Shown here: positions 1 through 32,000 of the stretch, one piece after another
Numbering within the stretch: position 1 is the first letter of the stretch
Layout of the letters: each line of letters begins with the position of its first letter
DNA from: Sinorhizobium meliloti
GTDB lineage: Bacteria; Pseudomonadota; Alphaproteobacteria; Rhizobiales; Rhizobiaceae
DNA: 32,000 nucleotides
Direction of reading: 5' to 3'
NCBI RefSeq assembly: GCF_017876815.1
Contig: NZ_JAGIOS010000001.1
Location: forward strand, 2,250,001 to 2,282,000
Made by a program: the position numbers and the translations under genes
The notes under the pieces: generated by a model
What the model saw: the letters and a program-made list of their open reading frames with translations, nothing else
Database searches by the model: none
What the model was told of the DNA's origin: nothing

Positions 1-2
1 AC

Positions 3-266
3 AATGCCGGCGTGAGCCATGCCGTCCTTGGACGCGCTCTCGCGGCCCATTCCCTCGGTCCGCCCCCTGTTCTCGTCGGCCACGACATCTCGCCGGATGC
101 GGAGCGCATGCTGCAGGAGGGGGTAATGACGTTGGTGATAGACCAGAATCCCGACCTGCAGGTCCGCAAAGCCTTGCTTATCCTTGCATCGCGCTTCGGA
201 TTGCCGGGCGGCGTCGCCGAGAGCCCGGTCGTGCCCTTCACCGTGCTCGTCAGGGATAGTCTCTGA
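3..266 (+). CDS. LacI/GalR-family transcriptional regulator, C-terminal fragment (5' end outside window)
   Basis: The frame is open to the window edge and stops at TGA 264-266. The tail ...VLVGHDISPDAERMLQEGVMTLVIDQNPDLQVRKAL... resembles the end of the sugar-binding core of LacI-type repressors. It lies directly upstream of a sugar ABC operon. Confidence 0.6.
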   Translation, partial: NAGVSHAVLGRALAAHSLGPPPVLVGHDISPDAERMLQEGVMTLVIDQNPDLQVRKALLILASRFGLPGGVAESPVVPFTVLVRDSL

Positions 267-345
267 CGCGAGTGCTCCGTTCTCAGTGGACATGTTGCGA
301 CCCGGTCGAGCCGCGGGGTGCCGACCGTCGCGCGCATCATTTGCG

Positions 346-363
346 TTGAGGGAATTCCCTCAA
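346..363. promoter_or_regulatory. Perfect 18-bp palindrome TTGAGGGAATTCCCTCAA, candidate operator
   Basis: Self-complementarity was checked base by base. It sits in the 400-nt gap between the repressor gene and the transporter operon. It has an AATT centre rather than the CG centre usual for LacI operators. Confidence 0.3.
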
Positions 364-482
364 AATACCTCTGGGCCACACCATGCATGTTGCTATTCTG
401 AAACAACCAGAGGCTGAGGTTTCGAGGAGCGGCTGCGGAGCGTGAGGTGCAGGGAGTGCTGCACCTCTTCTCGCGGGCCCCC

Positions 483-531
483 TCTGCTGCATGTCTCCCT
501 TGATCGCCGATCAAAGGAGACATGCAGCAGA
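483..531. repeat. 49-nt near-perfect palindrome (24-nt arms, one mismatch, single-base centre at 507)
   Basis: Arms 483-506 and 508-531 pair at every position except 499/515. It contains GATCAA(A/G)G three times: minus sense at 499-506, plus sense at 509-516 and 530-537. It lies about 140 nt upstream of the binding-protein start codon. Confidence 0.6.
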
Positions 532-667
532 TCAAAGTGCCACAGCAACTTTTGCGCGTCTGATGGGATGCGCGGCGCTGGAGGGAGGACGACGATCGGG
601 AGGAAGCGATCGTCGGCTGGAAAGCGCGGCTTCGGAATCGGGCACACTGTCAGCCACGGAGGAAACG

Positions 668-1702
668 ATGACAGAAAAGAACGGGAATGAACGGAATGAA
701 AGCAATGCGGGGCCCGGCGTCGGTCGCCGCCTGTTTCTGAAAACGGCGGGCATAGGCGGCGTGGCGGCAGCCAGCGGATTGGCCGCGCCGGCACTCGCAA
801 CGGGCGCAAAGCGGAAAGTCGTTTTCGTTGCGCATGAGGATATCCCATTCTTCGCCCCGGTTCGTGCCGGTTTCAAGGAGTTCGGCACCCTACGCGACTG
901 GGATGCCCAATTCTTCGCCCGCGGCACGCCGGCAAACGTCGCCGAAACCGTGCGGCTGCAGGTCGATGCGTTGAATTCCAAGCCCGATGCCGTCGGCTTT
1001 ACCCGCATCAACGAAACCGCTTTCGACGAAAACATCATGCGCGCCAAGGACGCCGGCATTCCCGTCGTTCTCTACAACGTGGCGAGCGCCGGCTACGAGA
1101 AGCTGGACGTTCCCTTCGTGGGCCAGGATTTCATCCCCGCCGGCCGGGTGAACGGGCTTCAGGCCGCCAAATATGCCCATCAGCTTACCGGTAAGACCGA
1201 AGGCAGGATCCTGATCGATAATCCCTCGCCCGGCGTCAGCGCCCTGGAAGAGCGCGCCACGGGCACTGAGCAGGGTATCGACGAATACAACAAGCAAAAC
1301 GGGACCAACTACACATACGAGACTTTCACCACCGCCAACAGCCAGACCGAGGCGTTGTCGCGCATCGACGCCAAGATGCGCGCAACTCCCGATGTGGTCG
1401 GCTTTGCCAGCACTGTCTCAGGCAACTGGTTCGCCGCGATCTGGGCCGAGGACAACGGAATGACCGGAAAATTCGCCAATGGCGGGTTTGACCTCATCCC
1501 GGGCGTCCTCGAGGCCATCGCCGCGGAGACGTCCCACTGGGCGATCGGGCAGAACCCCTTTGCCCAGGGCTGGGTCACGGCGTCGCTGCTCGATATGCAG
1601 CTCGAGGCCGGGTACAAGCCGTTCGACTACGACACGGGCGCCGAAGTCGTCGACAAATCGAACATCGAAGCGGTGGCCGAGCGCGAGGCGCGCTTCGGCT
1701 AA
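668..1702 (+). CDS. Sugar ABC transporter substrate-binding protein (type I periplasmic-binding fold) with twin-arginine signal peptide
   Basis: ORF 491-1702. ATG 668 is preferred because GGAGGA lies just upstream. The N-terminus GRRLFLKTAGIGGVAAASGLAAPALA matches the Tat motif RRxFLK plus an h-region and AxA site. The mature part resembles RbsB/FrcB-like binding proteins. Confidence 0.8.
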   Translation: MTEKNGNERNESNAGPGVGRRLFLKTAGIGGVAAASGLAAPALATGAKRKVVFVAHEDIPFFAPVRAGFKEFGTLRDWDAQFFARGTPANVAETVRLQVDALNSKPDAVGFTRINETAFDENIMRAKDAGIPVVLYNVASAGYEKLDVPFVGQDFIPAGRVNGLQAAKYAHQLTGKTEGRILIDNPSPGVSALEERATGTEQGIDEYNKQNGTNYTYETFTTANSQTEALSRIDAKMRATPDVVGFASTVSGNWFAAIWAEDNGMTGKFANGGFDLIPGVLEAIAAETSHWAIGQNPFAQGWVTASLLDMQLEAGYKPFDYDTGAEVVDKSNIEAVAEREARFG

Positions 1703-1711
1703 GCGAGCGGT

Positions 1712-1740
1712 CACGTGCGCCCCGCACGGGGCGGCACATG
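1712..1740 (+). terminator. GC-rich imperfect hairpin after the binding-protein gene (possible intra-operon attenuator)
   Basis: GTGCGCCCC-gcac-GGGGCGGCAC with one bulge, 10 nt after the stop codon. No U-tract follows. This position after SBP genes is typical in ABC operons. Confidence 0.3.
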
Positions 1741-1802
1741 TCAAAGGGCGAGGGCGATACCGGCGACTTGTTTCGTCGGCATCGCTCGAGCGGGGAGGAC
1801 AC

Positions 1803-2561
1803 ATGCTTCGAGTTCAAAACCTGACCAAACGCTTCGGCCATGTGACGGCCATAAGCAACGTTTCGGCCAATATCCGCAAGGGCCGGGTGACCGCTCTCCT
1901 GGGCGATAACGGTGCTGGCAAATCCACCTTGGTCAAGATGATCTGTGGAACCTATAAGCCGACGCAAGGCAGCGTCTGGGTCAATGGCAAACAGGTCCAC
2001 ATGGACAGTGCGCGCGATGCACTGGCCTTGGGGATCACTGCCGTCTATCAGGATCTGGCGCTGGTCGACCAGCGCAACGTGATACACAACATCTCGCTCG
2101 GCAATATTCCCACCAAATGGGGCGGGCTGGTCGTAGATCGCAAGAAGATGCGGGAGACCGCGGAAAACGCTCTCAGTTACATGAAGGCGAAGCTTCCTTC
2201 TCTCGATATCCCGGTCTCCTCGATGTCTGGCGGGCAGCGTCAGGCCGTGGCGATAGCGAGAGCCTGTGCCTCCGGCGGGCAACTCGTCATCATGGACGAA
2301 CCGACGGCGGCGCTCGGGATTCGCGAGCAGCGCATGGTGCTCGATGTCGTCCACGACCTGCGGGCGCATGGCACGTCCGTTCTGATCATCAGTCATAATC
2401 TGGATCATGTTTTCGAGGTGGCCGACGATCTCCTCATCCTGCGCGGCGGCCGCGTCGTCGCGGAAGTCGAGCGCAATGCCGTCAGTCACGACGAAGTCGT
2501 TCGTCTGATTCTGGCGGGCCAACCCCGAGACGCTGACCTTGAAGAGGAGGTAGCCGCATGA
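1803..2561 (+). CDS. Sugar ABC transporter ATP-binding protein (single ABC domain, FrcA-like)
   Basis: Internal ATG 1803 of ORF 1479-2561 is preceded by GGAGG. Walker A GDNGAGKST, signature SGGQRQ and Walker B LVIMDEPT are present. The upstream part of the ORF is Arg/Ser/Pro-rich junk. Confidence 0.9.
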   Translation: MLRVQNLTKRFGHVTAISNVSANIRKGRVTALLGDNGAGKSTLVKMICGTYKPTQGSVWVNGKQVHMDSARDALALGITAVYQDLALVDQRNVIHNISLGNIPTKWGGLVVDRKKMRETAENALSYMKAKLPSLDIPVSSMSGGQRQAVAIARACASGGQLVIMDEPTAALGIREQRMVLDVVHDLRAHGTSVLIISHNLDHVFEVADDLLILRGGRVVAEVERNAVSHDEVVRLILAGQPRDADLEEEVAA

Positions 2562-3562
2562 GCGAGGCGAATGTGACTATGGCAGCATCCACCCCGCAAG
2601 CCGCGCTCGGCAGGAAGCTCGTGGCCGCAGCGGCAAATTCCCGCGAATTGTCCGTCATCCTGGCTGCGCTCGCCATGTTCGTCGCGCTTTCACTTTCGAC
2701 GGACACGTTCTTTACCGAACTAAATCTGCTGAACCTTCTGAGGCAGATATCCGTCATCGGCATTCTTGCCGTCGGCAGCACCTTCATCTTTATCTCCGGC
2801 GAGATTGATTTGTCGGTCGGCGCATTGCTTGGGCTGCTGGCGATGATCTGCGCCGCCTTGGCGATCAAGATGGAGGGCAACATCTACGGTGCCGCGCTCG
2901 TCGTGGTGGCTCTGGGCGCGATATTGTCGGGCATCAACGGTGTCATCACGACGAAACTGCGCATTCCCTCCTTCATCACCACGCTCGGCATGCTCAGCAT
3001 CTACAGCGGCGCGACACTGGTGCTCTCCAAGGGCATGCCGATCTCCGGCCTGCAAAACGACCTTTTCCGCTCCCTCGTCGCCGGCCGGCTCTTCGGGGTC
3101 GTTCCAGCGCAGGTGATCTGGATGGTGGCCGCGGGCATATTCGGCACCTACCTCCTGCTGTTTACCCGCTTCGGCTATAACGTCTTTGCCACAGGCGGCA
3201 ACAAGAACGCGGCCAAGGCCGTCGGCATCAACACCGACCGGGTGAAGATTCTCGCCTTCGTGGTCAGCGGTATCATGGTCGGCGTCACCTCCTTCATTCT
3301 CGTCGGCTGGTTCCGTGGCGTGGACCCGCAGACCGGCAACGGCCTGGAACTCAGCGTCATCGCGGCGGTCATCATCGGCGGCACCGGCCTGTTCGGGGGG
3401 CAGGGAAGTGTCCTCGGCACGCTGGTGGGCGCGCTGATCATCGGCATGATATCGAACGGCACCGTCCTGCTGGGCGTGGATTCCTATTATGAGCCTGTGG
3501 CGCATGGAACGGTCATCCTGCTTGCCGTCATCATCGATATCTGGGTGCGCAGGCAGCGGTGA
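2558..3562 (+). CDS. ABC transporter permease (RbsC/FrcC-like monosaccharide permease family)
   Basis: ATGA overlap with the ATPase stop codon, with GAGGAGG upstream. The protein is highly hydrophobic and multi-TM, with the Gly-rich C-terminal segments typical of this family. Confidence 0.85.
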   Translation: MSEANVTMAASTPQAALGRKLVAAAANSRELSVILAALAMFVALSLSTDTFFTELNLLNLLRQISVIGILAVGSTFIFISGEIDLSVGALLGLLAMICAALAIKMEGNIYGAALVVVALGAILSGINGVITTKLRIPSFITTLGMLSIYSGATLVLSKGMPISGLQNDLFRSLVAGRLFGVVPAQVIWMVAAGIFGTYLLLFTRFGYNVFATGGNKNAAKAVGINTDRVKILAFVVSGIMVGVTSFILVGWFRGVDPQTGNGLELSVIAAVIIGGTGLFGGQGSVLGTLVGALIIGMISNGTVLLGVDSYYEPVAHGTVILLAVIIDIWVRRQR

Positions 3563-3582
3563 GGGCGGGCGGGGAGAAGGGA

Positions 3583-4446
3583 ATGTCCAAGAGAATAATC
3601 TTTACACAGTCGATCTGGGCGATGGAGCGCCGCGATCCCGATGGTGCGGAACGAAGCGCCGAGGAAAACCTGGATATGATTGCTGCGGCCGGCTTCGACG
3701 GTATCAGCGGTCCGTGCGCGGAGGCGGCAGCCGCCGATGCGCTTGCGGGCGCGGCGGCCGCGAGGGGGCTCGCCGCCCAGGCGGAATGGCAGTGCTTTCC
3801 CAAGACGGTCGACGATTTGAAGCCGGTTCTCGATTTCGCGGCGAAATGGGGCGGTCATCACATCTGCCTGCAGCCCGACGTCCGGCCACGCCGCTTCGAA
3901 GATTGCGTGCCGCTGCTCGAGAGCTGGCTGAGGCTCTCGGAGCAATCGCCGATACCGGTCTGGATCGAGACGCACAGGGACCGGATGACGACCGATCTCT
4001 ACTTCACGCTCGATCTCCTCGAGGCGTTCCCGACCATGGAACTCGTGGCCGACCTTTCCCACTATCTCGTCGGGCGTGAATTCGCATGGCCCGTCAGCGC
4101 GGAAAACCATGGCTACGTCAACAGCATCCTCGACCGGTCCCGGGCGCTGCATGGACGGGTCGCCAGCCGCGAGCAGGTACAGATCGAGATCAGCTTTGCG
4201 CACCACAAGCCGCTGGTCGACCAGTTCCTGGACTGGTGGGAAAGGGCGATGCGCAACTATCTCCTTCGCCCGCAGGACGAGGCGCCGTTCGCATTCAATT
4301 GCGAGCTGGGCCCGCGGCCATATGCGATCACCGATCGTGACGGTCGCGACACGACGGACCGATGGGCTGAGGCGCTGCAACTGCGAGACCTCGTAAGGGA
4401 ACGCTGGGCGCGGGTGCAGGGCAGTCTCGCGTCATCTGCGGCTTGA
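3583..4446 (+). CDS. Sugar phosphate isomerase/epimerase family protein (xylose-isomerase-like TIM barrel; MocC/IolE-type)
   Basis: ATG 3583 is preceded by GGGGAGAAGGGA. The length (287 aa) and general pattern (IFTQSIW..., ...IETHR..., ...ADLSHY...) are consistent with AP-endonuclease-2/xylose-isomerase-like barrels. The family call is by recognition, not by search. Confidence 0.55.
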   Translation: MSKRIIFTQSIWAMERRDPDGAERSAEENLDMIAAAGFDGISGPCAEAAAADALAGAAAARGLAAQAEWQCFPKTVDDLKPVLDFAAKWGGHHICLQPDVRPRRFEDCVPLLESWLRLSEQSPIPVWIETHRDRMTTDLYFTLDLLEAFPTMELVADLSHYLVGREFAWPVSAENHGYVNSILDRSRALHGRVASREQVQIEISFAHHKPLVDQFLDWWERAMRNYLLRPQDEAPFAFNCELGPRPYAITDRDGRDTTDRWAEALQLRDLVRERWARVQGSLASSAA

Positions 4447-4469
4447 AGAACATAATGGAGGAAACGGAT

Positions 4470-5468
4470 ATGAGTGACGCTGTTCAACCCGAAAAGCCGA
4501 ATACCGGTGGCTGGGCGCCGCCGAAACCCGTCGAGACGCCTCCGGTCTTCGTGTGGCCTCCCAAACCCATGGAGCTGTTCAAATGGCTGTTCGGCAAGGA
4601 GGGCTACCTGCTACCCCTCAACATTCCGATCATGCTGATCTCGACCTTCATCTGGTGGTATTTCATTCCCGACCTGGAGCGGATGAAGACATTCGAATTC
4701 GGGTGGATCGCGCAGGTTTATGCCGTCAATCTGGTGTCGCTCGTCGTCTGGACCACGATCTGGCATGCCCGTTTCTACGTGCAGCGGGCGCAGGACACCG
4801 AGTACAAGTACAACAGGCGCTGGCCGAAGGATACCGAGACGTTCATGTTCGGCAGCCAGTTGCTCGACAATATGTTCTGGACGCTGGTGAGCGGTGTCAC
4901 CATCTGGACCGCCTATCTGGTGGTTACGCTGTGGGCGATGGCCAACGGCTGGCTACCCTACCTCGATATGGCGGAGCATCCCTTCTATTTCGCGCTGTTC
5001 ATGTTCCTCATCGCCCTGTTCCGTGAGTTTCATTTCTACTCCGTCCACCGGCTGCTTCACTTCGGACCGCTCTACAAGTGGGTGCACTCGATCCATCACA
5101 AGAACTCGAATCCGATCCCGTGGTCGGGCATGGCGATGCATCCGGTCGAACACCTGTTCTATATGTCCGGCGTGCTCATCCACTGGATCATCCCATCCAA
5201 TCCGCTCCTGGTAGTCTACCATCTGCAGCACCTGGCCTTTATGCCCGCCCCGGATCACAGCGGCTTTGCAAAGCTGGTCGTGAACGGCAAGGCGCAAATG
5301 GATGTCGCCACCTACATGCACTACCTCCACCACCGCTATTTCGAGGTGAATTACGGCGGGGATGGTTCCGTGCCGCTCGATCGCCTGTTCGGGACCTGGC
5401 ACAACGGGTCGGCGGAAGCCCATGAGCGGATGAACAGGCGCTTCAAGGAAAAGAAACTCCAGCGCTGA
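4470..5468 (+). CDS. Integral-membrane di-iron oxygenase, fatty acid hydroxylase/sterol desaturase superfamily (MocD-like)
   Basis: ATG 4470 lies 7 nt after GGAGGA. Several hydrophobic helices are present. Histidine boxes HRLLH, HSIHH(KN) and HYLHHRYF are diagnostic of the membrane di-iron hydroxylase/desaturase family. Confidence 0.75.
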   Translation: MSDAVQPEKPNTGGWAPPKPVETPPVFVWPPKPMELFKWLFGKEGYLLPLNIPIMLISTFIWWYFIPDLERMKTFEFGWIAQVYAVNLVSLVVWTTIWHARFYVQRAQDTEYKYNRRWPKDTETFMFGSQLLDNMFWTLVSGVTIWTAYLVVTLWAMANGWLPYLDMAEHPFYFALFMFLIALFREFHFYSVHRLLHFGPLYKWVHSIHHKNSNPIPWSGMAMHPVEHLFYMSGVLIHWIIPSNPLLVVYHLQHLAFMPAPDHSGFAKLVVNGKAQMDVATYMHYLHHRYFEVNYGGDGSVPLDRLFGTWHNGSAEAHERMNRRFKEKKLQR

Positions 5469-5564
5469 AGTTCAAACCCACCCGTGTCCGGCCGGCCACG
5501 CCGGCCGGCGGGCTTCGGGGAGCATGGCATGAGACCTAGGAGAGGGCCGGTGCATCAGGAAAAT

Positions 5565-6791
5565 ATGGTTATCGTCGGATGCGGTCACGCTGGCGCGCGA
5601 GCGGCGCAGGCCTTGCGGACGAACGGTTGGCACGGCGGGATCACGTTGGTGGATGGCGAGGGCCGCACGCCATACGAACGCCCTCCGCTGTCGAAGGCGG
5701 TGCTGAAAGGAGAGAGCGAGGCAGAGGATGCCCCGCTCTTCCCCGCGGACTTTCTCGCGAAGAACGACATCCACGTTCTGAAGGGGGTCGCGGCCGCGGC
5801 GATCGATCGGCCGACGAGGCAACTGCGATTGTCGGATGGCGGCTCCATCGCCTATCACCGTCTCCTGCTGGCGACCGGAGCGGAGCCGCGCAACCTGATC
5901 GTGCCGGGTGCCGACCTGCCCGGTAGCCACACGCTGCGGAGCGCGGACGACGCCGCCCGGATCTTTCCTTACCTGCGGCCCGGGGCGGAGATCGTCATTG
6001 TCGGAGGCGGGCTAATCGGCCTGGAAGCGGCTGCGAGCGCCACCGTCCGAGGATGCAAGGTTACCGTGGTCGAAGCAGGGCCCAGGCCGATGATGCGGGC
6101 GGTGCCGGCAGAGCTGTCCCACGAAGTCCGCCTGTTCCATGAAAGCAAGGACGTGCGCTTCGTTCTTGGACGCCAGGTGAGCGAGTTGGAAGGCGATGGT
6201 CGCGTCCGTTGCGTTCGTCTCGACGACGGCACGGTCCTGCCATGCACAGCCGTGGTGATCTCGGTGGGCGTCTCCCCCCGGACGGCGCTTGCGGAGGCCG
6301 CGGGACTGGAAATCGACAACGGCATCGCTGTGGACCGTTTCCTGCGGACCTCTGACCCCTTCATCTATGCCGCGGGAGACGCCTGCGCCTTCGAGCAGGT
6401 CTCCGGCCCGCGCATGCGCCTGGAGTGCTGGAAGAATGCGGAGGATCAGGGAACGCTTGCCGGCCGGAACATGCTTGGCAGCGACGAAGCATACGTGCCG
6501 TTGCCATGGATGTGGTCCGATCAGTTCGACCGGACGATGCAGATTGCCGGCCAGGCCGGAGGCAGCGCGGAAGACGTGCGGCGGCGTTGCCCGGACGGTA
6601 CGCTGCTGATCTATCACCTCGACAAGGACCAGATGATCCTCGGCATCAGCGGCTTCGGCTCCATTCGCGAGGTTTCGCGGGGGGTCCGGATGGGTCAACT
6701 CCTCATGGAAAGGGGAATCCGGCCTGGAAGAAAGGCGCTGGCGGATCCAGAATTCGACCTGCGGTCACTCGCCAAGGCGGCCGTGGCCTGA
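5565..6791 (+). CDS. FAD/NAD(P)H-dependent ferredoxin reductase (putidaredoxin-reductase class; MocF-like)
   Basis: MVIVGCGHAGARAA (GxGxxG), RPPLSK, a second dinucleotide fold IVIVGGGLIGLEAA, YAAGD and WSDQF...MQIAG. The start could alternatively be ATG 5529. Confidence 0.8.
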   Translation: MVIVGCGHAGARAAQALRTNGWHGGITLVDGEGRTPYERPPLSKAVLKGESEAEDAPLFPADFLAKNDIHVLKGVAAAAIDRPTRQLRLSDGGSIAYHRLLLATGAEPRNLIVPGADLPGSHTLRSADDAARIFPYLRPGAEIVIVGGGLIGLEAAASATVRGCKVTVVEAGPRPMMRAVPAELSHEVRLFHESKDVRFVLGRQVSELEGDGRVRCVRLDDGTVLPCTAVVISVGVSPRTALAEAAGLEIDNGIAVDRFLRTSDPFIYAAGDACAFEQVSGPRMRLECWKNAEDQGTLAGRNMLGSDEAYVPLPWMWSDQFDRTMQIAGQAGGSAEDVRRRCPDGTLLIYHLDKDQMILGISGFGSIREVSRGVRMGQLLMERGIRPGRKALADPEFDLRSLAKAAVA

Positions 6792-6857
6792 AGAGCGCCG
6801 CTCCGAAGGAAAGGGGCAGAACGTTGTGGACGTGCATAGTGAAAAGTGGAGTTGGGA

Positions 6858-7187
6858 ATGTTGGACGATAGGAACTGGGTCAAGGCATGCGACGCGAAGA
6901 AGGTCGGCCGAGAGGATGTTGCACGGTGGGACCACAGCGGCCGCAGTTTTGCGATATTCCGGACCGCTGACGATCAATATTACGCAACCGATGACATCTG
7001 CACTCACGAATATGCTCATATTTCGGATGGTTTCGTAGAGGGGACGACCGTCGAATGCCCAAGGCACGCCGGCTGCTTCGATTTCCGCACCGGCGAGGCG
7101 CTTAATCCGCCGGTTTGCGTCAACCTGCGCACCTTTCCCGTGAAAGTCGTGGATGGCGCGGTATACATAGACATCGACGAGCGATGA
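6858..7187 (+). CDS. Rieske-type [2Fe-2S] ferredoxin (MocE-like)
   Basis: CTH-x16-CPRH cluster-binding motif in a 109-aa soluble protein. ATG 6858 lies 6 nt after GGAG. Confidence 0.85.
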   Translation: MLDDRNWVKACDAKKVGREDVARWDHSGRSFAIFRTADDQYYATDDICTHEYAHISDGFVEGTTVECPRHAGCFDFRTGEALNPPVCVNLRTFPVKVVDGAVYIDIDER

Positions 7188-7249
7188 TGCTGGCAGGCTC
7201 GTTTGGCCTGCGGCGGTAACGGCGACCCACAGCACGAGGAGATCAGATA

Positions 7250-8290
7250 GTGGCAAAGGCGCTTGTACTTGAAAAGAAGGGGCAGTTGTCGCTGCGCGAC
7301 ATCCCGGTCCGGCGGGATCTGTCGCCGACCGACGTGCTGATCGGAATCCGCACCGTCGGCGTTTGCGGCTCCGATGTCCACTATTATACCCATGGAAAGA
7401 TCGGGCCCTTTGTCGTCAACGAGCCGATGATATTGGGCCACGAGGCCGCGGGCGTCGTTCTGGAGGTCGGCTCGCAAGTCCGGCATCTGAAGAAGGGTGA
7501 CCGTGTCTGCATGGAACCCGGCATTCCGGACCTCTCCTCCCGGTCGTCCAAGCTGGGCATCTACAATGTCGATCCGTCCGTACGGTTCTGGGCCACGCCG
7601 CCGGTCCATGGATGCCTGACGCCCGAGGTCGTTCATCCGGCGGCCTTCACCTATCGTCTGCCCGACCACGTGTCCTTCGCGGAAGGGGCGATGGTCGAGC
7701 CGTTCGCCATCGGCGTACAGGCCGCCCTTCGCGCGGGCATCAGGCCAGGCGATGTCGGCGCCGTCATGGGGGCCGGCCCGATCGGCATGATGACGGCACT
7801 GGCCGCGCTCGCGGGGGGATGCTCCAAGGTCTACGTGGCCGACCTCGCGCAGCCGAAGCTGGATGTCATCGGGGCCTATGAGGGTATCGAGACAATCAAT
7901 GTCCGCCAGCAGGCGGTATCCGAGGCTCTCGCGGGGGCGACGGGCGGCTGGGGGGCGGATGTCGTCTTCGAGTGCTCCGGAGCCGCACCCGCAATCCTTG
8001 CTCTTCCGAGTCTTGCGCGCCCGGGCGGAACCGTCGTGCTCGTCGGCATGCCCGTCGAACCCGTCCCCTTCGATATCGTCGGTATGCAGGCCAAGGAACT
8101 GCGGATCGAGACCGTGTTCCGCTATGCCAATGTCTACGACCGCGCTATCGAACTGATCGCCTCCGGCAAGGTCGATTTGAAACCGCTGATCTCGGCGACC
8201 ATTCCGTTCGACGAGAGTATCGCGGCCTTCGACCGCGCCGTCGAGGCGCGCCCCACGGACGTGAAGATACAGATCGAGATGCCGGCTTAA
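7250..8290 (+). CDS. Zn-dependent medium-chain polyol dehydrogenase (sorbitol/xylitol/L-idonate 5-dehydrogenase-like)
   Basis: GTG start preceded by [16 protein letters not shown] and GHEAAG zinc-ligand motifs and a GAGPIG Rossmann motif are present. Confidence 0.8.
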
Positions 8291-8370
8291 GGGCCGGCGG
8301 CTCGGCTCTCCGAACGCCTGCAACGTGCCGGCCGGTACCAATCGCAAACCGACAAGCGTCTGGATTCAAC

Positions 8371-9096
8371 ATGGAATTCTCCGGAAAATCAGTCATCGTC
8401 ACCGGCGGCGGCAAGGGCATCGGACGGGCGACGGTGGCGCTTCTGGCCGCGCGCGGCGCTCAGGTCGTGGCGCTCAGCCGCACGCAGTCCGATCTGGACG
8501 AACTCTCCAGTCAGACCGGCTGCCACGGCATCGTGGCCGACCTTGCCGATGCGGCGGCGGCGCGTGCCGCCATGGTGGAAGCGGGAACCTGTGACATCCT
8601 CGTCAATTGCGCGGGGACGAACGTGCTGGAAAGCCTCATCGACATGACGGATGACGGTTACGACGTCGTCATGAACACAAACCTGCGTGCCGCACTCATC
8701 TGCGCGCAGGAATTCGCCCGAGCCCGCATGGCGGCCGGTGGCGGAGGAGCGATCGTGAACGTCACCAGCATCGCGGGCCACCGCGGGTTTCAGAACCACG
8801 TCTGCTACGCGGCGTCCAAGGCCGGTCTCGAAGGCGCGACGCGCGTGATGGCAAAGGAACTTGGCCCATACGGGATCCGCGTCGTGGCCATAGCGCCCAC
8901 GATCACGATGACTGAGCTTGCGGCCGCGGCCTGGGCGGATCCGCAAAAGAGCGAGCCGATGATGGTCCGTCATCCCGCCGGGCGTTTCGCGACGGTCGAC
9001 GATGTCGCAAGGAGCATCGCCATGCTCCTCTCCTCGGATGCCGAAATGGTATCGGGAGCCGTCCTGCCGGTCGACGGCGGGTTCCTTGCCGTGTGA
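8371..9096 (+). CDS. Short-chain dehydrogenase/reductase (L-xylulose/carbonyl-reductase-like)
   Basis: Internal ATG of ORF 7972-9096. TGGGKGIG cofactor motif and the YAASK catalytic YxxxK are present. The Shine-Dalgarno sequence is weak. Confidence 0.85.
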   Translation: MEFSGKSVIVTGGGKGIGRATVALLAARGAQVVALSRTQSDLDELSSQTGCHGIVADLADAAAARAAMVEAGTCDILVNCAGTNVLESLIDMTDDGYDVVMNTNLRAALICAQEFARARMAAGGGGAIVNVTSIAGHRGFQNHVCYAASKAGLEGATRVMAKELGPYGIRVVAIAPTITMTELAAAAWADPQKSEPMMVRHPAGRFATVDDVARSIAMLLSSDAEMVSGAVLPVDGGFLAV

Positions 9097-9227
9097 GGGA
9101 TCGAGCCGAGCGAGATTTCGCCGAGCAACTTCGACGTCTGACGCCTTTCCTCCGGGCTTTCCTGCCGGTTCCAGTTTATGCCCATACATGACATTGTGCG
9201 AATCTGGAGCAAACTCTGAAGACCGGG

Positions 9228-10457
9228 ATGATGCCTGAAAGAATCGTGATCGTGGGGGGCGGGCAGGCCGGCGGCAGGGTCGCCCAGATACTGGCCGGTT
9301 CTCCCGCCAATCTCGATATTGCGCTGATCGGGCTTGAGCCGCATCCGCCGTACAACCGCCCCCCGCTTTCCAAGGGCGTGCTTTTGGGAAAGTCCGAACT
9401 GAAGGATTGCGTGATCTGGCCGCAGGGCGACGCGACGGCGGGCAGGGTGCGGTTCTATCCTGGTCGCAGGGCGGAATCGCTCGATATTCATGCGAGACAT
9501 GTGATCACGGATGATGGGGCGAGGCTCGATTACGACAAGCTCGTCCTAGCAACCGGATCACGCGTGCGCCGCCTATCGGTTCCAGGTGCGGAATGCGACG
9601 GCGTCTTCACCTTGCGCACCTTCGATGATGCCGTCGCGATCGCACGGCGATTTCACAGGAGCAAGCGTCTTCTCGTCGTAGGCGGCGGCTTCGTCGGGCT
9701 CGAGATCGCCGCGGCAGCCCGTTCGCGCGGGCTCGAAACGGTCGTCGTCGAAGCGACCAACAGGTTGCTTTCGCGAATAGTCCCTCAGGAGATCGGCGCG
9801 GCCCTGGCGCGCTACCACGAGGCTGCCGGCGTCTCGTTCCGCGTGGGCTCGATGGTCGAGAAGCTTGTGGCCAACCGCTCCGGAAAACTGAAATCGGCAG
9901 TTTTGTCCAACGGCGAAACAGTTCCATGCGACCTGGCGGTGATCGGTGTCGGCGTCACGGCGAATACCGAGCTTGCCAAGGAGGCGGGATTGGAAGTCCA
10001 AGTCGGCATCCGCACCGATTCGGCGCTGCGTGCCTCTGCCGACGGTGTCTACGCATGCGGAGATGCGGTCTCTTTCTGGCATCCGTTGTTCGAGCGCTAT
10101 GTACGCGTCGAGGCCTGGCAGAATGCGGAGGACCACGCACGGGTCGTGGCGTCTCAGCTTCTCGGGCAGGACATGGTCTGCGACACCGTGCCCTTCTTCT
10201 GGTCGGACCAGTATGAGTGGTCGATGCAGATTGCCGGCATTCCCTATTTCGGCAGTCAACTCGTCACGAATACCGTGGAAGAGGCCAAGATCCTTTACCA
10301 CCTCGATGCCCGCGGCCGCCTCGTCGCCGCGACCGGCCTGGGCCATGACAGGCTCATCGGCAGGAAGATCGCCGAGGCGCGCCGGCTGATCAAGCGGCGC
10401 GCCCGGCCGAACCCGCAGATGCTGAAGACAGGGCAGATTCAGTTGGAGGATGGCTAG
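9228..10457 (+). CDS. Second FAD/NAD(P)H-dependent ferredoxin reductase (paralog of 5565-6791)
   Basis: IVIVGGGQAGG, RPPLSK, LLVVGGGFVGLEIAA, YACGD and WSDQY...MQIAG. It has the same architecture as the first reductase. Confidence 0.8.
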   Translation: MMPERIVIVGGGQAGGRVAQILAGSPANLDIALIGLEPHPPYNRPPLSKGVLLGKSELKDCVIWPQGDATAGRVRFYPGRRAESLDIHARHVITDDGARLDYDKLVLATGSRVRRLSVPGAECDGVFTLRTFDDAVAIARRFHRSKRLLVVGGGFVGLEIAAAARSRGLETVVVEATNRLLSRIVPQEIGAALARYHEAAGVSFRVGSMVEKLVANRSGKLKSAVLSNGETVPCDLAVIGVGVTANTELAKEAGLEVQVGIRTDSALRASADGVYACGDAVSFWHPLFERYVRVEAWQNAEDHARVVASQLLGQDMVCDTVPFFWSDQYEWSMQIAGIPYFGSQLVTNTVEEAKILYHLDARGRLVAATGLGHDRLIGRKIAEARRLIKRRARPNPQMLKTGQIQLEDG

Positions 10458-10552
10458 GCGGCCGTTGCCGCGGAACCGCGCCCGCAACGATCTCTAGCCC
10501 GGGTCGAAATTCGCGAACCAGGAGGCGCTTCGGAGCCAGTCTCGTTGCGACG

Positions 10553-10951
10553 TCAGGATTTCTGCGCGTTGCCCGGAAGTAGACTTTGCGGCTCTCCGAT
10601 TTCTACCGCATGCCTGTCTGGATCAAAGAAGCGGAACACTCGCTGCCCCCATGCTTGACGCTCTATGGGATGTATCATTTCCACGTGCGGTGCGATGTTT
10701 TCGAAGGCCGCCTCGATGTCCTCATGTTCGAAATACAACAGGAGATTTCGTCGCCCATAGGGTTCTTCCGCAACAATCGCCTTTCCCCAAATGGTTTCTT
10801 CAAGTGAACTACCCTCGTGGATCGCAAAGCCGGTCTCAAAAAGGACGAAGTTTCCGAAGTCCTCCAATACCTTCAGACCCAGTCTCTTCTGGTAAAAGTC
10901 CTTGGAGCGATCGATGTCTCGGACGAACGGGATCGGGTTGATAAAGCGCAT
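10553..10951 (-). CDS. VOC (glyoxalase/bleomycin-resistance/dioxygenase fold) family protein
   Basis: Internal ATG 10951 is preceded by GGGGAG. The 132-aa protein begins MRFINPIPFVRDIDRSKDFYQKRLGL..., which is typical of the VOC beta-alpha-beta-beta-beta module. The gene is visibly more AT-rich than its neighbours. Confidence 0.65.
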   Translation of the reverse strand: MRFINPIPFVRDIDRSKDFYQKRLGLKVLEDFGNFVLFETGFAIHEGSSLEETIWGKAIVAEEPYGRRNLLLYFEHEDIEAAFENIAPHVEMIHPIERQAWGQRVFRFFDPDRHAVEIGEPQSLLPGNAQKS

Positions 10952-11209
10952 TGGACTCCCCGTGTAAGTGCAAAGTCGCCCGGATCGGCTTCGCGCCGTA
11001 ACAGCGCGCAACGGATGGTGCTTCCGCACATCTTACTGGCTGTGTCCTACACGACAACTGAACCGCAGCCTTGGACGCGACGAGGGGCCGAAACTGTGAA
11101 CTGTTGCACCTTTTCCAGTCTTGCGAATGACAATTCGAGTGCGGAGCGTTTAGCTCCGGAGGGAGAAAGTGAATGGGATTTCCCCTTTTCAGAACGGAAG
11201 GAAGCAGCG

Positions 11210-12052
11210 ATGGCGACCGCACACAAACTCGAGCGGCTGACGAAATGGGCATCACGTCCGGAATGGCACGAGGCGATGGAGAACTTGCTCGACAGCCATG
11301 TCTTCCTGGTCACCGGACGTTACGACCTCGACCTCGATGAGCTTGCGGATATTATCGGAGAGACTGCTGTCATGAACCTTTGGGCGTGCACGTTCGAAGA
11401 CATGCTCTCGCGCGATTTCGACGGGCGCAATCTTGCCGAAGACTATCTCAAGCGCCGGGGCTGGAAGGAGAGTGCCAGCAACCGCGCCTATATCAAGGCA
11501 TTGAGCGATGCGCGCATGAGCCTCTACGAAGTCAGCGGTATCAAGCGGGGTCAAGGCTTTTTCGCGCGCGATCTTATGCGCGGCGGCGAGCCGGTCTGGG
11601 TCAATGAGGGGTTGAGGACCCATGACCTCGCCGAGGGGGATCGGCTGGCTGCGCGCATCGTCGAGGTCAACGGACGCGCGGAGCTCGGCTTGGCTACCTT
11701 GTGGTTTTCGCTGGTGGCGAGCGAAGAGGTCATCGAGACTTTCGAGGAACTGAAGAACCTGAGCCGGAAGGAAATGGCCGGCATGATGACCGGCCTGGTC
11801 GAAGCCCTGGAGGCCGAGGGCGGTATGGCCGATGCGGTGGACGGGATCAGCCTCGAAGAGTTCAAACAGGCAATCGCTGGGGATGCCGGGGACGCGTCGG
11901 ACGAGCCGATGGGAATCGAAGCCATTCTCGCATCCAGTCCCGAACAGTTCACCAATATCTGGCTGGAGCATATGCTGGACAGGCTCCTCGGCCCGCCGTC
12001 GGGTCTGGAGGACGATGCCGACGAGCCTGAAGAGATCGACGACCGAAAATAG
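11210..12052 (+). CDS. Hypothetical protein with acidic C-terminus, no family recognised
   Basis: ATG 11210 is preceded by GGAAGGAAG. The upstream part of ORF 10817-12052 overlaps the VOC gene on the other strand and is discounted. GC-rich third codon positions support coding. The tail is ...EDDADEPEEIDDRK. Confidence 0.5.
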   Translation: MATAHKLERLTKWASRPEWHEAMENLLDSHVFLVTGRYDLDLDELADIIGETAVMNLWACTFEDMLSRDFDGRNLAEDYLKRRGWKESASNRAYIKALSDARMSLYEVSGIKRGQGFFARDLMRGGEPVWVNEGLRTHDLAEGDRLAARIVEVNGRAELGLATLWFSLVASEEVIETFEELKNLSRKEMAGMMTGLVEALEAEGGMADAVDGISLEEFKQAIAGDAGDASDEPMGIEAILASSPEQFTNIWLEHMLDRLLGPPSGLEDDADEPEEIDDRK

Positions 12053-12084
12053 GAAGGTGCGCGCGGCAGGCGCATGCGATCACG

Positions 12085-12121
12085 TCCGTGGTTTCACGCC
12101 GGATCGGCCTGAAACCACGGA
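12085..12121. terminator. Perfect 12-bp-stem hairpin between convergent genes (bidirectional terminator candidate)
   Basis: TCCGTGGTTTCA-N13-TGAAACCACGGA, verified base by base. There is no strong U-tract on either side. Confidence 0.45.
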
Positions 12122-12139
12122 TACGTTATCCGGCCCCGG

Positions 12140-14701
12140 TTACGTCCGCGGCTTCAGGTTTTCCGGGTCGTAGAGCGGCTTGTAGCCGACGCCGGCGACC
12201 TCGACCGGGTAGGTCTCGGCGAAATACTCGACATTGAGCTTGCGTCCGACCTGGCAATGGGACCAGGGCAGATAGGCGAGCGCTATGTTCTTCCCGATCG
12301 TCGGACCGTAGGCGATGGAAGTGGTGTAGGAGCGGCGGCCGAGTTCGTCCACCAGCACCTCGCCGGTCTCCGGGTCCATGACCGGCAGGTTGCCGACCGG
12401 GTAGCGCTTCACGCCGTTCCTGTCGGTGTTCTCCGTCATGACGAGCGTGCAGAGCATGGCGGGCTGGTGCTCGCGCGCCTTGTACTCCAGATGCTTCGCC
12501 TTGCCGCGGAAGTCCGCTTCCTTGACCTTCGGACGGGCAAGGTCGGCCTCGATAAGGTTGTAGTGGGTGAGAAGATCCGCGTTCTGCAGGCGGAGGCTCT
12601 TTTCCATGCGGCGCGAGTTCGCATAGGTCTCGACGCCGAAGGCCATGACGCCGGTGGCGCGCAGCGCATCCCAGACGGCCAGGCCGTCCTCGTATTTCAT
12701 GTGCAGTTCCCAGCCCTGCTCGCCGACATAGGAGATGCGGAAGGCGGAGACCGGCCTGCCGGCGATCTCGATCTGCTTGATCGAGGCGAAGGGGAAGTTC
12801 TCAGGATCGAGGCCCGCCGGTTCCGCCACCACCTTCTTCAGCGTCTCGCGGGCATTCGGGCCCCAGATGCCGATGGTGACGAACTTCTCCGAAACGTCCG
12901 TGATGGTGACGTCTAGGCCCCGGTCTTCCGCGACACGGCGCATATAGTGGAAGTCGCGCGGGCCGGCATCGGCGCCGTTCACGAGGCGGCAGCGGTCGGC
13001 CATGCGGAAGACGGTGAAGTCGGCCCGCACCATGCCCTCGTCATCGAGGAAGTGGGTGTAGATGCCCTTGCCGATATTGCCGTCTCCACCGATCTTTGCG
13101 GCGCAAAGCCATTCGAGAAGCTCGACGTGGTCCGGGCCCTCAATGTCGACCATGTGGAAGTGCGAGAGGTTGACGATGCCGCAATCCTCGCTCATCGCCA
13201 GATGTTCGGCGTTGGAAACGCGCCAGAAGTGGCGGTTGTCCCACTCGTTCTCGCGTACCGGAATGCGGTTGCCGTATTTTTCGAGCAGGTGCTCGTTGGC
13301 GGCATAGCCGTGCGCACGCTCCCAGCCGCCGAGTTCCATGAAGTAGCCGCCGAGCTCCTTCTCGCGCTCGTAGAAGGGTGAGTGCTTGACGTTGCGGCCG
13401 CTGGCATAGGGCTCGCGCGGATGCACGGCCGGGAAATAGATCTTCTGCGCCGCCTCGAAGCAGCGGCCTTCGATGAACTTCTCTTCGAGCTGGTGCGGAT
13501 AGAAGCGGGCGTAGTCGATCGAGGCGTGGTCGGTATGGGTGCGCCCGTCCGTCATCCAGTCGGCGATCAGCTTGCCGTAGGCCGGGCCGTCCTTCACCCA
13601 GATGGCGACGCAGTACCAGAGGCCGCGCACCTTCTGGCTCTCGCCGCAGGAGGGGCCGCCGGCAGCCGATACCTGCAGCAGGCCATTGAAGGAGTGGCCC
13701 TCGTTATAGCCGAGCTCGCCGAGGATCGGCGTCAGTTCCATGGCGCGCTCGAGCGGCTCGATGATCTGCTCCATATCGAGGTCGCGCTGCGAGGGCGACA
13801 GGCGTGCCTCGTGCTTTTCGAGAATGTCGCGCGGATGGCAGAGGCGCGGATTGTCGGTCTCGTAATAGCCCCATTCGATCTGGCCGCCCTCGGTTGTCTT
13901 CGGGTCGCCGGTGTCGCGCATATAGGCCGAGTTGCCCTGATCGCGCAGCAATGGGAAGCCGATTTCCTTGCCGGTACCTTCGAATTCGTTGTACGGGCCG
14001 AAGAAGGTGAGCGGATGATCGACCGGCATGACGGGCAGGTCCTCGCCGACCATTTCAGCGATCAGGCGACCCCAGATGCCGGCGCAGACGACGACATGGT
14101 CGGCCATGATCGTGCCGCGATGCGTGACGACGCCCTTGATGCGGCCGTTCTCGACAAGCAGCGCAGTTGCCGGAGTATTGCCGAAGATCTGCAGCTTGCC
14201 GGACTTTTCCGCCGCATCGACCAGCTTGCCGGCAACCGTCTGCGAGCGCGGGACGACGAGGCCGGCATCCGGATCGAACATGCCGCCCATCACCTGATCT
14301 TCCTCGATCAGCGGGAACAGCTTCTTGATTTCGGCCGGCGAGACATAGTGTGCGCGGGTGCCGAAGGCCTTGGCGGAGGAAAGCTTGCGCTTGATTTCCT
14401 CCATCCAGACGTGGTCGCCGGTGCGTGCGACTTCCAGGCCGCCGATGCGGGCGTAGTGACCCATCTTCTCGAAGAAGTCGATCGAATATTGCGTCGTCCA
14501 GACCGAGAGATAGTCGTGGCTGGTGGTGTAGCAGAAGTCGGAGGCATGTGCCGTAGAGCCGATATCCGTCGGAATGCCCGACTTGTCGATGCCGACGATA
14601 TCGTCCCAGCCACGCTCGATGAGGTGGTGGGCGATCGATGCGCCGACGATGCCACCCAGTCCTACGATTACGACCTTCGCCTTTTCCGGAAACTCTGCCA
14701 T
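12140..14701 (-). CDS. FAD-dependent oxidoreductase fused to a GcvT (aminomethyltransferase) fold; dimethylglycine/sarcosine dehydrogenase-like
   Basis: 853 aa. N-terminal VVIVGLGGIVGAS dinucleotide fold, STAHASDF (position of the covalent-FAD histidine in this family) and a C-terminal folate-binding GcvT-like half. Confidence 0.85.
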   Translation of the reverse strand: MAEFPEKAKVVIVGLGGIVGASIAHHLIERGWDDIVGIDKSGIPTDIGSTAHASDFCYTTSHDYLSVWTTQYSIDFFEKMGHYARIGGLEVARTGDHVWMEEIKRKLSSAKAFGTRAHYVSPAEIKKLFPLIEEDQVMGGMFDPDAGLVVPRSQTVAGKLVDAAEKSGKLQIFGNTPATALLVENGRIKGVVTHRGTIMADHVVVCAGIWGRLIAEMVGEDLPVMPVDHPLTFFGPYNEFEGTGKEIGFPLLRDQGNSAYMRDTGDPKTTEGGQIEWGYYETDNPRLCHPRDILEKHEARLSPSQRDLDMEQIIEPLERAMELTPILGELGYNEGHSFNGLLQVSAAGGPSCGESQKVRGLWYCVAIWVKDGPAYGKLIADWMTDGRTHTDHASIDYARFYPHQLEEKFIEGRCFEAAQKIYFPAVHPREPYASGRNVKHSPFYEREKELGGYFMELGGWERAHGYAANEHLLEKYGNRIPVRENEWDNRHFWRVSNAEHLAMSEDCGIVNLSHFHMVDIEGPDHVELLEWLCAAKIGGDGNIGKGIYTHFLDDEGMVRADFTVFRMADRCRLVNGADAGPRDFHYMRRVAEDRGLDVTITDVSEKFVTIGIWGPNARETLKKVVAEPAGLDPENFPFASIKQIEIAGRPVSAFRISYVGEQGWELHMKYEDGLAVWDALRATGVMAFGVETYANSRRMEKSLRLQNADLLTHYNLIEADLARPKVKEADFRGKAKHLEYKAREHQPAMLCTLVMTENTDRNGVKRYPVGNLPVMDPETGEVLVDELGRRSYTTSIAYGPTIGKNIALAYLPWSHCQVGRKLNVEYFAETYPVEVAGVGYKPLYDPENLKPRT

Positions 14702-14961
14702 TGATGCGACCCTGGTTAATTTTGAAGCCGGATATTAGAGCCTGCCGCGCCGCGAGTTGAGCCTGTCTACGACATAATCATCGTGCTGCACGACCAGAAT
14801 GTTGCCGGTGGCGGGCGGGGAAGGCCGCGGCCGCTGGTATGCTCATCTAGCTGATATCGCGAGAAAATACACCCGGCGGGGCGGCGAGGTACAAGCTTTT
14901 CCTCGAACAGGGAGTCAGCAGGCTGATGCGTCGCCGAAACGCGACCTTTCGGCAGTCGCTT

Positions 14962-15321
14962 TTACTCGCCGCCACCGAAGAAGGTGAGGCGCGTGAAGAG
15001 GACATAGTTCGATTCCGACACCATCAGCGCCACGAAGACGAGCACCAGCAGCGGGGGCAGAATGATCGCGTAGATCAGCGCCAGGCGCTCCCACGCCATA
15101 TGCATGAACACGGCTACGATGAGGCCCGCCTTCAGCATCATGAAGATGAGGATCAGCGACCAGCGGAGATAGCCCTGCAGACCGAAGTAATCGACGAGGT
15201 ATGAAAGAGCGCTGAGGACGAACAGCAGCCCCCAGACCAGGAGGTAGAGCTTGATCGGGTGCTGCTGGTGCTCCGTGTGGGCCGCCGCATGTTGTGCCGG
15301 ATGTGTTTCCGCGTGAGCCAT
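14962..15321 (-). CDS. Prokaryotic cytochrome oxidase subunit IV-family small membrane protein
   Basis: 119 aa starting at ATG 15321, with GGGAGGG upstream, 11 nt after the subunit III stop codon. It has a His-rich N-terminus (MAHAETHPAQHAAAHTEHQQHP) followed by three hydrophobic helices. The track merges it into the artefactual ORF 14962-16176. Confidence 0.7.
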   Translation of the reverse strand: MAHAETHPAQHAAAHTEHQQHPIKLYLLVWGLLFVLSALSYLVDYFGLQGYLRWSLILIFMMLKAGLIVAVFMHMAWERLALIYAIILPPLLVLVFVALMVSESNYVLFTRLTFFGGGE

Positions 15322-15332
15322 GATGCCCTCCC

Positions 15333-16055
15333 TCACCACAGATAGAAGAATGCGAAGATAAAGACCCAGACCAGATCGACGAAGTGCCAGTAGAGGCCGG
15401 TTATCTCGACGATCTCGTAGCGCCCCTTGCGGCTGGTGAAGAAGCCGCGCCGCTCCGTTTCGAAATCGCCGCGCCAGACCTTGCGGGCGACGATCAGCAG
15501 GAAGATCACGCCGAAGGTGACGTGGGTCCCGTGAAAGCCGGTGATCATGAAGAAGGTAGAGCCGAATTGGGCGGCGCCCCAGGGGTTGCCCCAGGGCCGC
15601 ACGCCCTCGGCGATCAGCTTCGACCATTCGAACGCCTGCATGCCGACGAAGGCGGCGCCGAAAAGCGCCGTCAGAAGCATGAGCGCCGCGGTCTTGCGCC
15701 GGTCGCGGCGGTAACCGTAGTTGACGGCCATGGCCATGGTGCCGCTGCTCGAAATGAGAACGAATGTCATGATGGCGATGAGGATCAGCGGCATGTGCGT
15801 TCCGCCGATTTCGAGTGCGAAGACCTCGCTCGGATTGGGCCATGGAACGGAGGTGGACATCCGCGCCGACATGTAGGCAAGCAGGAAGCAGCCGAAGACG
15901 AAGGTGTCGCTGAGGAGAAAGATCCACATCATGGCCTTTCCCCAGGAGACATCCTTGAAGGTGCGCTGGTCGGAGGCCCAGTCCGACGCGAGCCCCGCCA
16001 GACCGGCGGGGCGCGGGAGCGTTTCTGCGGCGGGCTTCTTCATCGGTGCAGACAT
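15333..16055 (-). CDS. coxP: Heme-copper oxidase subunit III family protein (CoxP-like)
   Basis: 240 aa, multi-TM, with the C-terminal ...GFHGTHVTFGVIFL...YWHFVDLVWVFIF motif typical of subunit III. Confidence 0.8.
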   Translation of the reverse strand: MSAPMKKPAAETLPRPAGLAGLASDWASDQRTFKDVSWGKAMMWIFLLSDTFVFGCFLLAYMSARMSTSVPWPNPSEVFALEIGGTHMPLILIAIMTFVLISSSGTMAMAVNYGYRRDRRKTAALMLLTALFGAAFVGMQAFEWSKLIAEGVRPWGNPWGAAQFGSTFFMITGFHGTHVTFGVIFLLIVARKVWRGDFETERRGFFTSRKGRYEIVEITGLYWHFVDLVWVFIFAFFYLW

Positions 16056-16067
16056 GTTCAGCGGTTC

Positions 16068-16766
16068 CTATGTCAGCAGTTGGCGGCAGAACTCGATCAC
16101 GCCGCTGGCCCAGCCGGCAAAGAGAGCGAAGAGAACCAGCCAGACAATCAGCATGAAATGCCAGTAGATGGCGCAAAGCTCGATCGACAGGCGCGTTCTG
16201 TTGCCGAGCGGTGTTTGCGAGGCATGTGCGGTTACCCGGCCGAGAGCGAAAAGCCCCCCGATGATGTGCAGGCCGTGCATGCCCGTAAGCAGATAGAAGA
16301 AGCTGTTGGCCGGATTTCCGGCGAGGAAATATCCGGCGTCCGACAGCGCACGCCAGGCGAAGAGCTGACCCGCCAGGAAAGCGAGGCCAAGGGCGAGCCC
16401 GGCCAGGAGACCGATCCGGGCAGCCTCGTCGTTCCGCCGCTCTGCCTCAACCTTTGTCCAGTGCAGGGTGATGCTGCCGGCGGCGAGGATGCCCGTATTG
16501 AGCCAGAGAAGGCCGGGCAAAGGCAGCGCGCCCCAGTCGGATGACGCCATCCGCATGAAATAGGCGCTGATCGCAAGTGAAAACAGCGCGCCGACGACGG
16601 CGAGAAATACGCCGAGGCCGATTTTTGCCGGCGGCAAACGTGTTGCGCCCCGGCGGTCGTGGAAGTGACCGACCTCGAGCCAAGGGCGCGATGTCAGGCG
16701 CTGCCCTGCGAGCCACCAGGCGATGATGGCGGCGATAGCCGCCAGAAAGAAGGCGACGATGCTCAT
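16068..16766 (-). CDS. coxO: Second heme-copper oxidase subunit III family protein (CoxO-like)
   Basis: 232 aa, multi-TM, with ...TGMHGLHIIGGLFAL...IYWHFMLIVWLVLF. ATGA overlap with the subunit I stop codon. Confidence 0.75.
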   Translation of the reverse strand: MSIVAFFLAAIAAIIAWWLAGQRLTSRPWLEVGHFHDRRGATRLPPAKIGLGVFLAVVGALFSLAISAYFMRMASSDWGALPLPGLLWLNTGILAAGSITLHWTKVEAERRNDEAARIGLLAGLALGLAFLAGQLFAWRALSDAGYFLAGNPANSFFYLLTGMHGLHIIGGLFALGRVTAHASQTPLGNRTRLSIELCAIYWHFMLIVWLVLFALFAGWASGVIEFCRQLLT

Positions 16767-18544
16767 GAGACGGTCTCGTGACTGAGGCGGCCGGGCGTCG
16801 GCTGGTTCTGCGGGATGAAATCTTCCGGCGCGCCGGGGACGCTGTAGTCATAGGCCCAGCGATAGACGACGGGCAGTTCATTGCCCCAGTTGCCGTGAGG
16901 CGGCGGCGTCTCGGGCGTCTGCCATTCGAGCGTCGTCGCTCGCCACGGATTGCCCCCGGCCTCCCGGCCATGGCGCAGGCTCCAGGCGAGATTGAAGAGG
17001 AACACGATCTGCGCAGCGCCGACGAGAAGCGCCATGACGCTGATGAAGGCGTTGAGCTCCGCGATCGAGGTCGTCACGAAAGACGCTTCGCCGAGCTCGT
17101 GATAGCGGCGCGGGACGCCGATGAGGCCGAGATAATGCATCGGAAAGAAGATGGCGTAGGCGCCGATGAAGGTGACCCAGAAATGGATCTGGCCCATCGC
17201 CTCGTTGAGCATGCGCCCGGTGATCTTCGGATACCAGTGATAGATGGCGCCGAAGATCACCATGATCGGCGCCACGCCCATGACCATGTGGAAATGCGCG
17301 ACGACGAACATCGTGTCGGAGAGCGGCACGTCGACGACGACATTGCCGAGAAAGAGGCCCGTCAGTCCGCCATTGACGAAGGTGACGATGAAGGCGAGGG
17401 CGAAGAGCATCGGCAGGGTCAGATGGATGTTGCCGCGCCAGAGGGTGAGGACCCAGTTATAGACCTTGATCGCCGTCGGCACCGCAATGATCAGCGTGGT
17501 CGTGGCGAAGAAGAAGCCGAAATACGGGTTCATGCCGCTCACATACATGTGGTGCGCCCAGACGATGAAGGAGAGGCCGCCGATGATGACGATCGCCCAG
17601 ACCATCATGCGGTAGCCGAAGATGTTCTTGCGGGCATGGGTGCTGATGAGATCGGAGACGATGCCGAAGGCGGGCAGCGCGACGATGTAGACTTCGGGGT
17701 GGCCGAAGAACCAGAACAGGTGCTGGAAGAGGATCGGGCTGCCGCCGCCATATTGCAGCTGCTCGCCCATTTCGACGATGGCCGGCATGAAGAAGCTCGT
17801 GCCGAGCAGCCGGTCGAAGAGCATCATGACGCAGGCGACGAAAAGGGCAGGGAAGGCAAGCAGCGCCATCACCGTCGCGGTGAAGATGCCCCAGACGGTC
17901 AGCGGCAGCCGCATCAGCGTCATGCCGCGCGCGCGGCCCTGCAGCACGGTCACGACATAGTTGAGGCCACCCATGGTGAAGCCGATGACGAAGATGATCA
18001 GCGAGGAGAGCATCATGATGATGCCCCAGTCCCGGCCTCCGGGCGTGCCGGAAAGTACCGCCTGCGGCGGATAGAGCGTCCAGCCGGCACCGGTCGGTCC
18101 TCCGGGCGTGAAGAAGCTTGCGGCCAGGACGATCACGGCGAGCAGATAGATCCAGTAGCTCAGCATGTTGGCGTAGGGAAACACCATGTCGCGCGCGCCG
18201 ACCATCAGCGGGATCAGATAGTTGCCGAAGCCGCCGAGGAAGAGGGCAGTGAGCAGATAGATCACCATGATCATGCCGTGCATGGTGATGAACTGGTAGT
18301 AACGCTCGGCATCGATCAGCTCGAATGTGCCGGGAAAACCGAGTTGCAGCCGGATCAGCCAGGACAGCACCAGCGCCACCATGCCGATGGCGATCGCGGT
18401 CATGCTGTATTGAATGGCGATGATTTTGGCATCCTGGCTGAAGACATAGCGCGTCCACCAGCTATGCGGATGATAAAGCTCAACATCCTCGACTTCGGGA
18501 GGCGGAAGTGCCTCGCCAATACCGGACCGGACGTCGACCATCAT
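16763..18544 (-). CDS. coxN: Cytochrome c oxidase subunit I (heme-copper oxidase, A-type; CoxN-like)
   Basis: 593 aa. FFGHPEVYI (His-Tyr and glutamate region), WAHHMY and HFHMV heme/CuB ligand motifs, with 12 or more TM helices. Confidence 0.95.
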   Translation of the reverse strand: MMVDVRSGIGEALPPPEVEDVELYHPHSWWTRYVFSQDAKIIAIQYSMTAIAIGMVALVLSWLIRLQLGFPGTFELIDAERYYQFITMHGMIMVIYLLTALFLGGFGNYLIPLMVGARDMVFPYANMLSYWIYLLAVIVLAASFFTPGGPTGAGWTLYPPQAVLSGTPGGRDWGIIMMLSSLIIFVIGFTMGGLNYVVTVLQGRARGMTLMRLPLTVWGIFTATVMALLAFPALFVACVMMLFDRLLGTSFFMPAIVEMGEQLQYGGGSPILFQHLFWFFGHPEVYIVALPAFGIVSDLISTHARKNIFGYRMMVWAIVIIGGLSFIVWAHHMYVSGMNPYFGFFFATTTLIIAVPTAIKVYNWVLTLWRGNIHLTLPMLFALAFIVTFVNGGLTGLFLGNVVVDVPLSDTMFVVAHFHMVMGVAPIMVIFGAIYHWYPKITGRMLNEAMGQIHFWVTFIGAYAIFFPMHYLGLIGVPRRYHELGEASFVTTSIAELNAFISVMALLVGAAQIVFLFNLAWSLRHGREAGGNPWRATTLEWQTPETPPPHGNWGNELPVVYRWAYDYSVPGAPEDFIPQNQPTPGRLSHETVS

Positions 18545-18577
18545 ATCTCCTCCCCAGGGGCTACTTCACGGCGCCTC

Positions 18578-19522
18578 CTACTGCGCCGCTGAGGCGGCGA
18601 CCGTGGTCGCCGCCGGGCCGAAGCATTCTCGCTCTTCTTTGAAAAGCGCGGATGCTCCAGTTCCTTGTTCGGTCGCAATTCCGGACGGAAAACCGCTACA
18701 CACTTTTTCTGGAACTGCTCTTGTTTCCGATGATGCGGACAGTTGCGAAAAGGTCTGCTGCTCGGCGAGCCAGGCCTGGTAGTCTTCCTCGGTGTCGACC
18801 ACGACGGTACCGCGCATCTGCGGGTGACCGACGCCGCAGAGCTCGGCGCAGAGTATCTCGAAGGTTCCGGTCCGCGTCGGCGTCAACCAGAAATAGGTGA
18901 TCATGCCGGGCACCATATCCATCTTGGCGCGGAATTCGGGGACGTAGAAATCGTGCAGGACGTCGACCGACCGGAGCAGCATCTTGACCGGCTTGCCGAC
19001 CGGCAGATGAAGCTCCCCGCCTTCGATGATGATGTCGTCCTGCCCGGCGGCGTCGTCCCGATTGACCCCGAGGGTGTTTTCGGGGGCGATATCGCGCGTT
19101 TCCGTCGTGCCCAGCTTACCGTCCGCGCCGGGCAGCCGGAAGCTCCACAGCCATTGCTGGCCGATCACCTCCACTTCGGACGCATCCTGCGGGACGGTGA
19201 CGAACTGGTTCCAGACGAAGAGGCCCGGCGCCAGCATCGCCGCGACACCGAAGGTCGTGCCGGTCGCGAGCCAGCCTTCGAGCCGCCTGTTCTCCGGCTC
19301 GTAGGCGGCGGTATTGCCCGGGCGGTGGCGGAAGCGCAGGACGCAATAGGCCATGAACAGGACCACGGCGGTGAAGGCGATGCCGGTGATCCAGAAGGTT
19401 ATGGTGATGGTATTGTCGATGTAATTCCAATTGGAGGCGATCGGGGTCCACCACCAAGGACTAAGCAAATGGAACAACACTGAGCCGACGGCCAGCAGAA
19501 CCAGAATCACTACCACGGCCAT
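18578..19522 (-). CDS. coxM: Cytochrome c oxidase subunit II (CuA; CoxM-like) with an atypical C-terminal tail
   Basis: Two N-terminal TM helices. CuA site HDFYVPEF...CAELCGVGHPQM. GGGGAGGGA lies upstream of ATG 19522. The last ~45 aa are read from an intergenic-type repeat (see findings). Confidence 0.9.
   Translation of the reverse strand: MAVVVILVLLAVGSVLFHLLSPWWWTPIASNWNYIDNTITITFWITGIAFTAVVLFMAYCVLRFRHRPGNTAAYEPENRRLEGWLATGTTFGVAAMLAPGLFVWNQFVTVPQDASEVEVIGQQWLWSFRLPGADGKLGTTETRDIAPENTLGVNRDDAAGQDDIIIEGGELHLPVGKPVKMLLRSVDVLHDFYVPEFRAKMDMVPGMITYFWLTPTRTGTFEILCAELCGVGHPQMRGTVVVDTEEDYQAWLAEQQTFSQLSASSETRAVPEKVCSGFPSGIATEQGTGASALFKEERECFGPAATTVAASAAQ
18615..18722 (-). repeat. Rhizobiales-type intergenic repeat element (two hairpins) lying inside the 3' end of the subunit II ORF
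   Basis: On the minus strand, one frame reads EQFQKKCVAVFRPELRPNKELEHPRFSKKSENA and another reads KVCSGFPSGIA. I recognise both as translations of a dispersed repeat that generates spurious small ORFs in rhizobial genomes. Internal inverted repeat GCAATTCCGGA-N22-TCTGGAACTGC (9/11). Boundaries are approximate. Confidence 0.5.
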
Positions 19523-19588
19523 TCCCTGTCCCTCCCCGCCGTGATCGGCCGTGAGACGAATACTTAAATCCGCAGAGTTCCAATCACA

Positions 19589-19617
19589 ATTATTGCACGA
19601 ACGGAAAATACTGGCAA
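19589..19617 (-). promoter_or_regulatory. Sigma70-like promoter candidate for the oxidase operon: TTGCCA-N17-AATAAT
   Basis: On the minus strand, -35 is at 19617-19612 and -10 at 19594-19589 with 17-nt spacing. This is about 65 nt upstream of the subunit II ATG, in the only AT-rich stretch of the intergenic region. Confidence 0.3.
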
Positions 19618-19622
19618 ATCAT

Positions 19623-19650
19623 CGGGAAGAGATCGAATTCTCACTTCCCG
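19623..19650 (-). terminator. Hairpin after the cytochrome c gene
   Basis: CGGGAAG-N14-CTTCCCG begins 10 nt after the stop codon. On the minus strand it is followed by ATGATTTGCCAGTATTTT. Confidence 0.4.
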
Positions 19651-19659
19651 CAAGTATTC

Positions 19660-20046
19660 CTATTTGGGATGCTGCTTCAGGTAGGCGATCACATTGGCAA
19701 TCTCCTCGTCCTTCTTGAGGCCGGGGAATACCATCTTGGTGCCTTTGACCTTGGCCCTGGGATTACGGAGATATTCGGCCAGCGTCGCGTCGTCCCAGAC
19801 GAGGCCACCCTTGCCCGCATCAATCATGGCTTGCGAATATTTGAAGTCAGCATGGGTGCCGGCCGTCCGGCCGATGACGCCTTGCAGCGAAGGGCCGACC
19901 TTGTTCTGGTCCTTGTCGATCACGTGACAGGTGGCGCATTTCTTGAAGACGGTGGCGCCGGCCTCGGCATCGCCCTCCTGGGCGAGCCCGGCGACCGGAC
20001 AGAGCGAGAGTGCCGAAAAAGACAGGGCAGCAAGTGCAATTCGCAT
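19660..20046 (-). CDS. Class I c-type cytochrome (cytochrome c2/c550-like), periplasmic
   Basis: Signal peptide MRIALAALSFSALSLCPVAGLAQE, heme motif CATCH and distal Met in KGTKMVFPG. GAGGAAG lies upstream. Confidence 0.9.
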   Translation of the reverse strand: MRIALAALSFSALSLCPVAGLAQEGDAEAGATVFKKCATCHVIDKDQNKVGPSLQGVIGRTAGTHADFKYSQAMIDAGKGGLVWDDATLAEYLRNPRAKVKGTKMVFPGLKKDEEIANVIAYLKQHPK

Positions 20047-20246
20047 GATACTTCCTCAATTTCGCCCGGCGCGGGGCAAGGAAGGCTATCGTCAAATCTG
20101 CTTTGGCGGTGCTTGCTTCTCTTAAGGAATGGTGCGCCGGGGCGGTTGATACGTGCGACAGGAAAGAAGCTAGTCCATGCCGTAGAGAAGTCAATTGCTC
20201 CTTCTAGGTAAGCCTGAACCTGCTGGGCCGCCATTCGGGGCTTGCG

Positions 20247-21314
20247 TCAGACGCGTTTGCCCTCCGCATCGAAGAAATGCAGGTGATGAGCGGGGAAGTG
20301 GACGGGGATCGTGCCGGACGCCGTCAGGAAGGATCGGTCGTTGGTGAAGACCTTGAAGGCCGCCCGCCCGAGCGAGAGATGCAGGATGATGCCGAAGCCG
20401 GTCGGCTCGACCAGGTCGACGCCGGCAAGCAGCGTCTCCGGGCCGTGGCCGGCAAGCACGACATGTTCGGGACGGATGCCGAGCGTCACCTTTGAGTTAT
20501 TCGAAACGGGCGCGGCCGCGTCGAGCGGAATGCCGATCTCATCCGACATCTCGAAGCGCGGCGCGTCGCCCGCGTGGTAGGCACCCTCGAAGAAATTCAT
20601 GCCCGGCGAGCCGATGAAGCCGGCGACGAAAAGGTTGGCAGGACGGTCGTAAAGATCGAGCGGGCTTCCGACCTGCTGGACCACGCCGCCATTCATGGCG
20701 ACGATCCGGTCTGCGAGCGTCATCGCCTCGATCTGATCGTGCGTCACATAGATGGAGGTGGCGCCGAGATCCTTGTGCAGTTTCTTGATCTCGGCGCGCA
20801 TCTGCTCGCGCAGGCGCGCATCGAGGTTGGAGAGCGGTTCGTCGAAGAGAAACGCCTTCGGCTGGCGCACGATGGCGCGGCCCATGGCGACGCGCTGGCG
20901 CTGGCCGCCGGAGAGCGCCTTGGGGCGGCGGTCGAGCAACGGGTCGAGGCCGAGCTTGGCAGCGGCGCCCGCAACGACCGTCGTTATCCTGTCCTTGGCC
21001 GTCTTGCGGAGCCTCAGGCTGTAGCTCATGTTCCTGGCGACCGACATATGCGGGTAGAGCGCATAGGACTGGAACACCATGGCGATGTCGCGGTCCTTCG
21101 GGGCGAGTTCGTTGACCCGCCTGCCGGCGATGCGGATCTCGCCGCCGGTCACGCTCTCAAGCCCGGCGATCATGCGCAGAAGGGTCGACTTGCCGCAGCC
21201 GGAGGGACCGACGAGCACGACGAATTCGCCGTCGCTGATCTTGAGGTCGACGTCGTGCAGCACCGGGTGGGTACCGTAGGACTTCTTGATGTTGGCGATG
21301 TCGATGGAAGCCAT
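20247..21314 (-). CDS. Sugar ABC transporter ATP-binding protein (MalK/UgpC type, CUT1)
   Basis: Walker [10 protein letters not shown], signature LSGGQRQR, Walker B FLFDEPLS and a C-terminal regulatory (TOBE-like) domain. Confidence 0.9.
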
Positions 21315-21320
21315 TGCGTA

Positions 21321-22154
21321 TCAGCCTTTCACCGCGCCGGCCGTGAGGCCCTGGACGAGATAGCGTTGAATGAGGAGGAAGAAGAGGCAGGCCGGTATCA
21401 GCGCCAGCACGCCGGCGGCCATCATCTGCCCGAAGTCGACCGAGAATTTCGAAACGAAGGACAGGAGCCCGACCGGGAAGGTCGCCTGCGCGTTGCCGGA
21501 GATCAGCATCAGCGAGAAGAGCAGTTCGCTCCAGGCGGCGGTGAAGACGAAGCCGAGGGTGGCGGCGATCCCAGGCAGGGTCAGCGGCAGGATGATCTGG
21601 CGGAAAGCGACGAACTGCGTCGCGCCGTCGATCATTGCCGCCTCTTCCAGGTCCTTCGGAATGCCATCGAAGAAGGACTGCATCAGGAATGTCGCGAAGG
21701 GAACGTTGAAGGCGGTGTAGACGACGACGAGCCCGGTGAGGCTGTTGGTCAGCCCCAGCGGCGAGAGTATCTTGAAGATCGGCGCGACCAGCATCACCAG
21801 GGGAAACATCTGCGTCAGCAGCATCAGCGTGACCAGCCAGTATTTGCCGCGGAACCGGAAGCGCGAGAGCGCGTAGCCGGAGAGCGAGGCGAGGATGGTG
21901 ACGATGACGGCGGTCGACCCGGAAACGATCAGGCTGTTGCGGAAGAACACCGGGAAGGCGCTGTGCCGCAGCACGAAGTCGAAGTGTTCGAGGCTCGCCC
22001 GCGACGGCCAGAGACGAATGCCCTCCGAATAGAGGAGATCGTTCGGCGTGACGGCGACCTTGAGCAGCCAGAAGAGCGGGAAGAGCGCGAAGGCGATATA
22101 AGCGAGGACCGCCAGGCGATGGGCAATGGTCAGAAATGCTTGCTTGGCGCGCAT
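21321..22154 (-). CDS. Carbohydrate ABC transporter permease (MalG-like)
   Basis: 277 aa, about 6 TM helices, with the EAA-loop region ...DLEEAAMIDGATQFVAFRQIILP... Confidence 0.85.
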   Translation of the reverse strand: MRAKQAFLTIAHRLAVLAYIAFALFPLFWLLKVAVTPNDLLYSEGIRLWPSRASLEHFDFVLRHSAFPVFFRNSLIVSGSTAVIVTILASLSGYALSRFRFRGKYWLVTLMLLTQMFPLVMLVAPIFKILSPLGLTNSLTGLVVVYTAFNVPFATFLMQSFFDGIPKDLEEAAMIDGATQFVAFRQIILPLTLPGIAATLGFVFTAAWSELLFSLMLISGNAQATFPVGLLSFVSKFSVDFGQMMAAGVLALIPACLFFLLIQRYLVQGLTAGAVKG

Positions 22155-22158
22155 GGTT

Positions 22159-23094
22159 TCAATCCTTGCTCAGGAGCCACTGCCTGAGGATCACGATCAG
22201 CAATGAATAGGCGAGGAGCAGCGCCAGCAGGACCAGCGCGATTGCCGAGGCATAGCCGAAATCCAGCCGTTTGAACGCCTGGGTGAAGATGTAGCTTGCG
22301 ACGATCTGGGTTCGGTCCGCCGGTCCGCCATTGGTCATGACGATGATGAGATCGGCGAAATTGGAGATCCAGACCGTGCGCAGCAGAATGGTGATCGCGA
22401 TCGTCGGCGCCAGGAAGGGAAGCGTGATCGAAAGGAAACGCTGCAGCGGGCCGGCCCCGTCTATGCTCGCCGCCTCGTAGAGGTCGCGCGGGATCGCCTG
22501 GAGTGCTGCGAGCAGGGTGATCGCGAAGAAGGGAATGCCCCACCAGATATTGGCGACGATCGGTCCCCACATGGCAAGCTGGGGATCGGACAGGATGTTG
22601 GTCGGCTGGCTCATGATGCCGAGGGCGAAGAGCCAGTGCGGCAGCGGGCCGACGACGGGGTTGAAGAGCCAGGCCCAGTTGAGGCCGGCCAGGAAACTCG
22701 GCACCGCCCAGGGCAGGAAGACGAGCGCCTGCGCGATCGCGCGGCCATGGAACGGTTTGTCGAGCAGGAGCGCCAGTATGAGGCCGAAGGCGAATTGCAG
22801 GAAGACCGAGGCGCCTGTCCACCAGAGCGTGTTGCGCAGCGATCGGAAGAATGCCTGGTCCTGGGCGAGCGCACGGAAGTGGTCGAGGCCGACGAAACCG
22901 CCGGAGAAGGGGTTGAGCAGCTGGATATCGCGGAAGGCGTAGGAGATGCCGAGCACCAGAGGCACGAGCATGACCGTAACGATCAGGATGAGCGCCGGAG
23001 CGGTATAGAGATAAGGCGCAGAGGCGTCGGCGATCCGCTTCATCAGCGGCGGACGGGTTGCGGGCAGGCCGTCATGGCGTGCGGCATAGGCCAT
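22159..23094 (-). CDS. Carbohydrate ABC transporter permease (MalF-like)
   Basis: 311 aa, multi-TM, with EAA loop ...LYEAASIDGAGPLQRFLSITLP... Confidence 0.85.
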   Translation of the reverse strand: MAYAARHDGLPATRPPLMKRIADASAPYLYTAPALILIVTVMLVPLVLGISYAFRDIQLLNPFSGGFVGLDHFRALAQDQAFFRSLRNTLWWTGASVFLQFAFGLILALLLDKPFHGRAIAQALVFLPWAVPSFLAGLNWAWLFNPVVGPLPHWLFALGIMSQPTNILSDPQLAMWGPIVANIWWGIPFFAITLLAALQAIPRDLYEAASIDGAGPLQRFLSITLPFLAPTIAITILLRTVWISNFADLIIVMTNGGPADRTQIVASYIFTQAFKRLDFGYASAIALVLLALLLAYSLLIVILRQWLLSKD

Positions 23095-23159
23095 CGATCG
23101 AAATTTCCCCTTTTTTGACCGCCGTTATCGATCGGCGTGCCTTTTCCTGCGTCGGACGA

Positions 23160-23183
23160 CCGGCGGCGGCTGACCGCCGCCGG
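23160..23183 (-). terminator. Perfect 10-bp GC hairpin after the binding-protein gene (intra-operon attenuator candidate)
   Basis: CCGGCGGCGG-ctga-CCGCCGCCGG, verified base by base, 9 nt after the SBP stop codon. Confidence 0.4.
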
Positions 23184-23191
23184 TGCCTGCG

Positions 23192-24454
23192 TTACTTCTT
23201 GTTTGCGAGGTATTTCTGCTGCGCCTTGGTCAGGTAGTCGGCCCATTGGTTGGCGAGCTCTTCCGGCGTGATGTCGCCGAGCAGGGCCTCCTGGGTCGTC
23301 TTGATGGCGAGCGAATCCTTGAAGAAGGCGAATTCTTCGAGATAGGTCGGCATGACCGTCAGCACGACGTCCTTGTCGGCGAGTTCGTCGAACCAGCCCT
23401 TGAACTGCGGGCTCGCATAGAAGGGGTCCTTCTCGGCCGACTTATGGACGGGCAGCGCGCCGGTGCGCTTGTTCCACTCGATATTGCCTTCCGGGCCCTC
23501 CAGCGTTTCGATCAGCTTCCAGGAGAGGTCCTTGTTCTGGCTGGCGGCAAGAATCGACCAGCCGGCAAAGCCGATCGTGGTAAAGGCCTTGCCGCTCGGC
23601 CCCTTGGGCATGGTGGTCACGCCGAAATCCTCCGGCTTCATGCGCTGGGCGATCGCGATCAACGCGTCCGGATCCTGGTCGAGGAAGGCGCAGGTGCCGC
23701 TGTAGAAGCCGGCGACGATCTCGTTGAAGCCCCAGTTGACGCTGTCCTTGGGGGCGAGGCCGTTCTTGTAGAGGTCGATGACCCAGGTGAGGCCCTTGAT
23801 CCAGCCTTCGCTGTTCATCGTCGAGGTGCCGTCCTCGTTGAAGAACTTGTTGTCGCCGGCCATGGTCGCGCCGAACATCACCCAGCCGTTGAGGCCGCCC
23901 GGACCGCCGCGCAGGCAATAGCCCGATTTGCCCGGCAGCTTGGAGACCGCCTCGGAAGCCTTGACGAAGTCGTCCATCGTCTTCGGCGGCTCGGCGACGC
24001 CCGCTTCGGAGAGCAGCTTCTTGTTGTAGAACATCGCCCGGAGATAGAAGCCGTAGGGCAGCATATAGGCGGTGTCGTTGACGTCGCGGCCGAGTTCGAG
24101 CGCGCGCTCGGTGAGGCCGGGCGTATGCTCCCACTTTTCGAGATAGGGCTCTAGGCTTTCGAGCATGCCGTTATTGGCGTAGAGCGACAGCCAGGTGTCC
24201 GGCATTTCCATGACGTCGGGGATTTCGCCGGCCGAGACCATGGTCGCGAATTTCTGGAAGGCTTCGCCCCAGGGCAGCGAAATGATCTCCACGGTCGTAC
24301 CGGGATTCGCCTGTTCGAACCTGGCGACGATCGACTTCAGCGTTTCGGTGCGCTCGGGACTGGTGATGACCTCGACGAGCTTCAGCTTCGTATCGGCAAG
24401 GGCGCTGCCGGCCATCAGCGTGGCAAGCAGGGTGGCTGTGATCAGTTTCCTCAT
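23192..24454 (-). CDS. ABC transporter extracellular solute-binding protein, family 1 (CUT1 sugar/oligosaccharide type)
   Basis: 420 aa with Sec signal MRKLITATLLATLMAGSALA. The composition is typical of family-1 SBPs. Confidence 0.85.
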   Translation of the reverse strand: MRKLITATLLATLMAGSALADTKLKLVEVITSPERTETLKSIVARFEQANPGTTVEIISLPWGEAFQKFATMVSAGEIPDVMEMPDTWLSLYANNGMLESLEPYLEKWEHTPGLTERALELGRDVNDTAYMLPYGFYLRAMFYNKKLLSEAGVAEPPKTMDDFVKASEAVSKLPGKSGYCLRGGPGGLNGWVMFGATMAGDNKFFNEDGTSTMNSEGWIKGLTWVIDLYKNGLAPKDSVNWGFNEIVAGFYSGTCAFLDQDPDALIAIAQRMKPEDFGVTTMPKGPSGKAFTTIGFAGWSILAASQNKDLSWKLIETLEGPEGNIEWNKRTGALPVHKSAEKDPFYASPQFKGWFDELADKDVVLTVMPTYLEEFAFFKDSLAIKTTQEALLGDITPEELANQWADYLTKAQQKYLANKK

Positions 24455-24491
24455 TTTATCGTTCCCTTTGTTCTCGCTGGTTGCGTGTTCG

Positions 24492-25664
24492 TCAGCCTGA
24501 CGAAGCGGCCGTCATCGCCGCTTCGAGATCGCTCCAGAGGGCCTCCGTTCCCTCCAGGCCGACATGGAGCCGTACCGACCGCGGTGAAATGCCGAAGGCT
24601 GCCGCGGAATTGGGCTCGGCTTTCTGCGCCAGAACGACTTCGCCCGGCACGATGAGGCTTTCGTGGCCGCCCCAGGAGACGCCGAGCTTGAACAGTTTCA
24701 GGTGATCGGCGAATCGGCGCACGTCGACGCCTTCGCGGAAGATGAAGGAGAAGAGCCCGGAGGTGCCGGAGAGACCGGGAGGCAGATGGTTGCCGAGGCC
24801 CGGGTGGCAGACGGTTTCCACCAGCGGATGCTCGGCCAGGCGGCGGGCGACCGCGAGCGCCGAGCGCTCATGTGCCTTCATCCGCACCGGCAGCGTGCGC
24901 ATGCCCCGGATCAGCAGCCAGGCGTCGAAGGGCGAAAGCTTGCCGCCGAGATAGGGATAGGCTTCCGAACGGATGCGGCCGATCAGCTCGCCCGACCCGG
25001 CGACGACGCCGGCGACGACATCGCTATGGCCACCAAGATATTTCGATGCGGAGTGAATGACGAGGTCGACGCCGAGCGAGACCGGCTGCTGAAACACCGG
25101 GCTCGCCCAGCTGTTGTCGATGACCGTGACGATCCCCTGCCGGCGTGCAAGAGCCGCAAGCGCTGCGACATCGTGCGTGTCCATCACCCAGCTGGTCGGG
25201 CTTTCCATGTAGAAGAGCTTTGCGCCGGGAAGCGCCTTGGCAACCGCCTCTTCGTCGCGCCCGTCGACATAGGTGACCTCGACACGCATGCGCTTCAGAT
25301 GCGTGCCGAAGAGTCGGAACGCATCGGGATAGACATGCTTCACGGCGACGATGCGGTCGCCCGGCTCGACGAAGGAGAGGACTGTGGAGGAGATCGCCGA
25401 CATGCCGCTTGCGAAACCGATGGCGTCCTCGGCGCCTTCGAGCTTCGCCAGCATCTCCTCGAAATGCCTGACCGTCGGATTGAGGCCGCGGGTGTAGATG
25501 GGCCGCACGCGCTCTCCCCGATAGGAGGCGACCATCTCGTCATAGTCCTTGAAGGTGAAGAGCGAGGTCTGCACGATCGGCGGTACGACGGCGTCGAAAG
25601 CGTTGCTCTCGTCATGCGCGACGATAAGGGAGGCTCTCTCGAACGGATCGAGACCGTTGTTCAT
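24492..25664 (-). CDS. Cys/Met-metabolism PLP-dependent enzyme (cystathionine beta-/gamma-lyase or gamma-synthase family)
   Basis: 390 aa. The PLP-lysine motif SASKYLGGHSDVVAG and DNSWASP are typical of the trans-sulfuration fold-type I family. Confidence 0.85.
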   Translation of the reverse strand: MNNGLDPFERASLIVAHDESNAFDAVVPPIVQTSLFTFKDYDEMVASYRGERVRPIYTRGLNPTVRHFEEMLAKLEGAEDAIGFASGMSAISSTVLSFVEPGDRIVAVKHVYPDAFRLFGTHLKRMRVEVTYVDGRDEEAVAKALPGAKLFYMESPTSWVMDTHDVAALAALARRQGIVTVIDNSWASPVFQQPVSLGVDLVIHSASKYLGGHSDVVAGVVAGSGELIGRIRSEAYPYLGGKLSPFDAWLLIRGMRTLPVRMKAHERSALAVARRLAEHPLVETVCHPGLGNHLPPGLSGTSGLFSFIFREGVDVRRFADHLKLFKLGVSWGGHESLIVPGEVVLAQKAEPNSAAAFGISPRSVRLHVGLEGTEALWSDLEAAMTAASSG

Positions 25665-26377
25665 TTGGACATTTCCTTGATGTCTTCCTCGACGACCGCG
25701 AGGATCTTCAGCGTTTCCGCGCGGGCGGCCTCGGCGTCCTGCGCCGCGATTGCGTCGAAGAGCGTCCGGTGAAAGGGAAAGGAGCGCCTGGCGAAATCCG
25801 AACGGTCGAAGGGCTCGTCCCAGAAGCGTTCGAAGGCCTCGCGCATCTGCTCGAGCAGTTGTTTGAAGAGCGGATTGTGGGTCGCGTCGTAGATCGCAAG
25901 ATGGAACGCGAGGTCTTCCGGGCCGGACGTTCCCTTGGCGAGATGGACCCGCTCCATCTCATCGAGCTTCGTTTCGATGTTGACGAGGTCGGCCTCCGTG
26001 CGGCGCCGGGATGCGACCATGCCGGCCTCGACCTCGATGCCGCGCCGCACTTCGAGCGTCTGCAGAAGCGCGTCGCGAAGGTGCTCGGTGTCGAGCGCCA
26101 GCGGCATATGGATGGTCGCGTTGGAAATGGCGCGCAGGAGATAGGTGCCGCTGCCCTTACGCGCCTCGACGACGCCGAGCGCCTGGAAGTGGCTCAGCAC
26201 CTCACGAATGGTGGAGCGGCCGACGGCGAGCGCTGCCATCAGTTCCCGCTCGGCCGGCAGCCGGTCCCCGGGGTTCAGCCCCGATCTTTGAATGAAATCG
26301 GCAAGAGCGGATATCACCTGCTGCGCCCGGTCTGCGGGCGGCAGGGGCAGGAGCATCGCTCTATCCCGCAGGGGCAT
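25661..26377 (-). CDS. GntR-family transcriptional regulator, FadR subfamily (FCD domain)
   Basis: ATG 26377 is preceded by GGGAGAA. Winged HTH ...LPAERELMAALAVGRSTIREVLSHFQALGVVEARKGSGTYL followed by a helical FCD-like domain. ATGA overlap with the PLP enzyme start codon. The ORF's upstream 74 codons run through a repeat and are discounted. Confidence 0.8.
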   Translation of the reverse strand: MPLRDRAMLLPLPPADRAQQVISALADFIQRSGLNPGDRLPAERELMAALAVGRSTIREVLSHFQALGVVEARKGSGTYLLRAISNATIHMPLALDTEHLRDALLQTLEVRRGIEVEAGMVASRRRTEADLVNIETKLDEMERVHLAKGTSGPEDLAFHLAIYDATHNPLFKQLLEQMREAFERFWDEPFDRSDFARRSFPFHRTLFDAIAAQDAEAARAETLKILAVVEEDIKEMSK

Positions 26378-26464
26378 CCGGTTCTCCCAAGACCAGAATT
26401 GGTCTGACATCTGAGCAATATGCTGGGAATAGGAGAGGTGGTCAAGGGGCGAGTGAGCCGCAAT

Positions 26465-26600
26465 TTTGCCCCTCACCCTAGCCCTCTCCCCGCGCGCGGG
26501 GAGAGGGGACACCCTTGTGTTCCGCCTCAGTCTCAATGGGTCAAAAACGGACTCGTCCCCTCTCCCCGCAAGCGGGGAGAGGGTTAGGGTGAGGGGCAAA
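26465..26600. repeat. Inverted pair of 46-nt GC-rich repeat units (43/46 complementary) separated by 44 nt
   Basis: Arms 26465-26510 and 26555-26600 were paired base by base. Each arm also contains its own palindrome (CTCTCCCCGCGCGCGGGGAGAG is perfect in the left arm). Translation gives the LSPLAGRGD / SPLPARGERARVRG peptides characteristic of this dispersed repeat class. Confidence 0.85.
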
Positions 26601-26639
26601 TCTGGGGTTCAGACCTAGTGGAGCAAATCCGAGGCTCAT

Positions 26640-27332
26640 TTACCCCGCCAGCGCGAGCAGCTTGCCGATCGCCTGCTGATCGAAGCCGCCGATGCCCTCG
26701 CGGATGTCGGCGGCGATGGCTCGCGCCACGGCGTCCTCGTCACGCCTTCTCAGGGCCTCGATGGCCTCGCGGTGACGGTCGATGACATAGAATTTCGTGA
26801 CGTGCTCCATGGCAATGCCGAGGATCGGCCCGAGCTGGAGCCAGAGGCTCTCGATGAGCGGCATGGCGACCTGATCGGGATTGGCCGTATAGATCTGACG
26901 GTGAAATTGCTGATTGGCGATCAGCGCCTGCGCCTTCTGCCCCGCGAGGATCGCGGCCTCGATCGTATCGTCCAGCGCGACGATGCGGTCTATCTGCCGG
27001 TCGGAGAGATGGGCGACGGCCCTGCGGGCGGCGTGGCTTTCAAGCGCGATACGAAGCGAGATCAGCTCCTCGAAACGCGCCGGCGTGATCCGCGGCACGA
27101 CGATGCGCCGGTTCTCCAGAAATTGCAGGGCGCCGATCGAGGTCAGCTGACGCAGTGCTTCGCGCACCGGCGTAGGGCTGCTCTCCAGCGCGTTTGCGAG
27201 CCCGCGTATGGTGACGGAGGTTCCGGGGCGGAAGGCGCCCACCATGATCGCCTGCCTGAGACGCGCAAAGGCATAGTCGTGGGTCGTCATACCTTCCGGC
27301 CGATCAAGGGCGGGCAGGGCAAGGGTCTTCAA
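26640..27332 (-). CDS. GntR-family transcriptional regulator (FCD domain)
   Basis: TTG start at 27332 with GGGAGGA 8-9 nt upstream; the alternative ATG 27290 has its SD too close. HTH ...VTIRGLANALESSPTPVREALRQLTSIGAL... It is divergent from the glutamine-synthetase-like gene. Confidence 0.8.
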   Translation of the reverse strand: MKTLALPALDRPEGMTTHDYAFARLRQAIMVGAFRPGTSVTIRGLANALESSPTPVREALRQLTSIGALQFLENRRIVVPRITPARFEELISLRIALESHAARRAVAHLSDRQIDRIVALDDTIEAAILAGQKAQALIANQQFHRQIYTANPDQVAMPLIESLWLQLGPILGIAMEHVTKFYVIDRHREAIEALRRRDEDAVARAIAADIREGIGGFDQQAIGKLLALAG

Positions 27333-27431
27333 GACGGCGATTCCTCCCGCATCCAGGCGTTGGAACGAGTCGATCCTACCGACCCGGTGCAGCTTGACTT
27401 CAAAACTGTAACTATGTCAATTTCCGAAGAA

Positions 27432-27441
27432 TGTGATCACA
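27432..27441. promoter_or_regulatory. Perfect palindrome TGTGATCACA, candidate GntR-type operator
   Basis: It fits the GT-N-AC core of GntR/FadR-type operators. It lies in the AT-rich divergent intergenic region and is flanked by direct repeats TATGTCAAT at 27413-27421 and 27455-27463. Confidence 0.35.
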
Positions 27442-27455
27442 AAAAGAAATGCGAT

Positions 27456-28823
27456 ATGTCAATCGATGCGGACGACCCCGAAGTGTTCCAGTCCTGGCTT
27501 GAGCAGAACGGCCCGATAGAAAGTATCCAGGCGGTGATCTGCGACCTGAACGGCATCATGCGCGGCAAGCGGGTGCCGGTGGAACAGGCCAGGAAGGTGC
27601 TCGGCGGCGGCATCCGCATGCCGCTCTCGATCGTCGGCGTCGACGTCTGGGGTGAGGACATCATCGGCAGCGCGCAGGTCTTTGCGACCGGCGATCGCGA
27701 CGGCATCTGCGGCGTCACGGGACGAGGGGCCCTGCCGGTCAACTGGACGTCGCGGCCGAGCGCGCTGGTTCCGCTCTGGCTGTTCGTCGAGAACGGCAGA
27801 CCGTTTCTTGCCGATCCGCGCCAGGCGCTAGCGGCGATCATGCGCGAATATCGCGAACTGGGGCTGCGCCCGGTGGTGGCGACGGAGCTGGAATTCTATC
27901 TCATCGATCCCGAGCCGGACAGCGCCGTCCCGCCGATCTCGCCCTATACCGGCAAGCGGCTCGATTCCGACGCGATCCTTTCGATCGACGAGCTCGACGA
28001 TTTCGGCGAATTCTTCTCCGACGTCTACAGGGAGTGCGCGCGGCAGAACGTGCCGGCCGATGCGGCGATCGCCGAAAACGGCATCGGCCAGTTCGAGATC
28101 AATCTGCTGCACAGCGACGATCCGCTGAAGGCGGCGGACGACGCGATCTTCTTCAAGCGCATCGTCAAGGGGGTCGCCCGCAAGCACGGGCTCGCGGCGA
28201 CATTCATGGCCAAACCCTACGGCACCCGTTCCGGCAACGGCATGCACGTCCATTTCAGCCTGCTCGACGAGGAAGGCAACAACGTCTTCGACGACGGCAG
28301 CGACGAGGGATCGGCCGTGCTCAAGCATGCGGTGGCCGGCCTCCTGCGCGGCATGGCCGAGACGACGCTGATGTTCGCCCCGCACTTCAATTCCTACCGG
28401 CGGCTGCGGCCCGACACGCACGCGCCGACCTCGATTTCCTGGGGTTACGAGAACCGCACCTCGGCAATCCGCATCCCGGGCGGCAATCCGGCGGCGCGGC
28501 GGATCGAGCACCGCGTTGCGGGCGCCGACGCCAATCCCTATCTCGTCATCGCCGCGATCCTCGGCGCCGCGCTCGTCGGCATCCGCAACAAGTGGAAGCC
28601 GCCGGTGCCTGTCGAGGGACGAGCCTATGCGGCGGAGAAACTGCCCAAAATACCTGCCGATTGGGGGCAGGCGGTCGACGCCTTCGAGGCCGGACCGATC
28701 GCCGCCGAGATCTTCGATCCCGTGCTTCGCTCCATGCTGATCGCCTGCAAGCGCCAGGAGATAGCCGGCTTCGCCGAGCAGGTCACGGATTACGAATTCA
28801 GCGCCTACCTGGAAATCGTATGA
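27456..28823 (+). CDS. Glutamine synthetase family protein (gamma-glutamyl-amine/polyamine synthetase, PuuA/PauA-like)
   Basis: ELEFYL, GIGQFEIN, NGMHVHFSL, NSYRRL and ENRTSAIRIP motifs of the GS catalytic domain. The start is ambiguous between ATG 27456 (preferred, downstream of the putative operator) and ATG 27414. The rest of ORF 26772-28823 is antisense to the GntR gene. Confidence 0.85.
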   Translation: MSIDADDPEVFQSWLEQNGPIESIQAVICDLNGIMRGKRVPVEQARKVLGGGIRMPLSIVGVDVWGEDIIGSAQVFATGDRDGICGVTGRGALPVNWTSRPSALVPLWLFVENGRPFLADPRQALAAIMREYRELGLRPVVATELEFYLIDPEPDSAVPPISPYTGKRLDSDAILSIDELDDFGEFFSDVYRECARQNVPADAAIAENGIGQFEINLLHSDDPLKAADDAIFFKRIVKGVARKHGLAATFMAKPYGTRSGNGMHVHFSLLDEEGNNVFDDGSDEGSAVLKHAVAGLLRGMAETTLMFAPHFNSYRRLRPDTHAPTSISWGYENRTSAIRIPGGNPAARRIEHRVAGADANPYLVIAAILGAALVGIRNKWKPPVPVEGRAYAAEKLPKIPADWGQAVDAFEAGPIAAEIFDPVLRSMLIACKRQEIAGFAEQVTDYEFSAYLEIV

Positions 28824-30133
28824 TGGCACGGAAGCAGAAATCCTATGCCGGCGACGGCAGCTACCCGGCGAGCTATTACGCCGCCTCGCGCAACATCATC
28901 CGCAATCCGGTCAAGCTGGAAGGCCGGATCGAAACCGACATCTGCATCGTCGGCGCGGGGTATTCGGGCCTTTCCACGGCCATTCATCTCGCCGAAAAGG
29001 GCTACAAGGTCACTGTGGTCGAGGGTGCGCAGGTGGGCTGGGGCGCCTCCGGGCGCAACGGCGGCCAGATCGTCAACGGCCTCAATGCCGGCCTGTCGAC
29101 GATCGAGCGCCGCTACGGCGAGGATGCCGCCCGCTTCATCGGCGGCCTTGTGCAGGAAGGCGGACGGATCATCCGCCGGCTCGTCAGCCAGTATCGGATC
29201 GATTGCGATCTGAAGCCCGGCAATATCTATGCCGCCTATACCGGAGCCCACATGAAGGAGCTCGAGGCCAAGCAGGCGCTCTGGCGCAAATACGGGATGG
29301 ACGATCATCAGCTTCTCGACCGCGAGGCGCTGCGCAAGCTCGTCAATTCCGAGGCCTATTGCGGCGGCATGCTCGACACCACCGGCGGCCATATGCATCC
29401 GCTCAATCTGGTGCTCGGAGAGGCACGCGCCTTCGAGAGCCTCGGCGGCGTGATCTATGAGATGTCACCGGTGACCCGTGTCGACCACGAGTCGGCCCGG
29501 CCGACGGTCCATACGGACGGGGGCGAGGTTTCCGCCCGGATCGTCGTGCTTTGCGGCAACGCCTATCTCGGCGATGCCGTGCCGAAGCTCGCCACCCGCG
29601 TCATGCCCGTTTCGACCCAGATGATCACCACCGCGCCGCTCGGCGAGGAGCTTGCCCATTCGCTGATCCCGAGCGACATGTGCGTGGAGGACGTTCGCTA
29701 TATTCTCGATTATTTCCGGCTGTCCGCCGACAAGCGGATGATTTTTGGCGGCGGCACCGTCTATGGCGGCACCGACCCGGCGGATGTCGTGGCAAAACTC
29801 AGGCCAAATCTCGAAAAGGTCTTCCCGCGGCTCAAGGGCGTGAAGATCGACTATGCCTGGAGCGGCAACTTCGCACTTTCCTTCACGCGCGTGCCGCAAA
29901 TGGGGCGGATAGGCAGCAATACCTATTTCGCCCATGGCTATAGCGGCCATGGCGTGACGGGCTCCCACCTCTTCGGCCGCACTCTTGCCGAAGCGATCGA
30001 CGGCGACGTGTCGCGCTTCGATGTCTTCGCGAAGCTGCCCTGGTATCCATTCCCCGGCGGACGGATGTTCCGCGCGCAGTATTCCACTGTCGGATCGTGG
30101 TGGTACATGCTCAAGGACGCCGTCGGCTGGTAG
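28820..30133 (+). CDS. FAD-dependent oxidoreductase (gamma-glutamylputrescine oxidase PuuB/OrdL-like, DAO family)
   Basis: The MMARKQ... start overlaps the GS stop codon (ATGATG/TGA). DICIVGAGYSGLSTA dinucleotide fold and ...GWGASGRNGGQ. The upstream part of ORF 28034-30133 is an out-of-frame overlap with the GS gene. Confidence 0.85.
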   Translation: MMARKQKSYAGDGSYPASYYAASRNIIRNPVKLEGRIETDICIVGAGYSGLSTAIHLAEKGYKVTVVEGAQVGWGASGRNGGQIVNGLNAGLSTIERRYGEDAARFIGGLVQEGGRIIRRLVSQYRIDCDLKPGNIYAAYTGAHMKELEAKQALWRKYGMDDHQLLDREALRKLVNSEAYCGGMLDTTGGHMHPLNLVLGEARAFESLGGVIYEMSPVTRVDHESARPTVHTDGGEVSARIVVLCGNAYLGDAVPKLATRVMPVSTQMITTAPLGEELAHSLIPSDMCVEDVRYILDYFRLSADKRMIFGGGTVYGGTDPADVVAKLRPNLEKVFPRLKGVKIDYAWSGNFALSFTRVPQMGRIGSNTYFAHGYSGHGVTGSHLFGRTLAEAIDGDVSRFDVFAKLPWYPFPGGRMFRAQYSTVGSWWYMLKDAVGW

Positions 30134-30318
30134 CCGGGGCGATCGCTCCTGGGCATCAGATTCGCTGAGAAAACCGTGTATTCCGTACTGCCTGGCAGGC
30201 CGGTTAAACGAATTTTTCATTTCTCGTTTGATCCGTGGGAAAAAATTATCTAGGAATTCGATCAAGAATATAGGAGAACAACGGCAACAGGCCAACGCCC
30301 CAACAGCGGAGAGACATA

Positions 30319-30468
30319 ATGAACGCGACCAAGGCGATGACCCAATCCCGCTATACCGTCTACCGGGCTAGACCCACCCGTCGTCCGACAACCAGGCACT
30401 TTACCCATGCCATCGCGGTGGCTGCAGCCTTCACTTTCATCTGCGCGCTCCTCATCGGCGCGTTCTGA
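30319..30468 (+). CDS. Candidate 49-aa small membrane protein (not in the ORF track)
   Basis: ATG 30319 lies 6 nt after GGAGAG. The translation is MNATKAMTQSRYTVYRARPTRRPTTRHFTHAIAVAAAFTFICALLIGAF: a basic N-terminal half plus one C-terminal hydrophobic helix. Third codon positions are mostly G/C. A hairpin follows. Confidence 0.35.
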   Translation: MNATKAMTQSRYTVYRARPTRRPTTRHFTHAIAVAAAFTFICALLIGAF

Positions 30469-30474
30469 TTTCGC

Positions 30475-30508
30475 AACGGCTGCAGGTGCTCATGCGTCTG
30501 CAGCCGTT
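30475..30508 (+). terminator. Perfect 11-bp-stem hairpin after the small ORF
   Basis: AACGGCTGCAG-N12-CTGCAGCCGTT, verified base by base. No U-tract follows. Confidence 0.4.
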
Positions 30509-30619
30509 CATCGGCCGGTGCCGTTTCTTCGACACGCTCCCTTCCGCTTTTCCGCCCTTGTCCGCGTGCAGCCGCCGTCGTAGCCTTGCCGGCGGAAATC
30601 AGACGGGATGGAGGAGCGA

Positions 30620-32000
30620 ATGCTCGACAAGCGGAAATTCTACATCGACGGCAAATGGGTTGAGCCGGCCACGCAGAACGATCTTCTGGTGCTCAATCCG
30701 GCGACCGAGAAGCCGATAGCGGTCATCTCGCTCGGCACCGCCGTCGACGTCGACCGGGCGGTTGCAGCCGCCAAGAAGGCCTTCGCGAGCTATAGCCGGA
30801 CGAGCGTCGAGGAACGGCTGGCACTGCTCGAAAAGCTGCTCGCGATCTACAAGCGCCGTTACGATGAAATGGCCGACACCATCACGGCCGAACTCGGTGC
30901 GCCCAGAACGATGAGCCACGAGCAGCAGGCGGATGTGGGCGTCGGTCATCTGCAGGGCTTCATCGATGCCCTGAAGCGCCTGAAACTCAGGGAAAAGCTG
31001 CCGAATGGCGACACGCTCCTGCGTGAGCCGATCGGCGTCTGCGGTCTCATCACGCCGTGGAACTGGCCGGTCAACCAGATCGCGCTCAAGGTCGTCCCGG
31101 CGCTTGCGACCGGCTGCACCTGCGTCCTGAAACCCAGCGAGTTCACGCCGCTGAACGCCATGCTCTACGCCGAGATGATCGAGGAGGCGGGCTTCCCGGC
31201 CGGCGTCTTCAACCTCGTCAACGGTGACGGCATCCATGCCGGGGCGGCGTTGTCGAAGCACAAGGACATCGACATGATGTCCTTCACCGGTTCGACCCGG
31301 GCCGGTATAGCCGTCAGCAAGGACGCCGCCGATACGGTCAAGCGCGTCACGCTCGAACTCGGCGGCAAGTCGCCGAACATCGTCTTCGCCGATGCCGATA
31401 TCGAGGAGCGGGTGACCGCCAGCATTCTCGAATGCTTCAACAATTCCGGCCAGTCCTGCGATGCCCCGACACGTATGCTCGTCGAGCGCAGCGCCTATGA
31501 CGAGGTCGTGGAAATCGCCAGGCGCGTCGGCATGGAGGCGAGGGTCGGCGATCCGACGAAGGTTGGCTCCCATATCGGCCCGCTCGTCAGCCATATTCAG
31601 TTCGAGCGGGTGCAGGCACTGATCGAAGCCGGCGTTGCCGAAGGCGCGACCCTGCTGGCCGGCGGCCCCGGCAAGCCGGAAGGCTTCGAGACCGGATATT
31701 TCGTCCAGCCGACGATCTTCGCCGATGTCGACAATTCCATGCGGATCGCGCGCGAGGAAGTGTTCGGACCGGTGCTTTCGATCATTCCCTTCGATACGGA
31801 AGAGGAGGCGATCGCGATCGCCAACGACACGAATTACGGCCTCGCGGCCTATGTGCAGACCCGCGACCGCGAAAGGGCGGAGCGGGTGGCGTCGCGCCTC
31901 CGGGCCGGCATGGTGCACATCAACGGCGGTCCCCACCGCTACGGAAGCCCCTTCGGCGGCTACAAGCAGTCCGGCAACGGCCGGGAAGGCGGGATGTTCG
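30620..32000 (+). CDS. NAD(P)+-dependent aldehyde dehydrogenase, 3' end outside window (PuuC/PauC-like position)
   Basis: Translated by hand from ATG 30620, with GGAGGAG upstream: MLDKRKFYIDGKWVEP..., ITPWNWP, KPSEFTP, LELGGKSPN, GQSCDAPTR (catalytic Cys), EEVFGPV and PFGGYKQSGNGREGG. It is absent from the ORF track because no stop codon is reached. The listed 445-aa minus-strand ORF is its antisense shadow. Confidence 0.9.
   Translation, partial: MLDKRKFYIDGKWVEPATQNDLLVLNPATEKPIAVISLGTAVDVDRAVAAAKKAFASYSRTSVEERLALLEKLLAIYKRRYDEMADTITAELGAPRTMSHEQQADVGVGHLQGFIDALKRLKLREKLPNGDTLLREPIGVCGLITPWNWPVNQIALKVVPALATGCTCVLKPSEFTPLNAMLYAEMIEEAGFPAGVFNLVNGDGIHAGAALSKHKDIDMMSFTGSTRAGIAVSKDAADTVKRVTLELGGKSPNIVFADADIEERVTASILECFNNSGQSCDAPTRMLVERSAYDEVVEIARRVGMEARVGDPTKVGSHIGPLVSHIQFERVQALIEAGVAEGATLLAGGPGKPEGFETGYFVQPTIFADVDNSMRIAREEVFGPVLSIIPFDTEEEAIAIANDTNYGLAAYVQTRDRERAERVASRLRAGMVHINGGPHRYGSPFGGYKQSGNGREGGMF

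Follow-up and report, generated by a model that had tools for sequence, protein, structure and literature searches.

Rhizopine (3-O-methyl-scyllo-inosamine) catabolism involves MocDEF, a ferredoxin oxygenase complex that is reported as necessary for 3-O-methyl-scyllo-inosamine and dispensable for scyllo-inosamine (Bahar et al. 1998, as cited in PMC10107442). The gene arrangement LacI-mocD-mocE-mocF has been described in rhizobia (PMC11387232), and such clusters are widespread on rhizobial plasmids, for example at SM_b20817-20820. Oxidative demethylation of sugars with release of formaldehyde also has biochemical precedent (PMC6292453, PMC9400963). In marine Bacteroidota, the 6-O-methyl-D-galactose demethylase is composed of a cytochrome P450, a ferredoxin and a ferredoxin reductase (PMC6292453, PMC9400963, PMC10033563); it is coupled to formaldehyde detoxification (PMC9400963), and unusual alcohol dehydrogenases join in utilisation of the methylated sugar (PMC10033563).

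Here, we describe a chromosomal gene cluster of Sinorhizobium meliloti, contained in a window of 32,000 nt (the whole stretch of DNA analysed), in which ten plus-strand genes (668-10457; intergenic gaps of -4 to 131 nt, from the coordinates) lie 3' of a LacI gene. We put the chances at about even that the cluster works as a module, under LacI control, that imports and oxygenates a small, water-soluble carbohydrate bearing an O-alkyl group, most probably a plant-derived methylated cyclitol or sugar. All ten genes of the original prediction are present with the protein types named there, and profile searches (Pfam/NCBIfam) returned the expected families for the solute-binding protein, ATPase, permease, hydroxylase, reductases and Rieske protein. 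The features are as follows:

3..266, + strand: LacI-family regulator, last 88 codons (3' end), from the translation of frame 3 and an annotated homologue
483..531, no strand: near-perfect palindrome of 49 nt in the LacI-SBP intergenic region
668..1702, + strand: periplasmic solute-binding protein (SBP) with a twin-arginine RRLFLK N-terminal signal (Peripla_BP_4 PF13407, 140.9 bits)
1803..2561, + strand: single-domain ABC ATPase, 252 aa (PF00005)
2558..3562, + strand: ABC permease, ribose/arabinose type (BPD_transp_2)
3583..4446, + strand: divergent xylose-isomerase-like TIM barrel (PF01261-matching homologues, AF2 model)
4470..5468, + strand: membrane di-iron oxygenase of the fatty-acid-hydroxylase ('sterol desaturase') family, the predicted terminal oxygenase (PF04116, 74.2 bits against a cut-off of 31)
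5565..6791, + strand: FAD/NAD(P)H ferredoxin reductase, MocF-like (Pyr_redox_2, 229.9 bits, and Reductase_C)
6858..7187, + strand: Rieske [2Fe-2S] ferredoxin, MocE-family (TIGR02377, 193.6 bits against a cut-off of 136.15)
7250..8290, + strand: Zn-dependent medium-chain dehydrogenase (Zn-ADH), sorbitol/idonate dehydrogenase-like (Pfam/NCBIfam profiles)
8371..9096, + strand: SDR oxidoreductase (NF005465, 471 bits)
9228..10457, + strand: second ferredoxin-reductase paralogue, 37% identical to the first

The LacI annotation is carried by the 98.5%-identical strain Ak57 record CP090106.1, and the rest of the regulator gene lies beyond the window. Import of the solute would fall to the binding protein, exported by the Tat route, together with the permease and the ATPase. 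The ATPase has a single domain: against the ~500-aa sugar ATPase profiles of the AraG/RbsA type, its alignment is confined to residues 1-240, the first half. The SBP, a 77% orthologue of which is present in locus L088, finds its sole NCBIfam match in the rhizopine SBP model, at 66 bits far under the cut-off of 420, and on this score appears only remotely MocB-like. The cluster differs further from the rhizopine moc system in having no mocC and, as had been noted beforehand, neither a Gfo/Idh/MocA (mocA) nor a GntR/MocR (mocR) gene.

The Rieske protein, whose motif is C-T-H, 16 residues, C-P-R-H, is 52-54% identical to ferredoxins adjoining annotated mocD genes and, judged by its sequence, is a true MocE-family ferredoxin. 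The first reductase is 44% identical to that of the pSymB mocDEF-type cluster, with values of 42-44% among mocD-type clusters. Orthologues of the second reductase (58-64%) adjoin the Rieske gene in loci L088/L089 and L090, and S. medicae (L098) has a reductase gene at the corresponding position; this paralogue is conserved with the system. The analysis upholds the proposed three-component system, in which a membrane di-iron enzyme of the 8-histidine type is accompanied by a Rieske ferredoxin of the MocE family and an FAD ferredoxin reductase. The system is situated inside a LacI-controlled, sugar-type ABC uptake cluster, and in these components, as in its regulator type and carbohydrate/cyclitol setting, the locus resembles MocDEF and the mocD-type clusters. 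Electrons would pass from NAD(P)H through the FAD reductase and the MocE-type ferredoxin to the membrane di-iron enzyme.

The terminal oxygenase belongs to a superfamily (PF04116) that includes sterol C4-methyl oxidase and C5-desaturase, alkylglycerol monooxygenase, the Scs7/FA2H sphingolipid alpha-hydroxylases, CrtZ and the ornithine-lipid hydroxylase OlsE. Known members act on lipid substrates with electrons from cytochrome b5 or similar donors, and precedents for both ether cleavage and methyl oxidation exist among them, in alkylglycerol monooxygenase and sterol C4-methyl oxidase, respectively. The S. meliloti enzyme shares the Pfam domain, covering the profile over its full length, and the histidine boxes (HFYSVHRLLH, HSIHH and HYLHH), whose histidines are invariant in alignments with 22 and 40 homologues and are preceded by four hydrophobic segments, the predicted membrane helices; however, its gene is associated with those for a soluble Rieske ferredoxin and for sugar uptake. 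Comparison with solved structures detected neither a sequence nor a fold match, and our literature search found no paper characterising this hydroxylase family. The AlkB/XylM-type hydroxylases likewise pair a membrane 8-histidine oxygenase with an FAD reductase and a small soluble iron carrier, but they are PF00487 proteins with hydrophobic substrates, and they employ rubredoxin or a plant-type ferredoxin domain instead of a Rieske ferredoxin. The P450 system is alike in being a three-component apparatus for oxidative O-demethylation of a soluble methylated sugar with formaldehyde release, a function that is only proposed for S. meliloti; its soluble haem P450 and the membrane di-iron enzyme are unrelated proteins.

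The original prediction had also taken the hydroxylase to be MocD-like, and here it failed. The rhizobial gene annotated mocD (locus L094) encodes a member of the PF00487 fatty acid desaturase family, its boxes being HECGH/HTRHH/HVEHH (cf. PMC2593844); this placement of true MocD in PF00487 rests on annotation and histidine-box motifs rather than on the original L5-30 sequence. BLAST of the hydroxylase against annotated MocD returned no match, hhalign gave a probability of 0.35%, and the two have nothing but an HxxHH box in common. Given the different Pfam family and the lack of detectable similarity in these comparisons, the hydroxylase is an analogue of MocD and not a relative, and the job proposed for MocDEF would be done here with a terminal oxygenase of another protein family.

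The TIM barrel is similarly distinct. It finds no Pfam match even at E<=1, and the fold call rests solely on 60%-identical homologues that match PF01261 and on an AF2 model (pLDDT 86, 8-fold beta/alpha pattern) that returns UlaE, Art22 and ketose 3-epimerases as its best Foldseek matches (TM 0.60-0.65). Because it has no NCBIfam match either, in a library that presumably includes an IolE model, it does not look like IolE/MocC; that identity was set aside in favour of a divergent family of its own. The mocD-type clusters have a barrel of another family (Msi119-type), unrelated in sequence. Thus, of the proposed mocB/C/D/E/F-like set, the MocE-family ferredoxin and MocF-like reductase stand, but MocD and a MocC/IolE barrel do not, and the SBP is only remotely MocB-like. 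The barrel is nonetheless a conserved partner of the hydroxylase, being 54-60% identical to barrels adjoining hydroxylase homologues in other clades, and its predicted activity is metal-dependent isomerisation or epimerisation of a sugar or inosose.

In a survey of 92 hydroxylase-homologue loci, a Rieske ferredoxin gene adjoins the hydroxylase in 21 and a reductase gene in 18, spread over several tree clades; the same TIM family is adjacent in 12/92, sugar-type ABC genes in about 33, and LacI genes flank the homologues in 20. The majority of the 92 have no adjacent ferredoxin or reductase, which counts against the proposed module. In some marine-type genomes, the homologues sit with sulfatases. 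An ordinary lipid enzyme (sterol/hopanoid, ornithine-lipid or carotenoid hydroxylase) residing in a sugar cluster by chance would fit the database name 'sterol desaturase family protein' and the dominance of lipid enzymes in PF04116; however, the linkage to MocE-type ferredoxin, reductase, LacI, sugar ABC genes and the same TIM family persists over several clades and genera and through relocation within Sinorhizobium, and profile searches of neighbouring genes revealed no lipid-pathway genes, making this explanation extremely improbable.

Conservation within Sinorhizobium delimits the module. S. medicae retains SBP-ATPase-permease-TIM-hydroxylase-reductase-Rieske-reductase2 at a different chromosomal site, and an 80%-identical metagenomic orthologue keeps the core largely, with the TIM barrel missing. 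The Zn-ADH is missing from the S. medicae and L088 clusters, whereas the related species Sinorhizobium sp. C101 has a copy (97% identical, aa) but no cluster; the SDR is missing from S. medicae, and the L088 SDR is only 29% identical to that of S. meliloti. Gene content thus defines a conserved core of LacI, SBP, ATPase, permease, TIM barrel, hydroxylase, reductase, Rieske ferredoxin and second reductase, with the Zn-ADH and SDR as S. meliloti-specific neighbours that may or may not participate. The supposed uptake-and-oxidation operon is accordingly composite, its uptake/oxygenase core conserved but its two dehydrogenases not.

The chemistry is suggested by related clusters. The Rieske and TIM genes of Mesorhizobium amorphae (hydroxylase 59% identical) flank a gene for S-(hydroxymethyl)glutathione dehydrogenase (TIGR02818, 596 bits; cut-off, 544); PurU, FolD and a PanB-like gene are found in two Rhizobium hydroxylase clusters, whose binding protein is 73.5% identical to that of an iolC/iolD inositol locus; and seven further loci have FolD, PanB-like or PurN-like genes. 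The same PanB-like family recurs with mocD-type clusters. These formaldehyde/folate one-carbon genes and the inositol-type transporter support oxidative O-demethylation of an imported carbohydrate, in which the PF04116 enzyme would hydroxylate the O-methyl carbon, the hemiacetal would collapse to formaldehyde and free carbohydrate, and the TIM barrel would isomerise or epimerise the product's carbonyl form to a mainstream intermediate. Enzymes of this kind act on carbonyls, so that a cyclitol released by demethylation would require a dehydrogenase, which the conserved core lacks; this weighs against the scheme. The suggestion of O-dealkylation draws support from related clusters but not from the S. 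meliloti cluster itself, in which no formaldehyde or folate gene was seen, a point against it.

Usual PF04116 chemistry is C-H hydroxylation or desaturation of lipids, and we know of no experiment tying any member to a carbohydrate; both considerations weigh against demethylation. The enzyme might instead hydroxylate an unactivated carbon, as is typical of the family, with no ether cleavage and no formaldehyde, converting an imported deoxy-cyclitol or deoxy-sugar (e.g. a quercitol-type deoxyinositol or 6-deoxyhexose) to an ordinary polyol or sugar for the TIM barrel and dehydrogenases. The lack of a one-carbon gene in S. meliloti and the proximity of dehydrogenases and an isomerase-like barrel fit this scheme, but plain hydroxylation has no need of the formaldehyde/folate genes in related clusters, and the MocDEF genetic precedent is demethylation; we consider it distinctly unlikely.

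Substrates across the family are evidently diverse, since a 60%-identical homologue lies among aminotransferase, amidohydrolase, GMC oxidoreductase and D-amino-acid-oxidase-type genes, which also counts against demethylation of a carbohydrate. N-demethylation or other oxidation of an amino compound (an N-methylated amino sugar, inosamine or betaine-like solute) would account for that setting and is equally compatible with the one-carbon genes. A dimethylglycine/sarcosine-dehydrogenase-like gene with a GcvT domain also lies 1.7 kb downstream of the cluster; however, a copy at 96% nucleotide identity in a relative without the cluster places this gene outside it, and the transporter, LacI regulator and TIM barrel are all carbohydrate-type, leaving an amino substrate very unlikely.

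Within O-demethylation of a carbohydrate, a narrower proposal, in line with substrates suggested in the original prediction, is that the S. meliloti enzyme demethylates pinitol or ononitol, yielding D-chiro- or myo-inositol for the iol pathway. Both compounds accumulate in legume nodules (PMC8730688), and Rhizobium mesoamericanum mocDEF homologues, whose oxygenase may be of either type, were induced by Mimosa exudate with pinitol as its main component (PMC5789663); additionally, the only curated family that the SBP matches binds rhizopine, a methyl-inosamine, and a sister clade has the inositol-type transporter. However, the chromosome, pSymA and pSymB of S. meliloti each carry a system of this kind, three in parallel, and pinitol is not tied to the chromosomal one, whose SBP shares only about 27% identity with its inositol-type counterpart. 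The hydroxylase family is also common among marine and non-plant bacteria, the conserved core has no inositol dehydrogenase, and a thesis on S. meliloti pinitol catabolism (cited in PMC12675435) may assign other genes. On balance, we regard this proposal as rather unlikely.

Finally, for the palindrome upstream of the SBP gene, the candidate roles are those of repeat element, terminator and operator; bases 488-584 show an 84% match to other Sinorhizobium replicons.

The ten plus-strand genes that follow the LacI regulator gene were borne out as a same-strand row, with intergenic gaps of -4 to 131 nt (-4 to about 130 in the original prediction), and each protein family read from the sequence was recovered with Pfam and NCBIfam models, that of the TIM barrel by way of its homologues' PF01261 domain and its modelled fold. 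With these families in hand and the histidines of the membrane di-iron enzyme's three boxes invariant among homologues, the observation itself is confirmed. The first 11 kb match the main replicon of S. meliloti Ak57 (CP090106.1) at 98.5%, and the strain 1021 entries Q92MT1 and Q92MT3 are identical to the hydroxylase and the Rieske protein. The Ak57 alignment to positions 1-11000 falls into two pieces spanning about 786 bp more than the window does there, and hence Ak57 carries an insertion somewhere to the right of the SDR gene. The features are as follows.

3-266, plus strand: LacI regulator, last 88 codons (partial gene)
483-531: near-perfect palindrome of 49 nt (24-nt arms, 1-nt gap) in the 400-nt spacer between the LacI and binding-protein genes
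668-1702, plus strand: substrate-binding protein (SBP), Peripla_BP_4, with an RRLFLK twin-arginine motif
plus strand, after the SBP: single-domain ABC ATPase, 252 aa, and permease, BPD_transp_2
3583-4446, plus strand: TIM barrel
4470-5468, plus strand: membrane enzyme (hydroxylase), PF04116
5565-6791, plus strand: first reductase, Pyr_redox_2/Reductase_C
6858-7187, plus strand: Rieske ferredoxin, C-x-H-x16-C-x2-H
7250-8290 and 8371-9096, plus strand: Zn-dependent dehydrogenase (Zn-ADH) and SDR, families from Pfam and NCBIfam
9228-10457, plus strand: second reductase, 37% identical to the first

The transporter carries two of the marks of a CUT2-type importer, the Peripla_BP_4 SBP and the BPD_transp_2 permease, but not the third, a fused two-domain ATPase of about 500 aa; at 252 aa, the ATPase aligns only to the N-terminal half of the AraG/RbsA/XylG profiles. 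A short ATPase is also found in the inositol-locus transporter of R. leguminosarum. Upstream, some 100 nt around the palindrome (488-584) have 84% matches on further replicons, from Sinorhizobium sp. K101, C101 and M103, and the region therefore looks like a dispersed intergenic repeat, with no second copy of the palindrome in the window. The Rfam search found nothing, for the palindrome or otherwise, and promoter and terminator scans of the window did no better than on shuffled sequence.

The hydroxylase scores 74.2 bits against PF04116 (gathering score 31), over profile positions 2-132 of 132, and the family pattern HX3-4H, HX2-3HH, HX2-3HH is present and conserved. In alignments of 22 and 40 homologues H188, H193, H197, H206, H209, H210, H224, H284, H287 and H288 are invariant, as is H228 in one of the two; in the other, H228 is nearly invariant. 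Four segments stand out in a hydropathy scan (48-66, 75-97, 136-157 and 165-192), and the structure model (pLDDT 77) has long helices in that region; sequence and profile searches of the PDB with the hydroxylase were empty, and the best E-value in a Foldseek search of the PDB was 1.1. The family is large, with 1,533 clusters at 90% identity (E<=1e-10) and at least 580 confirmed matches in one-genome-per-species collections, among them Alphaproteobacteria, Gammaproteobacteria, Spirochaetia, Latescibacterota, Caldilineaceae and others. A 60%-identical homologue (loci L091/L092) lies among genes for a GMC oxidoreductase, a DAO-type oxidase, DSBA, an amidohydrolase, a glyoxalase and two aminotransferases, with no ferredoxin near it, so that substrates evidently vary a good deal within the family. 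Seven further loci, four of them from Latescibacterota MAGs (L051, L065, L067, L074; the others L056, L060 and L068), pair hydroxylase homologues with sulfatase, ThuA-like and aldo-keto reductase genes, a context that hints at a role in the breakdown of sulfated, possibly methylated, algal polysaccharides.

The original prediction of a Moc-like three-component oxygenase, modelled on the rhizopine (3-O-methyl-scyllo-inosamine) system MocDEF, holds for the electron carriers and fails for the oxygenase. The Rieske protein scores 193.6 bits against the MocE-family model TIGR02377 (cut-off 136.15) and by this measure is a bona fide MocE-family ferredoxin; the first reductase has the Pyr_redox_2 and Reductase_C domains of the MocF type and is 44% identical to the pSymB mocDEF-type reductase. 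Searching plasmid records by tblastn, 341 were hit with the MocE-type ferredoxin as query and only 116 with the hydroxylase. On pSymB-size S. meliloti replicons and many Rhizobium plasmids, a LacI gene is followed by a 'fatty acid desaturase family protein' and then by a MocE-family ferredoxin and a reductase, an order that agrees with the strain 1021 annotation, in which SM_b20817 is LacI and SM_b20818-20820 are mocD, mocE and mocF (PMC11387232). This annotated mocD-type protein (L094/L095) belongs to PF00487 (126.6 bits), and its boxes, HECGH, HTRHH and WNMNYHVEHH, agree with the motifs that PMC2593844 lists for the 'hydrocarbon oxygenase MocD'. BLAST between it and the hydroxylase gave no match at E<=1, and hhalign returned a probability of 0.35% with only 17 columns aligned, around one HxxHH box; the ferredoxins of the window and mocD-type clusters are nevertheless 52-54% identical and the reductases 42-44%. 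The hydroxylase is thus best classed as an analogue of MocD and not a member of its family, where the annotated pSymB-type gene and the published histidine-box motifs stand in for the MocD proteins of strains L5-30 and 1a. Since the ferredoxins and reductases are alike and the oxygenases are not, one kind of electron-transfer pair serves two membrane di-iron oxygenases that are not related to each other, which suggests that two membrane di-iron families were recruited convergently to a common ferredoxin system. S. meliloti as a species has three parallel ferredoxin-dependent membrane oxygenase systems, on the chromosome, on pSymA (L093, NC_003037.1 at 1159791-1160822) and on pSymB-size replicons; the first two are PF04116 and 45% identical to each other, and the third is PF00487 (L094).

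Beyond the carriers, the resemblance to the moc pathway is slight. MocC is IolE-like, and the moc system links mocA (Gfo/Idh/MocA), mocC and mocR (GntR/aminotransferase) to its oxygenase, whereas the window cluster is without all three; that mocA and mocR are missing had been foreseen, and Pfam and NCBIfam found no Gfo/Idh/MocA and no GntR/mocR gene in the cluster. The proposal that the SBP and the TIM barrel are equivalents of mocB and mocC found little support: the SBP scores 66.3 bits against the MocB equivalog model NF052284 (cut-off 420), although this is still its sole NCBIfam family match, and the TIM barrel matched no NCBIfam model. A full mocRABCDEF set was found in no plasmid record examined. 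Two Rhizobium clusters (L005 and L006) were considered as 'true moc' loci and rejected, as their hydroxylases form another clade and their SBPs score 158-165 bits against the rhizopine SBP model.

The TIM barrel matched no Pfam family even at E<=1, PF01261 included, and no PDB sequence; the PDB search with the SBP likewise found nothing close. The barrel has thousands of homologues, many of which, at about 60% identity, carry PF01261. Its AlphaFold model, built from 31 sequences, shows the eight-fold beta/alpha pattern (pLDDT 86.2, pTM 0.88), and Foldseek ranks L-xylulose-5-phosphate 3-epimerase UlaE best (1e-9), followed by the isomerase Art22, ketose 3-epimerases and xylose isomerase, the best matches having TM 0.60-0.65 at about 14% identity. 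On the strength of the modelled fold and these matches, the barrel belongs to the xylose-isomerase-like superfamily as a divergent member. Barrels beside hydroxylase homologues of other clades share 54-60% identity with it, against 44-52% for the hydroxylase itself; it is thus the better conserved of the two and reads as a true functional partner of the hydroxylase. Its equation with Msi119 (PMC3538637) was dropped, BLAST having shown no similarity to the mocD-type cluster's barrel; the latter is an ordinary PF01261 protein, to which the window's barrel is unrelated in sequence.

Neighbouring genes were identified at 92 hydroxylase loci by homology-supported ORF clustering and by tblastn with reference proteins.

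Genes near the hydroxylase (tblastn, 92 loci)
Sugar-type ABC ATPase: 33/92
Rieske ferredoxin: 21/92
LacI regulator: 20/92
Reductase: 18/92
Window-type TIM family: 12/92
Aldo-keto reductase: 11/92
Gfo/Idh/MocA dehydrogenase: 7/92 (19 by clustering)
Sulfatase: 7/92
PhyH dioxygenase: 7/92

The linkage to Rieske and reductase genes turns up in several separate clades of a neighbour-joining tree. In the clade to which the window's hydroxylase belongs, a metagenomic orthologue at 80% identity shows the order SDR (minus strand), hydroxylase, reductase, Rieske, second reductase (minus strand), LacI, SBP (77%), ATPase and permease, and Mesorhizobium amorphae (hydroxylase 59%) that of Rieske, Zn-ADH, TIM barrel, reductase, second reductase, LacI and hydroxylase. 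In S. medicae, LacI remnants precede SBP, ATPase, permease, TIM barrel, hydroxylase, reductase, Rieske and second reductase (minus strand); the core is thus kept at a different chromosomal site, with neither Zn-ADH nor SDR. In Sinorhizobium sp. C101 (L097), which is without the cluster, the Zn-ADH (97% aa) lies immediately next to sequence homologous to window 12087-14000, and positions up to 7217 and 8332-12086 have no counterpart. These breakpoints (7217/7218, 8331/8332 and 12086/12087) make the sequence left of 7218 and the block 8332-12086, which holds the SDR, the second reductase, a glyoxalase-like gene and a hypothetical gene, lineage-specific relative to C101. Taken together, the S. 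medicae and C101 comparisons show the ten-gene row of S. meliloti to be a composite. Its portable core consists of LacI, transporter, TIM barrel, hydroxylase, reductase, Rieske ferredoxin and second reductase. By its distribution the Zn-ADH seems to be a resident gene, and the SDR is not conserved, so the two dehydrogenases, originally taken as parts of the system, fall outside this core. With a hydroxylase that is no MocD relative and an operon that is composite, the original interpretation is supported in part, in a less Moc-like form. Both reductase paralogues are kept across the hydroxylase's own clade (the metagenomic L088, L090 and the S. medicae L098), which has a single Rieske ferredoxin gene.

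Sister clusters contain genes of one-carbon metabolism. The M. amorphae Zn-ADH, between the Rieske and TIM genes, scores 596 bits against TIGR02818 (cut-off 544) and is an S-(hydroxymethyl)glutathione dehydrogenase, that is, a glutathione-dependent formaldehyde dehydrogenase. On two Rhizobium plasmids, LacI, hydroxylase, SBP, permease, ATPase, MocE ferredoxin and TIM barrel are followed by a PanB-like hydroxymethyltransferase, a reductase, the formyl-THF deformylase PurU and, in L006, FolD; seven further loci have FolD, PanB-like or PurN-like genes within 10 kb of the hydroxylase. One-carbon genes thus occur at about 10 of 92 loci, with one or two of 92 expected by chance on a rough estimate, and they are of three independent kinds, all within related hydroxylase clusters. 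The SBP of the two Rhizobium clusters shares 73.5% identity with the SBP of a locus in R. leguminosarum that runs on into iolC and iolD. Given this inositol-locus-like SBP and the one-carbon genes, the Rhizobium sister system would import an inositol-like solute and handle a C1 unit, as one would expect of a methyl-inositol demethylase. No C1 gene is present in the window cluster itself. A PanB-like gene of the ketopantoate hydroxymethyltransferase family, a folate-dependent C1 enzyme, recurs outside any pantothenate context beside both PF00487 mocD-type (L094, 9729-10529) and PF04116 clusters (also L005, L006, L036, L044 and L069); the L094 and L069 copies are 56% identical.

With protein families and gene linkage observed directly, we infer the chemistry, the electron path, the role of the TIM barrel and the substrate. 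There is about an even chance that the system performs oxidative O-dealkylation of an imported carbohydrate, most probably O-demethylation. Electrons would pass from NAD(P)H through the FAD reductase and the Rieske ferredoxin to the membrane di-iron centre, the membrane enzyme would hydroxylate the methyl carbon, the hemiacetal would collapse to formaldehyde and free carbohydrate, and the TIM barrel would then perform an isomerase or epimerase step. As such an isomerase requires a carbonyl group and no dehydrogenase belongs to the conserved core, an aldose or ketose is slightly favoured, or else inositol dehydrogenases encoded elsewhere. MocDEF is reported to be necessary for methylated rhizopine and not for scyllo-inosamine (Bahar 1998 via PMC10107442), and Mimosa exudate, whose main compound is pinitol, induced mocDEF homologues (PMC5789663). 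Where a P450 demethylates a sugar, formaldehyde is released and the reaction is linked with genes for its detoxification (PMC6292453, PMC9400963).

'mocDEF-like' clusters beside LacI/FixV-type regulators and TIM barrels have been mentioned before (PMC3538637, PMC5132102, PMC5789663). The searchable literature held nothing that separates the PF04116 from the PF00487 oxygenase type and no PF04116 enzyme characterised as the partner of a Rieske ferredoxin or as acting on carbohydrates. No bacterial pinitol or methyl-inositol demethylase was found in the literature searched; a thesis on S. meliloti pinitol catabolism exists (cited in PMC12675435). What is proposed as new here is the use of a different oxygenase family in a three-component membrane system that acts on a methylated carbohydrate. 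Pinitol, ononitol, methyl-galactose and other methylated cyclitols and sugars make up major pools of carbon in plants and algae, and to our knowledge the only biochemically characterised bacterial carbohydrate demethylase is a P450. We offer tentatively, at somewhat short of even chances, the joint reading that PF04116 'sterol desaturase family' proteins with MocE-type Rieske ferredoxins form a large and so far overlooked class of carbohydrate O-demethylases or ether-cleaving monooxygenases in the membrane that arose independently of PF00487 MocD and the P450 sugar demethylases, that the three systems of S. meliloti each serve a different methylated plant carbohydrate, and that the TIM barrel is a novel isomerase or epimerase for the product of demethylation. 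If this second, membrane-bound solution is real, a function could be given to more than 1,500 'sterol desaturase' protein clusters in several hundred species, an enzyme class regarded as acting on lipids would be shown to handle a soluble sugar, and concrete candidate genes for rhizosphere and nodule competitiveness would be at hand. A common annotation shortcut would also be corrected, in that the oxygenase served by the MocE/MocF-like carriers, both here and on pSymA and possibly in other places, is unrelated to MocD.

Just downstream of the cluster, on the minus strand at 12140-14701, lies a gene for an 853-aa FAD oxidoreductase of the dimethylglycine/sarcosine dehydrogenase type with a GcvT-like folate-binding C-terminal half; as it is present also in the cluster-less relative, it is probably unrelated to the cluster. 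At 15333-19522 (minus strand) lies an extra haem-copper oxidase operon with COX2, COX1, two COX3-like genes and, per the Ak57 annotation, an additional subunit IV-like gene. The stretch 20247-28823 holds a second sugar ABC transporter of the MalK/UgpC type (ATPase, two permeases and binding protein), after which come a Cys/Met-metabolism PLP enzyme, a GntR regulator and a 683-aa glutamine-synthetase-like protein with an N-terminal extension.

Follow-up and report, generated by a model that had tools for sequence, protein, structure and literature searches.

Six minus-strand genes at positions 20247–26377 of the window (the whole 32,000-nt stretch of Sinorhizobium meliloti DNA that was analyzed) encode a regulator, a PLP enzyme and a CUT1-type importer. 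Judged from their sequences, they may form a horizontally mobile cassette that is self-contained and serves the uptake and conversion of one small hydrophilic compound, with the enzyme acting as a VbsL-like epimerase or racemase; we consider this reading plausible, though tentative. The genes and associated elements, all on the minus strand, are the following:

26417–26445 (-): promoter-like site, -35 TTGACC, 17-nt spacer, -10 CATATT
26397–26410 (-): candidate operator ATGTCAGACCAATT, a conserved 14-nt box putatively bound by the regulator
25661–26377 (-): GntR-family regulator, FadR subfamily, 238 aa, wHTH and FCD domains
24492–25664 (-): PLP enzyme, VbsL-like, NCBIfam NF004627 (PRK05968), 390 aa
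23192–24454 (-): periplasmic family-1 solute-binding protein (SBP_bac_1), 420 aa, N-terminal signal peptide
23158–23185 (-): G+C-rich hairpin without a U tail, directly after the stop codon of the binding-protein gene
22159–23094 (-): ABC permease, MalF/UgpA-like, 311 aa, BPD_transp_1 (68.4 bits)
21321–22154 (-): ABC permease, MalG/UgpE-like, 277 aa, BPD_transp_1 (76.9 bits)
20247–21314 (-): ABC ATPase, MalK/UgpC type, 355 aa, ABC_tran, OB_MalK and TOBE_2 domains

Organization of the apparent operon and its putative control region

The preliminary description had noted one apparent operon of six minus-strand genes, and the details of this arrangement are borne out. All six open reading frames are present, the regulator stop codon overlaps the start of the PLP gene in an ATGA at 25664–25661, and 37 nt separate the PLP gene from the binding-protein gene. 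The remaining gaps measure 97 nt (binding protein to first permease), 4 nt and 6 nt. The regulator gene is first in the unit and translationally coupled to the enzyme gene; its ATG lies at 26377 and is preceded by GGGAGAA. The unit is compact and the only sigma-70-like match across positions 19900–26700 is the site at 26417–26445, upstream of the regulator, with none internal to the unit. Upstream regions from many genera show TTGAC and CATA(T/A)T-type boxes at the equivalent position.

Directly downstream of this conserved promoter lies the box ATGTCAGACCAATT (reverse strand AATTGGTCTGACAT), which in the S. meliloti genome extends into the palindrome AGACCAATTCTGGTCT (26390–26405). Of 90 cassettes, 80 carry an exact copy and 85 a copy with no more than one mismatch; the exact copies are located 18–56 nt upstream of the regulator start, with one exception at -117. 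In the 7.34-Mb genome there is one exact copy, and sites with two mismatches occur at about the control level. Because the box occurs once in the genome, regulation of the operon appears to be local and confined to its own unit.

The hairpin that follows the binding-protein gene has the stem CCGGCGGCGG / CCGCCGCCGG, and the 116-nt intergenic fold that contains it has a predicted energy of -46 kcal/mol (z = -2.8 versus shuffled sequences). This structure may raise the yield of binding-protein message.

Pfam and NCBIfam profiles agree with the families assigned to the regulator, the PLP enzyme and the transporter in the preliminary description. The regulator combines an N-terminal winged helix (Pfam GntR, 59.9 bits) with a C-terminal FCD domain (75.4 bits), as expected for the FadR subfamily, and a 100% identical S. 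meliloti record of 717 nt is annotated as "FadR family transcriptional regulator". Its best NCBIfam resemblances are to LldR, NanR, UxuR and PdhR, all far below cut-off.

The importer has the complement expected of a CUT1 system: besides the two MalF/G-like permeases there are a family-1 solute-binding protein that carries a signal peptide and a MalK-type ATPase that ends in a regulatory OB/TOBE domain. The ATPase scores 498 bits against the UgpC subfamily NF008653 (cut-off 432). As a pair, the permeases match MalG/UgpE and UgpA/MalF best: the one at 22159–23094 resembles UgpA (124 bits) and MalF (108 bits), and the one at 21321–22154 resembles MalG (141 bits) and GlcU (133 bits). The binding protein (SBP_bac_1, 155.7 bits) was examined in an AlphaFold model with a mean pLDDT of 88, in which residues 1–18 are disordered. 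The model shows a MalE-like fold (TM approximately 0.8), with only 20–24% identity to oligosaccharide-binding and dinucleotide-binding proteins, which is too low to point to a ligand. Many Trp, Arg and Asp residues are invariant among 20 orthologues that are 54–96% identical. That the fold neighbours of the binding protein bind oligosaccharides counts against the epimerase reading.

As previously described, the unit is without a glycosidase, kinase or dehydrogenase. It is also not a standard sugar or sulfur-amino-acid operon, as genes of neither pathway were found in it.

Conservation and spread of the cassette

The pairing of a single cytoplasmic PLP enzyme with a CUT1 importer proved to be strongly conserved. 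A neighbourhood survey found the cassette intact in all 80 related loci from other species, with all six genes, their order and the overlap between regulator and enzyme genes kept. These loci span Ensifer, Sinorhizobium, Rhizobium, Pararhizobium, Neorhizobium, Mesorhizobium, Shinella and Agrobacterium. Their flanks are unrelated, falling into 126 different gene clusters, and none of the accessory enzymes beside the cassette recurs in the surveyed loci. The same six genes are present in annotated records of Rhizobium johnstonii 3841 (pRL11) and of the gammaproteobacteria Microbulbifer and Pantoea, where the cassette is located on plasmids. As the six-gene order is kept in the 80 loci and in these records, the arrangement is not due to chance.

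The cassette is present in each of the 24 species genomes sampled from the genus. In other alphaproteobacterial families and in Microbulbifer and Pantoea, where it is often plasmid-borne, it persists at 48–78% enzyme identity; the ATPase gene is missing from some diverged cassettes (L095 and L096). Since marine bacteria carry the cassette as well, its substrate is probably not legume-specific.

Family and relatives of the PLP enzyme

The PLP enzyme belongs to Pfam family PF01053 (Cys_Met_Meta_PP; 343.9 bits, cut-off 27, positions 9–380 of 381) and, within it, to the PRK05968 subfamily, named "hypothetical protein" in NCBIfam (NF004627; 722.5 bits, cut-off 508, positions 1–388 of 389). The SASKYLGGHSD lysine motif noted in the preliminary description is present. 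The protein has the S-x-x-K lysine, the aspartate partner of the pyridine nitrogen and the α-carboxylate-binding arginine: Lys208 (SASKY) and Tyr57-x-Arg59 are kept, as are the equivalents of Tyr112, Asp183 and Arg365. SASK208Y, D183 (viDNS) and R365 (vRLhVGLE) align with Lys211, Asp186 and Arg375 of Pseudomonas putida methionine γ-lyase (MGL). The HPAxMTH motif of γ-enzymes is absent.

Several more specific assignments were tried and rejected. The enzyme scores 313.5 bits as a methionine γ-lyase (TIGR01328, cut-off 549.7), 253.3 bits as a cystathionine β-lyase (TIGR01324, cut-off 365.9), 262.6 bits as a cystathionine γ-synthase (TIGR02080, cut-off 504.6) and 249.8 bits as an O-succinylhomoserine sulfhydrylase (TIGR01325, cut-off 510.1). 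Nor is it a member of the archaeal L-Ala/L-Glu racemase family (NF041088; 370.1 bits, cut-off 629).

The closest solved structure is nevertheless a protein of that archaeal type, the L-Ala/L-Glu racemase 9iz5 (E 1e-76, approximately 40% identical). Like the window enzyme, it has the SWGxHE(S/N)L(I/V)VP stretch and no MTH motif, but it comes from another domain of life and another gene context. A nearer relative is the protein at the VbsL position of the vicibactin cluster of R. etli IE4803, which is 51% identical over its full length (E 1e-142) and keeps the PLP- and carboxylate-binding residues. A VbsL-type paralogue also passes NF004627 (635 bits). In an IQ-TREE phylogeny the VbsL group (support 99) is nested among the cassette enzymes (support 88), in a family whose backbone is weak (support 38–44). 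More distant members of the superclade adjoin NhaC-type transporters, the usual partner of methionine γ-lyase genes, which weighs against the epimerase reading.

VbsL is the only characterized NF004627 member identified. In the statement of PMC12971057 that cites Heemstra 2009, it is the PLP-dependent acyl-hydroxyornithine epimerase of vicibactin synthesis in Rhizobium, and the vicibactin gene order is rpoI-vbsLDAGSO (PMC6421345). The surroundings of VbsL are those of an iron-regulated siderophore cluster: NRPS, N-hydroxylase, IucB-like acyltransferase, MatE exporter and the ECF sigma factor RpoI. The window enzyme instead has a GntR regulator and a CUT1 importer as its neighbours. As its gene does not lie in a hydroxamate siderophore cluster, the window enzyme is not VbsL itself, and its substrate certainly differs from that of VbsL. 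A VbsL-type copy was not found in this S. meliloti genome.

Proposed function and alternative explanations

The preliminary description had suggested that a lyase would cleave the imported compound. This part of its proposal is not upheld, as the enzyme stays below every lyase or synthase equivalog cut-off and its kin are the epimerase VbsL and the racemase 9iz5. The substrates that it put forward, among them a thio-ether, an opine, an Amadori compound and a glyco-amino acid, are guesses. Because the cut-offs are missed, the subfamily is that of VbsL and the closest structure is a racemase, stereo-inversion at Cα appears at least as likely as elimination, with the reaction type deduced from relatives that are 51% (VbsL) or approximately 40% (archaeal racemase) identical.

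The following sequence of events can be envisaged. The regulator would repress its own operon at the box ATGTCAGACCAATT, and binding of the imported compound or of its product to the FCD domain would lift this repression. The importer would bring in an α-amino acid whose amino and carboxyl groups are free and whose side chain, bulky and polar, may be sugar-like or bear a sugar or polyol. The PLP enzyme, acting as an epimerase or racemase, would take off the α-proton and put it back on the opposite face, to give a stereoisomer that general metabolism could use; under this proposal no second enzyme would ever be needed in the cassette, since the inverted product would enter general metabolism. 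If the substrate had a β or γ leaving group, the same carbanion could give elimination instead. Our best guess of the substrate is therefore a hydrophilic, sugar-like α-amino acid that is inverted at Cα or eliminated. Against the epimerase reading counts that, to our knowledge, CUT1 importers have no documented D-amino-acid or simple amino-acid substrate.

Sugar-amino-acid conjugates can be carried by CUT1 importers under GntR-family control, as in the frlBONMD-FrlR system of Bacillus subtilis for glycated amino acids. That system differs from the cassette in having a kinase and a deglycase rather than a PLP enzyme, and a regulator from another GntR subfamily. In the canavanine γ-lyase locus of Pseudomonas canavaninivorans and Rhizobium leguminosarum (PMC9533460), a PLP enzyme related to γ-lyases is linked to an ABC system that imports a non-protein amino acid of plants. 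The canavanine locus is set apart by its gene content: its amino-acid-type ABC system, guanidine exporter, homoserine dehydrogenase and aldehyde dehydrogenases were not found in the window or in related cassettes.

A β- or γ-lyase that cleaves the C-S, C-O or C-N bond between the β or γ carbon of an imported amino acid and a sugar, polyol or other group, freeing this group together with pyruvate or 2-oxobutyrate and ammonia, is a somewhat unlikely alternative that draws on several observations. The protein belongs to the Cys/Met family and keeps the PLP-stacking tyrosine and the carboxylate-binding arginine; its first-shell DNSWASP and SWGGHESL motifs and the lack of an MTH motif resemble cystathionine β-lyase, including the genome's own. 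One cleavage step would likewise account for the lack of other enzymes, and one diverged cassette adjoins a TauE/SafE sulfite exporter. Carboxylic or keto acids are the typical effectors of FCD regulators, and LldR and PdhR are among the best resemblances of the regulator. On the other hand, the scores are far under the cut-offs (MGL 313 vs. 550, cystathionine β-lyase 253 vs. 366, cystathionine γ-synthase 263 vs. 505), the γ-enzyme motif HPAxMTH is missing and the sole characterized member of the subfamily is an epimerase. In addition, we know of no candidate conjugate from both the surroundings of plant roots and the sea.

D-glucosaminate (2-amino-2-deoxy-gluconate), which would be deaminated and dehydrated to 2-keto-3-deoxygluconate (KDG) and enter the Entner-Doudoroff route, is an improbable substrate in spite of its chemistry. 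Its breakdown would be a special case of elimination, as it is itself an α-amino acid with a D centre and a β-hydroxyl. It would suit an importer of the sugar type, a single enzyme whose relatives act on both stereo-faces, and an FCD regulator; many FCD regulators sense sugar acids. Growth on D-glucosaminic acid has been reported for S. meliloti Rm2011, all tested Ensifer aridi and three S. prairiense strains (PMC4207669, PMC5237526, PMC12574840). The S. prairiense strains that grow on it carry the cassette at 97.7% identity and do not use gluconate. However, with the cassette present in 24 of 24 genomes of the genus, such phenotype comparisons have no discriminating power. Moreover, Rm1021 is reported as a non-grower, and the S. 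meliloti strain without the two megaplasmids also fails to grow, even though the cassette lies on the chromosome. A KDG kinase or aldolase gene is never adjacent in the surveyed cassettes, and the structural neighbours of the binding protein bind di- and oligosaccharides.

It is very improbable that the PLP protein is mainly a regulatory partner that modulates the regulator or the transporter instead of converting a compound. The translational coupling of its gene to the regulator gene would suit such a role, and in E. coli, MalY combines C-S lyase activity with control of the maltose system. MalY, however, belongs to another PLP family (aminotransferase class I/II), for which the window enzyme reaches just 22.7 bits (PF00155). 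Furthermore, all catalytic residues are conserved over 48–100% identity, which argues for selection on catalysis.

A housekeeping gene of methionine or cysteine biosynthesis that merely adjoins a sugar transporter, the circumstance in which the initial proposal would have failed, can practically be dismissed: its sole support is Pfam family membership, whereas the genome encodes eight full-length PLP-enzyme paralogues, including MetY (859 bits), MetZ (799), MetB (651) and MetC (797), all four above their equivalog cut-offs and encoded elsewhere, so that the PLP gene is not the only metB or metC copy. The window enzyme shares PF01053, the fold and the PLP lysine motif with the classical trans-sulfuration enzymes (MGL, cystathionine β-lyase, cystathionine γ-synthase) but falls under all their equivalog cut-offs. 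The PLP gene occurs only with the transporter or in siderophore clusters, and the family cut-off is reached in none of 16 genomes from other families of the order and in only 4 others among 400 genomes sampled across the class.

Returning to the epimerase reading, the cassette could represent a new catabolic or salvage route, in which a sugar-like or sugar-linked α-amino acid, possibly with a D centre, is taken up by a CUT1 importer and made usable by a VbsL-like epimerase; we put this forward as a possibility, with reserve. If true, it would be the first non-biosynthetic role for the NF004627 enzyme subfamily, and duplication of such a cassette enzyme would have given rise to VbsL, the epimerase of siderophore synthesis.

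Organization of the six-gene cassette

The cassette consists of six genes on the minus strand of the window.

Genes of the cassette (window coordinates; assignments from domain families)
25661-26377, minus strand, GntR + FCD regulator, 238 aa
24492-25664, minus strand, Cys/Met-family PLP enzyme, 390 aa
23192-24454, minus strand, family-1 binding protein, 420 aa
22159-23094, minus strand, permease
21321-22154, minus strand, permease
20247-21314, minus strand, MalK/UgpC-type ATPase with OB/TOBE domains

These six open reading frames lie where the preliminary description had placed them, and the close spacing it had reported for the first three genes was reproduced: the stop codon of the regulator gene overlaps the start codon of the enzyme gene (ATGA), and 37 nt separate the enzyme gene from the binding-protein gene. 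The remaining gaps, in gene order, measure 97, 4, and 6 nt, the first of them containing a strong G+C hairpin directly 3' of the binding-protein stop codon. The sole promoter-like site of the region is located upstream of the regulator gene. Repeat units (…CCCTCTCCCCGC…GCGGGGAGAGGG…) make up a compound palindrome, rich in G+C (window 26465-26600), which looks like a dispersed rhizobial intergenic repeat and occupies the gap between this promoter and the GntR gene upstream of the cassette (stop at 26640).

S. meliloti Ak57 has a protein 100% identical to the PLP enzyme, and the gene order agrees with the Ak57 record. The 3.72-Mb replicon of Ak57 that matches the window at 100% identity (CP090106.1) bears the title 'plasmid pSymB', yet it has the size of a chromosome and chromosome-type content, such as cytochrome oxidase genes; the title of this record looks wrong.

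Taken singly, each component is unremarkable within a known family: the regulator is a GntR protein of the FadR type, the importer belongs to CUT1, and the PLP enzyme has the Cys/Met fold. Public annotation gives generic names only for every gene. The combination of the three is not a described system. A literature search for PRK05968/NF004627, the subfamily of the PLP enzyme, found no paper on it. Identity with the canavanine lyase locus was rejected, because the gene context differs.

Conservation of the cassette and its candidate operator

The cassette is a common one. A scan of species-representative genomes identified 436 relatives, and in the best 80 of these loci the six genes occur in the same order on every contig long enough to show it (Ensifer, Sinorhizobium, Pararhizobium, Rhizobium, Neorhizobium, Mesorhizobium, Pseudaminobacter, Shinella, Agrobacterium, and Ferirhizobium). 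The pairing of enzyme and transporter persists down to 48-50% identity of the enzyme and 53-60% of the binding protein, with the ATPase gene absent from the cassette in two lineages. The objection that the pairing might not be conserved in related genomes, raised in the preliminary description, therefore fails. In a class sample (~400 genomes) the PRK05968 family exceeds its cut-off in 4 other genomes. In a phylum sample (~400 genomes) it does so in 13 of the 15 that belong to the window's own family and in 4 from two other alphaproteobacterial families. With the exception of a VbsL-type paralogue group, the enzyme in these sample genomes again lies beside the regulator, binding protein and permeases.

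Plasmids carry the cassette as well. Matches in 339 plasmid records comprise both the cassette and VbsL-type copies, and the cassette, its regulator-enzyme overlap included, recurs on plasmids annotated for Rhizobium johnstonii 3841 (pRL11), Microbulbifer and Pantoea dispersa; in the model symbiont S. meliloti its location is chromosomal. Alphaproteobacterial carriers of lower G+C content among the sampled genomes, and plasmid matches in Tritonibacter and Thioclava, may extend its range to marine alphaproteobacteria. The flanks are shared only inside Ensifer/Sinorhizobium and are wholly different in other genera. Among 126 distinct flanking gene clusters (up to two genes from the cassette), no recurrent or functionally linked accessory enzyme was found. 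On the Microbulbifer plasmid, and only there, a Gfo/Idh/MocA oxidoreductase gene (L123:14464-15525) follows the ATPase gene after 134 nt on the same strand. In one alphaproteobacterial lineage, a TauE/SafE sulfite-exporter gene stands tail-to-tail with an ATPase-less cassette (L095:5095-5862), an isolated case that hints at best faintly at a sulfonated substrate.

Upstream of the cassette, the same succession of elements recurs in many genera: a TTGAC box is followed at 17 nt by a CATA(T/A)T box, and this in turn by ATGTCAGACCAATT. This last element occurs without mismatch in 80 of 90 cassettes and with no more than one in 85, and where exact is positioned 18-56 nt upstream of the regulator start in all cases but one. 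With the most diverged regulators (32-45% identical), it is inverted with one mismatch or another sequence stands in its place. Read on the opposite strand the element is AATTGGTCTGACAT, the left half of which we take to be the half-site of LldR/PdhR-type operators. A search of the whole 7.34-Mb genome returned a single exact ATGTCAGACCAATT, the operon's own site, and hence no further exact site that would point to a wider regulon; a site with two mismatches near a paralogue on contig 4 was rejected as a chance match. We infer that the regulator is a repressor of its own operon alone, which would act through ATGTCAGACCAATT as candidate operator.

Relatives and proposed reaction of the PLP enzyme

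The genome encodes eight full-length PF01053 paralogues. Four exceed the NCBI equivalog cut-offs for O-acetylhomoserine sulfhydrylase (859 bits), O-succinylhomoserine sulfhydrylase (799 bits), cystathionine gamma-synthase (651 bits) and cystathionine beta-lyase (797 bits). With these four present, the cassette gene is not the only met copy, and the concern that it serves a housekeeping role falls away. The cassette enzyme itself scores below every such cut-off, and its identification as a trans-sulfuration enzyme was rejected on this ground. The only model it passes is NF004627 (PRK05968; 722 bits against a cut-off of 508), which is still titled 'hypothetical protein'. Three further Cys/Met-family paralogues are of less clear role:

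Further Cys/Met-family paralogues in the source genome
contig 1, 2567451-2568671 (L007)
contig 4, 38205-39479 (L005)
contig 3, 750431-751525 (L008)

One of the three scores 804 bits as a member of PRK07049 ('cystathionine gamma-synthase family protein'); the remaining two are similar to OAH/OAS sulfhydrylase and cystathionine beta-lyase but fall short of the respective cut-offs.

Among solved structures the best match is that of an archaeal L-Ala/L-Glu racemase (9iz5; E 1e-76), by a small margin over methionine gamma-lyases; a literature search for PDB 9IZ5 gave no matches. A tree of 143 relatives groups the PRK05968 proteins in a single clade, nested in a large superclade of uncharacterised proteins that fit the PRK05968 and racemase models about equally well. 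Two distant superclade members (40-42% identical; L097:7931-9394 and L106:7932-9425), from unrelated genomes, each adjoin an NhaC-family transporter gene, which points to a separate, recurrent transporter-enzyme pairing.

The PRK05968 clade also contains a group of paralogues, with about 51% identity to the cassette enzyme, that lack the transporter; in Ensifer they adjoin genes for an NRPS, an IucB-like acyltransferase and a MatE exporter. On an R. etli plasmid, an annotated cluster of this kind reads PPTase, IucD-like hydroxylase, NRPS, MbtH, IucB-like, MatE, PLP gene, sigma factor, acetyltransferase and fhu genes. As this agrees with the published vicibactin order rpoI-vbsLDAGSO (PMC6421345), its PLP gene is vbsL, whose product is described, in a passage of PMC12971057 citing Heemstra 2009, as an acyl-hydroxyornithine epimerase. 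VbsL and the cassette enzyme are 51% identical over the full length. Tree support is 99 for the VbsL group and 88 for its placement as sister to some of the cassette enzymes, with a weak deeper backbone (IQ-TREE, LG+G4, 1000 ultrafast bootstraps). The two share the clade but differ in context, a siderophore cluster as opposed to the GntR/CUT1 setting, and the cassette enzyme was for this reason rejected as VbsL itself. In an Ensifer-genus genome (L098:8135-9364) and in L099, two genes that the annotated R. etli vbs cluster lacks, one of the Orn/DAP/Arg-decarboxylase family and one for a DUF2339 membrane protein, follow a vicibactin-like cluster (NRPS, IucB-like, MatE, VbsL-like); the corresponding Ensifer siderophore may differ from vicibactin.

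The cassette enzyme retains the PLP lysine, the stacking tyrosine, the aspartate and the carboxylate-binding arginine, which predicts as substrate an alpha-amino acid whose amino and carboxyl groups are both free. Both characterised relatives, VbsL and the archaeal racemase, invert C-alpha and neither is a lyase, which weakens the earlier proposal of cleavage by a lyase. That the enzyme is an epimerase or racemase has, in our estimate, just under an even chance. A lone epimerase fits the absence of any second enzyme accompanying the cassette, and inversion of one centre could suffice for handing the compound to general metabolism.

A C-alpha carbanion can also expel a beta leaving group, and some first-shell motifs of the cassette enzyme are like those of cystathionine beta-lyase. 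Lyase-type elimination is, in our estimate, only slightly less probable than inversion. This estimate includes elimination on an amino sugar acid, D-glucosaminate, which is improbable. Growth on D-glucosaminate is documented for S. meliloti Rm2011, Ensifer aridi and S. prairiense (PMC4207669, PMC5237526, PMC12574840), but the comparison discriminates nothing, because every sampled member of the genus carries the cassette; moreover, a megaplasmid-free S. meliloti strain does not grow on it despite its chromosomal cassette.

Possible substrate and significance

The predicted model of the binding protein is MalE-like and confident (pLDDT 88). The protein is 20-24% identical to di-/oligosaccharide-binding proteins and one dinucleotide binder, and Trp, Arg and Asp residues are invariant among its orthologues. 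Fold and Atlas searches returned generic MalE-like sugar binders only and no specific ligand. As the cassette is carried by Pantoea and marine Microbulbifer in addition to rhizobia, its substrate is unlikely to be legume-specific.

We regard the cassette as an uptake operon for a specific substrate, with a VbsL-like enzyme at its core. The kinship with VbsL supplies a concrete, testable chemical hypothesis, and the conserved, genome-unique candidate operator a ready-made reporter for inducer screening. Once found, the substrate would put a name to a transporter that is an orphan in two model rhizobia and give a whole PLP subfamily a physiological role, and it could prove to be a nutrient common to root and algal habitats.
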